A program made the translations under genes and the position numbers. Of a DNA stretch of 64,000 nucleotides, positions 1-64,000 are shown one piece after another. Source of the DNA: Sphingobacteriales bacterium JAD_PAG50586_3 (GTDB lineage Bacteria > Bacteroidota > Bacteroidia > CAMBQF01). The stretch is taken from positions 404,923-468,922 of the forward strand of contig CP096135.1 of the NCBI GenBank assembly GCA_023213195.1, written 5' to 3'. Each line of letters begins with the position of its first letter. The first letter of the stretch is position 1. The notes under the pieces were generated by a model. The model saw only the letters and a program-made list of their open reading frames with translations, was not told where the DNA came from and did no database searches.

Positions 1-158
1 TTGCCCTCCGCATAAGAGTGCCGTCCGCACAGGACAATGAAGCAAAAAGTAATTGCCCTCTGCAAAGAGTATCGCCCGCATAGGACAATGAAGAATCTAT
101 AATTAATTATCTACCACAACTTAAAAACATATTCCTTTTAAATCCTGTTTACGTAAAC

Positions 159-1368
159 ATGGATTTAAAATCGGGAAACCCATGGTGGGTTTTAAAAAAC
201 GGCCTGCAACAAGATTACCCTAAACTAAGCCACAGTTTAACTAATCAAGATGTAGTAATTATAGGCTCAGGCATTAGCGGTGCTTTAACCGCCCACGCCT
301 TATGCACAGCCGGTTTTAAATGCACTATTGTTGATAGGCGCATAGCGTCGTCGGGCAGCACATGGGCTAATACAGGGCATATTAATTATGAGTTGGATAG
401 CTCTATGAACAGCCTGCTAAAACGCTACCCCGAAGAATTTTGCATTGATGTTTTTAAAGCCTGCAAAGATGCCGTTTACAGCCTGCAACAGGTGCTTGCC
501 GATACGGGAGTTGATTGTGCCATAAACCCCTGCCCATCGCTATACATAGCCGCCGACAAAAAAGGCCTGCGCGATATTGAGGAAGAGTGCATTACCCGAA
601 ATAATGCAGGCTTTGCACTGGAACTGCTTAACGATAGCCAACTTTTATTGGAATATGGCATAGTTGCCAAAGGAGCTACCCGCCATTACGACTCTGCCCA
701 AATAGACCCTTATAAAGCCGCTACAGGCATACTAGACTACCATGTAAAAGCCGGAAACCTTACCATATACACCCGTACCCATATTGAAAAGTTGGAGCAT
801 GAAAATGGCAAAGTAATACTTACTACCGATGATGGTCTAACTATAAATGCAAAGCACGTAGTATGCGCAGCGGGATACGAAGCAGGTATGTTTCTGCCGA
901 AGAAGGTGATGCAACTAACCTCATCTTTCGCCTTTGTAAGCGAGCCTTTGGACGATAAATTACGCTTGGGAGGGAGGCCTGTTGGTTTGGGACACTGCGC
1001 AGCCTTATTTCTACCTAAGCAATACCGATGATAACCGGCTGGTTATTGGTGGTGGCGACATTAAATTCAAGAATGAAAAGCTACGCGATTCGCTAATGGA
1101 TAAGAAAATTAAAGCGCTGCTACAGCAATGCAAAACCTACTTACCCGGAGTAAAAGTAGAGCCTGCTTTTGAATGGTGCGGCACCTTTAGCGAAACCAAC
1201 GATAGCCTGCCCTACATAGGCCTGCACCCCGAAGTGCCTAATGTGTACTTCGCGCTGGGTTATGGTGGCAACGGCACCATGTTTAGTCAACTGGCCGCCG
1301 AAATTATATCCAACATAATACAAGACATACCCGACCACCGCCAAGCCCTTTTTGGGTTTAACAGGTAA
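159..1368 (+). CDS. FAD-dependent oxidoreductase (DAO/DadA/PuuB-like), split by one frameshift near 965-970
   Basis: IIGSGISG dinucleotide-binding motif, GSTWANTG, C-terminal GYGGNG; ORFs 159..1031 and 982..1368 are the two halves of one family-length protein. Confidence 0.85.
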
Positions 1369-1410
1369 ACAAATAAGCTTTACACCTTAGCGATGAGGGA
1401 GAGGGTGACA

Positions 1411-1478
1411 ACCACCACCCCTTTCTTCCTGATTTTTTACAATCGAGCATTCATTCCCCACCTTTACAGGAGGGTAGT
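1411..1478 (+). repeat. Degenerate palindromic repeat, family A variant
   Basis: accaccacccctttct...ttcattcccc-cctttacaggaggg aligns by eye with 50041-50111 and 34821-34878. Confidence 0.55.
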
Positions 1479-1493
1479 TAAAGTAAAAGAAAT

Positions 1494-1501
1494 TACCTTT
1501 G
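1494..1501 (+). promoter_or_regulatory. Bacteroidota sigma70 -7 element (TAnnTTTG)
   Basis: TACCTTTG about 20 nt upstream of the TTG start at 1522. Confidence 0.55.
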
Positions 1502-1521
1502 CAGCGTAATATAATAACCCC

Positions 1522-2613
1522 TTGACTTCACCAAGTACGCACCAACGAATACCCGGTTTTGATTTAGCCCGCGCCTATGCCATATTTGGCATGTTTATCG
1601 TCAATTTTAATTTTTGCTTCGGGTCGTTTGCAAATCCCACCCTGCCCGGCAGGTTTATAACATTGTTCACCGGTAACTCTACTTCTATATTTATTATTTG
1701 CGCAGGCATGGGTTTATCACTTATGGTAAACAGGCAAAACCTTACGGCAGACGATAAAAAGAAATTCAAATCCATTGTATTAAAACGCTCGTGGTTTTTA
1801 TTAGCCATAGGCCTGTTGCTATACTCGTGGTGGCCGGGCGACATACTCCACTTTTATGGAGGCTATATGCACATTGCGGCACTTATGTTGTTTGTACCAA
1901 AGCGGTACTTTTTGTGGGTAGCTGCTGCTGCAATTGTAATTTATCATGCACTATTATTTATAATTCCCGTTGAAACAGCCTGGGATTTTACCACATTTAA
2001 GTATGCCGATTTTTGGACACTAAAAGGTTTTCTTCGCAATACTTTATATAACGGATGGAACTCCATATTCCCATGGATAGCCTACTTTATGTTGGGCATG
2101 TGGATGGGTAAATTAAACTGGGAAAATAATACGATTAAAAAGTACATTTTTATAGCAGGCGCTATTTTACTTTTGTTGTTTGAAGGATTAAGGGTAATGG
2201 CCACAGCTAGTATGTTCAACGTAAAAACAACGCAGTATATTATGAGCGAATATTTTCCGCCTTACCTTCCATTTATGGCTATTACAACAGGTTTTGCGTT
2301 GATGGTGATTTCGGCTTGCATGTATATTGGACATAAGTTCCCTTCCAATAAATTAATAGATGCTTTGTCCAAAACCGGGCAAATGACATTAACTCATTAC
2401 GTAGTACACATAACCTTGGGCATGGTGGTTTTTGCTGTTTTATTTCGCAATACCTATACAGGTTACTTACCCATAGAAGAACCTGTGCCGCCTATACATA
2501 TACTGGGTTTTGCAACAGGACTTTTTATTTTAAGTGTAGCATTTAGTGTTATATGGAAGAGATATTTTAAAAACGGGCCATTAGAAATGTTGATGCGTAA
2601 AATTTCAGGTTAA
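1522..2613 (+). CDS. DUF418/YeiB-like multi-pass membrane protein
   Basis: N-terminal RIPGFDLARAYAIFGM, GDILHFYG, GQMTLTHYVVH, C-terminal GPLEMLMR. Confidence 0.8.
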   Translation: MTSPSTHQRIPGFDLARAYAIFGMFIVNFNFCFGSFANPTLPGRFITLFTGNSTSIFIICAGMGLSLMVNRQNLTADDKKKFKSIVLKRSWFLLAIGLLLYSWWPGDILHFYGGYMHIAALMLFVPKRYFLWVAAAAIVIYHALLFIIPVETAWDFTTFKYADFWTLKGFLRNTLYNGWNSIFPWIAYFMLGMWMGKLNWENNTIKKYIFIAGAILLLLFEGLRVMATASMFNVKTTQYIMSEYFPPYLPFMAITTGFALMVISACMYIGHKFPSNKLIDALSKTGQMTLTHYVVHITLGMVVFAVLFRNTYTGYLPIEEPVPPIHILGFATGLFILSVAFSVIWKRYFKNGPLEMLMRKISG

Positions 2614-2643
2614 GTAATTTTATTAAACCATTACCTTTACCCT

Positions 2644-3057
2644 ATGGAAGAAGCTATCAACTCGAGCAAGGCACCAGAGCCTGTAGGATTATACCCCCAT
2701 GCACGCCGTGTAGGCAATGTACTATACTTATCGGGCGTTGGCCCGCGCGAACGTGGCACTAAAAAAATACCGGGGGTTGAGTTAGACGATGCCGGAAACA
2801 TTGCCAGCTACGATATTGAAACCCAATGCCGCTCGGTGTTTCAGAATGTAAAATACATTTTAGAAGATGCCGGCAGCAGCTGGGATAAGATTGTAGATGT
2901 AACGGTTTTCCTTACCAATATGAAAGACGATTTTCCCACTTATAACAAGCTATGGGCCGAGTATTTTGCATCTAACCCACCGTGCCGCACCACACTGGAG
3001 ATTAATTGCCTCCCTACACCAATAGCCATAGAGCTAAAGGTTATTGCTACGATTTAA
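2644..3057 (+). CDS. RidA/YjgF family protein (2-aminomuconate deaminase-like)
   Basis: APEPVGLYPHARRVGNVLYLSG, VTVFLTNM, C-terminal PTPIAIELKVIA. Confidence 0.9.
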   Translation: MEEAINSSKAPEPVGLYPHARRVGNVLYLSGVGPRERGTKKIPGVELDDAGNIASYDIETQCRSVFQNVKYILEDAGSSWDKIVDVTVFLTNMKDDFPTYNKLWAEYFASNPPCRTTLEINCLPTPIAIELKVIATI

Positions 3058-3090
3058 CCCCTCCCAACCCTCCCCTTTAAGGGGAGGGCT
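3057..3090 (-). repeat. Palindromic repeat family A (CCCTCCCC-loop-GGGGAGGG plus G-rich tail)
   Basis: ccctcccc ttta ggggaggg hairpin directly after the ridA stop, preceded by ccctcccaa tail. Confidence 0.7.
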
Positions 3091-3159
3091 AAATAGTCCA
3101 AAATCAGGTTTTCAACAATCGGGATATAAATAGTGTTATGGTAGTATATACCCATAACT

Positions 3160-3561
3160 ATGAAAAGCTTTTTGACAATACTATCGTTTGCAATAGCATT
3201 TATTGCTAATGCCCAAAACCCTGAGTTTTGCATTAAAAACGAAACCAACAGCAGCAACTACCAGTTTAGGATAGAGTATACCTGCCCTAACGATGGCAAA
3301 AACGCTACCCATTGGAGCAATTGGTATAGAATAGATGGTGGCCCAAACATCGGCACTTGTATTCCGGCTGATGATTTTAGCTGCAAAACTGCTTGGGTAG
3401 CCCGTACGTTTGAGGTACGCACCGGAACATCAGACAATGCAGTAAACATGAGTTTGCCAAGCGATTATCCTAGTGCAAAACTAACGCTTATAGACCCGCT
3501 TAACGATAATGCCGTAGGCACTTTTGTGTGGGAGTTTTTAAACTCGGTAAGGGTGTTTTAA
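3160..3561 (+). CDS. Hypothetical secreted protein
   Basis: Sec signal peptide MKSFLTILSFAIAFIANA-Q, four Cys; no family recognised. Confidence 0.7.
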   Translation: MKSFLTILSFAIAFIANAQNPEFCIKNETNSSNYQFRIEYTCPNDGKNATHWSNWYRIDGGPNIGTCIPADDFSCKTAWVARTFEVRTGTSDNAVNMSLPSDYPSAKLTLIDPLNDNAVGTFVWEFLNSVRVF

Positions 3562-4204
3562 AGCAGCAATATCAGCAATGAGTTGCAAATGGCACTTACC
3601 GAAAACCCGCTGTATACCTGTGCGGGTGTGTGGGCATTCAACTGTAAACGGGCAAAGCCTGTAATGCCTGCCAAGGCTATCAAAATAAAAATAAAAGGCG
3701 TAAGTGGTAGCGAGTAGCGTATAGCTATGGCAATAAAGCTGCCCAAAACTCCTCCAATACCCATCATGTGGATGCTTATTTTAAACCAATGGTTTACCAA
3801 TAGTGCCAACACTATGGTTAGCGTAGCGCCCAATATTAATGGGTAAGCCAACGCATAAGGAAATACCGACCGTGGAATATTCAATTTAAGAATAGCCCAG
3901 TAGCAAGCGGTATAGCAAAAGCCGGTAAAAATAAAGGGTATGCGACGGTCTTTTTGCTGGTTAAGGCCTACGCCCTCTATAGCCCCCATCAGTTTAAGCA
4001 CAATAATTACTATTGCCGGTAAAATGCATGTACAGATAAATATTATCCCTAAAGATAAAGCCTTACCGTTTCTTCTGAACGTAAGGCTAAATTAGATGGC
4101 ATGCTGAATATTAGGTATGCACCAAAAATGGGCATAAGCATAGGGTGCACCACGCCCGAAATAATTTTCGCAATAATATTTAAGGGCGTTGGCTCGAACT
4201 TCAT
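3558..4204 (-). CDS. PAP2-like membrane protein, frameshift near 4053
   Basis: KISIH, ARLQLNAHTPAQVYSG; manual translation extends it to MKFEPTPLNIIAKIISGVVHPMLMP (ATG 4204) in an adjacent frame. Confidence 0.75.
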
Positions 4205-4221
4205 GCTGCTAAAATACGGTA

Positions 4222-4767
4222 TTAATGCTTTTCAAGGTTAACAACTACGGTAACGGCAATGTCTTCTGCAATTTTAGACATTACAATAGTAGGCACATCT
4301 ACCTTATGATCGGCTAAATGCACATTAAATTTAGCATCAATTTTTACTTTACCGTCTTTTACTGTAAGAGTTGCCGTTATTTTACGCTCCTGTTTAACAC
4401 CGTGTATATCTAACGTACCCTCGGCCATAACAGTATAGGTACCGTCTTTGGTAACATCAACCTTACTGGCACTTACCATTTTGCCATTAAAGGTAGCGTT
4501 GGGGTATTTAGCGCTCTCTAAATAGTTTTCGTTAAAATGCTCCTCCATCAAATCGTTAGGAAAATCGAACGTTTTAACGGGTATTTTAAACGTAAAGGTG
4601 TTAGAGCCAAAGTCTATAACCGATGTCATAACCTTGGTTTTGGCCTTTATATCTTCTACCGGTGTGTGCGAATAAAAATCAACACCTACCGTTTTACCAA
4701 CATATACCTGTGCCTGCGCTGTGTATAGTAACACAGAGAACGAGGCTAAAAAGAGTAACTTTTTCAT
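4222..4767 (-). CDS. YceI family secreted protein
   Basis: Signal peptide, LMEEHFNENYLESAKYPNATF, GTLDIHGV. Confidence 0.9.
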   Translation of the reverse strand: MKKLLFLASFSVLLYTAQAQVYVGKTVGVDFYSHTPVEDIKAKTKVMTSVIDFGSNTFTFKIPVKTFDFPNDLMEEHFNENYLESAKYPNATFNGKMVSASKVDVTKDGTYTVMAEGTLDIHGVKQERKITATLTVKDGKVKIDAKFNVHLADHKVDVPTIVMSKIAEDIAVTVVVNLEKH

Positions 4768-4843
4768 ATTATAATGATTTACAAATGTAATTTTGCAATT
4801 ATCGTACCTAAAGATACAAATTAAGAATATTTATTGTTGCAAC

Positions 4844-6242
4844 ATGAAAAAAGTCTTGTTTTTATTTTTGATAGTTATTGTTGTTGCAGCATGTAAAACC
4901 CATGTAGACCCTAATGCCCCGGCCCTTGTTAAAAATACCGAATACCAGCCAGAACTCTCTATAATTAACATACCGGTTGATATACCAAACAGCCTGCTGG
5001 AAGACAGCCTTAACGCCCAGTTAAAAGGCCTTATTGTAGACGACCAAAGCTATGATACACCGGAAAAGGACGATTTGAAAATTAAGGTATGGATTAACGG
5101 CCGCATAAAAACCGGCACCATGGGCGATGTTTTTTATTCTATGATTCCGCTTAAAGTTTGGGCACAGGCAAGGTATGACGCCTGCGACTTTTGCCCTACC
5201 ATAGAGAAAGAGACCAACTTTGAGCCTACAGTGTATTTTTCTACCAAGCTATCGGTATCTAAAGACTACCGCGTAGTTACCACCACCACATCTAACGGGT
5301 TTACCTGGTGGTAGAACCCAAAATATATATTGCGGGCATTGGCATTTCCATCAAATCGTTAGTAGAAAAAGAGCTGGATAAAACCCTGAAAAACTCAGCA
5401 CGGGAAATGGACCGTAACATAAGCAACGGGTTTGACCTGCGCAGCAATGTGCAAGGCATTTGGAACCAGTTGCACACCCCCATATTGGTTGATACCGCTA
5501 CCCAAACCTACCTTAAAATTAAGCCGAAGGAATTTTTTATGTCGCCCATAAAAAGCACACCCAGAAGCTTAAAACTAAACTTAGGTGTTAGGGCTTTTTA
5601 GAATCGTATACGGGCACCAAGCCCGATGTAGGCGCCATACCTGCTCTGCCCGACCTTAAAACCGATGCCGTAACCGATAACAGCTTTTACGTTAACCTAA
5701 CCAGTCGCATTACCTATGCCGAAGCCAACAAATTGGCTAACCAAAGCATGGCAAACCAAAGCTACCAGGTGGGCAAAAAAACGGTGGTGGTAGATAGCCT
5801 TCACCTTAGTGGCAACAACAACAAGCTGGTGGTAAAAACATACGTTAGCAAGGCTATAAACGGCATGGTGTACCTGTGTTGCAGGCCCGAGTATGATGTA
5901 GAAAACTCACAACTGGCAATGAAAGATGTTGACTTTGACATTAACACTAAAAACGTGCTATACAAATCGGCAGCGTGGATGGTAGATGGCTTGTTCTCTA
6001 AAAAACTGGAGCAAAAGTTGGTATTTAAAATGTCCGACCAGCTAGACTCTGTAAAAACCCAGATAAACAGCCAAATTGCCGACTACCGCTACCAAAACCT
6101 GTTTGCGCTAAAAGGCAAGCTAGACAAACTGGAGGTAAAAGGCATTTATATGGAGCCCGATGGCATACGTGTTGCCCTATCGGCCCGCGGAACGGCTAAT
6201 ATTGTTGTAGGATTAACACCGGCACCGGCCCGCAAAAAATGA
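4844..6242 (+). CDS. DUF4403-like lipoprotein, frameshifts near 5308 and 5597
   Basis: Lipobox VVAAC after ATG 4844; three ORF-track pieces join with single-base corrections (TWVVEPK; AFLESYTG). Confidence 0.65.
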
Positions 6243-7063
6243 TAAAACTATCGGTAGTAATAATAGCTTTTAACGAGGAGCGCAACATAGGCCGCTGTAT
6301 AGATTCTGTTTCGGAGATTGCAGATGAAGTACTTGTGGTAGATTCCGGCTCTACCGATGCTACTAAAGCCATTTGCGAAACTAAGGGAGCACGTGTAATA
6401 GAGCATGCTTTTGAAGGACATATAGAGCAAAAAAACTATGCCGCGTTGCAAGCTACTTATGAGTGGGTTCTTAGCCTTGATGCCGATGAGGCATTATCGC
6501 CGGAACTACAAAATTCTATTAAAGAGTGGCTAAAGGGTGCAGAAAATGAAAATCATTCTAATACCCCCTCTCCTTGGGAGAGGGGGCGGGGGGTGAGGCC
6601 TAACGGCTACACCATGAACCGTCTTACAAACTACTGCGGGCATTGGGTGCGCTATTGCGGCTGGTACCCCGATACTAAGCTACGCCTGTTTAACCGCGCA
6701 TTTGGCGCTTGGGGCGGCACTAACCCGCACGACAAGTACGAACTGCACGATAAAAAAGCCCCAACAGGTTTTCTTAAAGGCGACATACTACATTACAGCT
6801 ACTACACGGTAGACGAGCATTATAAGCAAATGACCTACTTTGCCGATATTGCCGCCAAAGCATCTGTTGCAAAAGGCAAAAAGGCAAACTCATCAAACCT
6901 GATAATAAACCCGGTGGCCAAATTTATACGGCACTTTATAGTAAAATTGGGCTTTTTAGATGGTAAAACAGGCTTTACCATTAGCCGCATATCGGCCTGG
7001 GGCACGTATTTGAAGTACTATAAAATGCTGGAGATACAAAGATCAGGGGTCAGAAGCCAGTAA
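6239..7063 (+). CDS. Glycosyltransferase family 2 carrying an in-frame palindromic insertion
   Basis: LSVVIIAFNEE, VVDSGSTD, LSLDADE, GWYPD, HYSY. Confidence 0.9.
   Translation: MIKLSVVIIAFNEERNIGRCIDSVSEIADEVLVVDSGSTDATKAICETKGARVIEHAFEGHIEQKNYAALQATYEWVLSLDADEALSPELQNSIKEWLKGAENENHSNTPSPWERGRGVRPNGYTMNRLTNYCGHWVRYCGWYPDTKLRLFNRAFGAWGGTNPHDKYELHDKKAPTGFLKGDILHYSYYTVDEHYKQMTYFADIAAKASVAKGKKANSSNLIINPVAKFIRHFIVKLGFLDGKTGFTISRISAWGTYLKYYKMLEIQRSGVRSQ
6564..6598 (+). repeat. Family A palindromic element inside the GT2 coding region
   Basis: CCCCCTCTCC-TTG-GGAGAGGGGG perfect 10-bp stem plus GGGGGTGAGG tail, as in the intergenic copies at 40244-40290 and 40544-40592. Confidence 0.8.
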
Positions 7064-7171
7064 TCAAGGGTTAGCTGATTTCATCAACAAACATAGCCCA
7101 TGGTTTCAACTATGGGAATAAAAGCACAATAACCCTTTCAATTCTGCAATTAAATCGGCAATTTTGCATTT

Positions 7172-8223
7172 ATGGAAGATAAGCTAAACGTGGGCATTAC
7201 CCATGGCGATATAAACGGAATAAGCTACGAGATTATAATTAAGGCCCTGCTAGACCCTATGGTAAACGAGTTGTTTACCCCTGTGGTATATGGATCGGGC
7301 AAGGCTGCCTCTTACCACCGCAAAGTGTTAGGCATAAACGATTTTAGTTTTAACATAATAAACCCCGGCGCACCGTTTAACCACAAGCTGCCCAACCTGG
7401 TAAACGTTATAGAGGGCGAACCTGTAATAGAATTAGGCAAAAGCACGCCTGAAGCCGGTGCCGCTGCTGTTAAAGCCCTGAAGCCGCTACTGCCGATTTA
7501 TTTGACCATAAAATAGATGTGCTGGTAACAGCACCTTTTAACAAGGCCAACATACAAAGCGAGGGTTTTAAATACCCGGGACATACCGAATACCTTGCTG
7601 ATAAAGCAGAGGTGAAAGACTACCTGATGTTGCTGGTTAGCGACACGCTACGTGTAGGCACTGTTACCGGCCATGTGCCGTTGAAGGATGTATCTGCCAA
7701 CCTGACTACCGAAAAAATTTTGGCTAAGATTAAAGTGCTGCACAAATCGTTACAGTACGATTTTGGCGTGCGCAAGCCTAAAATAGCGGTGCTAGGTCTT
7801 AACCCCCACGCCGGCGATGATGGCCTTTTGGGTAGCGAAGAGCAAAACATTATTAAACCCGCTGTAGAAGCAGCCAACAAGTTTGGCATTATTGCCTACG
7901 GCCCTTACGGTGCCGATGGTTTCTTTGGCTCGGGGCTATACAAGCAGTTTGATGGTATTTTGGCAATGTACCACGACCAAGGCCTGGTGCCTTTTAAAAC
8001 CATCGCCTTCCACTCAGGCGTAAACTTTACCGCCGGGTTGCCTTTTGTGCGCACATCGCCCGACCATGGCACGGGCTATGACATAGCAGGTAAAAATGAG
8101 GCATCGGAAGAATCGTTACGTGCGGCTATTTACATGGCCATAGATATTTACAAAAAACGGTTAGAATATAACGAAATAAATAGCCGGCCTTTAGCGTTTA
8201 CCAAGCTAGCTAAAGAACGATAG
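7172..8223 (+). CDS. pdxA: 4-hydroxythreonine-4-phosphate dehydrogenase, frameshift near 7480
   Basis: GITHGDINGI, LVTAPFNK, GHTEYL, GLNPHAGD, AMYHDQGL, RTSPDHGT. Confidence 0.95.
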
Positions 8224-8224
8224 C

Positions 8225-9486
8225 ATGACTATAAAACAAGCCTGCACACTTTGCCTATTTTTGTTTCTGCTGCTTTGCTTTATAATGCCCGTAAGGGGAA
8301 CGCTGGATATAGGCTATTGGGTTGGCTGGGCTTTAAACATGAATACGCGCGGGTTTAAAAATGCCTACACCATTCCTGAGTTAAATTACAACCCCTTGTT
8401 TTTGTATGTGCTATACGGGTATGGTTATGTAATGCATACCCTGCAAAATATTGAGGAAAACATTAATTACCTTAAAATATTTGTACTGCTTTTTGATTTT
8501 GCCCCGGTTATGCTTTTAATGTGGTGGCTTAATAAAAACGGGCGCAGTTTCTTCAACGGTTTTTTTATCCTCTTTAACATTGCTTATCTATACAACACCA
8601 TATATTGGGGGCAGGTAGATGCTATACACACCGCTTTAATATTCTTTGCTATTTATTTAGCAATAGAGCAAAAGCTTTCCCTTAGCCTTTTATTATTTCT
8701 GCTGGCAATAAACACCAAAACACAATCAGTTTTCTTTTTGCCAATACTAGGGTTGTTATGGCTGCCATCATTAAAAGGCAATGGCAGGCAACTGTTAAAA
8801 AGCTTGGGGTTATTGGTTATTGCACAGCTGCTAATAATATTGCCATTTTTAATTGGTGGCACCACTAGCCATGTGTTGAACAACTATGTAGGTGTTGTTG
8901 ATTTTAACCACGGCCTTTCTATGCACGCCGATAATTTTTGGTACCTGATGATGTGGGACAGTGCAGACCTTCCATTTCTTACAAGCGACCAAAACCAGTG
9001 GCTGGGCTTTACCTTAAAAACATGGGGACTTATTTTGTTTTTTGCATTTGCTACTGTTGTGTTGCTTCCCTTATTAATTAAAGCCATTGTTAATTTTTTA
9101 CAACGCACACGCTTTAGCCTTGCGGGTTGTGAGCATATATTGTTAACAGGCGCTTTGGTAACATTGGTTTTTTTCTATTTCCCTACCCAAATGCACGAGC
9201 GGTACTCTCACCCCGCTATGCTTTTTATGGGCGGTTACTTTATGCTGTCGCGCAGGTGGTTTATGTTCCTGCTACTATCGTTTGCTTATGTAATGAATTT
9301 AGAAGCGGTAGACAGAAGCTGGAAAATGGCTAATTACAATATACTTATTTTTGATGCCTAAGGTTAATAGCATCAATATTTGGATTAGTAATAATTTTGG
9401 GCATTTACAGGCTGTATAAAGATTATGGCTTAAAAGCAGATTGGGAGTATTTAAAAAACAACTTTGCAAAACGGGCAATTGCATGA
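8225..9486 (+). CDS. GT-C-fold membrane glycosyltransferase-like protein (paralog 1), frameshift near 9359
   Basis: Multi-TM; LNYNPLFLY, WGQVDAIHT, PTQMHERY; corrected frame ends at TGA 9484-9486 overlapping the next ATG. Confidence 0.7.
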
Positions 9487-10743
9487 AACTAAATTACGGC
9501 TATACAATTTGTATTATATTTTTTATCCTGCTGTGCTTTTTACTGCCACCGCCGGGAGATTATGATACCAAATTTTGGATAGAATGGTGTACTGCATTTA
9601 AAGTAACAGGTCTTGCACATGCTTATACAATAGAAGACCTAAACTACAACCCCGTTTACCTGTACGTGCTACGCGCCTATGCAGCCATAATGCCCGATGC
9701 CAATAGCATTGCCGCCAATATAAACTACCTTAAAATAGTTACCTTGTTGTTTGATTTTGGTGCTGTAATGCTGCTAATGTGGTGGGCCAACAAACACGGG
9801 CGAAACATATTTTTAGCATTTTTTGTACTCTTTAATATTGGCTACCTGTATAATACCTTCTATTGGGGGCAGATAGATGCCATACATACCACTATGCTTT
9901 TTGGGGCGTTTATTTTGGCTTTAGAAGAAAAGCTAATATGGAGCGTAGTTGTGTTTTTAATAGCGCTAAACACCAAAACTCAATCTATATTATTTTTACC
10001 AATACTAGGCCTGTTGTGGCTGCCATTGCTAAAAGGCAACGGAAAAGCGGTAGCTAAAGGTTTGGTTGCGCTTGTTGTTGTGCAGGTACTTATTATACTG
10101 CCCTTTTTACTAAAAGGCACTGCGGGGGCTATATGGCAAAACTATGTTGGGGTGGTAGACTATAACAGGTTCCTATCTATGCATGCCTACAATTTTTGGT
10201 ATTTGGTTTTATGGGAAAATACAGAGGTAGCAAGGCATATACCCGATAGCTATACCTTGGAATGGGGTTACTTTTAAAACCTGGGGGTTGCTTATGTTTG
10301 CCATAGCATCGGCTATAACGTTGTTCCCTTTGTTGGTAAAGTCTATGGCGGCACTGGCAAAGGGCAGCCGTTTAGGTTTTGCACAGGCAGAACAGGTTAT
10401 GCTAAGCGCGGCGCTGGTAGCGGTAATTTTCTTTTTCTTTCCCACCCAAATGCACGAGCGATACTCGCACCCTGTATTGCTTTTTGCCGGGGCGTATTTT
10501 GTATTTAGCAAGCGTTGGGTACTATTTCTTTTTGTTTCTTATGCCTATTTAATGAACTTAGAATCGTTGGATAAATGTTGGCAACTGGATAACTACGGCA
10601 CCTTTATTTTTGATGCACGCCTTGTTGGCTTTTTATATGCTTTTGCATTAGTTTATGGCACCTACAGGCTGTATAAAGATTATGGGTTTAGGAGTGATAT
10701 TCAGTATTTAAAACAATCCTTCAAACTATCCTCTACTCAATAA
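9483..10743 (+). CDS. GT-C-fold membrane glycosyltransferase-like protein (paralog 2), frameshift near 10257
   Basis: LNYNPVYLY, WGQIDAIHT, NTKTQS, PTQMHERYSHP shared with paralog 1. Confidence 0.7.
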
Positions 10744-10751
10744 ACACTGCA

Positions 10752-11735
10752 CTATTTCAAATCCACCTCTAGCACAAACGGGTCAAACACCTGCGCTATA
10801 TAAAGTTTGCCTTTGTAAATAAGCCCTGTTGAATTGGCACTTATACGTTTACCATCATCAGCAAAAACAACACGGCTGGCCAGTGTTTTATAGTTTACCG
10901 CATAGGTTATCCCCGGCGATGGCTTACCTGATTTTTTAACGTGCCCAAGAAACTTAAAGGGTTTGGGGTGGGCTACAATTATAAGCTCATCGCCATGCAA
11001 TGTAATGTTATCATACCCATAAAAAGGGGCGATATTTACAGAGGTTTTAAGTGTACCATCAGCATTTTTAGTGTAGCGGTTTAGTACTTTTTGCTGCACG
11101 GTAGATATATAGACATTGGTATCTAACACCAATACCCCATTGGCATAAGCTAATTTTTCAGCTACTACAGAGCAGTTGCCCAAGCTGTCGAACATTACCA
11201 CATTGGCCCTTTTTTTCTTAAACAGTTTTTCGCCTAAAGAGCCACGTTTGCCGCTGTCGTTAGTAACATACACACTGCCGTTTGGCCCTGCGGCACAATC
11301 GTTGGGCGATACTAAGAACGCGCTGCTAAACTGTTTTTCATACACTAACTTGTTGGCTTCAACGGTATACATAACAATAAAATGCTGTTTTAAATCGTCG
11401 CGGTGGCTTACTACATACAGGTAGGTGCTGCCGTTACGGGTAATAATATCTATACCATGAGGGTTAAAAACAAAACCTGCAGGCTCGCCAACACGGGCTA
11501 ATGCTTTAGCTTCCTGTCCATCAAAACGGTATTCCATTATTTCGCCCAAATAAGCCTCGCCCTCTCTGCGTGCATTGCACGATATTAGCAACCGTGGGCT
11601 TGATGATGTGCTGTCTACCACAATATCTTCGGGGCCGGGGCCACACTTAATCTGGCGCGTAGCATTATCAGAATTTTTAGGCAGGCTTGCGCACGATGCC
11701 ATGGTGATTATTACAAAAAGTACTATATACCTCAT
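10752..11735 (-). CDS. Arylesterase/paraoxonase (SMP-30/strictosidine synthase-like beta-propeller) lipoprotein
   Basis: Lipobox MASC, PGPEDI, FNPHGI, SPND, ANG, DNI motifs. Confidence 0.8.
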   Translation of the reverse strand: MRYIVLFVIITMASCASLPKNSDNATRQIKCGPGPEDIVVDSTSSSPRLLISCNARREGEAYLGEIMEYRFDGQEAKALARVGEPAGFVFNPHGIDIITRNGSTYLYVVSHRDDLKQHFIVMYTVEANKLVYEKQFSSAFLVSPNDCAAGPNGSVYVTNDSGKRGSLGEKLFKKKRANVVMFDSLGNCSVVAEKLAYANGVLVLDTNVYISTVQQKVLNRYTKNADGTLKTSVNIAPFYGYDNITLHGDELIIVAHPKPFKFLGHVKKSGKPSPGITYAVNYKTLASRVVFADDGKRISANSTGLIYKGKLYIAQVFDPFVLEVDLK

Positions 11736-11797
11736 AGGGCTAAGATAGTACCAATTAGTAATTATGAATTATTAATTATGAGAAAATTGCCTCTCCC

Positions 11798-11889
11798 GTA
11801 CCCCCTCTCCCTCCTCGCTTAAAGCGAAGTCGGGTTTCTCCCCCTACTTGTAGGGGGAGATGTTGAACGAAGTGAAACAGAGGGGGTAC
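11798..11889. repeat. Nested palindromic element (family A)
   Basis: Outer stem GTACCCCCTCT/AGAGGGGGTAC encloses CGCTTAAAGCG and CTCCCCCTA-CTTG-TAGGGGGAG hairpins. Confidence 0.8.
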
Positions 11890-11892
11890 AAC

Positions 11893-13143
11893 TTACTCAT
11901 ACCTCAACGCCTCTATAGGGTCAAGTTTAGATGCTTTTATGGCAGGGTATAAACCCGATACTACGGCTACTATAAAGCAGAGTATAACGCCTAAGGTAAT
12001 CCACCCCAAGGCACAATAAAGCCGGTACCTAAAAACATAGCGGTAACGTTACCTATTACAATACCAAACAAAATGCCTACAAAACCACCAATTTGGCCAA
12101 TTACAATAGCTTCTACCAAAAACTGGTTGCGTATAGTGGCTGCTTGCGCGCCAATGGCTTTGCGCACACCAATTTCGCGGGTGCGCTCTGTTACCGATAC
12201 CAGCATAATATTCATAAGCCCTATAGCGGCGCCCAACAGCGTAATAATAGCAATAACGGTGGCGGCAAGTGTTGCATACTGCATATTATCAATAAGCATG
12301 CTGGTCAGGTTATCGCTTTTGGTAATGGTAAAGTTATCTTCTTCGCCAAAGGGTACACGGCGTATTTTGCGCATAAGCCCGGTAGCCTCGGCAATAGCAG
12401 GGTCCATACTTTCTGCGCCCTTGCACATAACACTAAGCGCAAACGACATACGTCCGTTGGTGTTGTAGTACATACGTGCGTTGGTTACGGGTATAATACC
12501 AATTTTATCGCCCCCAAAAGAAAAGCTGGTGCCTTTGGCTTTAAGCACACCTATAACGCGGTATTTAAGCCCGCCAACGGTAATAAACTTATCCAGCGGG
12601 TTTACTCTTTTATCGAATAGGTTTGTTACTGTTTCGCTACCCAAAATAATAACAGGAATACCGTATTCTATTTCCTGTGGAGAAAAATTGCGGCCCTGCA
12701 CAATCTCGTGCCCGGCGGTTTGCACATAGTTATCATCTCCACCCCAAATAAGTATGTTAGGGTTAGTTTTTTTAGATTCGTATTTAAGCACCCCTATTTG
12801 TGTACCAATGCACGATACAGAAACTGTTGCCGGAAAGGAGTATTCGTTTTTAAAACGGGTGGCCTTAGTCGTAGGTAACGGTATCAAAACGCTTTTGTTT
12901 TTGGCGTTTGGCCCCTATATTTATATTGCCGGAGCGGTTACGTATGGTAAACGTATTGGCCCCCATACTGGCAAAGTTATCGTTAATGCTGTTTTTAATA
13001 GCATCTACCGATGTTAAAATGCCCACCATAGCCATAATACCAAAAGCTATAATAAGCACAGTAATAACGGTGCGCAGCATTTGCCCGCGTATAGAACTAA
13101 GGGCTATTTTTATATTCTCTTTTACTACTGATGTTGCTGCCAT
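11893..13143 (-). CDS. ABC transporter permease (MacB/FtsX family), frameshifts near 12866 and 12003
   Basis: [38 protein letters not shown]; corrected C-terminus ...[21 protein letters not shown]. Confidence 0.9.
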
Positions 13144-13264
13144 ACCGCAAAGGTATAATGTTATTGTTTAATACAGTTAGTATTAAAACCTCTCTTAAAT
13201 TTACGTTTGTGAACGATTTTTATTGTATCTGCTGTATTTTAGCACCCTTGTTTATAAAATAACC

Positions 13265-14546
13265 ATGAAAATACTATTACTGGGTTCGGGCGGACGTGAG
13301 CACGCATTTGCATATAAACTTACGGAAAGCCCAAGCGCTTACCAAGCTTTTTATAGCTCCCGGCAACGCCGGTACAGGGCAACTGGGCGAGAATGTTGAC
13401 CTTGCCGTTACCGATTTTGAGGGCATAAAAAACTTTTGCATCAATAACCAGATAGAAATGGTAATTGTAGGCCCTGAAGAGCCTTTGGTTAAGGGCATTG
13501 CCGATTTTTTCAGGTCGGACGGCGCGTTGCAAAACATACCCGTTATAGGTCCGCGCCAAAAAGGTGCTATGCTGGAAGGCAGTAAAGATTTTGCCAAAGA
13601 CTTTATGTACCGCCACGGTATACCTACCGCCGCATACCGCAGCTTTGATAAAGAAACCCTGGAAGAAGGCTTTAGTTTTATTGATAGCCTTATGCCACCC
13701 TACGTGCTTAAAGCCGATGGACTGGCGGCAGGCAAGGGTGTGGTAATACTTGAAAACTCTGGCGAAGCTAAGGCCGAGCTTACCCAAATGCTGATGGACG
13801 AAAAGTTTGGCGCTGCCAGCCGCAAGGTGGTTATTGAGCAATTTTTGCCCGGCATAGAGCTTTCTGTATTTGTGGTTACCGATGGGGCCAACTATAAGCT
13901 GCTACCATCGGCCAAAGATTATAAGCGCATTTTTGAGGGCGACAAAGGCCCTAATACCGGGGGTATGGGTGCGGTATCGCCGGTGCCGTTTGCCAATGCC
14001 GATTTTATGGCTAAGGTGGAAGAAACCATTGTTAAGCCTACCGTTACCGGCCTGCAAGCCGATGGCATTACCTACAAAGGCTTTATTTTTATAGGCCTGA
14101 TGAATGTGGGTGGCGAGCCGTTTGTTATTGAATACAACTGCCGCATGGGCGACCCGGAGACCGAAGTGGTGCTGCCGCGCATTAAAAGCGACATTATAGA
14201 CCTGCTGGAGGGTGTTGCCCATAGCAGCCTTGATAAGGTGTACCTGGAGATTGATGAGCGCGCTGCGGCCACTGTAATGGTGGTATCGGGCGGGTACCCC
14301 GATGAGTATGAGAAGGGCAAAATAATTACCGGGCTTGATGATGTAGATAACAAGACCACCGCTTACCAGACCGGCACAAAGCTTGATGAGCATGGTAACA
14401 TTGTTACCAACGGGGGCCGTGTTATCGCCTTTACATCGCTAGCCAGCGACCTTGAAACCGCCCTGCGCCGCAGCTACCGTAATGTTGACAGGGTAGATTT
14501 TGATGGAAAGTTCTATCGTAAAGACATCGGAAGGGATGTCTTGTAA
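13265..14546 (+). CDS. purD: Phosphoribosylamine--glycine ligase, frameshift near 13331
   Basis: True start MKILLLGSGGREHA at 13265; VGPE, LEGSKDFAK, KADGLAAGKGV, GPNTGGMG, GDPE, TNGGRV. Confidence 0.97.
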
Positions 14547-14547
14547 A

Positions 14548-14575
14548 TGAAAAACGAAAAATGATAAATGAAAAA
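14548..14575 (+). repeat. Left heptamer arm of four-helix-bundle cassette
   Basis: TGAAAAA CGAAAAA TGATAAA TGAAAAA right after the purD stop. Confidence 0.75.
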
Positions 14576-14586
14576 TATCTAAACCT

Positions 14587-14958
14587 ATGAAAGATTACAG
14601 CGGCGACAATAAGCGTGTGCTGCAAACCAAATCATATTCGTTTGCCTTAAGAACTATCAAATTATATAACTATTTAAAGGAAACCAAAGCTGAATATGCA
14701 TTAAGCAGGCAATTGCTACGTTCAGGAACAGCAATAGGAGCTTTAGTTAGTGAATCTGAATTTGCTCAATCCAAAGCTGACTTTGCCAATAAATTAAGTG
14801 TATCATTAAAAGAAGCTAACGAAACACGCTACTGGCTGAGGTTAATGAAGGACAGTAAATTTATATCGGAAGAAGAATTTAGCAGTATAAACCCTGATAT
14901 TGAAGAAATAATAAAGCTTTTAGTCGCCAGTATTAAAACAGCCAAGAGAACCGATTGA
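14587..14958 (+). CDS. Four helix bundle protein (TIGR02436 / 23S rRNA IVS-protein / bAvd-like family)
   Basis: KSYSFALR, LSRQLLRSGTAIGA, EFAQSKADF, KEANETRYWL. Confidence 0.9.
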   Translation: MKDYSGDNKRVLQTKSYSFALRTIKLYNYLKETKAEYALSRQLLRSGTAIGALVSESEFAQSKADFANKLSVSLKEANETRYWLRLMKDSKFISEEEFSSINPDIEEIIKLLVASIKTAKRTD

Positions 14959-14986
14959 TTTTTCGTTTCTCATTTTTAATTTTTCA
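14959..14986 (-). repeat. Right heptamer arm (inverted relative to the left arm)
   Basis: Reverse complement reads TGAAAAA TTAAAAA TGAGAAA CGAAAAA. Confidence 0.75.
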
Positions 14987-15013
14987 TTAAAATAATTGCC
15001 TGACGGCAATTAT

Positions 15014-15190
15014 TTAGTACTGGTGGTTTTTCTCCTCCTCTTGGTGCTTAAACATTTGCTTAATCCACCATACCATAAAAACAAAGCCAACAGCCATCAT
15101 AAAAAAGTTAAACCAGTTGTTCAAAAAAGGGAACAATTGGAACGACCACTCAAGAAAACTGCCTAATGCCAGAATAAATTTAGTCCACAT
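15014..15190 (-). CDS. 58-aa membrane protein missed by the ORF track (possibly DUF6341-like)
   Basis: Manual translation MWTKFILALGSFLEWSFQLFPFLNNWFNFFMMAVGFVFMVWWIKQMFKHQEEEKNHQY*; family label from memory. Confidence 0.65.
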   Translation of the reverse strand: MWTKFILALGSFLEWSFQLFPFLNNWFNFFMMAVGFVFMVWWIKQMFKHQEEEKNHQY

Positions 15191-15273
15191 AATACAAAGT
15201 GTTATGCCGCAAAAGTAAAAATAATTTCTTTACTAACGGCGCTATAATTAAGTTTGCAGCTAAATTTAGCAGC

Positions 15274-16248
15274 TTGATATCTCTTTTCCGCTCAAAAAAC
15301 CTTTTATGTATCATACTGGTGCCCTTGGCAGCAGTGCTGCTTTGGCTTACTCCGCTGCTTAGTCCGCCCATGGCCGATGTGCAATTTTCTATGCCCCTCT
15401 TCACCAAAATTTTTGATGCCCTGCGCTTTAACTGGGAGGTAAAAATTGTTTTAGCCGTGCTTTTAGTGCTGGCAATGGGCTTTTTGCTAAACTACATTGC
15501 TACCGAGAATGAGCTTACGGCCAACAACTACCTGTCGGCCTTTATGTTTGTGGTGCTCTGCTCATCCAGCATCAGCATACAAAAGCTAAATGCCGAACTT
15601 TTTGCCAACTTGTTTTTAATGCTGGCCCTGTGGCGCATCTTCAACATGTATAAAACCGAAGGCTCTATAAGGCCGCCGTTTGATGCCGGTTTGCTTATTT
15701 CCATAGCCTCTTTCTTCTACTTCCCCGCGGTGGGCATGCTAATTATGCTGTACATAGCCATAGCCATGCTAAGGCCTTTCCATTGGCGCGATTTTGCTGT
15801 GGCAACCCTGGGCCTTATACTACCCTACCTGTACCTATCGGTATACTATTTTTGGTTCGATAAGCTGGATTATTTTTGGAACCACTACATAGCCGAGCCA
15901 TTCCTAATACGCAACCTAAACTTTAACCCCAACTTTACCGATTATTGGCTGGTGGGCATTATAGCCCTGCTGGTGCTGGTATCGTTGTTCGACAATTTTA
16001 CCAATCCCACCCTAAACCGCAGCATACGCCGCCGCAAGTACCTAAACGTAATGGTGGTATACCTTATGGTATCATTCGCCTGCTTTGTGCTAACGCCCGA
16101 TTGGTCGCCCATGCATTTTGTTATATCGGCACTGCCCCTGTCTATCTTCTTTTCCAACTTTTTACTCTCGTTCAAATTCAACTACTTCCCCGAAGCCATC
16201 CTTTGGATGCTGCTAATAGTTATTGCCGCCAACCAGTTTGGGTTGTAA
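15274..16248 (+). CDS. Bacteroidota membrane protein (DUF6427-like)
   Basis: Multi-TM protein; TTG 15274 preferred because TAAGTTTG (-7 element, 15249-15256) lies inside the longer ORF-track frame. Confidence 0.6.
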   Translation: MISLFRSKNLLCIILVPLAAVLLWLTPLLSPPMADVQFSMPLFTKIFDALRFNWEVKIVLAVLLVLAMGFLLNYIATENELTANNYLSAFMFVVLCSSSISIQKLNAELFANLFLMLALWRIFNMYKTEGSIRPPFDAGLLISIASFFYFPAVGMLIMLYIAIAMLRPFHWRDFAVATLGLILPYLYLSVYYFWFDKLDYFWNHYIAEPFLIRNLNFNPNFTDYWLVGIIALLVLVSLFDNFTNPTLNRSIRRRKYLNVMVVYLMVSFACFVLTPDWSPMHFVISALPLSIFFSNFLLSFKFNYFPEAILWMLLIVIAANQFGL

Positions 16249-16269
16249 AGGGCACATGGCGCTACGCGC

Positions 16270-16860
16270 CACCGGGCTGTACTTTATTTGTGCGTTGCAC
16301 GTCATCCTGAACTTGATTCAGGACCTGTGCTGGCTGCGCCTGAAACCCTTGCGGCTGTAAATAAAAGAGCACGTTTTGAACCTCCGTTTTTAGGTCCCTC
16401 TCATTGAGAGCCTGTGCTGACATTAATCGTCAGTAGGTGGATGTCGCCAAAGGCGACAGACGGGAGAGGTTTTGCCCTTTCAAACTCCCCATCGCTGTAA
16501 ATAAAAGAACGCGTTTTGAACCTTTAATTTTATCTAATTTGTATTTTCCATATTCTGTCAAGTAGTTTACCCGTTTGTAAGCCTTGTGGCTGTAAAAAGG
16601 GATGCCTTTGGCATAAATAAATTTAACAAAATGTTGAGCTTGCGAAATCCCGACATTTATCGTCGGGAAACATTCATTTATAGGATTTTTAACTGGCATA
16701 GTTTAGTTGATTAAGCTCGTAGATTTTTCACCTTTCGTTTTTCATTTTTAGTTTGGCCGAAGGCCTCGCTGTTGTAGTAAAATTTTGTGTTTTTGCAGGA
16801 GATTTTTCGTTTTTCATTGTTAGTTTTTAGGCATGTCCCAACATTTATCGTTGGGGTTAT
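16270..16860 (-). repeat. Palindrome-cassette array 1
   Basis: GCTGTA-type motif at 16276, 16354, 16494, 16589, 16768 separating different hairpins; 30-bp duplicate 16354-16383 / 16494-16523 (28/30 identical). Confidence 0.7.
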
Positions 16861-16862
16861 TA

Positions 16863-16894
16863 CAAAGATACAACCCCGCCTACCCCTTTGTCAA
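16863..16894 (-). promoter_or_regulatory. Orphan promoter pointing into array 1
   Basis: Minus strand TTGACAAA-GGGGTAGGCGGG-GTTGTATCTTTGT. Confidence 0.7.
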
Positions 16895-16917
16895 CTATTG
16901 TTAATATTAAACCCTCC

Positions 16918-17023
16918 GTGGTAGGTGTTTAGCTCCCGATGTTTCGGGGGCGTCACCTACCACTTTTATTCATCGCTATTTTTCACGCCGTGGTCGGTGT
17001 TAAAGTGCAACGCCACCGACCAC
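16918..17023 (-). repeat. Two GTGG-type REP hairpins left of the RAYT
   Basis: GTGGTAGGTG...CACCTACCAC (16918-16963) and GTGGTCGGTG...CACCGACCAC (16990-17023). Confidence 0.85.
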
Positions 17024-17043
17024 TAAATTTTCCGCACTCTTCC

Positions 17044-17622
17044 CTAACTAAAATACATATTGGTTAAAAAAGACCAGTACTCATCATTCAAATTGTAAAA
17101 CGCAGCCGAACTATATTTATAATCCTCTGCTGTGTCAGCTAATTGCCATTTTTCCTGTAAAGGGTTGCGGTGTATATATTGTAGCTTTTGAGTAAACATC
17201 GGCATAGTCAATATTTCAACTGATAATGGTCTTCGCTCCCATAGCTGATATTTACGGTCTACCGCTTCAACCAAAAAGCGCTCATCTAATAAAGCTGGGT
17301 TAGTTTTTTCTAAATCACGTTTAATTTGTTGCGATGTATATTTTAAAAAGTCGCGCTGAACGGCTGACTTAGTATCAACTTCATTCATGCTCCAAATAAT
17401 GTGAATGTGGTTGGGCATTATAACAAATCCGTATACTGTTACCCGATCTTGATTGGTAAGATATATAAGGCTATATATAATGATTTCTTTGTACCTGTTT
17501 TCTTCTAAAACAGGAAACCAATTTAATATAGTCGCAGTAAAGAAATAGGGCGGGTTATGTATGTTAAATGTAGCAAGCACAAAGCAAATATAATACAGTC
17601 GGCTTTTATTGGCAGACAGCAA
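17044..17622 (-). mobile_element. REP-associated tyrosine transposase (RAYT, HUH Y1); true start may be GTG 17580
   Basis: YFFTAT, YGFVIMPNHIH (HUH), QKLQYIHRNP (catalytic Tyr), YKYSSA; flanked by REP hairpins. Confidence 0.9.
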
Positions 17623-17644
17623 CGTTCTTGGTCTCGGCTTTTAA

Positions 17645-17677
17645 GTGGCAGGTGACGTTGCACTAAACACCTGCCAC
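17645..17677 (+). repeat. GTGG-type REP right of the RAYT
   Basis: GTGGCAGGTG-ACGTTGCACTAAA-CACCTGCCAC. Confidence 0.85.
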
Positions 17678-18015
17678 GGCGTGAAAACGCAGGGCCCGGA
17701 GGAAGTGATGCTGTTTTATCTGAAATTGAAATTACGGCGCCTGTTGGTATTAAAGAATTGCTTATAATAGATAGTGGATTATTATTGTTTCCCAACCCTG
17801 CCAATACAACTATTTCAGTTGTATTGGAAAATACAGTATTAAATCCTACCTTGAAAATCACTAACATTTTAGGCCAAGTTGTATATAACCAAACTTTAGA
17901 AGGAATGCAAAAAGCATTTGGTAAAATAAATATTAGTAACTTAGACAATGGAGTTTATGTTATATCGATTAGTAACGATAAATATAGAAGTGTTTCAAAG
18001 TTTGTAAAACAATGA
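17656..18015 (+). pseudogene. 5'-truncated T9SS substrate (linker + type A CTD only)
   Basis: Frame open from the REP to ...TAPVGIKE...LFPNP...LDNGVYVI...KFVKQ*; no signal peptide or ATG. Confidence 0.65.
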
Positions 18016-19447
18016 AATTAAATATTCTAATAATCCTTTTATTGATAGTTAAAATTAACTCAGCACAGCCCATGCCCGATAGTCTGGGGCATGGGTTAAA
18101 TATGCAGGTTTCTTGTATTTATTCCGATACTGCAAATGATATAATGATAGTTGCTGGAAGTTTTACAACTGCAGACAGCAGAATAGCTGTTGGTTTTGCC
18201 AAATATAATGGCACTGTATGGGATACTACAATGTGTGGCTTCACACAAGACTGTAATTCTACTTCACCCTTTTGGGGGCAATTCACTAATGTAATAACCC
18301 CTTATAATGGGCAATTATATTTTGGCGGTGTATTTGATTGGGCAGGCGGAATACACACCGGAGGCATCGCCATGTTAGATGGCGACACCTTAAAGGCGGT
18401 AGGGGGTATTGTAATGGAAACGTCACACAACTTATAGAATACAATGGGGATTTAATTGCTGCCGGACATTTTGATACTATAGGAGGGCAAAATATAAAAC
18501 AACTTGCCCGCTGGGATGGTCAGCAATGGCATCCTTTTTATCAACCCTATATTGATACCTGTAACACTACTGTTTTTATGCCAACTGATATGGCAGTATA
18601 TAATGGAGAACTTTATATATCTGGCGGATGGATGGATTGTTATCCTGGTTTAGGTTCTTTAGTAAAATGGAACGGTAGCCAGTGGAGTGTTATACCCGGG
18701 TTCAATCTGCAAGCTCAAATAGGTGTTACCGATATCGAAGTCTATCAGGATAAATTAATTATAGCAGGCCGCTTTCATAAGCCTGGGGGCTATGAAGGGA
18801 ACTGCATTATGGCTTGGGACGGACAACAGTTCTACGACATGGAAAATGGCATTACCGCCCTTTCTACCCCTCAACAATATTATTGGGGTGGCACTAACGA
18901 TATGATGATTGTCAATGATAATTTGTTTATTGTTGGTGAGTTCATTGAAGTTGGGGGCTCTCCTATTTCGCGTGTCTCTTGGTGGGACGGAAATCATTGG
19001 TGCGGCTTTACTTGGGACTATTCTCAATACATTCCTACCGCCATAGGACACATAAACAATGATATATACATAGGCTCTGGAGCCTATAGATTTATAAATG
19101 GTATTGATTATAATTATATCATCAAACTACCATCCCTAGACAGTGCTAATATTTGTAGCGATGGCACATTGGCATCGGTTTCAACCCAACCATTCAACAA
19201 CCCAATCAAAATCTACCCCAACCCCGTTACTGATAACCTTACCCTGGAGTATAATTTAGATAAGGCAAGCAATTTCAAATTCGCGTTGTACGATGTGCTA
19301 GGCAATATAATTTATCAGGAAGAAAAGCCTAATGCCTATGGCTATTACTATTATTCAATTCCTACCCTAAACCTTGCCAACGGCCTATACATAGCCCGCA
19401 TAGAGCTTAACGGCAACAGCATGGTTAAGAAGATAATCAAACAATAA
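18012..19447 (+). CDS. T9SS type A substrate with beta-propeller-like repeats, frameshift near 18415
   Basis: Signal peptide, repeated (A/V)xW(D/N)G..W motifs, CTD IYPNP...LANGLY; AT-rich. Confidence 0.8.
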
Positions 19448-19477
19448 AAAAGGGCAAACCTTTCGGCTTACCCTTTT
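19446..19477. terminator. Bidirectional intrinsic terminator
   Basis: AAAAGGGCAAACC-TTTC-GGCTTACCCTTTT between convergent genes. Confidence 0.7.
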
Positions 19478-19499
19478 CAAATATCTTAACTAAAACCGG

Positions 19500-21053
19500 T
19501 TACAGTTTAATTTCTTCGTCGTGGCTGTTGGTAAAGGTATACTGCAGCATGTGGTATGCAGGCAGGGGCTTTACAGGTATCCACTTTTTGTATTTAAAAA
19601 ACCATTTCCACTGTAGCGATTTAAACAAGCCTTTGGTAAGGAAGGCATGCACATAGGGGTGTACAAACAGCTTTAGCTTAGCCTCGTTTTGGTCTACCAG
19701 CAAATAGCGCAGGTTGTTCTCAATTTCGTCTACCGCTAAAATTGGGGGTTGTATTTGGCCCGTACCATCGCAGGTGGGGCATTTCTCGTACGTGTCAATG
19801 TTCGTTTCGGGGCGCACACGCTGGCGTGTAACTTGCACCAAACCAAATTTGCTTGGTGGTAGTATGTTATGCTTTGCACGGTCAACATCCATCTCGTTAC
19901 GCAAACGGTCGAATAACTGCTTGCGGTTGGCGGGGTTGTGCATATCAATAAAGTCTATAACAATAATGCCACCCATATCGCGCAGGCGCAACTGGCGGGC
20001 AATTTCGGTAGCCGCTTCCAAGTTACAAAGCAGGGCGTTATTCTCTTGGTCGCCCTCTATGGTTTTGCGGTGGCCGCTGTTTACGTCTATAACGTGCAGC
20101 GCCTCTGTATGCTCAATAATTAGGTAGCCGCCGCTGCGCAGGTTTACCGTTTTACCAAACAGGGCTTTTATTTGCTTGTTTACAGAGAAATGGTCGAAAA
20201 TGGGGACCTTATTTTTGTAAAGCTTAACAATGTCTTTTTTATCTGGCGATATGGTGGTAATGTACTGGCGCACATCGTTATAAATCTTATCGCTGCCCGT
20301 GTTTACGCTGTTAAAATCGGCATTAAGCATATCGCGCAAAATAACCTGCGTACGGTCTATCTCGCCCAGCACACAACGCGGTGGTTTGCCGGTTTTAAAC
20401 ACATCGTGGCACTCTTTCCAGCGGCTAACAAGGTCGTTAAGGTCGGCCTCTACATCTTCTACCTTTTTACCCTCGGCAACGGTGCGTATTATCACACCAA
20501 AGTTTTTGGGTTTTAGGGCAGCTATCAGCTTTTTAAGGCGGTCTTTTTCTTCAGGGTCTTTTATTTTTTGCGATACCGATATTTTATCAGAAAACGGCAC
20601 CAACACCAAATAGCGGCCCGCCATAGATATTTCTGTGGTAATGCGGGGTCCTTTAGACGATATAGGTTCTTTAGCTATCTGCACCAAAACATGGTCGTTG
20701 GTGCGCAGTTGCTCGGTAATTTTGCCGTCTTTTTTAATTTCGGGCTCGGTAATAAAATCGTACAGCATGCCGCTGGTTTGCTTGCCCTGTATGCTGTTTT
20801 TTACGTATTTGTTGAGCGATGAAAACTGTGGACCTAAATCCAGATAGTGTAAAAATGCGTCTTTCTCGTACCCAACATCAACAAAGGCGGCATTTAAACC
20901 GGGCATAATCTTTTTAACCCTGCCCAGGTACAAATCGCCCACAGAAAAACTTTTGTTGCTCTTTTCGCGGGTAATTTCTACCAGCTTTTTGTCTTCGAGC
21001 AGGGCAATAGTTATCTCACTATCATCAGCATCTATTACTAATTCTTTATTCAC
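19500..21053 (-). CDS. rng: Rne/Rng family ribonuclease
   Basis: GLNAAFVDVG, KEPISSKGPR, VIDVNSG, LRDMGGIIVIDFID, CPTCDGTG. Confidence 0.93.
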   Translation of the reverse strand: MNKELVIDADDSEITIALLEDKKLVEITREKSNKSFSVGDLYLGRVKKIMPGLNAAFVDVGYEKDAFLHYLDLGPQFSSLNKYVKNSIQGKQTSGMLYDFITEPEIKKDGKITEQLRTNDHVLVQIAKEPISSKGPRITTEISMAGRYLVLVPFSDKISVSQKIKDPEEKDRLKKLIAALKPKNFGVIIRTVAEGKKVEDVEADLNDLVSRWKECHDVFKTGKPPRCVLGEIDRTQVILRDMLNADFNSVNTGSDKIYNDVRQYITTISPDKKDIVKLYKNKVPIFDHFSVNKQIKALFGKTVNLRSGGYLIIEHTEALHVIDVNSGHRKTIEGDQENNALLCNLEAATEIARQLRLRDMGGIIVIDFIDMHNPANRKQLFDRLRNEMDVDRAKHNILPPSKFGLVQVTRQRVRPETNIDTYEKCPTCDGTGQIQPPILAVDEIENNLRYLLVDQNEAKLKLFVHPYVHAFLTKGLFKSLQWKWFFKYKKWIPVKPLPAYHMLQYTFTNSHDEEIKL

Positions 21054-21174
21054 GCGTAGGGTTGTAAATTAAACCAAATACAATATTCCCGCAGCCTTGC
21101 GGCCCGGGAATATTGTAAATATTTAAGCGTTGTAGTAAGCTAGGGCAAGAGTTGCCTTAGCCGGCAGAAAACGC

Positions 21175-21267
21175 CTACTTTTTCTTTTTATGCCTGTTTT
21201 TTCTCAAACGCTTTTTGCGCTTGTGGGTGGCCATTTTATGACGTTTTCTCTTTTTTCCGCTTGGCAT
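21175..21267 (-). CDS. 30-aa basic protein, AURKAIP1/COX24-domain (ribosomal protein bS22-like), missed by the ORF track
   Basis: Manual translation MPSGKKRKRHKMATHKRKKRLRKNRHKKKK*; starts 3 nt after the TPR gene stop. Confidence 0.85.
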   Translation of the reverse strand: MPSGKKRKRHKMATHKRKKRLRKNRHKKKK

Positions 21268-21270
21268 AAC

Positions 21271-22134
21271 TTAATTTTTTTTATTTATTAATTTATCAAT
21301 GTACTTTTCAATCTCCTCGTTTTCAGAGGGGTTCTCTTTATTCCTTTTAATATACTCACGGTAGTATTTTACCGCTTCGGTTGGTTTGTTTTGCCCCTCC
21401 ATGGCACCGGCCATATACCAGTAACCATCTTTATAGGCGGGGTCTAACGCTATAACCGTCCTAAATCGTTTTTCAGCCTTGCTGTACTGGGTGCTTTTAA
21501 GCGAAAACATCCCTAAGTTCAACTGTGCCTCTATATTAGTAGAGTCTTCTTTAACCAAATCTAACAGCACTTTAATGCCTGTTGTCATTGGGTCTGGGTT
21601 ACTCTCTACCTGGCATACGGCTAACCTGGTGCGCACTACAACATCGTTGGGGTTCAACTTTAAGGCATTTTGGTATGCCTGTGCTGCCTGCTGGAAAACC
21701 GTTGCCTTATCATCGGGTTTATCTGGTGGAACAAACGATGTAAGGGCAAAAAAACGGTTGCCCGTTTCAAACCAGGCTGCAAAAGTATTTAAAATATCTG
21801 ATTTTTCAAAACTATAGTGTGCCGCAATAAAGGGGCGCATTAGCTTATCCCATTGATTGATAAGGGAATCGAGCGCTATAACTTTATCTTTTGGAGATGC
21901 CGCAGAGGATAATTGTTTCTCAAAAAGGTCTACTTTTTGGGTTTTTTCAGGGCCAAGTTCTTTCTTAACCTCCTCTACCTGAGCATGAAAATCGGCATGG
22001 TCATCGCCCTGTTGCTGGGCCTGGCCTTCGGCTTTATTTTTAACACCGGGGTAACCGCGGGGTGCAAAATAGAGCAGCACCGCTAAACCAGAAAATGCAA
22101 TTGCAACAATTATTTGTTTTAGCGGTACTCTCAA
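21271..22134 (-). CDS. Membrane-anchored tetratricopeptide repeat protein
   Basis: N-terminal TM helix, TPR patterns (AQAYQNALKLNPND, AQLNLG, AEKRFRTVIALDP). Confidence 0.8.
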   Translation of the reverse strand: MRVPLKQIIVAIAFSGLAVLLYFAPRGYPGVKNKAEGQAQQQGDDHADFHAQVEEVKKELGPEKTQKVDLFEKQLSSAASPKDKVIALDSLINQWDKLMRPFIAAHYSFEKSDILNTFAAWFETGNRFFALTSFVPPDKPDDKATVFQQAAQAYQNALKLNPNDVVVRTRLAVCQVESNPDPMTTGIKVLLDLVKEDSTNIEAQLNLGMFSLKSTQYSKAEKRFRTVIALDPAYKDGYWYMAGAMEGQNKPTEAVKYYREYIKRNKENPSENEEIEKYIDKLINKKN

Positions 22135-22147
22135 AATAATACTTAAA

Positions 22148-22438
22148 TTACTTGCCTTTAACGTTCTTTTTTACCTTTTCGGCAAAAGTTTTCGCGGGTT
22201 TAAAGGCGGGGATGTAGTGTTCAGGAATTACAATAGTTTTGTTCTTTGTAATGTTCCTGCCTTTCTTCTCAGCCCTTTTCTTTACGATGAAACTTCCGAA
22301 GCCGCGAAGGTACACATTTTGTCCCGCAGTTAAAGAATTTTTTACCGATTTCATTAAAGCTTCTACCGTTGCTTGAACGGCAACTTTTTCTACACCGGTT
22401 TTTTCTGCTATTTCGGTAACTAAATCAGCTTTTGTCAT
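22148..22438 (-). CDS. hup: HU family DNA-binding protein
   Basis: MTKADLV, LRGFGSF, GRNITKN, PAFKPAK. Confidence 0.93.
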   Translation of the reverse strand: MTKADLVTEIAEKTGVEKVAVQATVEALMKSVKNSLTAGQNVYLRGFGSFIVKKRAEKKGRNITKNKTIVIPEHYIPAFKPAKTFAEKVKKNVKGK

Positions 22439-22529
22439 AATAGTAGTTTTAAAAATATAATATGATCCTTACTTTACTTTTGCAAACATAAATTAATTAG
22501 ATTAAACAACAAAAATAATATTTAACCTT

Positions 22530-23214
22530 ATGGCTCAACAACTTAGCCTTTTAATTAAAAAATTACAGCCAAAAAAGCCCCTTAAATTAGCGCTTTTTTT
22601 ACTTAGTGGTTTTCTTTTTATCATATTGGCTATTTATGCAAGTAACCAATATGTTGTAAACAGCAGCAAATTGTATTTGTTCAACTCAGTAAAAGAAATA
22701 CCCCAAAATAATGTGGGGCTAGTACTCGGAACATCAAGCGGTTTGCGCAATGGCATGCCCAATTTGTACTTTACCTACCGCATAAATGCCGCTGCCGACC
22801 TTTTTATGGCCGGAAAGGTTAAACACCTGATAGTTAGTGGCGATAACCACATAAAAAATTACAACGAGCCCGAAGAAATGCGCCTTAGCCCTTATTGCTG
22901 AGGGTGTGCCCGATAGTTGTATAACTATGGATTTTGCCGGTTTCCGCACACTGGATTCTGTAGTGCGCTGCCAAAAGGTGTTTGGGCAAAGCCGGTTTAC
23001 CGTTATATCGCAACAATTCCACAACCAACGGGCGGTGTTCCTTGCCCGCCAAAAGGGATTAAACGCCATTGGCTACAACGCTAAAGATGTACACACCAGC
23101 CTAACGCTGCGCACAAGGGTTAGAGAGCCGCTGGCGCGCTTAAAAGCTGTTATAGATATTGTATTTAACAAGCAGCCTAAGTTTTTAGGCGAACCGGTGC
23201 AAATAAAAATTTAG
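22530..23214 (+). CDS. sanA: SanA/ElyC (DUF218) family protein, frameshift near 22885
   Basis: GLVLGTS, YRINAAADL, VSGDN, DFAGFRTLDSV, SQQFHNQRA, REPLAR. Confidence 0.85.
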
Positions 23215-23248
23215 TGGTTGAGTGGTGAATGGTTAAGTTGAAAGTAAC

Positions 23249-23303
23249 AGATAAAGAGATAAAGAGATAAAGAGATAAAGAGATAAAGAGATAAAGAGAT
23301 AAA
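23249..23303 (+). repeat. Perfect 8-bp tandem repeat (AGATAAAG) x6.9
   Basis: Counted directly. Confidence 0.95.
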
Positions 23304-23337
23304 AAAATCCCACAGGCAATAAAGCCGTGGGGGATTT
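23304..23337. terminator. Bidirectional terminator
   Basis: AAAATCCCAC(A)GGC/GCCGTGGGGATTTT between convergent sanA and the fibre gene. Confidence 0.7.
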
Positions 23338-23365
23338 TAAGGAAATAGTTTTTAAAATACTCTGC

Positions 23366-26300
23366 TTACTTGCGGCCGGTTTGTTTCCATGGGCTTTGAG
23401 CAGGTTGCGTAGCCTTAGGTACTACTTTTTGCACAGGCGCAGTTGCAGGCTTAGTAGCAGGTGCTGTAGCCGGTTGGGTAGCCGGTGCGGTAGTTGCAGG
23501 CTTGGCAGCACTGCGTGGCTGTGTAGAGTTGGCGTTTTTACTTGCCACTTCTTTAGCCTTTTTAGCAGCTGCTCTGTTTGCATCATCAGCCAAGCTTTCA
23601 GCCTCTAGTTTATCAGCTTTAGCTTTGCGGTTAGCCATTTCAACTTTCTTGTTGTTGGCATTATCTGCAGCGTTGGCTTTTATAGTAGCACCATCGGGCA
23701 CTTTAGGTGCATTAGTTTTAGCATTTTCTATTATTTGGCTAATAGCAGTTTTGCCTGTAGCCGGGGTGGCGCTGCGTGGGCTTATTAAAGCGCTTTGACC
23801 TTTAGATTTTGGTTGACCGTAAACCTGAGGGTACAAATACGTTCCTTTAAGCGGAGCTGGTTTTTCTACTTCAGGCACTACACGGTTTGCATTGGCATAG
23901 GGGTCTTGACGTATGCCTGTAATTTGCCAGCTAACTTTTACGTTGGGCTTATCGGTTTGTATAACAAAGGTATTACCATCTAACTCTTTAGCAACAATGG
24001 CTTGGGCAAAAGTGCCCATAGCGGTAAGCTGGTAGCGGAAATCTTTGTTAAGTGTAGAGAAGTAATCGGGCATGGTAACTGTTGCAAAACCGTTAGCATC
24101 GGTTACAATGTTACCATTGTAAACGTTCATCATATCGGGGCTTTCAACAAAGCTGTGGTATAGGTATTTGTTTTCGGGATCTAGGGGATGGTCTATTTTA
24201 AATGTACCACCACCCTTGGCAAGGTTGCCCAATACATCAACATCGCCATCAAAGTAGCCTGCATAACCAAACACAGAATTTCCTGATCCGGAATACTCTC
24301 CATAAACACCAATAGTAGCCAGCGGCGACCCTGCTGCTTCGTCTGCAACGCCATAAACACCAAAGTTATCAGCATTAGCAACTGGAGAGTAGGCATAGCC
24401 CGCCGAACCAATAGCTGAAGTACCTCCGGAAGATTGATTAAAACTACCGTAAGTATTTATACCTAGCCCTGCAGCATTATCAACAGAGTTTAGAACAGCG
24501 GTTGATCCGCTAGGAAAGTTAGCATTAAATTGAGTAGTTACATTAGCATTAACAACAGTATTGTAGGTTGCTACGGGGCCGTTGGCATTAACAAAAATAC
24601 CGGCAGCATTTAACTCATTAAACCCGGGACCGCTAATCTCGCTATATACACCAATATTAGAGCTAAAATCAAAATCGGTAACTAAGTTGTTGTAAGTACC
24701 ATAAGATGTAGACGAATCGCCAGAGAATATTACATTGTTATCGCCATAAGTAACGTTGTTATTGCCGGCATTTGCAAGAAATATTTTGTTGCTTCCGTAG
24801 GTAACGTTATTACCGCCACCTAAAAATACGGTTGCCTCGTTTACTGCTATGCTATTACCTGATGTAGCAAAAATATTATTTCTATTACCTAATATAGTAC
24901 TGTTGTTATTAGTAAAGTAAACATTATCGGTACCCAATAAAGAGTTATTATCTCCGGTAGTAGACAATGCTGCACGGTTAGCAGTAATTGTGCTATTAAG
25001 CCCACTAAATAAACTAAAGTTATTACCATCTATAGTAGAATTGTCGCCTACAAAAATACTAGCGTCGTTTAGTTGCGCATCTGATGCGATACCGAAATCA
25101 ATAAACGTTGAAAAAGACCTTACAAGAGCACTATCAACAGCTCTAAACTCATTGTCTATACCGTATATTTGGTTGTTAGGGCTGCTATCAAACAACTCTA
25201 TATCGTTGAAGATGCCTTTAAATACAGAATTGTTTCCATCAATATCGTTATAAAAGCCCCAAACTTCAGAACTGTCGCCATTAATATCACCGTCTAAACC
25301 ATAAATTCGGTTTCCGTTATTGATATCAAAATCAAAGCCTTTTTGGCGGTCTTGATTATCACCAACAAACATAGCCAGGTCGAAACCAACAGCTGTTCCA
25401 CTGGCACCTCCGTTAGTAGATAATTCAATGCCTACTAAATCAGAATTATCTCCACCATTAACATTAACACCTATACCGTAGTAGTTATTATCTTTAAAGC
25501 TAGGGTTATCTACCCTTAAACCATAATAACCACCGGTAAACTCACCACCTATACCATAATAATCGCCGGTAAACGAAGTACCTTCAACAGCAATAATATC
25601 ACTGATAGTAGACGAGTCAGGGTCTAGCTGTGGCCCTGTGTAAACAAAAGAACCAATAGTGGGGATGTTACTGTTTAATGTAAAAGTTGTATCTGAAGTA
25701 GCCCTAAATATATAGTCGTTATTTTTATTACGATAGAACACTTCCATTTGCGATGCTGCGGGCTGAGCGTTAGTGCCTATGCCAAAATTGCCATTTACAC
25801 CCACACGGGCAGCTTCTGTGTTATTAGTGCGGAAAACCAAGTCTTCTCCATCTAAGGTACCAATAAAGTTTATAGAGTCGTTAGTGGCGGCATTGCCTGT
25901 GGTTAACCAACCGTTAGATACAGCAGCAACGGTGTCGGGTTGCCATGATGCAAAACCGTTAGCGTCTGATTTTAGAACATAACCAACAGCCTCGTTACCA
26001 TCGGTATAACGGAAAGAGCCGTTAACATCTAGCTTAGCTTGTGGTAGTTGATTGTTAATACCAACAAAGCCACTGTCTGGGGTTATTACCATCTCAAAAT
26101 TTGGATTTTGGTCAACCCCGGCATCAAAAACCAAAGTTTTAGGAACTAAACCAGAGAAACTGGCACGGCCAATAACCGCATCTAAGCCGGTACTATCGTT
26201 TATAAAGAAGAAGGCTGAGTATGAGGTATTAGTATCTGGCCTGTTTTGCAGCACAAATGTGTTTGCAACCCCACCTTGGAAATAACCGGTTGTAGAAAAC

Positions 26301-28903
26301 GCATTGGTATCAACCACACTTAGTTTAGCTAAAAATGGGTTGGTAGTGCCAATGCCAACATTACCGTTAGTAGAGTAGCGGGCAACTTCGTTATTGTTAG
26401 TACGAACAACAAAATCAATAGAGTCTGTAGTACCAATAAAATTAGTAGAAGCATCAGTACCGGCATTGCCTGTAGTTAGCCAAGAACCTGAAACAGTGCC
26501 TGCAGGTTGCCATGTAGCATTACCGTTAGCGTCTGATGTAAGTACATAGCCAGCTGCCTGGGTACCATCTTCTAAACGGAATGTACCATTTAAATGCAAT
26601 GTTGCCGTAGGGTTAGTAGTACCAATACCAACACCATTGCCATTGTCAAATATTTGAGAGTCGCCTAACGTTTGTCCATCAGGGGTAAACTTAGGAATGT
26701 AGTTAAGAGTGCCGTTTATATTAGCCGCACCGGTTGGGCCGGTAACGCCTGTAGCACCTGTTGAGCCTGTTACACCAACTCCAGTAGGACCTGTTGGGCC
26801 TGTTGCACCATCAAGACCGTTTAATCCATTTATACCGTTTGTACCGTTAGCTCCGGTTGGGCCGGTTTCGCCTGTTGCACCTGTAGCACCTGTTGCGCCA
26901 TCAAGACCGTTTATGCCGTTTGTGCCATTAGTGCCTGATGGGCCTGTTACACCAACTCCAGTAGGACCTGTTGGGCCTGTTGCGCCATCAAGGCCGTTTA
27001 TACCGTTTGTGCCGTTAGCACCTGTTGGGCCTACTGGGCCCTGTGCACCTACGCCTACTTTATGTCCGTTAAAATAACCCGAGAAAATAGTTAGGGTACT
27101 TAATGTTGTATTGTTAACCTCTACAGTTACAACATCGCCTGCTGTAAGTTGTACATCGGCCGATAAATCTAATGCCTGAAGAGCACCACCGCTGCTATAA
27201 TTGGTGGTACTTTGGTTTACCGTAACTCCGTTATTTTTCAAATAAGTAATCACTCCACCTACCCCACCGGTAAACGCATCAATTTCTACATCAAAGTGAT
27301 ACAATCCGGTTTCTGTGCAAGTAAATTCGCCTGTGCCATTATTAAATAGTGCGCCTTCTATATAAACAGTTGTTGGGAATAGTATAGTTGTAGTAGAATT
27401 TGAATTTACGGTAGAAATAGCTGCCGTAGCTTTAAAATCGGCGTTACTGCCTGCCGGGCCTGCAGGGCCTGTTGGGCCAGTTACGCCTACACCTGTAGGA
27501 CCGGTTACACCAACACCTGTTGGACCAGTTGCGCCTTGTAAACCAACACCTGTTGGGCCGGTTGGGCCGGTTTCGCCTGTTGCACCATCAACACCGTTTA
27601 TACCGTTAGCGCCTGATGGGCCTGTTGGGCCGGTTTCGCCTGTTGCACCTGTAGCACCTGTAGCGCCATCAAGACCGTTTATGCCGTTTGTGCCATTAGC
27701 GCCTGATGGTCCTGTTACACCAACTCCCGTAGGACCTGTTGGGCCTGTTGCGCCATCAAGGCCGTTTAATCCATTTATACCGTTTGTACCGTTAGCTCCG
27801 GTTGGGCCGGTTTCGCCTGTTGCACCTGTTGGGCCTGTTGCGCCATCAAGGCCGTTTAATCCATTTATACCGTTTGTACCGTTAGCTCCGGTTGGGCCGG
27901 TTTCGCCTGTTGCACCTGTTGGGCCTGTAGCACCATCAAGGCCGTTTGTACCGTTTGTGCCATTAGTGCCTGATGGGCCTGTTACACCAACTCCAGTAGG
28001 ACCTGTTGGGCCTGTTGCGCCATCAAGGCCGTTTAATCCATTTATACCGTTTGTACCATTAGCGCCTGTTGGACCTTGTGGGCCTTGAATACCCTGTAGA
28101 CCGGTTGCTCCGGTAGCACCTGTTGCTCCGTCAAGACCGTTTACACCATTAGCGCCCGTTGGGCCTTGTGGGCCTTGAATACCCTGTAGACCGGTTGCTC
28201 CGGTAGCACCTGTTACTCCGTTTATTCCGTTTGTGCCATTAGCTCCGGTTGGGCCTTGTAAGCCTTGTGGGCCTTGTGCACCTGTTGCGCCTGTAGCACC
28301 GTTCAATCCATTTGTACCGTTAGCTCCGGTTGGGCCTTGTAAGCCTTGAGGGCCTGTTAAACCCTGAACTCCTTGCGGGCCTGTTGGACCCTGGGTGCCT
28401 TGGGGACCTTGAATTCCCTGCGCACCTGTTGGGCCGGTTAAGCCGTTAGTACCGTTTGTTCCGGCAGGGCCGGTTATACCTTGTGGACCTGTTGGGCCTG
28501 CCGGGCTATTATTAGCATACAGCGCGTAGGGTACACTTATTAGTTCTGATACGCCAGCTACCGTATAGGTAGTGCCGCCCGTAGGGTCAATCTCGGTTCG
28601 GATGTATTTGCTGCCGCTGCCCCAGGCTATAGAAGCAAAATTGCCGCTTGTTACCGTACCATCGCCCACCTTTAGGTTGAATAAACCAAAGGGGTTGGTG
28701 GTTAAACTGTGGGTTTCCTGATACACAATGGTACCTCCGGGAGAGCCATCAACTATACTTAACCGAACGCCAATGGGTTGGTTAGGCAGTTCTGCTCCCG
28801 ATGGGTTACGGGCAATTGCCTGGTAATTAAATTTTTGCGGGGCTTGTGCGTTTGCGCTCAAAGCAAAGAACACAATACTGAATATCAGTATTAGTTTTTT
28901 CAT
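23366..28903 (-). CDS. 1845-aa collagen-like fibre protein (fibre 4)
   Basis: Signal peptide; NYQAIARN...SVPYALYA N-domain; two Gly-X-Y tracts around a C1q-like domain; GIGTTNP tail-fibre-like repeats; [14 protein letters not shown]-domain; Lys/Ala/Pro tail; no T9SS CTD. Confidence 0.85.
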
Positions 28904-28994
28904 TGGTTAGATGGTATTAAATCTATTTACCAACGAAAATAAATACTGTTTTTATATAACAATATTAACTAAAGTTAATTTATGCCCAATGTTA

Positions 28995-30362
28995 TTAACA
29001 GTCTCTTTTTAAAAGCTTTAGATACACATTTTGCTTGGGGCGCAAGGTAATAAGGGGGTCTAGATCTATAGGGGTATTGTCTTTTAATTGAAAAGTATAC
29101 CGCTGTATTACAGATGCTAACACCACCTGCATTTCCATTAATGCAAAATTATTGCCAATACAAAGCCTTGGTCCACCACCAAATGGAAAATAGGTAAATT
29201 TTTTCTGCTCTTTAACCTTTTCAGCACTAAAGCGTTCGGGGTCAAAAGTAAGCGGGTCTTTCCAGTACTTAGGGCTGCGGTGTATACACAGGGTAGGTAT
29301 AAGGCAGTTGGTGCCTGCGGGTATGGCGTAGCCGCCAATTTCATCGTCGGCTATGTTTTTGCGGCCTACAATCCATGCCGGTGGGTACAGGCGCATAGTT
29401 TCATCAATTACCATGCGGGTGTAGGTAAGGCTGCGCAGGTTTTCAAAACTTACGGGCTTGCCCTGCAACACAGTATCAATTTCTTCTTGTAACTTCTTTT
29501 CTACCCCGGGGTTTTGCGCCAGCACATAAAAAGCCCAGGTAAGGGCATTGGCAGTAGTTTCGTGCCCGGCAATAAAAATGGTCATAACCTCATCGCGCAG
29601 CTGGCGGGTGCTCATACCCTCGCCGGTATCTTCGTCGCGGGCATCCATCAGCATAGATAAAAGGTCGTCGTATTGTTTGCCTTCAGCACGTCGGTTTTCA
29701 ATAATACCGGTAATAACATCATCCAACACCTTAACCGCTTTGTTTTGCTTTAGGTTAGATGGGGTTGGAATCCACATGGGCAGTTTAAACGGGTTGCGTA
29801 TGCGCTCGGCACCCTCTTCAATAGCCACAGTAACCCACGCGCTTATCTTGTCTATCTCATCTTCAACATTAGATATAAAAAGCGATTTAGACACAATATC
29901 CAGCGCAATGCGGTTCATCTCTGCCGATACGTTTAGCTCAATACCTTCCAGTTTTTGCCAACGCAACAGCATTTGGCCTGTGCTGGTTATCATAGTATCT
30001 ACAATAGCGGCCAATTTTTCTTTGTGGAAGCCGGGCTGGGCCATTCGGCGCTGCTTGCGCCAAAAATCGCCTTCAGATGTTAAAAGACCGTTGCCTAATA
30101 GTAGTTTAAGAGGATCGTAGCCAAAGCTTTTTACATAGTTGCGGTTGTTCTCTTGCAGCACGTAGCGCACATACTCAGGGTCGTTTAGCACGCATATTTT
30201 GCGTATGGGTGATTTTACCCAGTAAATGGGCCCCATGGTATTGTAATTCTCAAAAAGGAAATCGAGTGGCCCGTTGGCCATGTAGTAGGCATTCTTAAAA
30301 ATAAAATGCTCCTTCTGTGGCGATGGTGGCAGGGCTTTCGCTTTTACAGCTTCGGCATCCAT
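28995..30362 (-). CDS. Cytochrome P450
   Basis: AGHETT (I helix), ETMR (ExxR), PERF, FGGGPRLCIG heme Cys. Confidence 0.95.
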   Translation of the reverse strand: MDAEAVKAKALPPSPQKEHFIFKNAYYMANGPLDFLFENYNTMGPIYWVKSPIRKICVLNDPEYVRYVLQENNRNYVKSFGYDPLKLLLGNGLLTSEGDFWRKQRRMAQPGFHKEKLAAIVDTMITSTGQMLLRWQKLEGIELNVSAEMNRIALDIVSKSLFISNVEDEIDKISAWVTVAIEEGAERIRNPFKLPMWIPTPSNLKQNKAVKVLDDVITGIIENRRAEGKQYDDLLSMLMDARDEDTGEGMSTRQLRDEVMTIFIAGHETTANALTWAFYVLAQNPGVEKKLQEEIDTVLQGKPVSFENLRSLTYTRMVIDETMRLYPPAWIVGRKNIADDEIGGYAIPAGTNCLIPTLCIHRSPKYWKDPLTFDPERFSAEKVKEQKKFTYFPFGGGPRLCIGNNFALMEMQVVLASVIQRYTFQLKDNTPIDLDPLITLRPKQNVYLKLLKRDC

Positions 30363-30425
30363 TAGTTACTGTTTTGGACAAAGTTAGGTAATTTTAATTG
30401 CCATTTTATTTAAAATCAACCAACT

Positions 30426-31201
30426 CTATTCCTTCATTTTAAAACCAATGCCCAGGCGGCGCATAAACTCTAAGGCCACTGTTGTTTGCAGGCACACCCT
30501 AAAGGGCAAATCGTAGCCGCGCCAGGTTTCTACCGTGTACGATTTTGTGTTGAGCCTGTAGTACATATTATCTAACGAACCAGCCGCCATAAAGGGGAAC
30601 AGGTGCAGCATAAACTGCTCTTCAGGGTTGCTATAGTAGCGGTTAATCTCGTTTTGCACGTCTAATAACAAGTTGCTTTTGGTATCGCCCACATAAATAA
30701 GGGTATTGCCAAAGGCTTTATCGTTTTTGTTTTTGGGTGTCATGGTGCGGGTGTGGGAGCGGGCCTCGTGCAGGTTAATAACCAAATCGGGCTTTAGCGA
30801 GTCTATCAACTCCATAAACAGGTACGATAGCGTATACTCATAATCTACCCAACAGGTATCGCCGGGAAAGGTGCGGTTAAGGTCTTTGTTTAAAAACCTT
30901 ACCGTATCATGACAAGCAGGTAGGTTTACCCGCGGAATAACATAGAGCGTACCCTTTTGCACACTAATGTTATCTACAATACTATCGCAGGCCAGTTGGG
31001 CGGCTACCTCATCGCCATGTATACCACCATCAAGCACCATAACAGGGCCTTTTTGCTGGCCGTAAAACACATATACAGGGGTGTAAATGGTATCGTTCCC
31101 TAAATAGAAAATAGTATCAGGGGGCATGGCGGTACCCCTAAAACGGAATATGCACAGCCAAAAGCCATGCATATTACCAATAGTATTTTATGTTTTATCA
31201 A
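30426..31201 (-). CDS. Succinylglutamate desuccinylase/aspartoacylase (M14-like) family protein; probable frameshift in signal peptide near 31142
   Basis: GGIHGDE, DLNRTFPG, NLHE, TVET; upstream frame gives LIKHKILLVICMAFGCAYSV from TTG 31201. Confidence 0.75.
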
Positions 31202-31202
31202 A

Positions 31203-32068
31203 CTAAATTGATAGTACGCTACCACTAATGGTAGTGTCTTCTTTGGGGTTAACGCACATAACAGGTATCTGGGCATCGTTAGAAACTATACGTTGGTCAT
31301 CAGGTCCTAACACATACGATGCCAAATCGTCTCGGCCTACCTGTGTCATAATAACAATAAGGTCGGCATTTTTGCTAGATGCAAAGCGTATAACCTGGCG
31401 GGCATAGTCGCCACCTTCATCATCGTGCGTTACGGTGTATTCAACGTTGTTTTTCTTAAAAAGCTTTCGGCAAAGGCCAAGTTGTTGCTTACATGCTTAG
31501 CAAGGAACTCGTCTTTTTCTTCTTTAACAAACAGGTGGAATGTAGCGCCAAAGTTTTTACCTAAGTAAACTGCCCAAGGTAGCTTTGCTTTGGTTTCTGC
31601 TGTAAGGTCTAACGGAAGTACAATGTTTTTAAAGCCCTGCGCCGGTAGCGGTTTTTGCTGCACCACTACAAACGGTGCGCTAGAGCTGGTAATAACACGT
31701 ATAGCACGGCTGCCGGTAATAAACTGCAGGCCTTTAACACCGTGTGTGCCCATTACCACTAAGTTGGTATCAAGCTCGTCGGCGGTTTCGCCAATCATTT
31801 CAAAAATGCTGCCACGCTTAATTAGGGCTGTAGCTTTGGCGCCTTTGGCAGTAATACCCGCGGCAATAGCATTAAGTTTTTCTAAAGATTCCTGCTCATC
31901 TTTCTCTACGCTGCTTTTAGACTCTAACAAACCTGCCTCTACAATGTGCAGCAGGTAAATCTCGTTATGAAACAGTTTGGCAAGTTCAATTGCATAGTTT
32001 ACGGCACTATCAGCAACGGCTGAAAAGTCGTGGGGCACTAAAATGATACTTCTTTTTTTATCGCTCAT
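31203..32068 (-). CDS. Universal stress protein (tandem Usp domains), frameshift near 31455
   Basis: ILVPHDFS, LVVMGTHG, IVLPLDL; corrected C-terminus ...ADLIVIMT...NDAQIPVMCVNP. Confidence 0.88.
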
Positions 32069-32099
32069 GGTTTTTTCAAAAAGGTTTGGCAAATCTATG

Positions 32100-33713
32100 T
32101 TATTTCTTTAAAAACTTAAGTGTTACAAGAGAATTTGATGCAGTATCGGCCATTCTTACAATGTATAAGCCGGCAGAAAGCGCATCGGTATTAAATGTGT
32201 TGGCACCCATAGCGGCGTTGCCACTTATAACCATGCGGCCCATAGCATCAAACACCTGTAGCGTGTAGGCTTTGTTGCCGGTGTTATAAATTACCAACTC
32301 TCCCTCTACCGGGTTTGGAGCAAGTACAATGCCGTTTTCTTTAGCATCTTCTGTTAGGCCAACAGTGCAGCTTACCAGGTTAATATTGGCATAGGCACCT
32401 GCTACACCAATGTTGCCAATATATTCTACAGCAGCAGCCCAGTTTGCGGGGTTGCTGTTGTCTGATGTTGAATTGCACAAGGTGATAGAAGCACCATCGC
32501 CGGCGGCGCCAAGTGGCCATGGGGCAACGTTGCTGTAGGTAAGCGAGTCTATAACATCGCCAACGGTATTTACAATTTGCAGCTTTTCGCCGGTGTTAGC
32601 CAGGTTTCCTGTGTATTGGTAAGAATCAAAGCTGAAGAAATTATCGGCAGTAGACGGAAATGCAGAAATGTATAAGAAACCACCCGGTGCAATAGTATCG
32701 GGCGGAAAGGTAAACGTTACCCCCGATGTAAATTTGTAGCCACCAATATACGCAGCCGATGACCCACGGTTGTAAAGCTCTATAAACTCGTAATCGTCAG
32801 AGCTGGGGTTGTCATACATAATCTCGGTAATCTGCAAATCGGCAATGGTGTTGTTGTATATAAAGTTGAATGATTGTGGTTGAGCCATAGCAGTGTTTAG
32901 CAAGTCTTCAACATTGGCAATGGTAAGCGTGTACTGAACACCGTTAGCCAACGGTTGCGCAAGGGTCAGGGTAATGGTAGTTTGGGGTACGTCGCGCGTA
33001 GCGGTGTTAATTTGGCCAAGGCCGGTGTAGTTGGCTACGTTTTCGGCAGTGGTATTCACAGCTTCGTTAAAAAGCACAGTAACCGTTGTTGGGCTTGTAG
33101 CCGTAACGGTTGCAACTACCGGGGGCGATGTTGCGGCGCAGCCTGCACCGGGGGTGCCGTATACCTGCAAGCCATTTATTTGCTGGTTGCCTGTTGGGGT
33201 GGTAGCAATAGACCAGTTAGAACCTATGGAGTTATCGGTTTGAAAATCGCAAAACTCTATAGACGGGCCGCCGCCGTTTGGCGATGGTGTGCCCTGTGGC
33301 CATGGCGCGCTGTTACTGCGGTAAGGCACAAAGTCTATAAGGTTGTTAAAGCTATCGTACAAGCGCAGGGTATCGCCGCCGCTGTTGTTAAGCGCCTGGG
33401 CATAATCGTAAGCTGCAAAGCCGTAAAAGCTTAAAAACGCGGCAGAATCTGTAGCCACAACAATATATTGGCCGGGGGCTATGGTAATGTTGGGGAAGGT
33501 AAACTCTACCCCTGTTTGCAATGTCCAACCGTTTAGGTTGATGGTGCTGCCACCGTAGTTGGTTATTTCCAAATACTCCAAGGTGTCGGTATTAGCCTCG
33601 GGCGGATTAAACATAATTTCAGAAATAGCTACCTGGGGTAGTGAGCCCTGCGGCGTTTGGCCAAAGGCACCTAACGATAACAGTAACGACAGTAACAGTA
33701 AATATCTTTTCAT
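32100..33713 (-). CDS. T9SS substrate with two lamin-tail domains and an Ig-like domain
   Basis: ISEIMFNP...EYLEITN and ITEIMYDNP...EFIELYN repeats; TVLFNEAV Ig-like segment; LAPNP...LSAGLY CTD. Confidence 0.85.
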   Translation of the reverse strand: MKRYLLLLSLLLSLGAFGQTPQGSLPQVAISEIMFNPPEANTDTLEYLEITNYGGSTINLNGWTLQTGVEFTFPNITIAPGQYIVVATDSAAFLSFYGFAAYDYAQALNNSGGDTLRLYDSFNNLIDFVPYRSNSAPWPQGTPSPNGGGPSIEFCDFQTDNSIGSNWSIATTPTGNQQINGLQVYGTPGAGCAATSPPVVATVTATSPTTVTVLFNEAVNTTAENVANYTGLGQINTATRDVPQTTITLTLAQPLANGVQYTLTIANVEDLLNTAMAQPQSFNFIYNNTIADLQITEIMYDNPSSDDYEFIELYNRGSSAAYIGGYKFTSGVTFTFPPDTIAPGGFLYISAFPSTADNFFSFDSYQYTGNLANTGEKLQIVNTVGDVIDSLTYSNVAPWPLGAAGDGASITLCNSTSDNSNPANWAAAVEYIGNIGVAGAYANINLVSCTVGLTEDAKENGIVLAPNPVEGELVIYNTGNKAYTLQVFDAMGRMVISGNAAMGANTFNTDALSAGLYIVRMADTASNSLVTLKFLKK

Positions 33714-34008
33714 ATACAAAGTAGTTTGTAGCGCAAATATAGGGTTAGACTGTGTCTCTTTTTATAGTTTAACGCATTTATAATAATTGATTAATAAGTG
33801 TTTATACAATTAACATCCTTTTTAATAAAAAGTGTAATTATTTGTACACAATTTATAAAGGCCAATACACTCATTTTCAATATATGATAAATTATGGCAC
33901 TTGTGTAATGAACAATAGCGGTTATTAATTTGGGGCAGGTTTGTTAAACCAATCAAAAAAAATAAATATACTTTTACCGCAGTATTAACCTATATAAAAA
34001 ACTACTGT

Positions 34009-34380
34009 ATGAACAAAAAAATGATTGGTTTAGCATTCTCAATACTAATGATTGTAGGTGCTTTTTTACCTTGGGCTAAGGTTGAATTCCTTGGTGTTTC
34101 AAAGTCAATGAACGGCTTTATGGGCGAAATGGGTGGTAACCCCGGCGCACTTATTGTTCTGTTAGGTGCACTTAGTGCCCTGTTTATTTTCTTAGATAAA
34201 AAATGGTCAAACATTGTTGCCATTATTTTTGGTTTGTTGGGTACCCTTTGGGGCCTAAAGCAAATGAACGATGTTAAAGACATTGGCATGGTTACCGTTG
34301 GTATTGGCATTTACTTGATTATTGTTTCGGGTATTGGTGTTGTAATAGGCGCCGTAATGAACATGCGCAAAACCGCATAA
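34009..34380 (+). CDS. Small four-TM membrane protein
   Basis: GAFLPW motif, four hydrophobic segments. Confidence 0.7.
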   Translation: MNKKMIGLAFSILMIVGAFLPWAKVEFLGVSKSMNGFMGEMGGNPGALIVLLGALSALFIFLDKKWSNIVAIIFGLLGTLWGLKQMNDVKDIGMVTVGIGIYLIIVSGIGVVIGAVMNMRKTA

Positions 34381-34410
34381 CTTTTACTTTTTTTCGTTTA
34401 AAGAACATTG

Positions 34411-34880
34411 AACCCCTGCCCAAAAGGCGGGGGTTTTGTTTTTTGGTACTCTATAGTCAAGGAGTTAATATCCACCTATAACCTTTCTTTTAATTACTTT
34501 TTGCTTGTCCAAAAAGTAACCAAAAAAGACACCACGCCCAAAAACACTGCAATTTTGCTCTCGCACTTCCCGACGACTGCGTGTCGGGACAAGGCCAAAC
34601 CGCACTAATTGCCATGCAAAATTTTGTGTTCACACCGGGCGTGGACTACCCACCGCACTTTATTCTGGATATAAACCCATCCCTCTCTCCGGATTCCGAT
34701 AAATCGGGACATGAGTACTCCCCCTTTGCAGCCTTGCCCAAAAGGCGGGGGTTTTGTTTTTACCTCACCACTAATAGCTTTGACAGGGAGGGTTGCTGAC
34801 CTAACAACAGACCTAAATATAACCCACCCCCTCCCTCCCGCCTATGGCGTGAGTACTCCCCTTTGCAGGGGGAGAGCCTT
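34411..34880 (+). repeat. Palindromic-element cluster bracketed by a 27-bp direct repeat
   Basis: TGCCCAAAAGGCGGGGGTTTTGTTTTT exact at 34417-34443 and 34735-34761; internal TTACTTTTTG...CAAAAAGTAA and CCCGAC...GTCGGG hairpins. Confidence 0.75.
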
Positions 34881-34913
34881 TATTATGATTTTCTTTCTAC
34901 TTTTAACCCATTA

Positions 34914-35903
34914 ATGAAAAAGCAAGGCAACCATAGCGCAGAGGAGTTTTTACCGGGATAACTGCGGGCAACCGGGTTATGCTGGGGCAAGCCATAACGC
35001 TATGCGAGAGTACCTTGCCAGAACACCGCGCCCTTGCGCTTGAAGTGCTTAAACTATGCCTGCCGCAAGCGGGCAACGCTATAAGGGTAGGTATTACCGG
35101 TGTGCCGGGTGTGGGCAAAAGCACGTTTATAGAAAGCCTGGGCATGTACCTTACCGGCAAAGGCCATAAGGTAGCGGTGCTGGCGGTAGACCCCAGCAGC
35201 AGCCGCACCGGTGGTAGCATTTTGGGCGATAAAACCAGAATGGAAGAACTATCGGCCAACCCCAAAGCCTTTATACGCCCGTCGCCATCATCGGGCAACT
35301 TAGGTGGGGTAGCCTCTAAAACACGGGAGTGTATTTTACTTTGCGAAGCCGCGGGGTACGATGTTATATTGATTGAAACCGTTGGCGTAGGCCAAAGCGA
35401 AACGGAGGTTAAAAGCATGACCGACTTTTTTTACTGCTGATGCTTGCCGGTGCGGGTGATGAGTTGCAGGGCATTAAGCGGGGCATTATGGAAATGGCCG
35501 ATGGGGTAGCTATAAACAAGGCCGATGGCGACAACCTGGAAAAAGCCAAAATGGCCCGTACAGAATATGCACGGGCGCTGCACATGTTTCCGCCCGACGA
35601 TGCCGGTTGGTCTGCCCCTGTAGAACTGTGTTCTGCCACAGAAAAAACAGGTATTGATGCCGTGTGGAATATGGTTGTCAAGCATAAAGAAATGCTGATT
35701 GCCAAAAACTTGTTTGACCAACGCCGCAGCCAGCAGCGCCTTAACTGGTTTGAAAAACTGCTGGGCGAACAGTTGCTGGAAGCGTTCAATAACAATGAGT
35801 TAATAGAAAATAGTTTGCCGGCTATCAAAAACAAAGTGGTAAGTGGCGAAATGCTACCCCCGAAGCCACCCTTACACTAATTAAAACTTTTATAAATAGA
35901 TAA
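34914..35903 (+). CDS. meaB: Methylmalonyl-CoA mutase-associated GTPase, frameshifts near 34950, 35432 and 35860
   Basis: [52 protein letters not shown]. Confidence 0.92.
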
Positions 35904-35969
35904 GTTGTTTGTTTGTGTATTTAAAAAAACATACTTTTAGGGTTTGGTATTGGATATTCTTAAACATCT

Positions 35970-38263
35970 ATGAAACGTTTACTCATCGTTCTTGCTGTTC
36001 TTGGAACAGTAACAGGGCTTTCGGCCCAATGCACAACTACTAACGCCACAAACTGTGTATGCGCCACACAGGGGCAAACAAACTGCGACTTACTACCTGA
36101 CCTTCAGGCATCGTGGAAAGGTTTGCTGGATAGTGACGAGTACCCGCAGACGGGTGCAGGCACCAACTATCAAAACCAGGGTCCAGACGATGGACGCTTA
36201 CGCATATCTGTATCATCGCCCAACGTGGGCTACGGTTCTTTTACCGTGCGCGGCAGCAACTGGTATGTTTGTGGTACAGACACTTTCCAGTCGGGCACTA
36301 ACCCGGGCAATTGCCCTGATGGAACACCGCCACGCAACCTTATCACGCAACGTATATACCACAAAAATGGTAATACAATGACGTATACCGACCGTTGGTC
36401 GGGCAGTATGACTTACCACCCATCGCATGGACACAACCACGTTGACGATTGGTCGTTTTACACCCTTCGTATTAAAGACCCGCAAGAGCCAGACCCACGC
36501 AAGTGGCCTTTGGTAGGCAAGGGGTCTAAAATGGGCTTTTGCTTAATGGATTATTACGCTTGCTCTAACAACAACGCAAACGGCCACTGCCGTACAGACA
36601 ATACTGTATACAACCAAGGCACAGCCCTTAACAGCAACAGCAACTTTCCTAACTACGGTTTAGGCGGCGGCCAATACAATTGCTCTCCGGTAGAACAAGG
36701 TATTTCTTCGGGCTGGACAGATGTTTATTACAAAAACCTGGACATGATGTGGATTAACATCCCCCCGGCGTTTGTAACGGCGATTACTGGATTGTTGTAG
36801 AGGTAGACCCACGCAATTATTTCTTAGAGTCTAACGAAGATAATAACTGGACAGCGATACCTATTACATTAACCCAACAAAGTGCCCCGGGTACAGGTGC
36901 TTTTGCTTCTATAACATCAGACAAACCAGCCAATATTTGCCAAGGCGACAGCATTAAGCTTACCTGCAACGCGGGTTCTGAAATGATTTGGAGCAATGGC
37001 GATACCACACAAAGCATTTATGTTAAAGACCCAGGCGATTATACTGTTACCGTTACTAACTATTGCGGCACTGCCACATCGCAAGTATTTTCTGTTACCG
37101 TAGGCGCAGCAGGTACAGCACCTGTAGTAGCTGATGTTTCTATTTGTGCACCGGGTACTGCTACCATTATGGGCGACCCAACGTATGAGTGGTATGATGA
37201 TGCTAACGCAACCAACCTTGTGGGTACAGGTAACTTTACCACCCCATTTTTAAATGACGATGCAACTTTTTATGTACGCGATGTAACGCCATTACCTACC
37301 AGCACGTATTTTGCTGAACCACATAGCGAAGAATTTGGTGGCAATGCTACCAGCACATCTGACCAATACCTTATTTTTGATGCCGTTAGCCCATTCACTT
37401 TAAAAAGTGTATTGGTTAATGCAGGCGCAGCCGGTACACGCAAAGTTTACCTGCGCGATTATTCTGGCGTTGCATTAGACTCTGTATCTGTTAACCTGCC
37501 TGCAGGCCCAAGCCGCATAACGTTAAACTTTGATGTACCATCGGGCAACGATTTTCGTTTAGGCATTGGCTCTACCCGCAACCTATACCGCAACAGCGCG
37601 GGTGTTAACTACCCATACCAAATACCGGGTATACTTAGCATTAAAAACTCATCGGCAGGCAACCAGTACTACTACTGGTACTACGATTGGGAAGTGGAAG
37701 CACAAGGTAATACATGTGTTACTCCGTTAGCTCCTGTTACTGTTACTGTTGGTAGCAACGTTATACCTACCATTAGCGGCCTTGGCGCTACCTACGAAAA
37801 TACCGACGCCCCTGTTACCCTTGTGGGTACCCCTGCAGGCGGCACATTTAGCGGCACCGGTGTTACCGGCAACACGTTTGACCCTGCCCTTGCTGGCATT
37901 GGTGGCCCATACACTATTACTTATACTTACACTGCAGATGGTTGCACCACCAGCAATACTGCCAGCGTTACCGTTACAGAGGCTGTTGGTGTTAACGAGG
38001 TTACCGACCTTAAAGCCCCTATACAGGTTTACCCTAACCCTAGCAACGGCACGTTTACCTTAACGTTTGAAACCAAGAAACAACACAGCATGCGTATTAA
38101 CGTTACCGACCTTGCAGGCCGTGTTATATGGAGCGAAAACGTATCTAGCTTTACCGGTAAATACAGCCGCAACTTTAGCAACGGTGGCCTGGCTGCCGGT
38201 GTGTATATGCTAAATGTTATGATTGGCGACCAAACCAGCACGCGTAAGCTTGTGGTTAACTAG
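35970..38263 (+). CDS. Lysyl oxidase-family protein with Ig-like domains and T9SS CTD, one frameshift in the C-run near 36762
   Basis: LLPDL, YHPSHGHNH, GSKMGFCLMD, QGISSGWTDVY; corrected frame continues PPGVCNGDYWIVVEVDPRNYFLESNEDNN into the 36983 ORF; VYPNP CTD. Confidence 0.85.
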
Positions 38264-38359
38264 TATTCAGAGGTCAGTAGTCAGGGGTCAGTAATAAGAC
38301 TATTGCCACATTATATTTAAACCCTCATCAGCAATGGTGGGGGTTTTGTTTTACCAACT

Positions 38360-38412
38360 ATCCCCTAAAATAGGGGAGTACGTCCCGGTAGCAATCGGGA
38401 CGGGAGGGGGTA
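38360..38412 (+). repeat. Family A palindromic element
   Basis: TCCCCTA-AAA-TAGGGGA followed by GTCCCG...CGGGAC and GGGAGGGGG. Confidence 0.7.
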
Positions 38413-38456
38413 TAAATATCCTATATGTGTTATTTGTTTTTGTTACCTTTATAATA

Positions 38457-39413
38457 ATGAAACGCCTGCTATTAATAATTGCCTTTGGGTTTTGCACTTA
38501 TATTAACAAAGCACAAACCTATGTTCCTTTCCCAACATCAACAGATAATGCTGTATGGAATATTTCTTCATCGTCGCACGAAGGGACATGTCGATTTTAT
38601 GATTTATTTATTACGGGCGACACAACAATACATAACAAAAGCTACGTAAAGCTAGGGTTTCGTGGCATTATTTATCTATGGAACCCCGATATGGAACCTT
38701 GGTGCAGTGGTGTAGCCCCTGCTTACTCTTTTAGTACAAAACGATACGCATACCGAGAAGATTCAACCCATAAAATATATTTTCGTTCAATTAGTCACCC
38801 AATATATGATACAACAGAGTTTTTACTATTTGATTTTGGTATGCAGGTTGGCGATAGTTTAAAAGGCTATTTTTCACAACAAAATTTTGGTATAATACCA
38901 ATTGTATCCAGTATTGATTCTATTCAAATTGACAATAATTGGCGTAAGAAATTTAACTTCAAAAACGGTTTTGATACCCTAGAAGGTTGTTTTTACCTAA
39001 TAGAGGGGATAGGCACTAATATGGGTTTTTTAGATATACAAGGTTGTCCATTTTTTGAAAGTTCGACAACATTAAATTGCTTTAAACGGTATGAGGTAGT
39101 TATTTGGAATAATAGTAATTCCAGTTGTAGCGATTACAGCTTTATTAATTCAAACAAAGAGAACCTGCTAAATAATTTACATATAGCAATATACCCAAAC
39201 CCTGCACAAGATTTTGTGAATATAGAACTACCCCAAAGCTATAACCAAGCCAGCCTTAATATTTATAACCTAACAGGTCAGCTAATTTCTCAAAAGCCAA
39301 TAACATCAACCCAAATACCTATTGCAGAGTTGGGTAATGGTATGTACATCTTTGTCATTCAAAATGGAGATAAGGTTATAGGCAGGCAGCGGGTGGTAGT
39401 GGTAGCGAGGTAG
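38457..39413 (+). CDS. T9SS type A substrate of unknown function (AT-rich)
   Basis: Signal peptide from ATG 38457, YVPFP start, LIEGIG motif, IYPNP...LGNGMY CTD. Confidence 0.8.
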   Translation: MKRLLLIIAFGFCTYINKAQTYVPFPTSTDNAVWNISSSSHEGTCRFYDLFITGDTTIHNKSYVKLGFRGIIYLWNPDMEPWCSGVAPAYSFSTKRYAYREDSTHKIYFRSISHPIYDTTEFLLFDFGMQVGDSLKGYFSQQNFGIIPIVSSIDSIQIDNNWRKKFNFKNGFDTLEGCFYLIEGIGTNMGFLDIQGCPFFESSTTLNCFKRYEVVIWNNSNSSCSDYSFINSNKENLLNNLHIAIYPNPAQDFVNIELPQSYNQASLNIYNLTGQLISQKPITSTQIPIAELGNGMYIFVIQNGDKVIGRQRVVVVAR

Positions 39414-39419
39414 GGTCTT

Positions 39420-39700
39420 GCTATTTCACCTCTCCCCCGACAATCCAATAAATTGTATTGCCTTTCCCCCTCTCCCGTGGTGAGAGGGGGCTACATTTCA
39501 TAAATCCTATTTATCATATTGGTGGACAAAGGTGTATTGAGGGTTAGAGCCTCAACCCCAGCCCCCTTTTAGGCACCAACTGACGACTTGTGTCAGGATT
39601 TACAACCCTAGGGAAACAATACACACTCCTTTATTCTACTTTGGGGTAGTTACCACAAAACTCCCCGCCCTTCGGGCACCCCCTCTTGGAGGGGAATTTA
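39420..39700 (+). repeat. Palindromic-element cluster upstream of the orphan promoter
   Basis: 39428-39475 duplicates 40207-40252; 39660-39696 matches 39828-39866 and, inverted, 49978-50017. Confidence 0.7.
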
Positions 39701-39736
39701 TTTAAGTACATTTTATTAACAATATTTATTTTTTAC

Positions 39737-39788
39737 TTGACAAATGGAGATTAAATGTTGTATCTTTGTGGTGTTATTCGAATAGCAC
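39737..39788 (+). promoter_or_regulatory. Orphan promoter plus palindromic operator-like site, pointing into array 2
   Basis: TTGACAAA-TGGAGATTAAAT-GTTGTATCTTTGT, then GTGTTATTC-GAATAGCAC (39771-39788, one mismatch). Confidence 0.7.
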
Positions 39789-39799
39789 AATATTAATAG

Positions 39800-40680
39800 T
39801 AAAAAAACAAAAAACTGCCGCGGCAAACCTCCCCCGCCCTAAAGGGCACCCCCTCTATGAGGGGGACAAATAAGGGACAGTACCTACAATGCTTATTACG
39901 ATTCAGAATGATGGTTTAATGATGGCCCCACCCCAAACCCCTCCCCCAAGGAGAGGGGCTTAAAAAAGGCCTTTAGAATTTAAGAGAAATAATTTAACAA
40001 GAGGACAAGCTTCGCAATGGCTAAGACCAGCCGAGCTTTTATAGCGGTGCCATTGGTCAGTTGGTAAATTGTTATGATAAGTGTTTGTCACCAATAGGTG
40101 GTTTGCGAAAGCGGGCTGCCTAAAGGTGTTTCATGCCTTCGGCAAACTAAAAACGAAAAGTAAAAAATGAAAAATAACTTTATCGGCTACTGCCTGCGGA
40201 GATTTAACCTCTCCCTGACAATCCAACAAGTTGTATTGTCTTTCCCCTCTCCAACGCGTGGAGAGGGGTGGCTGAAAGCCGGGGTGAGGTACCCGCAAAA
40301 TAACCTCATCAGCTACTGCCTGTAGGTGTGTAGTAACCACCCAATTCTGACTTATACAGTCAGAATTACCCCTCCTTAAAAAGGAGGGGAGTTAAAATAA
40401 TGAGCCGCGAAAACGAGTGCATTAGCAACATGCTGTAAGGGTTTGGTGTATCCCGAGATCCCGCATCAAGTGCGGGATGACAATCGTAGCAAAAGGGTGA
40501 GCAGAAATGATGTGGTTTGCTACTGCTTGTAGTACCTCCCCTGCCCCCTCCTAAATTTAGGAGGGGGTGGCGCGGCGAGTGCCGGGGTGAGGTATCCCCC
40601 GACGATGAATGTCGGGATGCTACAAAAGTGGCACGCGAAAACGAGTGTATTAACTACTGCCTGTAGGGGTTGGGGGCAAA
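39800..40680 (+). repeat. Palindrome-cassette array 2
   Basis: (G/A)CTACTGCYTGTAG-like motif at 40186, 40312, 40425 (degenerate), 40519, 40653; each interval holds a different hairpin. Confidence 0.75.
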
Positions 40681-40681
40681 C

Positions 40682-40711
40682 AAAAATCCCCGCCGAAGGG
40701 CGGGGATTTTT
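40682..40711. terminator. Bidirectional terminator
   Basis: AAAAATCCCCGCC-GAAG-GGCGGGGATTTTT. Confidence 0.8.
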
Positions 40712-40757
40712 AAATATGTGTATCAGTGTGTGAATACTGACCTCTGATTACTGACTA

Positions 40758-41876
40758 CTATTCAGCAATAAGCAGTTTGCCGGTTTTAATTATGGCACCT
40801 TGCTCGTTAGCTACGCGGTACATGTAAGCACCTGCAGTTAAGCCGCTAACGCTAATGGTGTTTTGGCTTGCTGTAAGCATGTTAGAGCTTACTGTGCGGC
40901 CTGTAGCATCAAAAATAGTTAGGGTAGCTTCGCCTTTAAGGTCTTTAACAAATACGTTTACTAAGCCCGATGTTGGGTTAGGGAACAACTGTACGTTGTT
41001 GTTGGTGTAAATGTCTTCTTTAGTGCTTAAAGTGGCAGGGTCGGCCTGGTAACGCATAGAGCTAGGTGCACCGTTAGCATCAGTGCTAATGTCGGCAACA
41101 TAGTATTTAGCGTTGGTACCAAAGAAACGGTAGTTGTAGGTAGTTTCTGTAGTTACAGCACCGTCTAAACCAACAAAGCCTGCTACAATGCCTGGAAGCA
41201 ATTGCCAGCCTTGTTGTATGCCAAAGGCAATGTTTGCATTGGCTGCATATACCCAAATAGAGTCTATTGTAGTTTGTACAACCCTATCGCGCACAACCTG
41301 GTAGGTACCTAATGGAATGGTTAAAGAACCATCGGCATCAAAGTTATGGTTGGTGTAGAAAGTACGTTTAACACGGGCAGAATCTACAAAGCCCTGGCCT
41401 ACAGCAGTAATGTCTAATGTCTCGTCAATTTGAGAAGTATCGGCATAAGTAAGGCCTATTTGAGCAGGAAAACGGATAATGTCTTGTGTAGGATTAAAAT
41501 CGGCTACTACAGGAAAAGGGGCACCTTCTAAGTTACCGGCAACGCCTAATACTTTAACGCCACTGGCGCTTTTGTCAATATAAGCATCGGCACCCAGTTG
41601 AGGGAAAGAGATATTGGCTGTAGGAAAAGCAGCTGCATCGGGTAAAGAAGCAGGGTCTATAAAGTTAAGGGTTTCAACCTCGTCAACTGTAAGGTCGCTA
41701 AAAACCCAAGTTTGACCAGATGCTGCAGCACCAAGGTTAAGGGTAGGTAACACGGTGTCTCGGCCCACATAAACCACATCGCCAATAACGGCAAAATCGG
41801 CTTGGGTAATAACCACCTGTGCATTTGTGGCAAAGGTTGCAAGTATAACACCTGCTGAAAGTAAAAACTTTTTCAT
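40758..41876 (-). CDS. T9SS type A substrate of unknown function
   Basis: Signal peptide ...TNA-QVVITQAD; GTLTIPLGTY-like segment; LFPNP...LTAGAY CTD. Confidence 0.85.
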   Translation of the reverse strand: MKKFLLSAGVILATFATNAQVVITQADFAVIGDVVYVGRDTVLPTLNLGAAASGQTWVFSDLTVDEVETLNFIDPASLPDAAAFPTANISFPQLGADAYIDKSASGVKVLGVAGNLEGAPFPVVADFNPTQDIIRFPAQIGLTYADTSQIDETLDITAVGQGFVDSARVKRTFYTNHNFDADGSLTIPLGTYQVVRDRVVQTTIDSIWVYAANANIAFGIQQGWQLLPGIVAGFVGLDGAVTTETTYNYRFFGTNAKYYVADISTDANGAPSSMRYQADPATLSTKEDIYTNNNVQLFPNPTSGLVNVFVKDLKGEATLTIFDATGRTVSSNMLTASQNTISVSGLTAGAYMYRVANEQGAIIKTGKLLIAE

Positions 41877-41917
41877 TTTTGTTTGTTAGATGATAGGTAT
41901 ATAAATACAAATATAAT

Positions 41918-41957
41918 AAAAAAGGCGGTTTCCGTGTATACAACGAAACCGCCTTTT
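41918..41957. terminator. Intrinsic terminator
   Basis: AAAAGGCGGTTTC/GAAACCGCCTTTT. Confidence 0.75.
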
Positions 41958-41986
41958 AAAAGTATTGTAATGCGCTATAACGTAAA

Positions 41987-42946
41987 TTACTTAGCTACGG
42001 TAAATTTACCTGTACGTAATAAGCTATTGCCTGTTTTAACGGCGTAAATGTACATGCCTGATACTAAGCCCGACACATCGGCCCTAGACATCATTTGGCT
42101 TACATTGATAGACTGCACACGGCGGCCTGTCATATCGTAAAGTTCAACAACTACGGGGCTGTTTACAAACTGGTGGCCTGTGCAAAGTATAGAAACCTCA
42201 TCGCGCACAGGGTTTGGGTACATTTTAAAATCGAACTTGTTAGCAGAGTTTTCATCTACTGCAGTAGTTAAAATGCTAAAATCGTCTATAAACAAGGTGC
42301 TACCGGGTGCAGGCTCTTGTGTTGGTATTTGGTTACCAAGTATAGCAAGTGCCCTGTAGCTTGAAAAAGCTATGATAGATAATGTATCAGGGTCGCCGTT
42401 ATCAAAGTAGTTAATAGTCATGTTGCCCAAAGTGTAGTTAGGCTCAGTTGTATTGATAGATGAAAGCGCCTTACCAACGGTAACTTGTTGGTTAGTATTG
42501 TTATCCCAACGGGTTAAAGAAATAAGTACACCGGCAGAATCGCCACCAACAGAGGTGTATTTGTACCAAAAGTTAGCAGATGTTGGGCGCTGAGAATAAG
42601 GAACACCTAAAGTACCCAAGCCAAGGTTACCTAATAACATAAAGCCGGGAAAGGTGTCTTGAGGGAATACTTGACCCAATTGAGGAAAACCGCTAAAATC
42701 AGGGTCGCCAGCCAGGGTAGTAAGCTTAGCCGCGTATTGGCCAGCATGTGCATCGGTAGATTTTTCACAGGTAATAGGAAAGCCGGGGGCTACAGTGCTA
42801 AATACGTTTAAAGAGCTCCAAGATGTTGGTTCTTCATAGGTTTGGCTGTTAACCCACGATTCAAATGTAGCATTAGGCGGAACCTGACCAAAAACAAAGC
42901 CCGTACCTGCTACTAATGCAACAAGGGTAATAATTACTTTTTTCAT
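41987..42946 (-). CDS. T9SS type A substrate with PCMD-like (putative carbohydrate metabolism) domain
   Basis: NATFESW, AAKLTT, RPTSANFWYKY, STLFIDD; MYPNP CTD. Confidence 0.7.
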   Translation of the reverse strand: MKKVIITLVALVAGTGFVFGQVPPNATFESWVNSQTYEEPTSWSSLNVFSTVAPGFPITCEKSTDAHAGQYAAKLTTLAGDPDFSGFPQLGQVFPQDTFPGFMLLGNLGLGTLGVPYSQRPTSANFWYKYTSVGGDSAGVLISLTRWDNNTNQQVTVGKALSSINTTEPNYTLGNMTINYFDNGDPDTLSIIAFSSYRALAILGNQIPTQEPAPGSTLFIDDFSILTTAVDENSANKFDFKMYPNPVRDEVSILCTGHQFVNSPVVVELYDMTGRRVQSINVSQMMSRADVSGLVSGMYIYAVKTGNSLLRTGKFTVAK

Positions 42947-42990
42947 TTTTCGTTGTTAAATATGGTTTTTCAACGGCAAATGTAGAAAAA

Positions 42991-44814
42991 TCAATGAAAA
43001 GCCTGCAAATCGCACAAGCGTTTGTATAAGCCAGCCTTGCCTATCAACTCATTATGGGTACCGCGCTCTACTATTTCGCCATCGTTAAGCACTATAATCT
43101 CGTCGGCATTTTGTATGGTAGACAAACGGTGTGCAATTACAATAGAGGTGCGGGTTTTCATTAAAACCGTAAGGGCATCCTGTACCAGTTTTTCCGACTC
43201 CGTATCAAGCGCCGAAGTTGCCTCATCCAATATCAGTATTGGTGGATTTTTAAGAACAGCACGCGCTATGCTTAATCGCTGCCTTTGCCCACCCGATAGC
43301 TTGGTGCCCCTGTCGCCAATATTGTAGTTGTACTCCCCATCTAACCTAGCAATAAACTCCTGGGCGTTGGCAATGCGGCCTGCCTCTTCAATTTCTGCCT
43401 GAGTAGCCCCTTGTTTGCCCAATAGTATGTTATTAGCCACACTATCATTAAACAATACCGTTTCTTGCGACACCACGCCTATTAAACGGCGTAGTGATTG
43501 TATACTAAGGTCTTTAACATTATTGCCATCAATAAGTAGTTTCCCTTCGCTACAATCGTAAAAGCGCGGCAGCAAATCGGCCAGGGTGGTTTTACCCGCG
43601 CCCGATGGGCCAACCAATGCAATGGTTTTGCCTTTTTCTATTTTCAGGTTGATGTTGTTCAACACGTTTTTGGTGTTGTACTTAAAGCTGAGATTTTTAT
43701 ACTCTATGGCATGCTCAAAATCAGTAATGGTAATGGGATTAGTCTTTTCGGCCACGGTGTCTTCGGCATCCAGAATATGGTCTATACGGTCTAACGATGC
43801 AAAGCCTTTTTGCAGATTATACCAAGCCGATGTAAGGGCTTTTGCGGGATTGAGTATTTGCGAGAACAAGGCGATGAAAAAGATGAACTCTTCGGGGTTA
43901 AGCTTATTATTGCCTTGCAGGATAAGGCTGCCGCCTATCCATATCAGTATTACCATTACAGTAGTGCCTAAAAACTCGCTTAGGGGCGATGCTAAATCCC
44001 TACGGCGGTAAATGGTGTTTTGCAGGCGGGTAAAGGCGCTGTTTTCGGCCTTAAACTTATCTTTCATTTGCCCCTCGGCAGTAAAGCCTTTAATAATGCG
44101 CAGGCCACCCAGGGTTTCATCTATCAGGCTTAATATTTCGCCCAGTTTGCTTTGCCCCCGGCCCGATGCCTTTTTTAGTGTTTTGCCTAACCTGCCTATC
44201 AGCAAACCGGCTATAGGCAATAATACTAATGATGTTATAGTTAACTCAGGGCTTACAAAATATAGCATGCCCAATGTTATTAGTATGCTTAATGGTTCAC
44301 GATAAACCATCTCAAGCCCACTCATTATAGACCATTCTACTTCGGCTACATCGCTGGTGGTGCGAGACATTATATCGCCTTTACGCTCATCAGAAAAATA
44401 GCCCAGCGGCAGGCCCAAAATCTTGTTGTATACCTTTTGGCGAAGGTCAGATACTACCCCATTGCGCACGGGGGCCAAAAAGTACATGGTCAGGTAGCGG
44501 AACAGGTTTTTTAAGAAGAAAAGTGTTACTATGCCAAAGCACAGCATTAGCAGGGCATATTGCTGCCCATACAGGTTTATAAAACCGCTTAGCTGCCCAT
44601 AAAAATACTGTTTGGCGCTTTGCATGCTGCCGGCAGCAGCAGGGGTTAAGGTTTGGGTAGTATCTTCAAGCTTAAAAATAAGGCGCAAAAAGGGTATTAC
44701 CATAGCAATGGTAAACAGCCCAAATATTACCGATAAGATGTTGAACACTATATTAAGCCATACATACTTGCTGTATGGGCGCGTATAGGCAAACAACCTT
44801 TTAAACTTATTCAT
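42991..44814 (-). CDS. ABC transporter ATP-binding/permease protein (MsbA-like)
   Basis: TM domain plus GPSGAGKT, LSGGQRQR, ILILDEATSALD. Confidence 0.92.
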   Translation of the reverse strand: MNKFKRLFAYTRPYSKYVWLNIVFNILSVIFGLFTIAMVIPFLRLIFKLEDTTQTLTPAAAGSMQSAKQYFYGQLSGFINLYGQQYALLMLCFGIVTLFFLKNLFRYLTMYFLAPVRNGVVSDLRQKVYNKILGLPLGYFSDERKGDIMSRTTSDVAEVEWSIMSGLEMVYREPLSILITLGMLYFVSPELTITSLVLLPIAGLLIGRLGKTLKKASGRGQSKLGEILSLIDETLGGLRIIKGFTAEGQMKDKFKAENSAFTRLQNTIYRRRDLASPLSEFLGTTVMVILIWIGGSLILQGNNKLNPEEFIFFIALFSQILNPAKALTSAWYNLQKGFASLDRIDHILDAEDTVAEKTNPITITDFEHAIEYKNLSFKYNTKNVLNNINLKIEKGKTIALVGPSGAGKTTLADLLPRFYDCSEGKLLIDGNNVKDLSIQSLRRLIGVVSQETVLFNDSVANNILLGKQGATQAEIEEAGRIANAQEFIARLDGEYNYNIGDRGTKLSGGQRQRLSIARAVLKNPPILILDEATSALDTESEKLVQDALTVLMKTRTSIVIAHRLSTIQNADEIIVLNDGEIVERGTHNELIGKAGLYKRLCDLQAFH

Positions 44815-44836
44815 TAACTACAAAGGTATGGAAAAC

Positions 44837-44866
44837 AAAAGTCCCGCCTATAACAGACGGGACTTT
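44837..44866. terminator. Intrinsic terminator
   Basis: AAAGTCCCG/CGGGACTTT. Confidence 0.7.
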
Positions 44867-44888
44867 GAGTATATTATTGTAATACGTG

Positions 44889-47800
44889 TTATTTAGAAAC
44901 AATTACCCTCTCTGTACGAGAGCCTTTTTCAGTAACAATCTGGAACAGGTAAACACCAGAAGAAAGCGAACTTAAATCGTACGATTTTTGGAACGCTCCG
45001 CTAAAGTTGTTCATGCTGTCGCCCAATAATTGCTGGCCTAGCATATTCATAACCCTAATATCAATGGCTTGGTTGCTGGTAGAGTTAAAACGTACCTGCA
45101 GCATACCATCTGTTGGGTTTGGATAAACGGTAAATTTCTCAATATCTAACTCAGGCAAGCCAACGGTTTTAACAGGTACCACAATGGTGTACTCGTCTTC
45201 GCCGCAGCTATTGGTAACTGTTAAAGTAACAGTGTAATCGCCGGGGGCAGGGAAGGTATGTGTTGGGTTTTGAGTATTAGCAGAACCGCCATCGCCAAAA
45301 TCCCAATCATATGTAGTGCCGTTGAAAGAGAAATCGTAGAAATTCATATCTAACGAGTTGCTTTGCTGGCCGTAGTTAAAGTCGGCAATAGGAGGGAATT
45401 CTACAGCAACAGTAACACTGTCTGTAGCCACGCAACCATACTCATCGGCTACCTGTACGGTGTAAGTACCGCTTTGGGTAACTTCTATGCCTTGTGTGGT
45501 AGAACCGCTACCCCATAGGTAAGAGTATGCAGGGTTTACAGATAGTGAAACGCTATCGCCCAAGCAGAATAATAGTGGGCCATCAGCACTTATTAACGCG
45601 CTGATAGTTGAGTAGCTAACATCTACAGAGTCTACAAACTCGCAACCTAAAGAGTTTTGTACGGTAATAACGTACGTGCCCGGTGCGGTTACGTTAAGCG
45701 TTTGCGATTGTACGTTGCCCGGATTCCAGGTGTAGCTAGTGTAGCCTGCGCCTGCATCAAGGGTAGTGTTAATATTAGTACCTGTACAGAAAACAGTTAC
45801 ATCGCCAATAATAGGTGCTGCAACAAATGTATCAGGAACCAATGCTACAGTAACAGTATTGGTAGCAGAACCAATGCAACCATCGGCGCTGGTAACAGTA
45901 ACGCTGTACTGGCCGCTGCCGGTAACGGTAATGGTTTGTGTATTTTCATTACCCGGAGCCCAGTTGTAGGCGCTAAAACCAGAACCTGCATCAAGGGTAA
46001 CATCACCACCATTACATAGTGTAGTACTGCCGTTGGTAGTAATAAGCGGTGCAGGAACATCGTATACAATATATTGTTGAGACTGGGTATTGCTACAGCC
46101 ATTACCATCAGTATAAGTATAGGTTACGGTTGATGTGCCAAGCGGCGCATCGGCAGGGTTAAAGGTGCTGCCAGATATGCCTTGGCCTACAAAGATACCA
46201 CCACCGGGGAAACCGAAGATAGGTACAGCAACATCGTTAGCGCAAAGGGTATTATCGCTGGTAGCTACACCAACCACAGGTAACGCGTTAACAACCAGAG
46301 TAACTGCGCTGCGTGAGCTGCTAGAGCAGTTGCCAACGCCAACACCTTCTACATAGTAAGTATAAGTGCCGGGGGCATTAATGGTAGGTACGTAGTTAGA
46401 GCTGTTACCTTGTAACAAGGTACCACTTACAGCGGCGTCGTACCAGTTGAATGTAACGTTGGTGCCCGATGCTGAAAGTGTTGGAGGATTGTCGCCAATA
46501 CATATTGCTGCAGGTTGTGCTACAGTAGGTGCCGGTGGAACAGGGTTAACAATTACCGTAACCGCTGTGCGTGTGCTGGCACAAGATGATTGACCAACCT
46601 CTTCGGCATAGTAAGTATAAGTACCCGGGGTACTAATTGCGGGGGTAAATACAGAGCTGTTGGCCTGTAGTAAAGAACCACCAAGAGCAGCATCGTACCA
46701 ATTGATAGTGCCACCGGTGCCGGCAGCGCTAAGTTGTGGTATAGGAGCGCCTTCGCAAATAGCGGCAGGCGATACGGCAACAGGGGCAGTTGGGTTATCT
46801 ACAATAGTAACACCAAATGTTTGTGATGCAGGACATGGCCCTGGAGATGTGTATGTTACAGTATAAGGTATACCGGTAGTAGTTAAGTTAAGGGTAATCT
46901 CGCCTGTTAAGTTGTTTATGTTTAAGCCGGTAGGTGTAGAAGTAAAATTACCACCCGCTGTACCTGTAACAACAGGTGTTGGGTTAGGACCGTCTTGGCA
47001 GTATACCGCGCTAGAGAAGCTGAATGTTGCGTCTTGCGCAGGCGCTACTGTTAGTTGTTGTGTTGATGTTGATGGGCATGCACCGGCGGTTACATAAGTA
47101 ATAGTATAGGTACCGGGGGTTGATGCATTTAAATCTACCACACCGTTTGCAGCTGTAATGGCTAAACCGGCAGGGTTAGAAGTAAAATTGCCACCGTTAA
47201 GCACAATAAACGGTGTTACCGTGCCAGAGCCTTGGCATAAGCTTGGGCCTGAATAGCTAAATGTTGCATTATCAGCATTAACAATAGTTACTGTTTGGTT
47301 TTGTGTGCCCGGGCAAGCACCTGGTGTAGTATAGGTTACTGTGTAGGTGCCGGCAGTGCTGGCAGCCACGTTTATTTGACCTGTTGCACTGTTTATAGAA
47401 AGGCCACCTGGAGCCGCTGTAAACGTACCACCGGGAGTACCCGATATGGTAGGCGTTGGGTCTGAACCATTTTTACAATATGATATTGCACCGTAGCTGT
47501 ATGCAGCATTGCCTGTTTGGTTAACTGTAAATGTATACGGTGTGCGTGCAATACTTGGGCAGGCATTATCTACCTGTACATAAACTGTGTATGTGCCCGG
47601 TGTGTTAACCGTGTAGCTGTTGCCGGTAAATAATAATGTACCGCCCGATGCAGCGTTGTACCAGTTGTAAGAGCCACCGTAGGTAGCGCCTGTAGCTGTT
47701 ATTGTAACAGAGCCACAGCCCGACGTTGGGCCGCTAACTGTTGGCAATGCCGGGGTGTAGTAAGAACTAAAGCGTACGCCATAGTTACCGCAGTTGCCAC

Positions 47801-48326
47801 CGCCCTGGCCTACAATTTCTGTTTGGTTCCAAACGCAGGGTGGGCCCTGGTTGCGGAAATCTATATCGCCACCTACTTGTTGCGGGCCGCAATGGTTATC
47901 GTCTTCGTCTAAACAAATTGATGAACAATCATAATCGCAATCGTTACCAGAATCTTCTTCCCAACCTTCAAGCCTAACTTGAAAGTATTGTGGAACGTTA
48001 ACACCATAAGTATAGTTAAGTGTTGGACCCCAGTTGGTTGGGCCAGACCATATTGGAAAACCACCGCCACCCGATGGTCCTATCCACTGAAAGCAGGCAC
48101 CGCCTACCCAGTCTGTACCGTCAAGGTTTGCGGCATCTCTAAACCATACTTTATCACGCTCTTCGGTGTTATCAAGTACGTCGTCGTAGTTGCCTTTCCA
48201 AAAGGCATCGGCCTTAATTTGTAAATTAACCGGACCGTTGCTTACCTGCTGTGCATTTGCTGCAAAGCTAATAGCCAAAAGGGCCAGTAGTGTAATCGGT
48301 TTAATTAGCTTGTATAACTTTTTCAT
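44889..48326 (-). CDS. Large T9SS adhesin-like protein (unknown Cys/Asp-rich N-domain, Ig-like repeats, PKD, CTD)
   Basis: Signal peptide from ATG 48326; INWYDAA..GG and G.YTVTYT repeats; WDFGDG PKD; VYPNP CTD. Confidence 0.85.
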   Translation of the reverse strand: MKKLYKLIKPITLLALLAISFAANAQQVSNGPVNLQIKADAFWKGNYDDVLDNTEERDKVWFRDAANLDGTDWVGGACFQWIGPSGGGGFPIWSGPTNWGPTLNYTYGVNVPQYFQVRLEGWEEDSGNDCDYDCSSICLDEDDNHCGPQQVGGDIDFRNQGPPCVWNQTEIVGQGGGNCGNYGVRFSSYYTPALPTVSGPTSGCGSVTITATGATYGGSYNWYNAASGGTLLFTGNSYTVNTPGTYTVYVQVDNACPSIARTPYTFTVNQTGNAAYSYGAISYCKNGSDPTPTISGTPGGTFTAAPGGLSINSATGQINVAASTAGTYTVTYTTPGACPGTQNQTVTIVNADNATFSYSGPSLCQGSGTVTPFIVLNGGNFTSNPAGLAITAANGVVDLNASTPGTYTITYVTAGACPSTSTQQLTVAPAQDATFSFSSAVYCQDGPNPTPVVTGTAGGNFTSTPTGLNINNLTGEITLNLTTTGIPYTVTYTSPGPCPASQTFGVTIVDNPTAPVAVSPAAICEGAPIPQLSAAGTGGTINWYDAALGGSLLQANSSVFTPAISTPGTYTYYAEEVGQSSCASTRTAVTVIVNPVPPAPTVAQPAAICIGDNPPTLSASGTNVTFNWYDAAVSGTLLQGNSSNYVPTINAPGTYTYYVEGVGVGNCSSSSRSAVTLVVNALPVVGVATSDNTLCANDVAVPIFGFPGGGIFVGQGISGSTFNPADAPLGTSTVTYTYTDGNGCSNTQSQQYIVYDVPAPLITTNGSTTLCNGGDVTLDAGSGFSAYNWAPGNENTQTITVTGSGQYSVTVTSADGCIGSATNTVTVALVPDTFVAAPIIGDVTVFCTGTNINTTLDAGAGYTSYTWNPGNVQSQTLNVTAPGTYVITVQNSLGCEFVDSVDVSYSTISALISADGPLLFCLGDSVSLSVNPAYSYLWGSGSTTQGIEVTQSGTYTVQVADEYGCVATDSVTVAVEFPPIADFNYGQQSNSLDMNFYDFSFNGTTYDWDFGDGGSANTQNPTHTFPAPGDYTVTLTVTNSCGEDEYTIVVPVKTVGLPELDIEKFTVYPNPTDGMLQVRFNSTSNQAIDIRVMNMLGQQLLGDSMNNFSGAFQKSYDLSSLSSGVYLFQIVTEKGSRTERVIVSK

Positions 48327-48367
48327 AGGCTGTATAAAAAATAAACTGTATAAAAATATTGTATTCT

Positions 48368-48757
48368 TCAATTATATCCAAACATTATCCTATTATATTC
48401 ATCGGGCACGGTTGGCGGGTTTTTCTTATATTCTTCTAATGTTACGTTGCCCGGATAAAATTTTGGCAGCGGGCCGTATTTTTTTGTGTATTGTTTTGTA
48501 TTGTATAACAGGTACCAGTGCTGCGTGCGGCGCTGGTAGGTAAGGCTGTCGGCCTGCGGGTTGCCGCTGTCTAAAAACAGGGGTTGGCGGTCGGTAACCG
48601 GGTAAGCGAAAAATTTTTCCAGAGCAAATACGTTAAAGGTATAGGCAGATGAGGCAGTTACAGCGGTTTGCTTTGGTGTTTTGCATGCAACGCCCATAGC
48701 CAGCAAGCCAAAAAAGGCCGCAAACAAGTAAAAGTTGACTAATCCCGAAAATCGCAT
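48368..48757 (-). CDS. Hypothetical lipoprotein
   Basis: Lipobox GVAC. Confidence 0.55.
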   Translation of the reverse strand: MRFSGLVNFYLFAAFFGLLAMGVACKTPKQTAVTASSAYTFNVFALEKFFAYPVTDRQPLFLDSGNPQADSLTYQRRTQHWYLLYNTKQYTKKYGPLPKFYPGNVTLEEYKKNPPTVPDEYNRIMFGYN

Positions 48758-48883
48758 TTGGCAAACATAGCAATTGGTAAGGCAACAAACAAAGGTTTTT
48801 GATATATTTAAAATAAGATTTACGGTTAATTGTACTTTACGCTAAATTTGTCCCTAATTATTAAAATCAGATAAGAAAAAAGA

Positions 48884-49504
48884 ATGAAAAACCTATCGTT
48901 AATATTAAATGGTGTTTTGGTTATTGCCGTAGCCGTATTGTTTTACCTGCATTTTACCAGTGCTAAAGGTGGTGCCGAAAGTGTTGACCTAAGTGCAGAC
49001 ACAACAGTAGTTAACGCTAAGGGCAAGGCTATTGTATATGTTGATAGCGACTCTCTATTAAAGGGTTACGACTACAGCAAAAAAGTACAAGACGACCTTG
49101 CCGTAAAGAAAACCGCAATGGAAAACACCATTAAAGGCAAACAAACTGCTTTTGATAATAAGCTGCGCGAGTACCAAACCAAAATGGACTACCTAACCCC
49201 GGCAGAGCGCGCTAAAACCGAGAATGACCTTAAAAATATGCAAATGGATGGCGAAAAAACCATGTACGACCTACAAGGTAAATTCCAGACCGATGCTGCT
49301 GCGCTTAACGAGCAGTTGCTTTTTAAGGTTGAAGACTTTTTAAAAGGTTATGCTAAGGCCAACGGCCATATATACGTTATACAAACATCGCGCGGCATAG
49401 GCCCTGTATTATATGGCGACCCTCAACTTAATGTAACTTCGGATGTTATAAATAAGCTTAACGAGGTTTACAAAAAAGAACTAGAAGCGGGAGGCACCAA
49501 GTAA
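48884..49504 (+). CDS. OmpH/Skp family outer-membrane chaperone
   Basis: IVYVDSDSLL, coiled-coil body, VLYGDPQLNVT..VINKLN; TAAATTTG promoter near 48843. Confidence 0.85.
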   Translation: MKNLSLILNGVLVIAVAVLFYLHFTSAKGGAESVDLSADTTVVNAKGKAIVYVDSDSLLKGYDYSKKVQDDLAVKKTAMENTIKGKQTAFDNKLREYQTKMDYLTPAERAKTENDLKNMQMDGEKTMYDLQGKFQTDAAALNEQLLFKVEDFLKGYAKANGHIYVIQTSRGIGPVLYGDPQLNVTSDVINKLNEVYKKELEAGGTK

Positions 49505-49505
49505 A

Positions 49506-49921
49506 ATGACTCTTTACGAGTTAAATAAACACCAGCCCATATTATTTTACGATGGGGTTTGCAACCTCTGCAACTACTGGGTAAAGTTTGTTCTTAAAAA
49601 GAAAAACATCCGGTGTTAACCTTTGCCGCCCTGCAATCTGCGGCGGGCGATGCTGTTAAGGCCACATTTGGCAACAACCCCGTACCCGACTCGTTAATGG
49701 TATATGTAAATGGCAAGGTGTACGTAAAGTCTGACGCTGCTTTGCAATTGGTAAAACACCTGCGTGGCGGCTGGCCTTTGCTGGCTGGGCTTTACATCTT
49801 CCCCAAATTTATCCGCAACTGGGTGTACGATATTATTGCACGTAACCGCTACCGCTGGTTTGGCGAGAAAGACGAATGCATGATACCATCTCCCGATGTG
49901 AGAAAACGGTTTTTGATGTAA
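49506..49921 (+). CDS. DCC family (DUF393) thiol-disulfide oxidoreductase, frameshift near 49600
   Basis: Manual start MTLYELNKHQPILFYDGVCNLC; FAALQS; YDIIARNRYRWFG. Confidence 0.88.
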
Positions 49922-49936
49922 TAAAGAGAGTTGCTG

Positions 49937-50111
49937 GTCGCAGGTGACGTTTCACTGAACACCTGCCACGGCAGGAAAATCCCCCTCTAAGAGGGGGTGC
50001 CCGAAGGGCGGGGAGTTTTGTTTTTAAGCAGTACTAACATGCACCCACCACCCCTTTCTCCCGACAACCTATGGTGTCGGGATTCATTCCCTCCTTTGCA
50101 GGAGGGGAGCC
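49937..50111 (+). repeat. Cluster of GTGG-type REP and two family A elements
   Basis: 49937-49969 matches 17645-17677; 49978-50017 and 50041-50111 are family A hairpins. Confidence 0.8.
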
Positions 50112-50129
50112 GTAATTTCCCTGTACTAT

Positions 50130-51419
50130 TTACATCGTCTTCACAAACTCCGTAAGCAGTATATATACCTCTTTAAACTTAGTCATAGGCAGGGTTTCAC
50201 GCTTGTCGTAAATATCGTGGTAGGCTTTTATGCCACCCATTGTGTAGATAAAAAACGCAGGCACACCCTTTTCTACAAACGGGTAATGATCGCTGTTGGC
50301 GGCATTGTTCCGTATTTTAACTTCTTTAAGCAGGTTTAGCTTTTTATTAATTGAAACTAGTGAGTCGAACTTCGCTTTATGCCCTGTACCGTTTACTACG
50401 GTAATGCCATCATCGCCGGTGCCCATAATATCAAGGTTAAGCATAAACTTAATTTTGCCTAGCGGAAAAACAGGTTTGTCTACATAGTTAAAAGAACCTA
50501 AAAGGCCCAATTCTTCCCCACCCCAACCAATAAACACCATGCTGTATTTAGCCGGGTTTTTAGCGTAGTGTTTGGCTAAAGACAGCATCATAGAGCATCC
50601 GCTGGCATTATCGTTAGCGCCGGTAAAAATGGCTTCGGTACCCATAATACCTAAATGGTCGTAGTGGGCAGAGAATACGATAAAACTATCGGGCACTTCT
50701 GTACCCTTTACAAAGCCCAACACATTACGACCTGTATAGTCATCAAAAAACTGGTTTTGTATGTCAATACTAATCTTTTTAGCCTGCTTTTTCTTTGTGA
50801 TAACGCCCGTTAAAAATTCAACTGTAGGGTAATTATCTACCGTGGTAGAAACGCTCCAGGTAAGTTTATCGCGCACAACACCAATGCCTGCCGCGCCAAT
50901 GGTGTTATCGGCTATTACTTTACCTACTATCTTCTTGGTTGTTTCATCGGTAACCCCTTTCATGTTAAACAGCACAAACTTTTTGGGGTACTTTTTACTG
51001 ATAAATTTATCCAACTTAGCACGGTTATTTATGGTGTTACTATCAGCCCACGCTACCTTGTAAGTGCCTTTAACCGTAGGTGTTTCTGGCGATATGATAA
51101 AATCTACTCCGGGAATTAGCTGCCTGTCTTTCAACGCAACCTTTACCTGGTGCGGAAAGGTATTTACAGAGAAATGAAACTGCTGGTAGTAGTTGTTTTT
51201 TTCGAATGGCTGAATATTGTGCTTGAAAAATTCGGTAGCTATCAGGTTTGCTGCATTCTCATCGGCATTGCGGTAATAGCCACGCCCCAAAGAAAAAGGC
51301 GATGCAAGGGTGTCTACCATTAAACGGGCATAAGCACTATCAAAAGGCGCTGTTTGCGCGTTGCCAATTGTGCAGGCAAACAAGCAAACAATCGCTATTA
51401 AGTAATTTAGCTTTCTCAT
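50130..51419 (-). CDS. M28 family metallopeptidase, secreted
   Basis: SAHYDHLG, GANDNASG, GEELGLLGS, NLDIMG, SDH, YHDIYD. Confidence 0.92.
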   Translation of the reverse strand: MRKLNYLIAIVCLFACTIGNAQTAPFDSAYARLMVDTLASPFSLGRGYYRNADENAANLIATEFFKHNIQPFEKNNYYQQFHFSVNTFPHQVKVALKDRQLIPGVDFIISPETPTVKGTYKVAWADSNTINNRAKLDKFISKKYPKKFVLFNMKGVTDETTKKIVGKVIADNTIGAAGIGVVRDKLTWSVSTTVDNYPTVEFLTGVITKKKQAKKISIDIQNQFFDDYTGRNVLGFVKGTEVPDSFIVFSAHYDHLGIMGTEAIFTGANDNASGCSMMLSLAKHYAKNPAKYSMVFIGWGGEELGLLGSFNYVDKPVFPLGKIKFMLNLDIMGTGDDGITVVNGTGHKAKFDSLVSINKKLNLLKEVKIRNNAANSDHYPFVEKGVPAFFIYTMGGIKAYHDIYDKRETLPMTKFKEVYILLTEFVKTM

Positions 51420-51460
51420 ATCAACAGCCAATTTATAACTTTGCATTTAAATAACGTGTT

Positions 51461-52440
51461 GTGCCACACCAATTACAAGAAATAGGCGGCTATGCCCGCA
51501 TGGTAGACGAGCAATTGAAAAACCTGTTGCCCGGTCGCCAACCATTAGGTTTGTACGAACCTATAAACTACACCATAGCCTTGGGTGGCAAACGCCTGCG
51601 CCCTGCGTTGTGTATGTTGGCAGCCCGCACCATTGGCGGCGATGCCACCAAAGCCCTGCACCCTGCATTGGGCATAGAGCTGTTCCACAACTTTACCCTG
51701 CTGCACGATGATATTATGGATGCAGCTCCCCTGCGCCGTGGCGAGCCAACGGTGTATGTAAAGTGGAACACCAACACGGCCATACTATCGGGCGATGCGA
51801 TGTTTGTGCTGGCCTATGAGCAAATAGCAGAAGTAGAACCTACCGTGCTTAAAGCGGTGCTTACCTGTTTTAACAAAACGGCCATAGAGGTATGCGAAGG
51901 CCAACAGCTTGACCTTGACTTTGAAATTTTAGACAGCGTTAGCATTGACGATTACATCAACATGATTACTCTTAAAACAGCGGTGTTGCTGGCAGCATCG
52001 TTAAAAATTGGGGCGCTGGCCGGTGGCGCAAATGCTGACCAAGCCGACCATTTATACCAATTTGGGTTGAATTTGGGCATTGCTTTCCAGTTGCACGATG
52101 ATATTTTGGATGTGTTTGGAGAACCCGAGAAGGTAGGCAAACAACCGGGGGCGATATTATAGCCAACAAAAAAACCTTCTTATACTTAAAGTCTTTAGAA
52201 CTGGCTGATGTTGAAAGCCGCGAAGAGCTTATTGACTGGTACAGTGGCCCTACGTACGATATTAATGCGAAAGTACCTAAGGTAAAAGCCTTGTTTGAAA
52301 AGGTAGGCGTATTGCCACATGCCGAAGCAGAACAAACGCGTTACTACACCATTGCTATTGAGCATTTAAACGCGTTGGAAGGTATTGACACATCGGCCCT
52401 GAAAGACTTTGCCGAAGCGTTGATGGAGCGCGAGCTTTAG
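51461..52440 (+). CDS. Polyprenyl diphosphate synthase (IspA/GGPP synthase family), frameshift in G-run near 52150
   Basis: GGKRLRP, LLHDDIMD, RRG, GQQLD, KT, FQLHDDILD. Confidence 0.93.
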
Positions 52441-53204
52441 CAGCCGCCGTATAGCCTTATGCAAACAACGTTATCGCGCATGCGTTTGTTTATCATCAGG
52501 TCTTCGTTGCACCCATCGGTATTCAATTGCACCTTAAAGCAGTCTGTTTTAGGGTGTTGCACATACTTGGTATACGCATCAGGACTAACACTTTCAGGAA
52601 AATTATTGGCCTTAAAATAATCGCCGGCTTTCTTTATCTGCTCGCGGAATATGTAGGTGGCAATAAGGTAAGCCTCTTCGTTACTAATGCCGGTAATGGT
52701 TACTAGCTCTTCTCCCCACTCGTAGCCAGAGTTGCTAGAGTATACAATGGTTTTATCTTTGTACTTAAATACCTGCGTATAGCTGTCGCTTGTGCCCATG
52801 CCATCCTCATCAGAATAACAATCTGTAAAAGATGATATAAGTAGTGGCGTTAACTGATTAAATGCGGTTTGGCAATATTCTTTCAGGTCTTTACAGCTTT
52901 CTTTAGGGGTAGGTAAAAACGATAAATACCCATCAAAAATAAAACCTGTTTTACCGTTAAAATCAACCTTGGCCCAACAACCCTGCAAACCATCTACCAT
53001 CTTCGATGGATTCATTATTTTATCTGCAAGCACCTTTAGTTTGCTGCCAAAAGGCACAGTAACAACAGCGTCTCCATCAGGCGTAGAACGTAGCTTTAAA
53101 CCCGATGGGGCATGTACAAAAAGCTCATCGCCTTTAGCATATTTATCTATTGAAAAAGCCAGCGTTACCTGTAGGCACAAAACAAATGTTAAAATTGCTT
53201 TCAT
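52437..53204 (-). CDS. Secreted SH3-domain protein
   Basis: Signal peptide, SGLKLRSTP, WAKVDFNGKTGFIFDGYL. Confidence 0.8.
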   Translation of the reverse strand: MKAILTFVLCLQVTLAFSIDKYAKGDELFVHAPSGLKLRSTPDGDAVVTVPFGSKLKVLADKIMNPSKMVDGLQGCWAKVDFNGKTGFIFDGYLSFLPTPKESCKDLKEYCQTAFNQLTPLLISSFTDCYSDEDGMGTSDSYTQVFKYKDKTIVYSSNSGYEWGEELVTITGISNEEAYLIATYIFREQIKKAGDYFKANNFPESVSPDAYTKYVQHPKTDCFKVQLNTDGCNEDLMINKRMRDNVVCIRLYGGC

Positions 53205-53259
53205 ATTATTGAGCATTACCAAACATTATGCATTATGCACTATGAATTTTGCATTAAGA

Positions 53260-53733
53260 TTATTTCCCTTCTGACTTCTCAATCCTAAAGCCTACATCAG
53301 TAATATTAGGCAAAGGGTCTACGCGCATGGCATGCTCCAACCTGAATTTGTATTTGCCCTTTTGGTTAAAATACACGTTGCGTTTAAGCATTATGCGGTT
53401 GTCTAACAAATCGCCGGCGCCTTTGCCCATCCACTTACCGTTTTTATCGGCCAGCAGGCAGTTAAGGGTGTCTTTAGCCTCTTTACCGTTGGGGAAAGTG
53501 GTGGTTAAAAACAGGAATATGTTAGAGAACTGGTAATCGGCAGTGTTGCGCAGGTTAATGTAGGCATTAACCGCTTGGTTGGTATCGGCTATTTCCACCT
53601 CAAACTCTACCGGTTGGTTAGAGTTCCACTTGCTGCCCTCTATCTTTTTGTTTTCATCAAAAAGGCGGCTATCATCGCACGCGGCAAAAAGCAAAAGGGC
53701 TGTAGCAGCCAATACACCTATTAACCTTTTCAT
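53260..53733 (-). CDS. gldH: Gliding motility lipoprotein GldH
   Basis: Lipobox FAAC, LRNTADYQFSNIFL, DTLNCLLAD..GKWMGKG, EHAMR, DVGFRIE. Confidence 0.92.
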   Translation of the reverse strand: MKRLIGVLAATALLLFAACDDSRLFDENKKIEGSKWNSNQPVEFEVEIADTNQAVNAYINLRNTADYQFSNIFLFLTTTFPNGKEAKDTLNCLLADKNGKWMGKGAGDLLDNRIMLKRNVYFNQKGKYKFRLEHAMRVDPLPNITDVGFRIEKSEGK

Positions 53734-53736
53734 TTA

Positions 53737-55172
53737 TTATTCTTGGGGTGGCGCAGGTGGGTTTTGCGGCGGTTTTGGCCCACGGTTGCGGTTGTTGTTA
53801 TTACGTGGCGGGCGGTTGTTATTGTCGCGCGGCGGACGGTTACTGTTGTCTCTTGGCGGGCGGTTGCTATCATCCCTAGGTGGGCGGTTGCTGTTATCGC
53901 GTGGGGGCGGTTGTTATTATCCCTTGGCCCACGGTTTTGGTTGTTGCCTCCCTGGTTTTTGTTTTCCGGCTTAATTTCAGGCCCTTTATCGCCACCATCG
54001 GTATTTTGTACCGGGTTTGGTCCCGCAACACGGTTTTTGTTGCCGGGCTTGCGCTTATTGTTGTTCGATTTTTTCTTAGTCCTGTCAAAGCGGGTAAGGC
54101 TGTCCTGCCCCACTACGTTTTCATAATCAGGCTCTTTTTTAGCCGGTAGTTTAGTTACTATCGCGGCTAACTCATCGGGCTTAATGCCTTGGGCGTTCAT
54201 AGCCTGTAGCTCTTTTACCCTATCAACAGAAAGTGGGATAAACAAGCCCATGTTGTCTTTATAGGCATACCACATGGTGCGGCGGAAAATGTCCGTTTTC
54301 ATGTGTACTGCCAGTCCCTTTTGGGTTTCAATAGGCTTATCATTCTCGGGAAATTCCTTTATCGCATCAAGGTAGCTATCCAACTCGTAGTTAAGGCAGC
54401 ATTTAAGTTTGCCGCACTGGCCGGCCAGTTTAAGCGGGTTTAGCGCCAATTGCTGGTAACGTGCCGCGCTGGTATTAACGGTACGGAAATCTCGCAACCA
54501 GGTAGAGCAGCAAAGCTCACGCCCACAAGAGCCAATGCCACCCAAACGGGCAGCCTCCTGGCGTTGGCCTATCTGGCGCATTTCTATACGTACGCGGAAT
54601 TCTTCGGCCAGCTTTTTAATAAGCTCGCGGAAGTCTACCCTATCGGGCGCGGTGTAAAAGAAGGTGGCTTTAGAGCCATCGCCCTGAAATTCTACATCGC
54701 TAAGCTTCATATCCAACCCAATGCCCGATGCTATTACGCGGGCTTTGTACATGGTATCAACCTCGCGTGCAATGGTAGCCTGCCATTTATCAATATCGGC
54801 AGTTTTGGCCTTGCGGTAAAGTGATTTTACTTCGGCTGAATCGTAAGGGATATTCAGCTTCTTCATTTGGGTTTTAACCAATTCGCCCGAAAGCGAAACG
54901 GCTCCTATATCGTGGCCCGGGTTACCTTCTACGGCTACTATATCGCCTTGAAAAAGGTCCTGACCTGAGTTATTGCGGTAAAATTCTTTGCGGCTGTTTT
55001 TAAAACGTACTTCAACTATATCAAATTGTTTTTGACCATTTGGCAACTCCATGTTTGCCAGCCAGTCGAATATATTGAGTTTGTTACAACCACCTATACC
55101 GCATGCTCCATTGCTTTTACACCCTGCGGGGGTTCCATTGCCCCTGCCTGTGCTACATCCGCTGCATGCCAT
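53737..55172 (-). CDS. PSP1-domain (RicT/YaaT-like) Fe-S protein with NRPPRD-repeat tail; frameshift near 53905
   Basis: N-terminal Cys cluster, RVDFRELIK, GGIGSCGRELCCSTW, KLAGQCGKLKCCL; corrected stop at 53737. Confidence 0.88.
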
Positions 55173-55270
55173 GTTTTTATCTTATCTAAAACTGTAAAAT
55201 TAATATAAATCAATTTGTAAATATAGGCCCTCTTACGGTTATCTGTCAAATTTTGTTTTAGGGAGATAAA

Positions 55271-55297
55271 AAAGGCTACCTGAAATCAGATAGCCTT
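55271..55297. terminator. Intrinsic terminator closing the fibre island
   Basis: AAGGCTA/TAGCCTT stem. Confidence 0.6.
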
Positions 55298-55313
55298 GCA
55301 ATTACTTTACGTA

Positions 55314-55580
55314 CTAATTAGTCTTTTTTGCGCCCGCAGCCTTGTTTTTTCGCTTTGAAGCAGGGGCTAATGGAGGATTAGTTGCCGGCGTTGCTTTGTC
55401 TGCCTGTTTATTGGCCGCACCCGGCTTGTACGCAGCCATTTGGGGCTTATTAGTCCCCACAACCGGCTGGGCTTTTGTATTGCCTAATTTGCCTGTAGCC
55501 ATTGCGGGTGCGTTGCTTTGTGCATTTGCTGCTATGCAGCCTAACAGCACAATAGTATATGTTAAAACTATCTTCTTCAT
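55314..55580 (-). CDS. Small secreted Lys/Ala/Pro-rich low-complexity protein
   Basis: Signal peptide ...AANA-Q; starts 9 nt after the fibre 3 stop. Confidence 0.7.
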   Translation of the reverse strand: MKKIVLTYTIVLLGCIAANAQSNAPAMATGKLGNTKAQPVVGTNKPQMAAYKPGAANKQADKATPATNPPLAPASKRKNKAAGAKKTN

Positions 55581-55589
55581 ACCTACAGA

Positions 55590-56770
55590 TTATTGTACAA
55601 ATGCGCTTATGGTGCCGTGGTGGCCGGTTTCGGTAGCTGTGTATATACCTATGCCGGGTGTGCCAGATATAGCTGCTACGCGGTACTGCACCGTAACGGT
55701 GTTAGCTACGTTAGCATTTACTGTTACCTTTTTTGTAAATGCCGCGCTCCAGGGGCTTGTACCATCGCCTGTAAAGGAGTCTAATATAGAAACCTTCTCG
55801 CTTGTGCCACCGGCTGAAACACCGTTTACCAACACCCTAAATTCTACAAAAGACATACCATCGGCATACCCAAAACCAGCAGCGGTAAAGTTTAAGAAGG
55901 CTGTAGTTTGTGTGGGTGTAAACGTAATGCTTAGGCCCGGCACGTTGGTATAGGCCGCGGCAACAAGGGTTTGGTCGCCGGTAACAGATGATGATACAAT
56001 ATTTACACCGCCTGTGCCCGGAGCGCCTGTAGCACCTGTTGCACCGGGGGTTCCGTTAGCGCCAGTAGCGCCATTAGCACCCGAAGGGCCTGCAGGGCCC
56101 GTATTGCCATTTAAGCCCGCAGGACCTGTTGGCCCAGCTGAGCCTGTAGAGCCTGTTGCACCCGTAGCACCAGCTACGCCATTGTTACCTGTAGGGCCGG
56201 TAGGGCCTGTTGCTCCACCGCCGGGTCCTGTTGGGCCGGTTGGACCGGTTGCACCACCACCCGGGCCTGTTGGGCCGGGGGCACCATTAGCACCTGCGGG
56301 GCCTGTAGCACCGGGAGCGCCCGCTGGGCCTGCAGGACCTGTTGGGCCGGGGTTTGTAGAGCTGCCTGAGTATAGCGCATACGGTACAGACCATAATTGC
56401 ATAGTACCCATATCTATATACCCCGTACCGGGGTTAGCTTCAATTTTTGCAAAATGGTTAGAGCTGCCCCAGGGGATAGCGCTTAGCGTGTTAAACGGAC
56501 CGGTAACAAATGTACCTGGCCTATAACCATATCAAACAACCCAAATTGGTTAGTGGTTACGGTATGTGTTTCTTGAAACTGCGGTGTGCCGTTTATTGCG
56601 ATTAGAATAGATACACGGATGGTTAGCGTATTGTTAGATAGTATGCTACCCGAGTTGTCGCGGGCAACGGCCTGGTAATTAATACCCGGAGGTGGTGCCA
56701 CTTGGGCAAATGCCACATTGCACAACAATAGGCCAGCAGCAATAACAAGTTGTTTAACTAGTTTTTTCAT
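55590..56770 (-). CDS. Collagen-like fibre protein 3 with BclA/C1q-like tip, frameshift near 56515
   Basis: ATG 56770 signal peptide; NYQAVARD...SVPYALYS N-domain; GPT/GAT collagen; [10 protein letters not shown] tip. Confidence 0.85.
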
Positions 56771-56842
56771 GGTTTTTTTAAATATGATTGCCGTAAATGT
56801 AGGATTAACGGGGCATAGAAACAATATTGGTGTAATAAAAAT

Positions 56843-56877
56843 AAAAAGCCCCCTGACTTTTATGGTCAAGGGGCTTT
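56843..56877. terminator. Intrinsic terminator after fibre 2
   Basis: AAAGCCCC(C)TGAC/GTCAAGGGGCTTT. Confidence 0.7.
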
Positions 56878-56898
56878 AAGATTATAATATGCTAAACC

Positions 56899-59713
56899 TT
56901 ATGGCTTAACTATAAGAATGTTAATTCGTAAGTTTTGTGTTACAGAGTTAGTCTCGTCTAGGAATATCTCAAACGATGTTGTGGTAAGATTCCTGATAAT
57001 AGGCGATTCAAAATCATTATCATCGTCAGCATTGCCTAAGCTGGTAAACGATAGCATTGGAATATACGTTGTAGTGCCTTGGTCGGCAAAGTTAACGGTA
57101 ATGGTAGACCTGCCGCTATTGTTAGTTTTTGTTGCTGATGTAATGCCACCTGCTACGGTAACAGCAGTACCTGCATTAATATCAGAAATAAGAACAGTAC
57201 CTGCAACAGTTTGAATAGCAGGGCCTGTTGGGCCTTGGGCACCTTGTGGACCTGCTACACCCTGAATGCCTTGAGCACCTTGTGGGCCTACTGCACCATC
57301 GTTACCTGTTGGGCCAATTGGACCTTGAGCACCGGCAGGGCCGGCAACACCTTGTGGGCCTTGGGCACCGGCAGGGCCTTGCGGACCAACTGCACCATCG
57401 TTACCGGTTGGGCCTTGCAAACCTTGTATGCCTTGTATACCCTGTATACCTTGTGGGCCTTGAGCGCCTTGTGAGCCTTGAGCACCAGAAAGGTTGCTAA
57501 CTACTATGCGTGAGCCCGGAAATGCGGTTTGGAAATTAATATCTACAGGATTAGAAACATCGTTGTGCCAAACATATATTTCAAAATACTCGCCGTTTTG
57601 TAATACTATATTAAAGTTAACGCTACTTGCGGGCACATCAGTATCTGGGCCGTCAAAACTTAAAATACCATAACGGTCGGTAAAAACGTTACCATTTTTT
57701 GCACCAAAGGCATAGCGGCCTGTTCCGGGAGTAGGCAATGCGCTCCAGGTTATAAATGATGATACATTTAAAACCAACACATCGCCACTGGTATTGATAA
57801 ATTTAGAAGCTCCATCGTATGTTAATCCGCTTACTCCGTTAGAGTTAGCAGCATCCAAATTCTCCCAAAAAACAGGGGTATCAATGCCATCTGCAATACC
57901 TTGTGGGGTAACATTAGCGTAAGCTAAAGTAGCAGCTGTACCAACGGGGGCTGCAGGGCCTGTAGGACCTGTAACACCAACACCTGTTGGGCCTGTTGGG
58001 CCAGTAACACCATCGGCACCATTAGCACCGTTGCTTCCTGTTGGGCCGGTTGGGCCTGTTGCGCCATCGGCACCGTTAGCGCCGTTAGCACCATTATTTC
58101 CTGTAACACCTGTTGGGCCTGTTACACCATTAGCACCATCGTTACCTGTTGGACCTGTAGGGCCGGTTACTGATGGTAAAGGTTGCCATGTAGCAACACC
58201 CTGGTTGTTAGACGATGTTAATACATAACCCGTTTGTGCACCTTGTGGAAGAACTACATTGTTACCAAAGAAAACATTATCGCGGGTAAAGAAACCCCAG
58301 TAGCGTTGTTGCGCATCGCTATAAGCCATAAAAGCCAAAGTAGGGCCACTGTCGCCATTGTTTAAACGGCCAACAACACCTGCACTGTTAGCAAAATCGC
58401 CATAGTTGCCACCGTAAACACCGGCGCTGTAGTTGTTGCCATACCAAGAGTAACCTTTAATAGCAGCATCAACACCACGTACAGCCCAGCTAGAGCCACC
58501 ATCAGTTTCGTTAAAAGAACCCTGGCGGTAAGCAAATATATTTGAGTGACCATCACCAAAATCAGTACCCGGACGCTCAACATAAACGCGTGTTTTGTCA
58601 GCACCACGTACTACTGCAGGTTGATCTGGGTTTACTACGTTTACTTTTACAACGCCTTCTACCATTAAACCATTTACAGGTGCGGCAGAGTTAGCAAAGT
58701 TTTGACCAATAGAAACATTACCACCAACGCTAAGTTTACTTGCAGGGGTAACGTTGCCAATGCCAACATTAGCGCCGTTGTTGTAGATATTGCTGCTGGT
58801 TGTTACCCATGCAGAACCATTCCAATAAGGAGTATCACCAGCTGAGTCGCCATCTTGTAATAAACCTGTTGGGCCTGTTACACCTGTTGCTCCATCAGCA
58901 CCGGCAGGGCCTTGTGGGCCTACTGCACCATCGTTACCAGTTGCACCTTGTGGGCCAGCTGGGCCTTGGGCACCGGCAGGGCCTTGTGGACCTACCGCAC
59001 CGTCGTTACCTGTTACACCTTGTGGACCAGCAGGGCCTTGAGCGCCGGCAGGGCCTTGTGGGCCTACCGCACCGTCGTTACCTGTTGCACCTTGTGGGCC
59101 TTGTGGACCAGGGTCGCCTTGCGCACCGGTAGCACCATTAGCACCGGCAGGGCCTTGCGGACCTACGCTACCTGTTACACCTTGTGTGCCTTGTGGGCCT
59201 TGAATACCTTGTGGACCTGTTGGGCCTACCGCACCATTGGCACCGTTAGCACCGTTTATACCTGTTGGGCCTTGCGGACCTGTTGGGCCTTGGCTACCGC
59301 CACCAGAGTTACCAGCATAAATAGCGTAAGGAACGCTGATTAACTGGCTTGTACCTGCTACTGTGTATGCGTTACCGCCGGTAGGGTCAATCTCTGTTTT
59401 AATGTATTTTGCACCGCTACCCCAGCCAATGTTGGTAAAGGTGCCTGTTACTACAGAACCTGTACCAACTTCAAGGTTAAATAAACCGTAGTTGTTGGTG
59501 GTTTTGGTGTGGGTTTCCTGATACACTACTGTGCCACCGGGAGAAGCATCTAAAATGCTGATACGGATGCCAATTGCCTTAGCCCGTTATCTCTGCTCCA
59601 CCAGCATTGCGTGCAATGGCCTGGTAGTTAAATTTTTGTGGCGCCTGCGCGTTCACAACAAAAGCAAATAGCATAAGCAACACTATTGCTTTTAATGATT
59701 TGGAGATGTTCAT
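56899..59713 (-). CDS. Collagen-like fibre protein 2, frameshift near 59580
   Basis: Manual start [36 protein letters not shown] at 59713; three collagen tracts; NVGIG tail-fibre-like segment; C1q-like middle domain; small beta-rich tip. Confidence 0.85.
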
Positions 59714-59732
59714 ATTCTCGATTAGATAAGTA

Positions 59733-60260
59733 TTACTTAATTACTTCAAAACGTTTTACTACGCTGAAGGATTTGGTGTGATCTACCGCTTCAAATACAA
59801 TGTTTAGCATGTATAAGCCTTGGCTTATGCCATCTAGGTTTATCGTTTCAGTTTGTTGACCTAGCTGGCTGCCTTTTGTAAAGCCCGCTAACTCACGACC
59901 TGCCATATCAAACATACGGAACGACAATTTACCCGCATTGGTAAGGTCGAATGCAATGTTTACCTTATTGGTAGCAGGGTTAGGGAACAAATTAATTTGG
60001 GGTGCGTTGGCCGGTAGGCTGATAATGCCTACGGTTTTAAATTCAGGTTGCTCAAAACCCTGGGTAATAAGCACGTTACCGCCGCTAATGGTTTCTACCA
60101 CAGGCTCGCCTGCAATATTTACCGATAGTGAGCCCCAAGAGCCTGAATAGAATTCGCCGGCATTAGAAATTGCCTGATGATCTATGTTTACCTGTGCTTT
60201 TACGCTTACAACACAAAGTAATAAAGCAAAAAGCAAACTTGTTGTGTATAATTTATTCAT
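59733..60260 (-). CDS. Minimal T9SS substrate (candidate fibre adaptor), copy B
   Basis: Signal peptide + ~55-aa [13 protein letters not shown]...QGFEQP peptide + LFPNP...ISQGLY CTD. Confidence 0.85.
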   Translation of the reverse strand: MNKLYTTSLLFALLLCVVSVKAQVNIDHQAISNAGEFYSGSWGSLSVNIAGEPVVETISGGNVLITQGFEQPEFKTVGIISLPANAPQINLFPNPATNKVNIAFDLTNAGKLSFRMFDMAGRELAGFTKGSQLGQQTETINLDGISQGLYMLNIVFEAVDHTKSFSVVKRFEVIK

Positions 60261-60277
60261 GGACTAAAGATATTGTA

Positions 60278-60285
60278 CAAAAGTA
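60278..60285 (-). promoter_or_regulatory. -7 promoter element of the copy B unit
   Basis: Minus strand TACTTTTG about 18 nt upstream of ATG 60260. Confidence 0.55.
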
Positions 60286-60372
60286 ACTTAACTGCTATTA
60301 ACTAAACTTTAATACTGTAACAGACTTATTAACAGTTTAATATTATAAACTGAAAGCTTTTACTTTAAAATA

Positions 60373-60399
60373 AAGAAGGCCGCACAAGGCGGCCTTCTT
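60373..60399. terminator. Intrinsic terminator between the two adaptor-fibre units
   Basis: AAGAAGGCCGC-ACAAG-GCGGCCTTCTT perfect 11-bp stem. Confidence 0.8.
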
Positions 60400-60417
60400 A
60401 TCTCTTACAATAAAATA

Positions 60418-60702
60418 CTATTTCTCTTCTTTACGAATGATAGTAGCTGTTGGCAACAAGGCCTTAATTTCAGCTTCAAGCTTAGCAATAGTTGCTTTAT
60501 CATCAACTGTTGGAGTAACTATATAAGCTTTATATTCTTTAGATGTACCTGTTACTTTACCATTTTGAATGGAATTTAACCGGGCACCATCAGTAGCCGA
60601 AGTTACTTTTACAAGGATGGTGTTGCCTGCTGTTTGACCAAAAGCGTTTACGCTTACAAACATTGCAAACAGGGCTATAATTTTAACTATGTTCTTTTTC
60701 AT
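60418..60702 (-). CDS. Small secreted protein of unknown function
   Basis: Signal peptide MKKNIVKIIALFAMFVSVNAFG-Q; starts 11 nt after the fibre 1 stop. Confidence 0.7.
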   Translation of the reverse strand: MKKNIVKIIALFAMFVSVNAFGQTAGNTILVKVTSATDGARLNSIQNGKVTGTSKEYKAYIVTPTVDDKATIAKLEAEIKALLPTATIIRKEEK

Positions 60703-60713
60703 ATTATTTTTAA

Positions 60714-62813
60714 TTACCATGAAATAATTACTAAACCATTACCAGTGTTGTAACCACCGGTGTAAGTAATGCCAGATGAACCTGATGGGGTTACATAGCT
60801 GCTACCGCCGCCGCCGCCGGCATAAGCACCTGCGCCGCCACCGTAGTAGCCGCCACCGCCGCCACCGCCGCTGTTGCCAAAGTTAGATTGTAAGCCGTTA
60901 GCATTACCACCTTGGCCAAATGAACCAGATTCGCTTTCAAAGCCAGGGTATGTAGAACCAGAACCTGGGCCAGACTGTGTAGCACCACCACCATTAAATT
61001 CAATAATGCCAGTACATTCAACACCATCAAGACCTGCAGGGTAGCCACCGTTACCGCCATCGCTACCGGTACCGTCAAAGCAGTTAAAGCCTGCACCGCC
61101 ACCACCACCGGCAACAACAAGACGGTCGTTTAGTGTGTTTCCGGCAGTTCTGATATCAGAAGCGCCGCCGCCGCCGCCGCCTTGAAGGAAATTGGAACCA
61201 TTATTAAAGGTTTCAGCATCGCCACCACCATTGTAGCCCGGAGTTAATGGTGCACCTTTGCCACCAACGTAAACGTTTAATATTTGGCCCGGTGTTACAG
61301 TTAAAGTAGCTTGAGTACGGCCACCAGCACCCGGGATGTTTGTATTAGGGTCTCCACCTGCATTGCCACCACCTGCAGCAATAACATCAACAACAATAGA
61401 TGTTATACCCGCCGGTACAGTAAATGTTTGAGGGGCACCGGTAAAGTTAAATGTTTGTGAACCCGGAGGGGTTGTAGTAACAATTAGGGTACCGCAGGTT
61501 GAATACCAATCGCCACCAAAATAGTAGTTAGGGCAACCTGTAGTTATGTTGAAAATATATAATCCATCAGCAGGAGATGCTATAGCATCGCGTTGAGCAT
61601 CTGTTAAACGTGGCATTAAGAAACCGCGGGTAGTAGATGTAACATCTAAAGCAGCAGAAGCAGCAGGAACAGCAGCACCTACTGAAAGTTGGTTATTGGT
61701 TTTGTCGTAAGTAAACTCACCATCAGCACCGGCAGCGCCGTTATCGTTAAAAATAACCTGCTTATCAGTACCCGCTACAGGGCCTGTAGCACCGGTTGCA
61801 CCCGGAGCACCTGGAGCACCTGGAGTTCCCGGAGCACCCGCAGGGCCAACAGGACCTTCTGCACCGGCAGGACCAACAGGACCTTGAGCACCGGCAGGAC
61901 CGGCAGGACCTTGAGCACCGGCAGGGCCAACTGGACCTTCTGCACCGGCAGGGCCAACAGGGCCTTGAGCACCGGCAGGACCGGCAGGACCTTGAGCACC
62001 GGCAGGGCCAATAGGACCTTCTGCACCGGCAGGGCCAACAGGGCCTTGAGCACCGGCAGGACCAGCAGGACCTTCTGCACCGGCAGGACCTTGAGCACCG
62101 GCAGGGCCTTGTGCACCATCAGCGCCATTAGCACCGGCAGGGCCGGCAGGGCCTTGAAGACCTTGAGGGCCTTGAGCGCCATCAGCGCCATTGGCACCGG
62201 CAGGACCTTGAGCACCATCGGCACCGGCAGGACCGGCAGGGCCTTGAGCACCATCGGCACCGGCAGGGCCTTGCGGGCCTACGCTACCTGTTACACCTTG
62301 TGGGCCTTGAATACCTTGAGGACCTGTTGGACCTACTGCGCCGTTAGCACCGTTAGCACCGTTTAAACCTGTTGGGCCTTGCGGACCTGTTGGGCCTTGG
62401 CTACCAGAGTTACCAGCGTAAAGAGCATAAGGCACGCTTATTAACTGGCTAGTGCCAGCTACAGAGTATGTGCTACCGCCTGTTGGGTCAATTTCTGTTT
62501 TAATGTATTTACCACCTGTGCCCCAGTCTATAGAAGAAAAAGTGCCTGAAACAACAGAACCTGCGCCAACTTCAAGGTTAAATAACCCGTAGTTGTTGGT
62601 AGTTTTGGTGTGGGTTTCATAGTACACTACTGTGCCACCCGGAGAGCCATCTAAAATGCTGATACGGATACCAATTGCCTGGCCCGTAAGCTCTGCTCCA
62701 CCAGCATTGCGTGCAATGGCCTGGTAGTTAAATTTTTGTGGCGCCTGCGCGTTCACAACAAAAGCAAGCAGCATAAATAATGCCAGTGCTTTTAAGGTTT
62801 TTGTGATGTTCAT
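60714..62813 (-). CDS. Collagen-like fibre protein 1 with Gly-rich tip
   Basis: Signal peptide; shared N-domain; GPA/GAQ collagen with 81-bp unit x3 (61841-62083); TTRGFLMPR segment; TFTVPAG...AAGGG...GNGLVIISW Gly-rich domain. Confidence 0.88.
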
Positions 62814-62836
62814 TTGTTGATAGTAGTGATTGGTGA

Positions 62837-63355
62837 TTACTTAATTACTTCAAAACGTTTTACCACACTGAAAGATTTGGTAGGATCTGCCGCTTCAAAT
62901 ACAATGTTTAGCATGTATAAGCCCTGGCTTATGCCATCTAGGTTTATCGTTTCAGTTTGTTGGCCCAGCTGGCTGCCTTTTGTAAAGCCTGCTAACTCGC
63001 GACCTGCCATATCAAACATACGGAACGACAATTTACCCGCATTGGTAAGGTCGAATGCAATGTTTACCTTATTGGTAGCAGGGTTAGGGAACAAATTAAT
63101 TTGGGGTGCGTTAGCCGGTAGGCTAATAATGCCTACGGTTTTAAATTCAGGTTGCTCAAAACCCTGGGTAATAAGCACGTTACCGCCGCTAATGGTTTCT
63201 AATACAGGCTCGCCTGCAATATTTACCGATAGTGAGCCCCAAGAGCCTGAATAGAATTCGCCGGCATTAGAAATTGCCTGATGATCTATGTTTACCTGTG
63301 CATCGGCAACAAGAAAACCTGCAACAGACAGGAGTAATAGGAATATTTTTTTCAT
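62837..63355 (-). CDS. Minimal T9SS substrate (candidate fibre adaptor), copy A
   Basis: Mature region nearly identical to copy B, different signal peptide (ATG 63355). Confidence 0.85.
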
Positions 63356-63534
63356 ACTTAGTAGATTAAGATGCAAGTTTAATCATGTTTTTTAAACAAA
63401 TAACACGTCAAGCAAAAAAATCTAACAAATAAATCATACAAAATCAGCAATTTAGCTTTCGGCCGGGAATTAATCAAGCTGTAGGCATTAAAAATTGACG
63501 TGTAAGAAATGGCAGAAAAAAGAAAAATAAGCTG

Positions 63535-64000
63535 TTATGCCTTTAAAAGCTCGGTCATTGATAAGGATAAATCGAAGAAAAGCACCTTGGAATTAGCGTT
63601 GCGCTCTACATGCTCGCAGGCGCGGTTTAGCTCGGCAATAATGCGTGGCCCGTTGGTGTTGCCAATAAACCTGCCAAACTGGGTAACAAAGGTTAGTTCC
63701 TCGCCGGTAAGCTTAACGTTATTAGGGCCCAAGTGGTTAAAAATTACACACTCGCGTATTACACCTAAGCCATAAATTAAAAACGATTTTTGCGACTCGC
63801 GGCCTTCTTTAGAAAAGCTCTCAACCCAATTGTACAAGTCTTGTATTTTATTGCCGTAGCAATCCCTCATCCACTGGCGAAAAACAGGGAAGTTAGAATC
63901 AACCTCCTGGTTTAGCAGGCGTTGTGCTTCGCGGTAGCTGCCCCCGGCTAAAAATGCTATGCTTTTCGCCTGACTGGCGGGTACGTTATGCAAAAACTCC
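63535..64000 (-). CDS. holB: DNA polymerase III delta-prime subunit, C-terminal part (runs off the window)
   Basis: AFLAGGS...A, GRESQKSFL.Y, ELNRACEHVERNANSKVLFFDLS typical of the Bacteroidota HolB C-terminus. Confidence 0.8.
   Translation of the reverse strand, partial: EFLHNVPASQAKSIAFLAGGSYREAQRLLNQEVDSNFPVFRQWMRDCYGNKIQDLYNWVESFSKEGRESQKSFLIYGLGVIRECVIFNHLGPNNVKLTGEELTFVTQFGRFIGNTNGPRIIAELNRACEHVERNANSKVLFFDLSLSMTELLKA

Follow-up and report, generated by a model that had tools for sequence, protein, structure and literature searches.

Mosaic repeat arrays, the BIMEs and NIMEs, are known from a few Proteobacteria, and their formation and role have remained unclear after decades. In the NIMEs of Neisseria, dRS3 repeats separate different RS elements; these arrays are variable from strain to strain, and recombination among them has been proposed (PMC1797815), while the BIMEs are their counterpart in E. 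coli (PMC2817692, PMC3333891). CGTC/GTAG-tagged palindromic repeats, which are small stem-loops reported from Bacteroidetes and served by no dedicated transposase, were described by Di Nocera et al. in 2013 (PMC3733652), and REP325/naRNA4 of E. coli is a transcribed REP cluster yielding non-coding RNA (PMC4550694). No description of such mosaic arrays in Bacteroidota was found in the literature. Judged by its sequence, the locus described herein is a new, polar and promoter-linked variant of the intergenic mosaic repeat arrays, NIME- or BIME-like in appearance.

The locus, termed Array 1, is a gene-free stretch of about 650 bases in a 64-kb window (the whole stretch of DNA that was analysed), where a promoter is followed by a repeat alternating with small hairpins. 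The initial annotation had noticed a promoter-headed repeat array at 16270-16894, and this observation was confirmed (Table 1). The minus-strand promoter that it placed at 16894-16863 has the sequence described, and for the pattern TTGACAAA-N12-GTTGTATCTTTG exactly two occurrences were counted in the 64 kb, one at 16863-16894(-) and the other at 39737-39768(+), where 0.02 would be expected. The sigma-A promoter consensus of Bacteroidota is composed of a TTG near -33 and TAnnTTTG at -12..-5 (PMC9723704). In the promoter module (P) of Array 1, the TTG at 16894-16892 is separated by a 21-nt spacer from a -7 box TATCTTTG at 16870-16863, so that by its match to this consensus P is a putative sigma-A promoter with a predicted start near 16858. 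An extended form, TTGACAAAGGGG-N6-RGGTTGTATCTTTG, recurs at seven loci of the MAG CAMBQF and also in JAIXUZ and JBIPNX, and the extended consensus is found upstream of queA in other Bacteroidota as well. P itself is repeated DNA, with a non-contact spacer conserved across unlinked loci. Inverted complementarity between P and the repeat (TTGTAGTAAA versus TTTACTACAA) is real when the consensus sequences are compared, but no covariation accompanies it and its position is upstream of the predicted start, so that it was set aside as a curiosity.

Table 1. Features of Array 1 and the adjoining RAYT block, listed from the RAYT gene towards DUF6427
Feature	Position	Strand	Description
RAYT (REP-associated tyrosine transposase) gene	17044..17622	-	NF047646, 78.2 bits (cutoff 80), E 6e-22
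Two RAYT-cognate REPs	16918-16963 and 16990-17023		third REP at 17645-17677
Promoter module P	16863..16894	-	TTGACAAA, 12-nt G-rich spacer, GTTG-TATCTTTG; putative
Hairpin h1	16836..16857	-	CCCCAACGATAAATGTTGGGG; GACG/CGTC-type, loop GATAAAT; presence strain-dependent
A-rich heptad leader (D3 direct repeat copy 2)	16798..16835	-	starts ATGCCT
R copy d	16757..16797	-	TGCAAAAACACAAAATTTTACTACAACAGCGAGG; nhmmer 28.3 bits, E 2e-6 in 1.57 Mb
Cap hairpin GGCC-GAA-GGCC	16754..16766		small, after R copy d
A-rich heptad module (D3 copy 1)	16721..16751	-	conserved in L002
'ATGCC' module M1	16669..16699	-	ATGCCAGTTAAAAATCC...; start of the 89-aa ORF
Hairpin h2	16648..16668	-	TCCCGACGATAAATGTCGGGA
R copy c	16577..16635	-	degraded, split by inserted hairpin ATGCCAAAGGCAT (16602-16614); weak nhmmer match 16577-16598
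Scaffold 17-mer	16556..16572	-	GGGTAAACTACTTGACA; 17/17 identical in L002
R copy b	16481..16520	-	GGTTCAAAACGCGTTCTTTTATTTACAGCG...; nhmmer 21.2 bits; 85% identical to copy a
Composite double-hairpin module C	16393..16468	-	CTCTCCC-GTCT-[GTCGCC..GGCGAC]-ATCCAC-[nested GACG hairpin 16415-16434]-[CTCTCA..TGAGAG]
R copy a	16340..16380	-	GGTTCAAAACGTGCTCTTTTATTTACAGCCGCAAGGGTTTCAGG; nhmmer 26.5 bits; L002 orthologue about 80% identical
Palindrome	16301..16324		GTCATCCTGAACTTGATTCAGGAC; single copy in everything sampled
Terminal hairpin TGGCGC-TAC-GCGCCA	16257..16271		adjoins DUF6427 stop codon; conserved form GGTGGCGCTTGCGCCAGG in L002

The TACAGC-type motif, which had been reported to recur five times, proved to be the core of a 40-45-nt repeat named R. 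All five hexamer sites are present (GCTGTA, which is TACAGC on the minus strand, at 16276, 16354, 16494 and 16589, and GCTGTTGTAG at 16768), well above the random background of 0.35 per 625 nt (Poisson P about 5e-4), and the suggested search for AAAACG before TACWGC gave three occurrences in the window at a spacing of N10-13 against 0.24 expected. A profile of R built from 19 copies was searched with nhmmer (E-values over 1.57 Mb), and it matched strongly at 16340-16380, 16481-16520 and 16757-16797, weakly at 16577-16598 and nowhere else in the window. The hexamer at 16276 was no R copy by this test, so that Array 1 has three clear copies of R, a fourth that is degraded and a fifth site that matches only the hexamer. 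The degraded copy is interrupted by a hairpin with a T-run, which appeared terminator-like in the terminator scan, while its orthologue in the related locus L002 is uninterrupted.

The consensus of R reads TGCAAAAAC-N3-AAATTTTACTACAAC-N5-GGGTTTYAG, with the sequence form TGCAAAAACGTTAAATTTTACTACAAC and a TACA core; the copies are 75-85% identical, and their start-to-start spacing is irregular, at 79, 140, 94 and 179 nt. The repeat is A/U-rich and asymmetric and carries no pairing signal: when it was considered as a hairpin, the outer AAAAC/GTTTT stem paired in 58.3% of cases versus 58.0% in shuffled columns, and the inner 3-bp A.T stem was trivial. R is a sequence motif rather than a hairpin. 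Two known identities were also rejected, namely BoxA (NusB/S10) for the GTGCTCTTTTATTTACA variant, because the commoner R type lacks CTCTTT, and the Cas12a repeat (CTGTTGTAG), which would lie on the wrong strand and has no hairpin in Array 1.

The intervals between the R copies are occupied by palindromes from several families, differing between relatives and strains, which bears out the heterogeneous palindromic cassettes of the initial annotation; they are 40-140 nt long and contain no conserved ORF. Hairpins with a GAT(A/T)AAT loop lie at 16415-16434, 16648-16668 and 16836-16855. The GACG hairpins with an asymmetric loop are confined, within the window, to its two arrays, and their orientation follows the local P in all four cases there and in seven of seven in the lineage sample. 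At the site of h1, 21+4 nt are missing from two wastewater-metagenome contigs, X1 and X2, and L002 carries another palindrome. L002 lacks h2 at the equivalent position and has copies of it elsewhere, at two positions. The palindrome at 16301-16324 is replaced by 73 other nucleotides in X1 and X2. The family of module C has seven members that share the frame CCCTC-GTCT-hp1-ATCCAC-hp2, with a different hp1 stem in each. The array hairpins mostly lack U-tails. The terminal hairpin at 16257..16271 is probably the terminator of the DUF6427 gene.

The supposed 'heptamer arms' turned out to be direct repeats with no inverted arms (16721-16751 and 16800-16830, 77% identical), and the 'CTAAAAAYGAAAAAC' heptad module also follows P or R at four other loci and in Array 2. 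At L002 and three further loci, R is followed by GCCTTCGGC, GCCTTTGGC or GCCTTACGGC. The arrangement ATGCCN3-4AAA..TCC recurs between P and R at six loci in differing reading frames, and this variation argues against 'ATGCC' as a start codon and against a coding role of M1. The 89-aa ORF at 16430-16699(-) has no family match and stops after 20 codons in L002, and was judged spurious from these comparisons. No conserved ORF was found downstream of P in Array 1, in line with the earlier view that no credible gene lies there. The tRNA/tmRNA scan of the 64-kb window found none, and Rfam 15 returned no hits at E up to 10 in 15500-18500, no match at gathering score in the whole window and nothing relevant at eight related loci; weak whalefall-1 matches fell only on an unrelated palindrome in Array 2 and at one related locus.

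As had been stated, the array lies beside a RAYT gene and its REPs; three REPs flank the gene, and the best PDB match of this RAYT is TnpArep (4ER8). The cognate REP pattern, GTGG-NN-GGTG..CACC-NN-CCAC, occurs three times in the window (0 expected), always beside the RAYT, and among 222 loci it was found only at the orthologous site L002 and in none of the other arrays. The REPs flanking the RAYT contain GTAG (GGTAGG). A truncated T9SS gene adjoins the REP/RAYT block, with an orphan T9SS sorting domain at 17758-18015. The larger ORFs within about 10 kb on each side encode GT2, PdxA, an FtsX-type permease, PurD, DUF6427, the RAYT, T9SS proteins, RNase G, a TPR protein, a collagen/C1q protein and a P450, and those at 8225-9361, 9441-10277 and 10752-11735 have no Pfam match. 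Neither cas genes among the larger ORFs nor an intI or other integrase were found within this distance.

Array 1 is not alone. About 20 loci, carrying 39 distinct R copies in total, follow a common grammar of a P module, an A-rich leader and R alternating with hairpins, and the family was found in only four related Bacteroidota genomes (that of the window and the MAGs CAMBQF, JBIPNX and JAIXUZ), where the relatives compared are all fragmentary MAGs. R was found nowhere else in the 1.57 Mb of fetched DNA and had no hits in viral contigs; JGI metagenome contigs gave only chance matches inside P-type ATPase and other genes, and the 3' end of DUF6427, used as a probe of metagenomes, gave no match. 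The modules keep a rough conserved order of P, the A-rich heptad leader, the 'ATGCC' module, R and composite scaffolds, whose hairpin slots hold REP-like palindromes of 15-25 nt. All 39 R copies lie downstream of a P-type promoter and in its direction; GC skew across the window was too weak to serve as a guide to orientation relative to replication. An 'orphan' promoter is not supported as the defining trait, since in 12 of the 17 arrays with a visible downstream side P and the array point at a co-oriented gene, and the genes concerned are functionally unrelated (atpD, rpsA, pckA, polA and others). Five arrays, Array 1 among them, run into a convergent gene. Two loci (L058 and L079) are paralogous across long stretches, three others contain [R+Y] tandem units every 161-162 nt, and R is identical over 27 nt between unlinked loci of different MAGs.

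Comparison with L002, which represents the closest relative that has the array and for which identities were taken from ungapped blocks of 73-86 nt with 4-fold sites as the neutral reference, shows that the array was inherited at its locus and that its scaffold (P, heptad, R copy d and the 17-mer) was kept well above the neutral rate. The 86-nt block 16860-16945 containing P is 87% identical and the 73-nt block 16721-16793 with R copy d and the heptad 89% identical, against 62% at 4-fold sites. On this scaffold, palindrome indels are spread along the whole array, and gain and loss at many positions speak against any leader-proximal polarity. The DUF6427-rng interval holds the array, the RAYT and T9SS genes in the window, an array with four other ORFs in L002 and only 70 bp in L001. 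Two arrays upstream of atpD (L148 and L151) have upstream flanks of about 97% identity but unrelated interiors with two and three R copies, L056 differs from L085 by one extra promoter-proximal unit of R plus a 110-nt palindrome, and metagenome contigs reveal array indels at the strain level (strains X1-X4). Array content changes in two ways: palindromes are gained, lost or replaced at many points of the array, and the number of R-containing units varies.

The explanation that we prefer, and toward which the evidence leans somewhat, is that Array 1 belongs to a family of intergenic mosaic repeat arrays that are polar and restricted to this lineage, the proposed origin and mechanism included. 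A common P...R element would have dispersed to many intergenic sites to give the present arrays, and the mosaic patterns suggest that these may go on exchanging and duplicating units, with the dispersed R copies and further shared modules as substrates of homologous recombination or gene conversion; such a process would account for their uniform orientation and the homogeneous R. Small palindromes would be added by a hairpin-mobilising activity and lost by slippage. P might fire and read through the stack. At most loci the gene behind the array would then receive a long leader rich in hairpins, and at Array 1 the product would be a non-coding RNA that ends near 16590 or continues into DUF6427, antisense to its 3' end. 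The REPs of the adjacent RAYT belong to another family than the array hairpins.

The above-neutral scaffold and the 27-nt identity of R could, instead of concerted evolution, reflect selection for function, and the strongest competing account, albeit an unlikely one, regards the arrays as functional non-coding RNA loci, where P would drive sibling small RNAs or long structured leaders, R would act as a conserved single-stranded seed or protein-binding segment, and the GC-rich hairpins would stabilise, terminate or delimit the RNA. A near-perfect consensus promoter retained above the neutral rate, the co-orientation of all modules with P, minimal P-to-R units of only 111-124 nt followed by stable hairpins, and an A/U-rich, unpaired R all fit this account, and in the composite scaffolds C and Y the fixed slots retain a 5-7-bp hairpin whose stem sequence varies, a pattern that resembles covariation. 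The predicted RNA also folds better than shuffled sequence (z = -3.3, only suggestive), and arrays also follow a conserved candidate ncRNA. However, orthologous loci show a complete turnover of the array interior, R differs by about 20% from one orthologous copy to the other, Rfam gives no match and the hairpins mostly end without U-tails. RNA-seq runs were sought for the window array and for the atpD-upstream array L151, and none was found for either. The strand-specific wobble test provided no signal, with 5 G.T versus 3 A.C mismatches, and is uninformative because nearly all stems are perfect.

Two further readings are improbable to a similar degree. In the first, the P-headed arrays would be expression platforms for new modular nucleic-acid elements, with R as the recognition site for a protein or RNA, the slots in C and Y exchangeable and unit gain targeted to promoter-proximal transcribed DNA; if true, short hairpins would be the cassettes of a system that works on RNA or ssDNA and differs from CRISPR, integrons and REPINs. 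In the second, by analogy with the proposal for NIMEs, the arrays would serve as recombination sites or landing pads that mark neighbouring variable genes, such as the DUF6427-rng island and T9SS cargo, and promote their exchange or insertion. The NIME precedent, an interval that differs in all three genomes and a truncated T9SS gene beside the REP/RAYT block agree with the latter, as do several arrays that begin directly after T9SS-CTD genes (a raw co-occurrence with no background rate), whereas most arrays lie upstream of conserved housekeeping genes and no recombinase was found.

The model of the initial annotation, a leader-driven stack growing by repeat-plus-cassette units in a CRISPR- or integron-like manner and possibly served by the RAYT, is largely refuted and is now very improbable. 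Its attraction lies in the leader-repeat-cassette look, the single promoter-proximal unit gained by L056 relative to L085 and the adjacent RAYT. The repeats are nevertheless only 75-85% identical and spaced irregularly by 79-180 nt, the cassettes are genomic repeat families with no foreign DNA, indels occur all along the array instead of with the polarity of growth, and no cas or intI lies within 10 kb. The link to the RAYT is likewise unsupported, its REPs being absent from the arrays and other arrays, L002 included, having no RAYT. A decayed gene or a chance cluster of low-complexity sequence, to which the AT-richness and the rearranged region with its orphan sorting domain might point, is already refuted by the recurrence of the same grammar at about 20 loci, together with the lack of family matches and conserved ORFs and motifs far above shuffled expectation, and scarcely deserves further weight.

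The arrays provide an independent example of mosaic arrays, in Bacteroidota, and add three features absent from the classic cases: a consensus promoter that belongs to the repeat, strict polarity of every module, and a long unpaired motif whose sequence is kept uniform between unlinked loci and between genomes even as the interiors of the arrays are replaced. With this combination, three questions can be put to the test in a cultivable relative: whether recombination, a strand-specific mobile activity or selection on RNA builds such arrays, whether hairpins of 20-25 nt move autonomously, and whether the many housekeeping genes behind the arrays are modulated. On the practical side, the arrays fragment MAG assemblies, yield spurious ORFs such as the 89-aa case and would serve as sensitive strain markers.

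Among the known systems, CRISPR arrays and integrons share with Array 1 a leader or promoter at one end and a repeat alternating with variable inserts, but the layout matches neither, as the initial annotation had already recognised, and the array is not an acquisition system of either kind. CRISPR repeats are near-identical and regular, while R is degenerate and irregularly spaced, and CRISPR spacers are unique and typically foreign, while the inserts here are endogenous palindromic repeat families without ORFs; none of the three hallmarks of CRISPR arrays (repeats, spacers and, within about 10 kb, cas genes) was found. The attC sites of integrons are imperfect palindromes (R''-L''/L'-R') bounding ORF cassettes, and R has no attC-like fold; Array 1 contains no attC, as in a CALIN, and the integrase intI that would go with attI and Pc was not found within 10 kb. 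REP325/naRNA4 is likewise a cluster of palindromic units and linkers, transcribed in E. coli, and differs from the present array in sequence and architecture. As judged by eye, the array stem-loops bear the CGTC/GACG motif of the CGTC/GTAG-tagged repeats, with GTAG in the RAYT-flanking REPs; GACG in the arrays sits where the stem meets the loop or, in module C, outside the stem by 2 nt, and not strictly at the outer end.

The arrays most resemble the mosaic repeat arrays of E. coli and Neisseria. With the BIME/REPIN-RAYT systems of Enterobacteria and Pseudomonas they share lineage-specific mosaics of extragenic palindromes and conserved non-palindromic linkers, and a RAYT with flanking REPs adjoins Array 1. 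In BIMEs, however, a single REP family alternates in orientation, its copies joined by short linkers, and the elements lie mostly at gene 3' ends, whereas several unrelated hairpin families all run in one direction here, the orientable modules being direct and co-oriented; neither RAYT-cognate REPs nor alternating orientation is seen in Array 1, and the promoter module is part of the repeat. As in NIMEs, a short conserved intergenic repeat alternates with many different repeat elements of 50-150 bp, syntenic sites differ among strains in repeat number and length, stretches of higher and lower GC content alternate, and other small repeats insert opportunistically (PMC1797815). Correspondingly, R and its diverse partners occupy many intergenic loci (about 20, with 39 copies), and syntenic arrays differ in the window, L002 and L001, in L148 and L151, in L085 and L056 and in strains X1-X4. 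The present arrays depart from NIMEs in phylum and in having no known link to a phage integrase or recombinase, and they combine GC-rich palindromic cassettes with an AT-rich repeat, the reverse of NIMEs. While dRS3 is a 20-bp inverted repeat (ATTCCC-N8-GGGAAT), R is a 40-45-nt asymmetric, unpaired motif and is, on sequence grounds, its analogue rather than its homologue, within arrays that are promoter-headed and strictly polar.

Array 1, the gene-free repeat array at about 16270-16894 on the minus strand, belongs to a modular, polar, multi-locus family, in which each array is vertically inherited with a conserved scaffold and the palindromes and unit number turn over rapidly at any position. 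The promoter module heading it (P), claimed in the initial annotation, is present exactly as given; its string TTGACAAA-N12-GTTGTATCTTTG is found at two places in 64 kb against 0.02 expected, and the module, composed of TTG, a 21-nt spacer and TATCTTTG, matches the Bacteroidota sigma-A promoter. With the -7 box set at -12 to -5, as in the Bacteroidota sigma-A consensus (PMC9723704), transcription is predicted to start near 16858. In many Bacteroidota the extended P consensus also lies upstream of ordinary genes (queA, for example), which makes P credible as a predicted promoter rather than a chance match. The earlier statement that no credible gene follows it was likewise confirmed: the minus-strand ORF of 89 aa (16430-16699) matched no family, and its counterpart in L002, the locus of the closest relative (MAG CAMBQF), is stopped after 20 codons, on which grounds a decayed gene was rejected.

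Coordinates of features in and around the two arrays of the window
Feature	Position	Strand	Remark
DUF6427 gene	15199-16248	+	
Interval holding Array 1	16249-17043		between DUF6427 and RAYT stop codons
RAYT (REP-associated tyrosine transposase) gene	17044-17622	-	
RAYT REPs (palindromes)	16918-16963, 16990-17023, 17645-17677		beside RAYT
P string, Array 1	16863-16894	-	predicted promoter
P string, second copy	39737-39768	+	
R, strong profile matches	16340-16380, 16481-16520, 16757-16797		last copy, R_d
GACG hairpins	16415-16434, 16648-16668, 16836-16855		Array 1; asymmetric loop GAT(A/T)AAT
Fourth GACG hairpin	40601-40613		Array 2
Composite hairpin family member	16393-16468		frame CCCTC-GTCT-hairpin-ATCCAC-hairpin
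17-mer	16556-16572		100% identity to L002
Heptad, cap hairpin, R_d	16721-16793		89% identity to L002
P and first REP	16860-16945		87% identity to L002

An extended-promoter scan of one genome per species returned 11 stretches, including seven in MAG CAMBQF and one each in JAIXUZ and JBIPNX; in the stretches of these three MAGs, a gene-free run of stacked GC-rich palindromes and copies of a repeat, R, follows P. Scanning with R added further loci, all from the same MAGs, giving 39 distinct copies at about 20 loci, every one of which lies downstream of a TTGACAA...GTAYCTTTG module in the same orientation. Outside these loci R was absent from the fetched 1.57 Mb and from viral contigs, and JGI metagenome contigs contained nothing beyond chance matches inside genes. 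In at least two subfamilies the P spacer, which makes no sigma contact, is conserved across unlinked loci; P, too, is repeated DNA. The rough module order is P, heptad leader or ATGCC module, composite hairpins and R, and loci L058 and L079 are paralogous across long stretches. Twelve arrays separate a distal P from the proximal promoter belonging to a gene in the same orientation, these genes being functionally unrelated (atpD, rpsA, pckA, polA, aldehyde dehydrogenase, an ArsR regulator, an ABC transporter, an M23 peptidase and others), so that the term orphan promoter fits the Array 1 locus and not the family. Five arrays, Array 1 among them, run into a convergent gene, and some come after a conserved candidate ncRNA (Array 2, L138). 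In several, the start directly follows the stop codon of a gene for a T9SS-sorted, secreted or surface protein (window 38334-39413 and 18338-19447; L149, L167, L028), which may parallel the association of neisserial intergenic mosaic elements (NIMEs) with surface-protein genes.

The second consensus-promoter copy heads a conserved, non-coding element some 370 nt long (39737-40150, +), with homologues in L078 and L138 that each carry a palindrome insertion of their own; having no Rfam match and no gene downstream, it is a candidate ncRNA gene of no known family. Array 2 (40150-40720, +) comprises a heptad module capped by GCCTTCGGC, many palindromes, a GACG hairpin, and four CTACTGCCTGTAGG-type motifs and two of the form CGAAAACGAGTG..GGGTTTGG (divergent relatives of R missed by the R profile), and ends in a bidirectional terminator (40683-40710).

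The five-fold TACAGC-type motif of the initial annotation was recovered at all five sites (GCTGTA, the minus-strand TACAGC, at 16276, 16354, 16494 and 16589; GCTGTTGTAG at 16768) against 0.35 expected per 625 nt (P ~5e-4), and the hexamer is a mere core of R, which spans 40-45 nt and is 85% identical over 39 nt between copies a and b. Besides its strong matches, a profile made from 19 copies detected only weakly the copy at 16577-16598, which, compared with L002, is split by two inserted palindromes; the rest of the window gave no further match, and 16276 is the hexamer alone. Aligned, 38 distinct copies give the consensus TGCAAAAAC-N3-AAATTTTACTACAAC-N5-GGGTTTYAG with TACA invariant, and a variant form reads GGTTCAAAACG-N5-CTTTTATTTACAGC. 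Neither of two candidate stems tested on the 38-copy alignment surpassed the controls, so a hairpin was rejected and R, as this alignment indicates, is a primary-sequence motif. The -7 region of P (16863-16880) and R are partly inverted copies (GGGTTGTA/TACAACCC; relatives TTGTAGTAAA/TTTACTACAA), a similarity without covariation that may be coincidence.

Between the R copies, GACG hairpins (four in the window, 0.02 expected) are each co-oriented with their local promoter, the first stem of the composite family differs in each of seven copies, and additional palindromes occur in Array 1. The heptamer arms described earlier proved to be direct repeats flanking R_d, with no inverted arms. In L107, L201 and L012, a tandem unit of 161-162 nt consists of R and a five-hairpin scaffold, Y, two hairpins of which differ per copy. 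Scaffold Y, CATCCCCTCTTGAGAGGGGTG-[hpA]-GGGGTGTGT..ACACACCTCCCC-[hpB]-GGTACTCCTCTCAAGAGGAGAT, was seen in L107 (oriented 6798-7158), L201, L012, L167 and L102, its frame identical among copies and its hpA and hpB stems different in every one.

L002 carries an orthologous copy of Array 1, whose ungapped blocks are conserved far above the 62% identity at 4-fold degenerate sites of DUF6427 (84% over its DNA). Palindromes were cleanly gained or lost at many positions and a GACG hairpin is placed differently; none of these differences is biased towards the promoter, and the growing stack previously envisaged gains no support. Cassette gain and loss across the DUF6427-rng interval, a comparison proposed there, was observed: the array differs in L002 and is missing, with everything else up to the rng terminator, from L001 (JAIXUZ), whose DUF6427 is approximately 95% identical to that of L002, as compared out of the correct reading frame. 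L002 has four other ORFs (10072-13559, -; AT-rich) where the window has RAYT and T9SS genes. In the atpD-upstream arrays L148 and L151, the upstream flanks are ~97% identical but the interiors, holding two and three R copies, respectively, are unrelated; L056 exceeds L085 by one unit of R plus a 110-nt palindrome. Metagenome contigs of strains 90-99% related lack hairpin h1 (16836-16857), have 16283-16331 swapped for 73 other bases and diverge over 16526-16676.

The RAYT REPs, GTGG-NN-GGTG...CACC-NN-CCAC, form 10-bp stems with a covarying central dinucleotide (TA/TA, TC/GA, CA/TG). In the 64 kb they are confined to the RAYT flanks, with an orthologous site in L002, whose array lacks the RAYT gene and keeps two REPs joined together; the suggested link of the array to RAYT thus finds no support, and a REPIN/BIME array (BIME, bacterial interspersed mosaic element) of this RAYT was rejected. 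An orphan T9SS C-terminal sorting domain at 17758-18015 (+; TIGR04183, 49.8 bits), missing its N-terminal part, represents a truncated cargo gene directly next to the REP/RAYT block, and the region has therefore been rearranged. The window also encodes an 1845-aa protein (23366-28903, -) that combines collagen triple-helix repeats with a C1q domain, unusual for a bacterium.

On sequence evidence, we lean towards a scenario in which the arrays would have descended from a dispersed P...R element, recombination or gene conversion involving the R copies and other shared modules would exchange and duplicate units and keep orientation uniform, small palindromes would be gained through a putative adding activity and lost by slippage, and P is predicted to transcribe through the hairpin stack. 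The proposed exchange would explain why R can be identical over 27 nt between unlinked loci of different MAGs while orthologous copies have drifted by ~20%. The main rival, that the arrays are functional RNA loci, appears unlikely: it would suit the consensus promoter, the strictly co-oriented modules, the minimal P-to-R units of 111-124 nt with stable hairpins at the end, the hairpin slots that keep pairing while their sequence changes and a fold z-score of -3.3, whereas array interiors are replaced completely. Nearly all array stems are perfect, with five G.T versus three A.C mismatches. That the arrays, by analogy with NIMEs, help variable neighbouring genes to recombine would agree with the variability of the DUF6427-rng island and with the T9SS cargo genes close by, and is still more doubtful.

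The arrays are real and specific and, on present evidence, constitute no new adaptive or acquisition system. As originally noted, they match neither CRISPR, given their degenerate repeats, irregular spacing and endogenous repeats as inserts, nor integrons, given the lack of an attC-like fold in R and of a conserved ORF in the cassettes; within 10 kb there is neither a cas nor an intI gene. Array 1 matches no Rfam family, and literature searches found no published account of such arrays in Bacteroidota. In architecture these arrays come nearest to the NIME, in which dRS3 repeats separate more than 100 RS element families in strain-variable arrays (PMC1797815), followed by the BIMEs (PMC2817692, PMC3333891). 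As for the small hairpins, they look like the CGTC-tagged repeats described from Bacteroidetes, a class for which no transposase is known (PMC3733652). The present arrays are set apart from all three by a promoter inside the repeat, strict polarity and an unpaired motif of 40-45 nt.

Follow-up and report, generated by a model that had tools for sequence, protein, structure and literature searches.

A T9SS-tagged lysyl oxidase relative of Bacteroidota with Ig-like modules and, in most relatives, a beta-propeller partner gene

The stretch of DNA analysed here (64,000 nt, hereafter the window) encodes a genuine bacterial relative of animal lysyl oxidase (LOX) that is apparently functional. We favour, with a probability of about 0.8, the reading that this is an amine-oxidising surface enzyme exported by T9SS, that its accessory modules and the propeller protein usually encoded next to it hold its target, that its proximity to genes for collagen-like fibres is inherited gene order, and that the break in its reading frame is an assembly error. 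LOX has been known in Bacteroidetes since 2015; the window copy is one more member and adds no substrate evidence. The clade to which it belongs offers a better handle on prokaryotic LOX function, being widespread, predicted to be surface-exported and usually accompanied by a fixed partner gene.

The LOX domain and its catalytic residues

The match to the Pfam LOX family (PF01186, Lysyl_oxidase) scores 41.1 bits against a gathering score of 20.4 (E 2e-10) and spans profile positions 128–197 of 204; the Pfam model aligns no more than the domain's C-terminal third. When a profile built from 26 homologs was searched against the PDB, human LOXL2 (5ZE3; E 6e-10) was the sole match, covering the His cluster and the rest of the domain after it. 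The same structure was the sole significant Foldseek match (E 7e-7, probability 1.0) of the LOX AlphaFold model (pLDDT 90.8), with a TM score of 0.45 when normalised on a query that included the signal peptide and linker. Three motifs had been quoted in an earlier note on this DNA as marks of a LOX; all three lie in the + strand ORF 35970..36800, and the family, profile and fold matches indicate that they are not chance resemblances. The broader proposal of that note, a secreted LOX homolog with a full catalytic set, is likewise upheld, since Pfam, the LOXL2 profile match and AlphaFold/Foldseek concur and the residues in question are kept in 156 or 157 of 157 relatives.

The putative copper-binding cluster YHPSHGHNH (residues 149–157; 36414..36440) aligns H150, H153, H155 and H157 with LOXL2 H623, H626, H628 and H630, and H153, H155 and H157 are each conserved in 156 of 157 relatives. 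The predicted lysine precursor of lysine tyrosylquinone (LTQ), K187, lies in GSKMGFCLMD (residues 185–194; 36522..36551), aligned to GHK653ASFCLED of LOXL2; both K187 and C191 are present in all 157 relatives. Its tyrosine counterpart would be Y253, in QGISSGWTDVY (residues 243–253; 36696..36728), aligned to QGITMGCWDMY689. This tyrosine, which is also the predicted fourth metal ligand in the precursor state, is invariant together with D251 (157/157). Such conservation points clearly to selection for catalysis in the LOX clade.

In LOXL2, Ca2+ is bound by D549, L550, E722, D724, N727 and N728 (PMC5899467). The C-terminal half of a similar site is predicted at the end of the LOX domain, in ESNEDNN (36827..36847), where E287, N292 and N293 align with E722, N727 and N728; E287 and N293 occur in 157/157 relatives and N292 in 154/157, and the position equivalent to D724 varies (N, D or R) in the clade. 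From motif similarity, P43-D44-L45 (36096..36104) is the likely equivalent of P-D549-L550 and may form the N-terminal half of the site (P43 in 156/157 and D44 in 153/157 relatives).

At about 17–18% sequence identity, the likeness to the LOXL2 catalytic domain thus covers the fold, the HxHxH copper site, the LTQ Lys and Tyr, the FC(L)xD cysteine and the Glu, Asn and Asn of the Ca2+ site (PMC5899467), and LOXL2 is extracellular and disulfide-rich, as the window protein is predicted to be. The differences include H652 and H637 of LOXL2, which are not conserved in the window protein; the H652 position is Ser or Ala here, and mutating H652 in LOXL2 halves LTQ formation (PMC9694262). Compared with animal LOX, moreover, the window protein lacks SRCR domains and a LOX/LOXL1-type propeptide, has Ig_7 and beta-sandwich accessory domains, and carries a tag for export by the T9SS of Bacteroidota; only for the animal enzymes are collagen and elastin established as substrates.

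Gene layout and the reading-frame change

The whole gene occupies 35970..38263 on the + strand, where all of its parts lie, and encodes 764 aa when the frame change is read through, with its stop codon at 38261–38263. It is carried by two frames, the ORF 35970..36800 followed by a frame open from 36758 to 38263; the end at 36860 given in the earlier note therefore needs revision, as it falls beyond the first-frame stop at 36800 and short of the full gene. No exact match to the 276-aa ORF turned up in a contig collection, and no RNA runs with the LOX gene were found.

A Sec signal peptide, MKRLLIVLAVLGTVTGLSA (35970..36026), is predicted by eye from a typical n-h-c region in MKRLLIVLAVLGTVTGLSA|QC. 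It is followed by Q20-C21 and a Cys-rich N-terminal segment; Q20, C21, C29, C31 and C39 vary little or not at all in alignment A2. Downstream of the LOX domain, homologs share a Cys-containing Ig-like repeat (36900–37117; alignment A4), which resembles the Ig-like domain of the CHU_C-associated Pfam Ig_7 family that follows it (37118..37285, residues 384–439; PF19081, E 2.4e-7). Next is a conserved beta-sandwich domain (37298..37750, residues 444–594; alignments A4 and A5), for which AlphaFold gives an all-beta model (pLDDT 75); because its fold matches, to PHR domains and to carbohydrate-binding modules of the CBM35/36 type, are weak (E about 1e-2), no binding specificity can be claimed. An extra Ig-like or linker segment (37751..38026; alignment A4 columns 660–745) gave no match in a Pfam search and is present in the window protein only, being missing from the eight other homologs in alignment A4 that reach the T9SS tail. 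The gene closes with a T9SS type A C-terminal sorting domain (38027..38260, residues 687–763; PF18962, E 1.1e-12; TIGR04183, E 1.4e-13). The T9SS tail proposed earlier is thus present, though it is in another reading frame than the LOX domain, to which only read-through of the C-run joins it; in the relative L001 it is in frame as is. At least seven other window proteins bear the same type A tail.

The frame changes at a run of six C residues (36761..36766), and this change is a homopolymer length error of the assembly, not a trait of the organism. Contigs from three independent metagenome runs (X1–X3), which are ∼98–99% identical to the window, have one extra letter relative to it at 34946, at 35425 (a T-run in meaB), at 35856 and at 36760 (the LOX C-run), and there are similar length differences at seven more places in 50000–64000; the window is one letter short in 10 of these 11. 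The relatives L001, L002 and L081 also read through the site, and in L001 both LOX (773 aa) and meaB are single intact ORFs. We conclude that the LOX break is an artefact because X1–X3 and the three relatives read through it and because other window genes are broken alike, and the frame correction for which the earlier note had called is indeed required. Taken as given, the window sequence does split the LOX gene at the C-run, and homopolymer tracts can serve as phase switches of surface-protein genes in some bacteria. It is nevertheless extremely improbable that the gene is a true pseudogene, or phase-variable through slippage at this run: the in-frame length occurs at 36760 in all three runs, the corresponding run in L002 is interrupted (CCCACCA) so that slippage is not expected there, and the length differences go almost entirely in one direction. 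The housekeeping genes meaB and polyprenyl synthase are split by the same one-letter deficits, and on that ground we also rejected programmed frameshifting and phase variation at the C-run. Split genes in this assembly, which is rich in homopolymer frame errors, should therefore not be read as pseudogenes.

Relatives and gene neighbourhood

A search with alignment A2 found LOX relatives in 362 species-level genomes, among which the 80 listed are all Bacteroidota MAGs, and a further 93 metagenome stretches, marine TARA contigs among them, also carry a relative. The LOX clade is widespread in Bacteroidota of freshwater, wastewater and marine origin. In a search with alignment A1, full-length LOX+Ig proteins made up about 50 of the 150 best representatives; the 53,809 representative matches of this search were mostly giant Ig-repeat proteins and, because it was flooded by the Ig_7 columns, yield no LOX family size.

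Neighbouring genes were counted at 160 related LOX loci (80 from genomes and 80 from metagenomes) over up to 10 kb per side, with the full 10 kb present on both sides at 34 of the 80 genome loci. A gene for a secreted Reg_prop beta-propeller is the neighbour that is conserved, occurring at about 80% of evaluable loci. It lies directly downstream of LOX in 57 of 72 evaluable genome loci and nearby in 6 more; among the evaluable metagenome loci, it is just downstream in 36 of 51 and elsewhere in the locus in 4 more. This partner, in the relatives that have it, combines Reg_prop repeats with a C-terminal sorting domain of type A. Its closest known relatives are PorZ and the Reg_prop propellers of hybrid two-component sensors (HTCS). 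It matches the HTCS propellers in sequence (PDB 3V9F and 4A2L; E 1e-31 and 1e-27), whereas its match to the PorZ model is far below the cut-off (68–101 bits vs 260), and where PorZ has two propellers, the partner has one, of about 300 aa. The lineage comprising the window, L001, L002 and L081 is without the propeller, and the most conserved contextual clue is therefore inapplicable to the window LOX copy. We considered the gene downstream of LOX in the window (38334..39413) as a divergent propeller and rejected it, as it shares the T9SS tail only.

As the earlier note had stated, there are four collagen-like genes near LOX, all of them on the - strand: one at 23366..28903, one at 55590..56875 that is itself split, and others at 56899..59586 and 60714..62813. 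The nearest is 7 kb from LOX and the other three are 20–27 kb away. The earlier note's observation that the Gly-X-Y tracts are nearly free of Lys holds fully (0 of 1,023 residues), and the Lys-rich segments that it named are there too, in the C-terminal 80 residues of the protein encoded at 23366..28903, which are rich in Lys, Ala, Pro and Thr, and in a 91-aa ORF (55314..55589; 14% Lys), one of two small Lys-rich ORFs in the fibre cluster. No T9SS tail was detectable in the fibres, which have the look of adhesive trimers of chimeric make-up whose tips vary (C1q, ALK/LTK Gly-rich). The interval between LOX and the nearest fibre gene holds unrelated genes, mostly on the opposite strand: a cytochrome P450, an AstE/AspA-like gene, a lamin-tail T9SS protein and meaB. 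With a collagen tract defined as at least 8 Gly-X-Y, one was found within 10 kb of LOX at none of the 80 genome loci and at one of the 80 metagenome loci (L081), a count biased downwards because collagen repeats often interrupt the contigs of short-read MAGs. L081 is collinear with window positions 27576–47246 at 72–78% nucleotide identity; the LOX-to-fibre gene order is thus kept in the one close relative with enough upstream flank, and as a collinear close relative it counts as one shared-ancestry event. A protein search with the fibre N-domain, which spans roughly residues 20–135 in the 23366..28903 and 60714..62813 proteins, returned 48 short Bacteroidota MAG fragments, none sharing a locus-tag prefix with a LOX match, a comparison with far too little power.

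Possible function and known systems

In the working that we propose, Sec would carry LOX across the inner membrane, and the protein would fold in the periplasm with disulfides and Ca2+, bind Cu2+ at H153, H155, H157 and Y253, and process K187 and Y253 itself into LTQ. T9SS would then take it over the outer membrane by means of the C-terminal domain, and removal of that domain would yield an enzyme that either stays on the cell surface or is released from it. Its reaction there would be the oxidation of primary amines, by family default peptidyl lysine, to aldehydes, with H2O2 and NH3 as the other products. Its Ig-like and beta-sandwich modules, and in most relatives also the co-transcribed secreted propeller, probably keep the enzyme attached to a target that is a polymer or a particle.

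The likeness to animal enzymes invites a more specific proposal, put forward in the earlier note, in which LOX oxidises the Lys-rich non-helical fibre segments (the 23366..28903 tail and the 91-aa protein) to give a cross-linked bacterial matrix. Animal LOX acts on collagen telopeptides and elastin, and the window offers four collagen-like genes whose helical tracts are Lys-free and flanked by Lys-rich segments, a LOX-to-fibre order preserved in L081, and a lineage in which this arrangement coincides with the absence of the usual propeller. We nonetheless hold fibre cross-linking to be very unlikely. The sole collagen tract among 160 related loci lies in a syntenic close relative and reflects one evolutionary event, the interval genes are unrelated and mostly on the opposite strand, and the recurrent partner of LOX is the propeller, not a fibre. 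The fibres, moreover, resemble adhesive trimers and show no T9SS tail; Lys/Ala/Pro/Thr-rich tails are common low-complexity linkers, and the availability of Lys beside the helices is no evidence of its use. Grau-Bove et al. (2015; PMC4448552), the first to report LOX in bacteria, had already raised the cross-linking of bacterial collagens and judged it unlikely. The idea of a LOX–fibre link is thus weakened, short of formal refutation, and the best account of the proximity of LOX to the collagen-like genes is that the gene order was inherited, in a genome with many T9SS and surface proteins. A wider version, in which the clade consists of surface protein-lysine oxidases whose aldehydes cross-link or glue extracellular proteins, the targets in the window lineage after propeller loss being the Lys-rich fibre tails, also seems to us quite unlikely. 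Were the protein-lysine oxidase reading true, it would provide a bacterial counterpart to animal matrix cross-linking, and cross-linking of surface or matrix proteins by the clade would bear on the pre-animal origin of LOX-based matrix chemistry.

Alternatively, the enzyme may be a broad-specificity extracellular amine oxidase with no specific protein substrate and no cross-linking role, serving to release NH3 (nitrogen scavenging from amines, peptides and polyamines), to make H2O2 against neighbours or prey, or to inactivate amine antibiotics. The LOX of Haloterrigena turkmenica (HTU-LOX) lends this some plausibility: the recombinant archaeal protein is an active, BAPN-sensitive amine oxidase of relaxed specificity whose substrates include many primary amines, aminoglycosides and polymyxin, and a role in nitrogen availability was suggested for it by its authors (PMC6452851). 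The present clade is, besides, carried by Bacteroidota of fresh water, wastewater and the sea that degrade polymers and secrete many enzymes. Yet the conserved architecture of Ig, beta-sandwich and propeller partner suggests a defined polymeric target over soluble amines, and the neighbour clusters show no transporter for ammonium or amines, no aldehyde dehydrogenase and no catalase as a recurrent gene beside LOX. We regard this alternative as tentative and somewhat unlikely, and prefer a surface amine oxidase held on a target by its modules and, usually, the propeller.

A literature search for T9SS-linked or otherwise characterised bacterial LOX led only to the survey of 2015 and to the archaeal enzyme described in 2019, which is the only assayed prokaryotic LOX in the literature found. 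HTU-LOX, compared by description, shares with the window protein a prokaryotic origin, membership of PF01186 and the Cu-His and LTQ residues, and its activity shows that such a residue set suffices outside animals (PMC6452851). It differs in being archaeal and single-domain, with a hydrophobic N-terminus and without T9SS tail, Ig modules or propeller partner. The 2015 survey counted Bacteroidetes among five bacterial clades with LOX, found prokaryotic LOX to be almost all single-domain, and discussed bacterial collagen-like proteins as possible substrates (Grau-Bove et al.; PMC4448552). The present clade belongs to the same phylum and family as those Bacteroidetes LOX; in contrast with most prokaryotic LOX described there, its proteins are multi-domain (about 700–780 aa) and T9SS-tagged, and they are usually encoded in a two-gene cassette with the secreted propeller.

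A bacterial lysyl oxidase with its catalytic residues

The three lysyl oxidase (LOX) motifs described in the earlier note are indeed present in a forward-strand ORF (35970..36800, 276 aa), at residues 149–157, 185–194, and 243–253. A C6 run lies at 36761–36766, and the ORF stops 34 bases beyond it; a second frame, from 36758 to a stop at 38263, continues with GVCNGDYWIVVEVDPRNYFLESNEDNNW, the end of the LOX domain. Joining both frames at the protein level gives a product of 764 aa, in which Pfam detects Lysyl_oxidase (PF01186, 41.1 bits against a cut-off of 20.4), Ig_7, and the T9SS Por_Secre_tail, and NCBIfam the type A sorting domain TIGR04183. The protein begins with a putative signal peptide and a Cys-rich N-terminus. 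After the LOX domain, which extends to about residue 300, comes a pair of Ig-like repeats, of which one is recognised as Ig_7, and then a conserved beta-sandwich of ∼150 residues that was modelled at pLDDT 75 and only weakly resembles domains of the PHR and CBM35/36 types. Next is a segment, Ig-like or linker, that is found in the window protein alone in alignment A4 of LOX homologs; the T9SS tail forms the C-terminal end.

Because PF01186 aligns to only the last third of the LOX domain, catalytic residues were checked separately. Among 5.8 billion proteins searched, we found 93 relatives, all from Bacteroidota MAGs, with a top identity of 60%; several carry the name "lysyl oxidase family protein". 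An alignment of 26 of them has H153, H155, H157, K187, C191, D194, G244, and G248 invariant and Y253 nearly so. The profile of this alignment matched a single PDB family, human LOXL2 (5ZE3, E 6e-10), pairing H153/H155/H157 with H626/H628/H630, K187 with K653, Y253 with Y689, and E287/N292/N293 with the calcium ligands E722/N727/N728; roles of the LOXL2 residues are described in PMC5899467 and PMC9694262. The AlphaFold model of residues 1–312 is confident (pLDDT 90.8), and a structure search with it gave 5ZE3 as the sole significant hit (E 7e-7, probability 1.0). All 157 related loci retain K187, Y253, C191, D251, E287, and N293, and each of the copper histidines H153, H155, and H157 is present in 156 of 157. 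LOXL2 differs in having H652, whose mutation halves cofactor formation (PMC9694262), where the window LOX clade has Ser or Ala. We conclude that the window protein is a genuine LOX-family amine oxidase; its sequence predicts a probably active, surface-exported enzyme. Bacteroidetes LOX homologs were already reported in 2015 (PMC4448552), and the only assayed prokaryotic LOX that we found in the literature is an archaeal enzyme, active, BAPN-sensitive, and of relaxed specificity (PMC6452851). Our literature search found no paper connecting LOX with T9SS.

The frame change is an assembly artefact

Contigs from three independent wastewater metagenome runs, ∼98–99% identical to the window, differ from it in length within 34900–38300 only at 34946, 35425, 35856, and 36760, each time by one extra letter in the run contigs beside a homopolymer. 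The meaB/ArgK-type GTPase gene directly upstream of LOX (34979–35880, forward strand) is likewise split, at a T7 run (35426–35432) where the metagenome contigs have one T more; the meaB ORF is intact (342 aa) in the related genome locus L001. Seven further one-letter differences from the three runs fall within 50000–64000 (52146, 53902, 55323, 56514, 59581, 63413, and 63515), six of them an extra letter in the reads. The window lacks one letter at eight of nine sites (34946, 35856, and these seven) as well as at the breaks in meaB and LOX, and one-letter differences coincide with breaks in a polyprenyl synthase gene (51455/52102) and two collagen-like genes. LOX is intact as a 773-aa ORF in L001 (94% protein identity), and reads through in L002 and in the metagenome locus L081. 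The run contigs, the meaB break, and the relatives that read through therefore show that the assembly has systematic homopolymer undercalls and that the natural LOX gene is unbroken. The undercalls explain the break, with no need to invoke phase variation or programmed frameshifting at the C6 run. Other apparent splits, such as 7154/7474 and 11991/12865, are probably also homopolymer errors.

Collagen-like genes and the cross-linking proposal

The earlier note had proposed that LOX might cross-link Lys-rich segments of nearby collagen-like proteins. The four collagen-like genes are real (23366..28903, 55590..56875, 56899..59586, and 60714..62813, all reverse strand), the near-absence of Lys from their Gly-X-Y tracts is borne out (0 Lys in 1,023 residues), and Lys-rich segments do occur, as a Lys/Ala/Pro/Thr-rich tail on one fibre and as small Lys-rich ORFs adjoining fibre genes. 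The link to LOX fares less well. Our genome scan, in which a single genome represented each species, detected a LOX relative in 362 genomes; in the 80 best loci, with flanks of up to 10 kb (1.23 Mb in total, both 10-kb flanks complete in 34 of 80), no tract of at least seven Gly-X-Y was found. A collagen gene occurs in 1 of 80 metagenome loci, L081, which is collinear with window positions 27576–47246 at 72–78% nucleotide identity; its collagen gene is therefore a matter of gene order shared within a single lineage. LOX is separated from its nearest fibre gene by meaB, cytochrome P450, AstE/AspA-like, and lamin-tail T9SS protein genes and by small uncharacterised ORFs. At least five more T9SS-tail proteins are encoded in the 16 kb around LOX (32100–33719, 38334–39413, 40758–41876, 41987–42946, and 44889–48371; lamin-tail, PCMD, and three Ig_7 plus PKD domains, with two of unknown function), so secreted surface proteins are the regional norm and not special to LOX. 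The collagen cross-linking reading is thereby weakened; PMC4448552 had raised bacterial collagen-like proteins as LOX substrates and judged them unlikely.

The fibres share an N-domain (QKFNYQA...), which in NCBIfam weakly matches the Bdellovibrio mosaic adhesive trimer N-domain, and have differing C-terminal tips (C1q; ALK/LTK Gly-rich); no T9SS tail was seen in the fibre proteins. Within the cluster at 55314–63376 (reverse strand; the fourth gene is at 23366–28903), the fibre genes alternate with two small T9SS-tail proteins (175–179 aa) and two small Lys-rich ORFs. Shared N-domain, varied tips, and weak trimer match are more in keeping with adhesive fibres than with a cross-linked matrix. 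One Lys-rich ORF (91 aa, 55314–55589, reverse strand) starts with a lipoprotein-like signal (LLGC); the one-letter assembly error at 55323 alters its last codons, and the C-terminus as read from the window is therefore not the true one. At 60741–61207, metagenome contig depth is ∼15-fold above the flanks, with many conflicting joints; since this part of the fibre gene is Gly-rich and low-complexity, cross-mapping from many genomes or paralogs is the probable cause.

A LOX–propeller gene pair in relatives

A more useful lead to the LOX substrate comes from the related loci. Clustering of all their ORFs revealed a ∼410-aa gene, on the same strand and starting 0–10 bases after the LOX stop, whose product is a Reg_prop beta-propeller that itself carries a T9SS tail (e.g. 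L013:12118–13359 and L077:12045–13301). It lies directly downstream of LOX in 57 of 72 evaluable genome loci (L001–L080), with 6 more nearby, and in 36 of 51 evaluable metagenome loci (L081–L160), with 4 more elsewhere in the locus. This order holds in ∼80% of evaluable related loci (L003–L160) while flanking genes vary, and the pair looks like a conserved two-gene cassette, of which we found no description in the literature. By sequence, the propeller is a relative of the sensor propellers found in hybrid two-component systems (3V9F, 4A2L); its match to PorZ is below threshold. The gene is absent from the window, L001, L002, and L081 loci, and in the window an unrelated T9SS protein occupies its position after LOX. 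One complete MAG chromosome carries LOX, propeller, and a second LOX in tandem (L048:9944–15636).

Follow-up and report, generated by a model that had tools for sequence, protein, structure and literature searches.

The NIMEs of Neisseria are built from 50-150 bp RS units separated by a 20-bp dRS3 repeat. The dRS3 repeat is palindromic, occurs hundreds of times and is targeted by both a phage recombinase and the Ssn nuclease (PMC11893778). By analogy, these mosaic elements, together with the BIMEs of E. coli and the large REP clusters (PMC3733652), are the closest analogues of the two arrays that we describe in the window, the whole 64-kb stretch of DNA analysed here. As in BIMEs and REP clusters, which are intergenic and often sit between convergent genes, short conserved motifs here alternate with palindromic units and are reiterated in tandem, composition varies between strains, and the genome has a RAYT gene with flanking REPs; as in NIMEs, the intergenic arrays consist of variable segments of 50-150 bp with a short conserved repeat between them and occupy isolate-variable regions, where the repeats can serve as recombination homology. 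This combination of a short motif and variable repeat units in an intergenic, strain-variable array is that of a mosaic cluster of the BIME/NIME kind. Unlike BIMEs, however, the conserved unit is a non-palindromic ~40-nt module found in few copies and only in the arrays, the hairpins come from several unrelated families, and the arrays stand behind a strong promoter, to which array 2 adds an apparently structured core; unlike dRS3, the module is asymmetric, has few copies and is without a known enzyme. What sets the arrays apart from these analogues is a module that is asymmetric and low-copy, a strong promoter and, in array 2, a candidate structured core. A survey of REPs found only CGTC-tagged REPs in Bacteroidetes, with GTAG-tagged REPs not reported there (PMC3733652).

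The explanation that we favor, and to which we would give an even chance, makes array 2 the 3' tail of a non-coding locus of ~940 nt that is accessory, is driven by a promoter, is remodelled by recombination and is probably transcribed. The window has a G+C content of 44% and many genes with type IX secretion tails, and no tRNA genes were found in its 64 kb. Array 2 occupies a 1345-nt gap between convergent secretion-tail genes (38334-39413 on the + strand and 40758-41876 on the - strand), and its intervals are without a plausible ORF, having only short ones that read through hairpin repeats. The gap contains the following features:

39415-39700, no strand: dispersed hairpin repeats 5' of the promoter
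39711-39778, + strand: promoter block, with an AT-rich upstream part that includes ATTAACAAT
39737-39744, + strand: -33 element TTGACAAA
39761-39768, + strand: -7 element TATCTTTG
39771-39788, + strand: palindrome GTGTTATTCGAATAGCAC (inverted repeat I21)
39878-40135, + strand: conserved core, a candidate structured RNA, from the alignment with L145; its blocks are, in order, CACCTACAATGCTTATTACGATTCAG, AGAATTTAAGA, CAAGAGGACAAGCTT, TTGGTCAGT, GTTATGATAAG, a 12-bp hairpin with a GAAA loop, and GTGTTTC
39923-39972, no strand: REP-like hairpin CCCCTCCCCCAAGGAGAGGGG, inserted in the core
40135-40177, + strand: capped hairpin GCCTTCGGC, then the A-rich heptamers CTAAAAA CGAAAAG TAAAAAA TGAAAAA
40169-40209, + strand: module U1
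40213-40294, no strand: interval 1, a CCCCTCTCCA..TGGAGAGGGG hairpin and TGGC..GCCGGGGTGAGGTA
40296-40334, + strand: module U2
40343-40389, no strand: interval 2, two hairpins, AATTCTGACT..AGTCAGAATT and CCCCTCCTT..AAGGAGGGG
40407-40447, + strand: module U3, with the degenerate junction CAACATGCTG
40458-40478, no strand: interval 3, hairpin ATCCCGCA..TGCGGGAT
40501-40537, + strand: module U4
40544-40620, no strand: interval 4, a CCCCCTCCTA..TAGGAGGGGG hairpin and GGGGTGAGGTA, then a CCCGACGATGAATGTCGGG hairpin
40635-40674, + strand: module U5
40682-40711, no strand: two-way intrinsic terminator AAAAATCCCCGCC-GAAG-GGCGGGGATTTTT (inverted repeat I7)

The transcript would start at ~39773 from a near-perfect housekeeping promoter, with the palindrome GTGTTATTCGAATAGCAC as a stem-loop at its 5' end, and would stop at the terminator, which array 2 has in common with the convergent gene 40758-41876. 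The folded core of ~250 nt would come first, broken here by one hairpin repeat insert, followed by the tail, where the low-copy module alternates with GC-rich hairpins belonging to multi-copy repeats scattered over the genome. Compared with shuffled sequence, the whole predicted transcript folds much more stably (z = -7). A search of RNA-seq runs gave no usable one that contains the locus, and in one metatranscriptome the neighbouring genes were present and the array was not seen.

Both arrays have the same promoter, as the earlier note had pointed out: TTGACAAA-N12-GTTGTATCTTTGT is found at 39737-39769 (+) and at 16862-16894 (-), its 21 fixed bases occur exactly twice in the 64 kb and never in shuffles, and the upstream ATTAACAAT is also common to the two. 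The Bacteroidota promoter consensus has TTTG at -33 and TANNTTTG at -7, with a G at -5 (PMC6847099), and the array promoters show the sigma-A features of the phylum (TTTG/TTG at -33 and TAnnTTTG at -7, with the usual spacing) in the arrangement TTGACAAA-N12-GTTG-TATCTTTG. Judged on sequence, the array promoter is a near-perfect form of the -33/-7 housekeeping consensus of Bacteroidota, and it is the published position of the -7 element from which the transcription start given above is predicted. This extended form accounts for two of the 15 loose promoter matches in the window, both of them in front of the arrays, and the promoter block recurs in at least three other contexts on metagenome contigs. 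A promoter-motif scan of one genome per species identified at least 114 loci; the matches listed span >100 Bacteroidota genomes (Bacteroidales, Flavobacteriales, Chitinophaga, Saprospiraceae and others), with single genomes among the matches listed that carry four to six exact copies. At 70 of the 104 usable sites among these matches an ORF of at least 60 aa starts within 100 nt downstream, 16 of the 70 beginning like queA, and other sites among them precede an rRNA operon and tRNA genes. The earlier note had named a promoter motif common before ordinary genes as telling against its reading, and on this point the reading fell: the exact motif is common before ordinary genes, tRNAs and the rRNA operon across Bacteroidota. 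In this phylum the optimal promoter is repeated to the letter ahead of housekeeping genes, so finding it in identical form at two loci says little about a link between them, and sharing such a generic element ties the arrays to no special mechanism. We also observed letter-perfect TTGACAAA-N11/12-GTTGTATCTTTG before queA-like genes (M..KLSEFNFDLP) in many distant Bacteroidota, at loci including L005, L011, L028, L035, L054, L059, L072, L082, L094, L096, L105 and L110.

The core aligns with that of L145, the orthologous locus of a close relative in which the promoter block is also kept, as near-identical blocks with variable stretches between them, and the hairpin insert at 39923-39972 is absent at that position of the core in L145. 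A consensus fold of these two sequences has 37 pairs, of which 30 are unchanged, three have a change on one side, four are compensatory and none is broken; in addition, the loop of the 12-bp hairpin changes from GAAA in the window to UACG in L145 (GNRA to UNCG). The core had no family match in Rfam, and Rfam searches of the window, L145, L140 and L049 at gathering and permissive thresholds gave nothing meaningful, the sub-threshold matches being to whalefall-1 only and on hairpin repeats. With two sequences compared, the core looks like an unannotated structured RNA. To our knowledge, the non-coding RNAs of Sphingobacteriales are almost unstudied, and if the locus is transcribed it would represent an unannotated structured RNA together with a new modular repeat architecture for this group.

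Judging by its alignment, the real signature of the arrays is the ~40-nt module and not the promoter. Five copies of CTACTGCYTG had been proposed as junctions of array 2; four of them are exact (40187, 40313, 40520 and 40654, each one base later than first given), and the fifth, near 40427, is the degenerate variant CAACATGCTG. In the window the exact motif occurs four times against 0.21 expected, all in array 2 and none elsewhere. A longer motif said to be common to the arrays, AAAACG-N11-12-TACWGCC, is indeed exact once in each, at 16353-16377 (-) and 40638-40661 (+), against 0.02 expected, and the remaining array units are looser versions of the same module, the consensus of which runs CAAAAC, a T-rich stretch, (C)TAC(A/T)(A/G)C and then (A/G)GGG(G)TTT. 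The junctions of arrays 1 and 2 align with repeats in L140, L049 and L145, three other genomes in which the modules are likewise present. Our alignment comprises 16 copies from four loci, with two more in L145 spotted by eye; the module core TTTACTACAAC is invariant in the window, L140, L049 and L145, a sub-type ..AAATTTTACTACAAC.. is almost invariant across these four genomes, and TAC is kept in 15 of the 16 aligned modules, U3 having AAC. All copies are co-oriented with the promoter, and in an nhmmer search with a profile of the 16 copies, covering the window and ~140 other loci, no module turned up away from the arrays. The best-conserved part of the tail is U5 with the terminator, with 77% identity to L145 over 104 nt.

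Several identities for the module were tried and rejected. A folded RNA motif was discarded since the alignment has no consensus pairs, that is, no conserved secondary structure of the module was detected in it. Inspection by eye disposed of a degenerate promoter copy, a sigma-54 site, a tRNA T-arm and a Cas12a/Cas13b repeat, since spacing or complementarity fails and L145 does not keep the stem of array 2. Scanning metagenomes for tandem CTACTGCYTGTAG yielded 25 loci, every one an unrelated satellite or coding repeat.

Any function of the locus would lie at the RNA level. Such a role is suggested by the modules being co-oriented with the promoter, conserved across genomes and, as single-stranded stretches, predicted to be displayed between stable hairpins; this would fit repeated binding sites, which are one possibility. 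CsrB/RsmZ and CrcZ are multi-site titrating RNAs, and like the arrays they have paralogous loci, a shared promoter type and a species-variable number of repeats, with a repeated single-stranded motif between stable hairpins and an intrinsic terminator at the end. There is, however, no sequence relation and the module is far longer than the GGA/A-rich motif of these RNAs, and any likeness would be functional only. We know of no Csr or Hfq partner to be expected in this phylum.

The second locus, array 1, and its neighbourhood contain the following features:

16249-16894, - strand: array 1, between a DUF6427 gene and a RAYT gene, with a homologous array in L140
16862-16894, - strand: array 1 promoter
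16755-16796, 16481-16520 and 16337-16380, - strand: array 1 modules
around 16724-16828, - strand: array 1 heptamer arms; hairpins lie between these parts of the array
16918-17677, - strand: RAYT block with its own REP hairpins, adjoining array 1
16918-16963, 16990-17023 and 17645-17677, - strand: RAYT-flanking REPs GTGGNNGGTG..CACCNNCCAC
17523-17948 and 18012-18437: overlapping ORFs of the block
18338-19447: secretion-tail gene

That the two window loci have one architecture, as the earlier note had it, was borne out: each has the promoter block, a capped A-rich arm and same-strand modules alternating with hairpins, and the architecture recurs in L140, L049 and L145. The capped heptamer arm, GCCTTCGGC(C)AAACTAAAAA, was found at 40135-40153 (+) and 16745-16764 (-) and nowhere else. 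Array 1 is a paralogue of array 2, with which it has in common the generic promoter, the module family and the A-rich arm, and not the core. In L140, a homologous six-module array lies upstream of icd and runs into the icd start.

The array 2 site was compared with its counterparts in relatives, where its size rises with the similarity of the flanking proteins: 49 nt at 78% identity (L148; a homologous terminator only), 240 nt at 86% (hairpins only), 1014 nt at 89% (L145; promoter, core, two modules and terminator) and 1345 nt, with five modules, in the window. Empty, small and large states of one site in close relatives make this a tractable case of the origin and turnover of a mosaic cluster. 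The earlier note had named a fixed cassette content as telling against its reading, and the content is not fixed, as it differs between close relatives. For instance, on contigs from three wastewater metagenomes these building blocks are arranged differently; an exact one-unit deletion from 40185 to 40312 (126 nt, with eight ambiguous bases) is seen in one variant, and U4 is repeated in tandem in another. Many of the joints fall at module edges, namely at 40174/5, 40333, 40397/8, 40443/4, 40497, 40531/2, 40634, 40647 and 40671/2; those between relatives lie at module edges or inside identical stretches and are not demonstrably at TAC|WGC, and none of the joints needs a cut at TAC. We favor, though conditionally, a tail that would grow, shrink and be reshuffled by unequal or homologous recombination between modules, with dispersed hairpin elements inserting into it, much as in BIMEs and NIMEs; unequal recombination and repeat insertion explain the data as well as a dedicated capture mechanism does. 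One further joint, 39700 to 40647, was considered as a sign that a 95% strain had lost the promoter and array entirely. This reading was then downgraded, as the left side of the joint is only 27 nt of a dispersed hairpin, the contig is short, and the core is present in these runs at ~97% identity.

A serious rival, possible in our estimation but doubtful, is a neutral pile-up of REP- and MITE-like repeats in a permissive gap between convergent genes, with a selfish module, no functional RNA and a promoter that was brought in by a repeat and is under no selection for a role. Other cases of large mosaic REP clusters are on record (PMC3733652). The array 2 locus is absent in the 78-86% relatives, and it is therefore dispensable and could be a neutral accumulation of repeats; in a relative at 78-83%, neither array site is occupied. 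The recurrence of the promoter block in several contexts points the same way, as do the hairpins, which are also found outside the part predicted to be transcribed, at 39415-39700: the copy at 39435-39489, upstream of the promoter and without an adjoining module, is the same element as that inside the array at 40213-40268, and the hairpin at 39655-39699 has a reverse-complement copy at 49977-50021. The earlier note had assigned a different hairpin family to each interval, which holds in part; the same composite family, made of a CCCCTC..GAGGGG hairpin and, after it, TGGC..GCCGGGGTGAGGTA, is found in both interval 1 and interval 4 (repeat families D5 and D10), and the CCCGACGATGAATGTCGGG hairpin of interval 4 is also in array 1, at 16647-16667. 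In metagenomes the hairpin inserted in the core has a depth of 22-46 against ~5 for the flank, and interval 2, the highest-copy piece, reaches 64-104 in two runs and 25-46 in a third, again with a flank of ~5. Hairpin pieces reach up to ~20x the depth of the flanking gene and module pieces U3-U5 2-4x, with U1 and U2 near zero; the hairpins are therefore dispersed repeats of high copy number and the modules low-copy. What a neutral pile-up accounts for poorly is that the core is conserved with compensatory changes, that in four genomes the low-copy modules are restricted to arrays and point strictly the same way as the promoter, and that the window and L145 still share the promoter, core and terminal module despite diverged surroundings.

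Separately, the CCCCTC..GAGGGG and GGGGTGAGG hairpins matched the Rfam family whalefall-1 (RF01762) at 17-23 bits, against a threshold of 37, at 40206-40271 (-) in the window, 1732-1795 in L140 and 6010-6074 in L145; whalefall-1, a metagenome-only motif, may be a repeat of the CCCCTC..GAGGGG kind.

The RAYT gene beside array 1 bears on a further explanation, that hairpin cassettes are taken up serially by a HUH/RAYT enzyme at a single-stranded TAC|WGC inside the module, each insertion regenerating the target so that head-to-tail arrays grow downstream of the promoter. We consider this unlikely. Its best point is adjacency: an apparently intact RAYT gene (ORF 17044-17622, gene about 17044-17580) adjoins array 1, with both its HUH motif, NHIH, and its Tyr motif, YIHRNP, intact and a match to NCBIfam NF047646 just below the cut-off (78.2 bits against 80; E-value 6e-22), and in L140 a RAYT that is 80% identical adjoins the same promoter type and the homologous array. 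We know of no activity for the Bacteroidota RAYT class, for which array 1 would offer a concrete substrate. The modules all lying on one strand, as a single-strand mechanism predicts, the near-invariant TAC (15 of 16 aligned modules) and a unit number that differs between relatives also favor capture. The protein fits RAYT subclass 2.6 (Bertels group 5), a mostly Bacteroidetes group of ~179 aa with NH[LIV]H and YIH[QN]NP motifs (here YIHRNP), the genes of which stand between atypical secondary structures that are also found at other places in the genome (PMC6006769). That description is of a gene with flanking hairpins, and promoter-driven module arrays are not described there (PMC6006769).

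Against capture, the REPs that flank the RAYT gene follow the pattern GTGGYMGGTG..CACCKRCCAC, also seen in L140-L143, and this family of GTGG..GGTG/CACC..CCAC hairpins is absent from both arrays, whose hairpins are of other families (CCCCTC..GAGGGG, CCCGAC..GTCGGG and similar). The array repeats therefore fall outside the family of the RAYT, which has its gene and its own REPs as expected of such a unit. Moreover, RAYT orthologues at 50-59% identity have REPs and lack modules and arrays; no RAYT was seen among the surrounding window ORFs scanned near array 2, among the called genes of the ~9 kb L145 locus or in the ~2.4 kb around the L049 array; the same hairpin elements are found without an adjoining module; the joints, at module edges and in identical stretches, are those that plain recombination gives; and a single-cassette unit was not found. 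The earlier note had argued from the shared architecture to a dedicated capture mechanism, which stays conjectural given the generic promoter, the foreign REPs, the arrays without a RAYT and the joints away from TAC|WGC; of its suggestion of RAYT involvement, the position of the gene directly beside array 1 and its L140 counterpart stands, and the role as capture enzyme is unsupported. A bolder form of this idea, in which the module is the recombination site of a single-strand, RAYT-type 'REP integron' that strings hairpins head to tail behind a strong promoter for expression as a changeable library of REP-derived RNAs, seems to us quite improbable. The arrays do not have the make-up of an ordinary integron, with an intI integrase, an attI site and gene cassettes bounded by attC: no integrase was detected among 18 window ORFs scanned against Pfam, and the intervals are without a plausible ORF.

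The RAYT unit itself may be mobile. In L140 (1529-3113) the REP-RAYT-REP segment lies the other way round with respect to the promoter and array beside it, and the locus is at another genomic site, which suggests that the unit flips or moves. In the window, 16249-19499 (3251 nt) holds array 1, three REPs, the RAYT gene, two overlapping ORFs of unknown function and a secretion-tail gene; L150, from the same sample as the 78% relative, has 66 nt between DUF6427 and RNase G in its place, and the whole block is therefore an insertion/deletion difference. In L142 (2695-3742), an IS110-family transposase gene immediately follows the REP after the RAYT gene; some IS110 elements target REPs.

Near this block, a four-helix-bundle gene (14546-14990; TIGR02436, with a weak Avd-like match) directly follows the purD stop codon and has inverted A-rich/T-rich heptamer arms on its two sides (14546-14577 and 14957-14990), like those of both arrays. 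Because L150 retains the left arm without the gene, the gene and its arms have the look of a small cassette capable of insertion. With nhmmer, no homology between the module and the start of this gene was recovered.

That the modules encode short peptides (..YCL or ..NML and a stop in array 2, VQNVRFILQ and a stop in L140) is very improbable: a stop codon directly follows four of the five array 2 units and three of four in L140, and two differences between L140 units are synonymous, but a 1-nt indel shifts the frame between module types, the upstream 'proteins' are translated hairpin repeats and the differences within array 1 are non-synonymous, and we rejected the coding reading on the ground that the aligned modules do not maintain one frame. 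A degenerate or orphan CRISPR-like array is effectively refuted: the array 2 junction CTAC-N5-GTAG after an A-rich stretch presumably resembles type V-A repeats, and U2, U4 and U5 are superficially like the Cas12a repeat stem, but this stem is not kept in L145 or array 1, which removes the resemblance, the repeats are only 65-88% alike in place of near-identical, the uneven 'spacers' (58-98 nt) are made of genome-wide hairpin repeats, the junctions match no CRISPR repeat family, and no Cas domain was found in the 18 window ORFs scanned against Pfam.

Two further observations concern other repeats. On two metagenome contigs, L124 (3434-3627) and L135 (7481-10663), there are 52-nt tandem repeats, CTACTGCCTGTAG..CCTTCGGC..GGGCAGTAAG.., which are unrelated to array 2. 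In the window, three large ORFs (23366-28903, 56899-59526 and 60714-62813) contain many collagen triple-helix repeats, one with a C1q domain and another with an ALK/LTK glycine-rich domain, and are unusual bacterial collagen-like proteins.

What the first reader, a model, noticed from the sequence alone, without database searches (positions are those of the whole stretch)
55314..63355. Candidate two-partner surface-fibre system: minimal T9SS adaptor plus CTD-less collagen fibres with a shared base domain and swappable tips
Seen: three units, [A 63355-62837, fibre 1, small secreted protein], [A' 60260-59733, fibre 2] and [fibre 3, small secreted protein], each closed by a terminator. All fibres, and fibre 4 at 23.4-28.9 kb, start with a Sec signal peptide and the same ~110-aa domain (NYQA(I/V)AR...ETH..TTN..GLF...W......EI/EA...SVPYA(L/I)Y), then Gly-X-Y tracts, then unrelated tips (Gly-rich domain, small beta-rich domain, BclA/C1q-like domain). 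None ends in a T9SS CTD. A and A' are only a signal peptide, a ~55-aa peptide ending QGFEQP, and a type A CTD. Established: collagen and C1q domains trimerise; T9SS cleaves the CTD of type A substrates and can attach them to the cell surface. Inference: the ~55-aa peptide is too small to be an enzyme and probably binds the conserved fibre base to export or anchor it, giving a mix-and-match adhesin display analogous to Bdellovibrio mosaic adhesive trimers or phage tail fibres. I do not know of a characterised example.
Basis: partly seen in the sequence, partly recalled or inferred. Interest (0 to 1): 0.85.

Follow-up and report, generated by a model that had tools for sequence, protein, structure and literature searches.

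The report
Small T9SS protein paired with MAT-type fibres
A tiny secreted protein carrying a type IX secretion tag sits directly upstream of long surface-fibre genes here and in many other Bacteroidota genomes. This makes it a testable candidate for the unknown part that exports or anchors these mix-and-match adhesin fibres.

Summary
A (62837-63355) and A' (59733-60260) consist of a signal peptide, a 60-65-aa peptide and a type A T9SS CTD. Four fibres share a ~110-aa base domain and have different stalks and tips.

The base domain is homologous to the N-domain of Bdellovibrio MAT fibres: NCBIfam Bdello_MAT_N matches 83/83 relatives, all below its cut-off. Caulton 2024 already lists Bacteroidota MATs, so the fibres are a known kind.

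The partner appears undescribed. A belongs to a large family (423 clusters at E<=1e-10, nearly all ~165 aa) with a near-invariant SLSWTIGE...LTQGFQQP peptide.
- In 54 of 79 A genes from species-representative genomes, a base-domain gene starts within 400 bp downstream (median about 26 bp).
- In 33 of 68 base-domain genes from metagenomes, an A gene ends within 400 bp upstream.
- None of 121 fibre ORFs has a type A CTD.

The association follows the base domain, not collagen.

AlphaFold2 folds the CTD and the base domain confidently, but not the A peptide.

The frameshifts in fibres 2 and 3 are absent from short-read contigs.

Verdict: a real, conserved gene pair; the adaptor mechanism is plausible but unproven.

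The parts
62837..63355 (-). A: small T9SS type A cargo of 172 aa. Signal peptide 63299-63355, conserved peptide 63101-63298 (residues 20-85, ...[14 protein letters not shown]...LITQGFEQP), CTD 62840-63100.
   Evidence: PF18962 47 bits, TIGR04183 36 bits; large family of about 165-aa proteins. AF2 gives pLDDT >90 for the CTD and 47-74 for the peptide.
60714..62813 (-). Fibre 1 (699 aa). Signal peptide, then MAT_N-like base domain (62415-62747), collagen stalk (61776-62414), then a tip with an ALK/LTK-type Gly-rich domain. Starts 23 nt after the stop of A.
   Evidence: PF01391, PF12810; NF053851; AF2 of the base domain: pLDDT 91, pTM 0.80.
60418..60720 (-). Small secreted ORF (100 aa) at the end of unit 1. 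It is not part of the conserved module.
   Evidence: no family match; no relatives in 160 related loci.
60373..60399 (-). Terminator-like hairpin closing unit 1.
   Evidence: 11 pairs, 7 of them G-C, followed by a T run.
59733..60260 (-). A': paralogue of A (175 aa). Signal peptide 60195-60260, peptide 59997-60194, CTD 59736-59996.
   Evidence: 96.8% DNA identity to A over the mature part, with 11 synonymous and 3 non-synonymous codon differences; the signal peptide and upstream DNA are unrelated.
56899..59713 (-). Fibre 2. Base domain, three collagen tracts, two globular inserts and a small C-terminal domain. The frame is broken near 59581 in the window but intact in short-read contigs.
   Evidence: contigs from X1, X3 and X4 lack one base at 59581 and read TGQAIGI, as in fibre 1.
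56845..56877 (-). Terminator-like hairpin closing unit 2.
   Evidence: 13 pairs.
55590..56770 (-). Fibre 3. Divergent base domain, short collagen stalk, and a 136-aa tip with no known family. The frame is broken near 56514 in the window but intact in short-read contigs. No A gene lies upstream.
   Evidence: one extra base at 56514 in X1-X3; the tip has no PDB relative by sequence.
55314..55580 (-). Small secreted, low-complexity ORF (88 aa) at the end of unit 3. Not conserved elsewhere.
55272..55297 (-). Terminator-like hairpin closing unit 3.
23366..28903 (-). Fibre 4 (1845 aa). Same base domain (68% identical to that of fibre 1), collagen tracts, an internal C1q domain and a long tail. No A gene lies upstream; the neighbour is a cytochrome P450.
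   Evidence: (PF00386 40.8 bits).

Best explanation
The region holds a conserved two-gene module.

The fibres are Bacteroidota members of the mosaic adhesive trimer (MAT) kind. After a Sec signal peptide comes a constant ~110-aa beta-sandwich base domain, then a trimeric stalk (collagen here) and interchangeable tips. There is no T9SS signal.

A and A' are minimal type A T9SS cargo. Their only passenger is a 55-65-aa peptide that is highly conserved and does not fold on its own.

Most likely mechanism (inferred):
1. In the periplasm the A peptide docks onto the fibre base domain.
2. The CTD of A takes the complex through the T9SS translocon.
3. After CTD removal, A tethers the fibre base to the cell surface.
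4. One A type can serve several fibres, whether encoded in cis or in trans, because their base domains are alike.

Shown: the domain identities, the homology of the base domain to MAT_N, the conserved adjacency, the absence of a type A CTD on the fibres, and purifying selection on A.

Inferred: the binding, piggyback export and anchoring.
For: Conserved pairing
- From the A side: 54 of 79 A-family genes in GTDB species-representative genomes have a base-domain gene starting within 400 bp of their stop, on the same strand, median gap about 26 bp.
- From the fibre side: 33 of 68 base-domain genes in metagenome contigs have an A ORF ending within 400 bp upstream.
- An independent example is locus L001, with 1-2 bp gaps between the two genes.
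- Only these two gene families recur across the 160 loci.
- The link follows the base domain, not the stalk: 43 A-adjacent fibres have a collagen stalk and 44 have another type.

Properties of A
- A is a true type A CTD protein.
- It belongs to a family of 423 clusters at E<=1e-10, nearly all 150-175 aa.
- The peptide is better conserved than the CTD: G32, G48, E49, T54 and the T63-P69 motif are each the majority residue in 71-100% of members.
- AF2 with 112 sequences leaves the peptide at pLDDT 47-74, while the CTD is above 90. This is typical of a segment that folds on a partner.
- A and A' differ by 11 synonymous and 3 non-synonymous codons.

Properties of the fibres
- 0 of 121 fibre ORFs have a type A CTD, using an HMM that finds one in 121 of 135 A ORFs and in 67 other ORFs.
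- The base domain folds alone (pLDDT 91), but its most conserved motif, SVPYALYA, is poorly placed (pLDDT 76 falling to 52).
- The base domain matches Bdello_MAT_N in 83/83 relatives (best E 6e-15), and in 12/12 without the signal peptide.
- Caulton 2024 (PMC10769870) states that the MAT N-domain 'would presumably tightly bind a surface element' that is still unidentified.

Host context: the host has T9SS/gliding genes nearby, namely GldH at 53260-53733 and another CTD cargo at 44889-48371.
Against:
- The mirror-tree test gives r(A peptide, base domain) = 0.44, lower than r(CTD, base domain) = 0.65. The partial correlation is 0.09, so there is no co-evolution beyond shared history.
- About half of the fibres (35 of 68) and about a quarter to a third of the A genes (25 of 79; 21 with no base-domain gene anywhere downstream in the locus) lack an adjacent partner. 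Fibres 3 and 4 in the window are examples.
- The A peptide also heads other proteins: P0230 (455 aa, Ig-like repeats plus CTD), and a 300-aa family without a CTD and without a fibre downstream. It may therefore bind something other than fibres.
- No natural A-fibre fusion was found in 160 loci.
- Bdellovibrio, which has homologous base domains, is not known to have a T9SS (from my own knowledge). The ancestral role of the base domain therefore cannot depend on A.
Confidence: 0.45

Rival explanations
1. The A peptide is a general N-terminal surface module. It binds a third component, such as a cell-surface glycan, an outer-membrane protein or part of the T9SS attachment complex, and not the fibre. 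A and the fibres are co-transcribed because they act together at the surface, for example as a spacer or coat beside the fibres, but they do not touch.
For: - The same peptide heads unrelated proteins, with and without a CTD, that have no fibre next to them.
- 21-25 of 79 A genes have no fibre downstream; several are followed by a transporter instead.
- There is no excess co-evolution with the base domain.
- Both the peptide motif and the SVPYALYA motif are near-invariant across the phylum. That would also fit binding to a conserved third party.
Against: - The adjacency is very tight and frequent: 68% from the A side, median gap about 26 bp, and sometimes 1-2 bp.
- A and the fibre are the only two recurrent families in the loci.
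- The link tracks the base domain across different stalk types.
Confidence: 0.25
2. A is a periplasmic assembly factor. Its peptide transiently caps the base domain while the trimer and stalk fold, like a phage tail-fibre chaperone, and is then removed from the periplasm through the T9SS. It is not part of the finished fibre and does not carry the fibre out.
For: - The peptide is unfolded on its own.
- A lies upstream in the same operon-like unit.
- Trimeric fibres commonly need dedicated chaperones (established for phage fibres; S74 domains in MATs).
Against: - A chaperone has no obvious need for a secretion tag.
- Half of the fibres have no A in cis.
- Fibre export would still be unexplained, since the fibres have no type A CTD.
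Confidence: 0.15
3. The adjacency has no functional meaning. A is an unrelated small T9SS-secreted peptide, or a decaying gene fragment, that travels with the fibre genes.
For: - Within the window the two A-fibre pairs are paralogous and not independent.
- The contigs come mostly from MAGs.
Against: - The pairing recurs in several orders of Bacteroidota in two independent collections.
- A shows purifying selection, 11 synonymous against 3 non-synonymous changes.
- The family has a strongly conserved motif and a constant size.
Confidence: 0.05

Closest known systems
Bdellovibrio bacteriovorus mosaic adhesive trimer (MAT) fibres (Caulton et al. 2024, PMC10769870; NCBIfam NF053851 Bdello_MAT_N)
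   Same: - A signal peptide is followed at once by a constant beta-rich base domain of about 110-130 aa, then a long fibre and swappable tips, with several paralogues per genome.
- The base domains are homologous: 83/83 relatives match the model.
- The authors' Supplementary Table S3 already lists MATs from the FCB group, including a 'collagen-like' one from Saprospiraceae.
- Neither base domain has a structural relative in the PDB.
   Different: - Scores are below the model's cut-off (32-37 bits for the window's proteins against 60), and only the first half of the profile aligns (positions 2-80 of 162).
- The stalk here is collagen, not beta-helix.
- No S74 domain was detected.
- No partner gene is described for MATs, whereas here a small T9SS cargo gene is conserved directly upstream.
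T9SS type A cargo proteins (CTD PF18962/TIGR04183; removed by PorU, and in P. gingivalis the cargo is then linked to A-LPS)
   Same: A and A' have a signal peptide and a bona fide type A CTD above both curated cut-offs, modelled as a confident beta-sandwich.
   Different: - The passenger is only about 60 aa, has no enzyme or adhesin domain, and does not fold alone.
- Carrying or anchoring a second, CTD-less protein has not been described for the T9SS, to my knowledge or in the papers searched.
T9SS type B CTD cargo with a dedicated PorP/SprF-like partner (for example SprB/SprF)
   Same: A T9SS-related surface adhesin or fibre is encoded next to a small dedicated partner gene.
   Different: Here the fibre has no CTD of either type. 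The partner is a soluble type A cargo, not an outer-membrane PorP/SprF barrel, and it lies upstream.
Bacterial collagen-like surface proteins (Scl1/Scl2, Lcl, BclA)
   Same: Gly-X-Y stalks with a globular head. The NCBIfam models for SclB, Lcl and SclA match on the collagen part.
   Different: - All scores are far below the cut-offs.
- Anchoring differs: there is no LPXTG and no BclA N-terminal exosporium motif.
- Collagen is only one of several stalk types behind this base domain.
Phage tail fibres with downstream assembly chaperones or adaptor proteins
   Same: Constant N-terminal attachment domain, trimeric shaft, swappable receptor-binding tip, and a small accessory gene alongside.
   Different: - The context is cellular and chromosomal.
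- The accessory gene is upstream and carries a secretion tag.
- Fold searches gave only weak beta-sandwich matches to phage proteins (TM <0.5).

Membership tests
T9SS type A CTD cargo (for A and A') | C-terminal domain matching PF18962 / TIGR04183 above the curated cut-offs | tested here: met
   PF18962 scores 47.1 and 47.2 bits (cut-off 27). TIGR04183 scores 36.1 and 37.4 bits (cut-off 23).
T9SS type A CTD cargo (for A and A') | N-terminal Sec signal peptide and an Ig-like beta-sandwich fold of the CTD | tested here: met
   The sequence shows a hydrophobic leader ending A|Q. AF2 gives pLDDT 88-97 for residues 80-172, all beta. The fold search returns beta-sandwiches, including the PorU CTD in 6za2.
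T9SS type A CTD cargo (for A and A') | Secretion dependent on the T9SS, and CTD cleavage by PorU | not testable with these tools
   This needs secretome or mutant data. Only indirect support exists: GldH and another CTD cargo lie in the same window.
MAT chimeric fibre family (for fibres 1-4) | Conserved beta-rich N-domain immediately after the signal peptide, matching NF053851 at its cut-off (60 bits) | tested here: not met
   The window's proteins score 23-37 bits. The match is consistent, in 83/83 relatives (best E 6e-15) and in 12/12 without the signal peptide. This means homologous at superfamily level, but outside the Bdellovibrio subfamily model.
MAT chimeric fibre family (for fibres 1-4) | Architecture: constant base, long fibre, unrelated interchangeable tips, several paralogues | tested here: met
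   There are four paralogues with 68-83% identical bases (among fibres 1, 2 and 4) and otherwise unrelated sequence. In other loci the same base precedes collagen or other stalks. MATs from the FCB group are listed by the family's authors.
MAT chimeric fibre family (for fibres 1-4) | Trimeric assembly and exposure on the cell surface | not testable with these tools
   Trimerisation is inferred from the collagen Gly-X-Y tracts (PF01391) and the C1q domain. No multimer model or experiment is available.
Bacterial collagen-like proteins (PF01391) | Uninterrupted Gly-X-Y tracts matching the Pfam Collagen model above its cut-off | tested here: met
   Scores are 46-187 bits (cut-off 27.2) in all four fibres. 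Tracts are mapped.
Type B CTD cargo with PorP/SprF partner | Type B CTD on the adhesin and a PorP/SprF-family outer-membrane partner gene next to it | tested here: not met
   No type B CTD family was reported for any fibre in the NCBIfam scan. The only recurrent neighbour is the A family.
Classical two-partner secretion (TpsA/TpsB) | Omp85-type TpsB transporter with POTRA domains and a TPS domain on the exoprotein | tested here: not met
   No such Pfam or NCBIfam hits appear on any protein of the cluster. 'Two-partner' in the title is descriptive only.

The most novel reading that the evidence does not exclude
The A family is the missing 'surface element' for MAT-type fibres in Bacteroidota. 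Its short peptide clamps the fibre base domain, and its CTD lets a CTD-less, pre-assembled trimeric fibre ride through the T9SS and then holds it on the cell surface. This would be the first adaptor-mediated (piggyback) cargo route and anchoring mode described for the T9SS. It would also imply a modular docking system, because other proteins carrying the same peptide could be displayed on the same base.
Probability: 0.35. Interest if true: 0.85.

Novelty: new variant of a known kind. Interest (0 to 1): 0.68.

Why it matters
MAT fibres were described in 2024 as the prey-recognition adhesins of Bdellovibrio. How their constant base domain is exported and held on the cell is explicitly unknown.

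This window, together with 160 related loci, shows that the same base domain is widespread in Bacteroidota. There it is linked to a small, uniform, uncharacterised family of T9SS cargo.

That gives a concrete, cheap hypothesis for the anchor or export partner. It also points to a possible new way of using the T9SS, namely cargo without a CTD carried by an adaptor. The result would bear on surface display, adhesion, predation and biofilm biology in a major phylum.

Even if direct binding fails, two things stand. A family of several hundred clusters that is currently annotated only as 'T9SS type A sorting domain-containing protein' gains a functional context, and its conserved N-terminal peptide module is defined.

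Tried and rejected
No contact prediction was obtained.
2. A mirror-tree / partial Mantel test on 72 pairs showed no excess co-evolution of peptide and base domain beyond that seen for the CTD. This is uninformative rather than negative, because both interfaces are nearly invariant.
3. A search for natural A-fibre fusions in 160 loci found none.
4. Fold searches gave only generic beta-sandwich hits, with TM <0.5: the A model against the PDB, and the base-domain model against the PDB and BFVD.
5. Profile and sequence searches against PDB sequences gave nothing useful. The base domain and the tips had no hits. The A peptide gave only chance-level resemblance (E 0.06-1) to the first strands of antibody light chains.
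6. RNA runs to test co-transcription: none were available.
7. Neighbourhood look-ups in the closest genome (Sphingobacteriales bacterium JAD_PAG50586_3; P0001, P0004) returned 'not on record'.
8. The word-index protein search with the A peptide alone found only one relative. The full HMMER scan was needed to see the family.
9. The idea that the small secreted ORFs belong to the system was rejected, as they have no relatives in related loci.
10. The idea that fibres 2 and 3 are pseudogenes was rejected as the general state, because short-read contigs are in frame.
11. A first alignment of 55 peptides was too diverse for the genome scan. The scan was rerun with 14 sequences sharing ILTQGFQQ. This biases the sample towards that motif variant.

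Full report
**Anatomy of the region**

All relevant genes lie on the - strand.
- Unit 1: A (62837-63355, 172 aa), fibre 1 (60714-62813, 699 aa, starting 23 nt after the stop of A), a 100-aa secreted ORF (60418-60720), and a terminator-like hairpin (60399-60373).
- Unit 2: A' (59733-60260, 175 aa), fibre 2 (ATG at 59713, stop at 56899), and a hairpin (56877-56845).
- Unit 3: fibre 3 (ATG at 56770, stop at 55590), an 88-aa secreted ORF (55314-55580), and a hairpin (55297-55272).
- Fibre 4 (23366-28903, 1845 aa) stands alone about 26 kb away (its start at 28903 is 26.7 kb from the end of the cluster at 55590), downstream of a cytochrome P450 gene.

**Two broken reading frames**

In the window as given, fibre 2 has an in-frame TAA after '...AEITG', and the frame continues in another phase. 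Fibre 3 is split in the same way.

Short-read metagenome contigs from wastewater and plastisphere samples carry this locus at 95-99% identity. They lack one base at 59581, with T>G at 59580, which restores 'TGQAIGI' as in fibre 1. They also have one extra base at 56514.

At a 97% identity cut-off, the contigs that cover 59581 carry fibre 2-specific bases at six sites where fibre 1 differs. They are therefore not cross-mapped from the paralogue.

Two further single-base indels, at 55323 and 63413, point the same way. The breaks are assembly errors or strain variants.

**What A is**

A and A' match the type A T9SS sorting domain above both curated cut-offs: PF18962 at 47 bits against 27, and TIGR04183 at 36-37 bits against 23. 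Between the signal peptide (cleavage at A|Q) and the CTD lie 65-66 residues, with no match in Pfam or NCBIfam.

A word-index search with this peptide found only one relative, a truncated ORF in Sphingobacteriales bacterium JAD_PAG50586_3. A full HMMER scan of 1.84 billion cluster representatives found 7312 proteins at E<=0.001 and 423 at E<=1e-10. Nearly all of the best 150 are 150-175 aa and align end to end.

The family consensus is: signal peptide, then AQ-s.l.P.VI.S.G, about 8 variable residues, SLSWTIGEpvvET, about 6 variable residues, ILTQGFQQP, about 18 variable residues, then the VYPNP start of the CTD. G32, G48, E49, T54 and the T63-P69 motif are each the majority residue in 71-100% of members (P69 74%, position 67 71%, the rest 93-100%). 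This is better conservation than in most of the CTD.

A and A' differ at 14 codons in the mature part, 11 of them synonymous. Their signal peptides and upstream DNA are unrelated. Both copies are under purifying selection, but the two A-fibre adjacencies in the window are paralogous and count as one observation.

**What the fibres are**

All four have Pfam Collagen tracts. Fibre 1 ends in an ALK/LTK-type glycine-rich domain (PF12810, 71 bits). Fibre 4 contains an internal C1q domain (PF00386, 40.8 bits). The tips of fibres 2 and 3 have no family and no PDB relative by sequence. 'BclA/C1q-like' for fibre 3 is therefore unsupported.

Outside the base domain the fibres are unrelated, except for one weak fibre 2/fibre 4 match. 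No fibre has a type A or type B CTD.

The shared N-terminal domain gave the most informative hit. NCBIfam NF053851, 'Bdello_MAT_N, mosaic adhesive trimer family chimeric fiber protein', matches at 23-37 bits, below its 60-bit cut-off. I collected 86 relatives of the domain and aligned 81 of them with two of the window's own domains (83 sequences in all). Every one of the 83 matches this model at E<=0.01, with a best E of 6e-15. Twelve of twelve still match after the signal peptide is removed, with a best E of 2e-11 on profile positions 11-80.

The base domain is therefore a distant homologue of the Bdellovibrio MAT N-domain. Caulton et al. 2024 describe that domain as a conserved beta-rich region of about 130 aa right after the signal peptide. 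[quoted passage not shown]

Their Supplementary Table S3 already lists MAT proteins from the FCB group, including a 'collagen-like' one from a Saprospiraceae bacterium.

AlphaFold2 folds the base domain alone with high confidence: pLDDT 91, pTM 0.80, an all-beta fold over residues 27-125. It has no convincing structural relative in the PDB (best E 1.8e-3, TM 0.35) or among viral models.

**Is the A-fibre pairing more than a local accident?**

A look-up of one fibre relative (P0021) returned a 259-kb metagenome contig. There, two 154-aa CTD proteins each end 1-2 bp before a base-domain fibre gene. Their peptides read '...FTIDFTIGEPVTETVSNGTNDLTQGFHQ', clearly the A family.

I then scanned one genome per GTDB species with the peptide pattern ILTQGFQQ. 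The best 80 loci were kept, from Bacteroidales, Chitinophagales, Flavobacteriales, Sphingobacteriia, Saprospiraceae and MAGs labelled Chlorobiota.

I used HMMs built from the two alignments. Of the 79 A genes with at least 500 bp of downstream sequence, 54 have a base-domain gene starting within 400 bp of their stop on the same strand. The median gap is about 26 bp. Four more have one within about 800 bp.

For the reverse test I scanned metagenome contigs with base-domain patterns (578 of 599 hits confirmed, 80 loci kept). This gave 33 of 68 base-domain genes with an A ORF ending within 400 bp upstream.

A random gene would be followed by a fibre gene well under 1% of the time, so the pairing is strongly non-random. 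An all-against-all clustering of the ORFs in the 160 loci found only two recurrent families, the fibres and the CTD/A proteins. A Reg_prop-type sensor kinase comes a distant third, in 11 loci. The window's small secreted ORFs have no relatives there.

Two further results sharpen the picture.
- None of 121 C-terminally complete fibre ORFs has a type A CTD. The HMM used detects a CTD in 121 of 135 A ORFs and in 67 other ORFs. Some of these ORFs may be truncated by assembly problems in repeats.
- The stalk after the base domain is collagen in only about half of the cases. A-adjacency is equally common for collagen stalks (43) and other stalks (44).

The conserved unit is 'A plus MAT-type base domain'. 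Collagen is incidental.

**Evidence on mechanism**

AlphaFold2 with 112 family members models the CTD of A at pLDDT 88-97. The peptide stays at 47-74 and the QGFEQP-linker segment below 50, with only tentative hairpins.

A very conserved segment that does not fold alone is what one expects of a region that folds on a partner. The most conserved motif of the base domain, SVPYALYA, is likewise poorly placed in the monomer model (pLDDT 76 falling to 52). These two observations fit a peptide-base contact, but they do not show it.

The direct test was a co-fold of a linker fusion with 58 paired rows.

A mirror-tree test on 72 pairs gave r = 0.44 for peptide against base domain, lower than r = 0.65 for CTD against base domain. 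The partial correlation was 0.09. There is thus no co-evolution beyond common descent, although the test has little power when both surfaces are nearly invariant.

Several observations count against a strict one-to-one adaptor.
- Half of the fibres and a quarter to a third of the A genes have no adjacent partner.
- No natural fusion exists in the loci.
- The A peptide also heads other proteins. P0230 has 455 aa with Ig-like repeats and a CTD. A 300-aa family found in five genomes has no CTD and no fibre downstream.

**Best explanation and rivals**

My best reading (confidence about 0.45) is as follows. The A peptide docks on the fibre base domain. The CTD then takes the assembled, CTD-less fibre through the T9SS and/or tethers it to the surface after CTD processing. 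A copies can serve fibres encoded elsewhere, because base domains within a genome are alike (68-83% among fibres 1, 2 and 4 here).

The T9SS is established to move folded type A cargo, to remove the CTD, and in some species to link the cargo to surface lipopolysaccharide. That is background knowledge and was not tested here. GldH (53260-53733) and another CTD cargo (44889-48371) in the window show that the host has the machinery.

Rivals:
- The peptide is a general surface module that binds a third component (0.25).
- A is a transient periplasmic assembly factor (0.15).
- The adjacency has no functional meaning (0.05). This last rival is disfavoured by conservation across orders and by purifying selection.

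**Comparison with what is known, and novelty**

The fibres fit the MAT architecture and are homologous in the base domain, but they fall below the NCBIfam subfamily cut-off. I file them as Bacteroidota relatives of MATs, which the MAT authors had already noted.

A is a regular member of the type A CTD cargo class. It is unusual in having a passenger of only about 60 aa.

Searches of the literature found no description of this pair or of adaptor-mediated T9SS cargo. The terms used were T9SS with hitchhiking, piggyback, collagen-like and collagen triple helix. Sources name the family only 'T9SS type A sorting domain-containing protein' or 'hypothetical protein'.

The system differs from type B CTD cargo with PorP/SprF partners, and from classical two-partner secretion; the defining parts of both are absent.

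I rate it a new variant of a known kind: a known fibre family plus an undescribed, conserved partner. The partner could answer the open question of what holds or exports the MAT base.

**Limits**
- Most loci come from MAGs.
- The genome scan used one motif variant and kept the 80 best hits.
- Adjacency was scored with my own HMMs on stop-to-stop ORFs.
- Whole-genome co-occurrence, expression and any physical interaction remain untested.

Noticed in passing
window 55323, 56514, 59580-59581, 63413: Short-read metagenome contigs of the same locus differ from the window by single-base indels at these four places. Two of them break fibres 2 and 3. This suggests that the window comes from an assembly with residual indel errors, or from a variant strain.
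   Followed up: yes
L043:5929-6837, L055:349-1260, L064:5935-6837, L070:5920-6831, L074:5902-6831; protein P0230: The A-type peptide (SLSWTLGE...ILTQGFQQP) also sits at the N-terminus of other proteins. One is a 300-aa family with a Ca-binding-like GDxNxDGD motif, no CTD and no fibre downstream. The other is a 455-aa protein with Ig-like repeats and a CTD. The peptide is therefore a portable module.
   Followed up: partly
window 53260-55172 and 63535-63993: The fibre cluster lies between RicT (53730-55172) followed by GldH (53260-53733) on one side, and a partial ORF with no family hit on the other (63535-63993). From memory this ORF looks like the C-terminus of DNA polymerase III delta'. The cluster may be an insertion into a housekeeping block; this was not tested.
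   Followed up: no
window 53730-54150: RicT has a long, low-complexity, basic C-terminal extension rich in N, R and T. Several long ORFs overlap it in other frames; these are probably artefacts of the repetitive composition.
   Followed up: no
window 44889-48371: This is another large type A T9SS cargo (1160 aa; TIGR04183 51.5 bits). Its passenger was not identified.
   Followed up: no
L001:9648-13458 and 10 other loci (for example L068:1029-5063): A Reg_prop/HisKA sensor kinase lies near the A-fibre pair in 11 of 160 loci. In L001 it is accompanied by a LytTR response regulator. It is a possible regulator of fibre expression.
   Followed up: no
window 63299-63355 versus 60195-60260: The similarity between A and A' starts almost exactly at the signal-peptide cleavage site. 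The mature parts are 96.8% identical in DNA, whereas the leaders, the upstream DNA and the 20-23-nt spacer before the fibre gene are unrelated. This suggests recombination or gene conversion limited to the mature coding part.
   Followed up: partly
window 60740-61293: Short-read contigs pile up here at about 20-fold higher word depth (70-135 against 3-7), with many loose ends. This is the Gly-rich tip of fibre 1. It is probably cross-mapping of similar G+C-rich glycine-repeat sequences from other organisms.
   Followed up: no
window 23366-24600 (C-terminal part of fibre 4): Fibre 4 ends in a long region with no Pfam family. It contains the motif [30 protein letters not shown] and an Ala/Lys/Pro-rich tail. 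The repeated 'GYVL(T/K)SDANG.A(T/S)WQP' motif is shared with fibre 2 (weak BLASTP match, E 7.5e-4).
   Followed up: partly
A-family peptide profile (alignment A3): The only PDB sequence matches to the peptide profile are at chance level (E 0.06-1). They are to the first two strands of antibody kappa light chains ('SLSVSVGETVTITC' against 'SLSWTIGEPVIET'). This is a hint, and no more, that the peptide forms edge strands of an Ig-like sheet.
   Followed up: no
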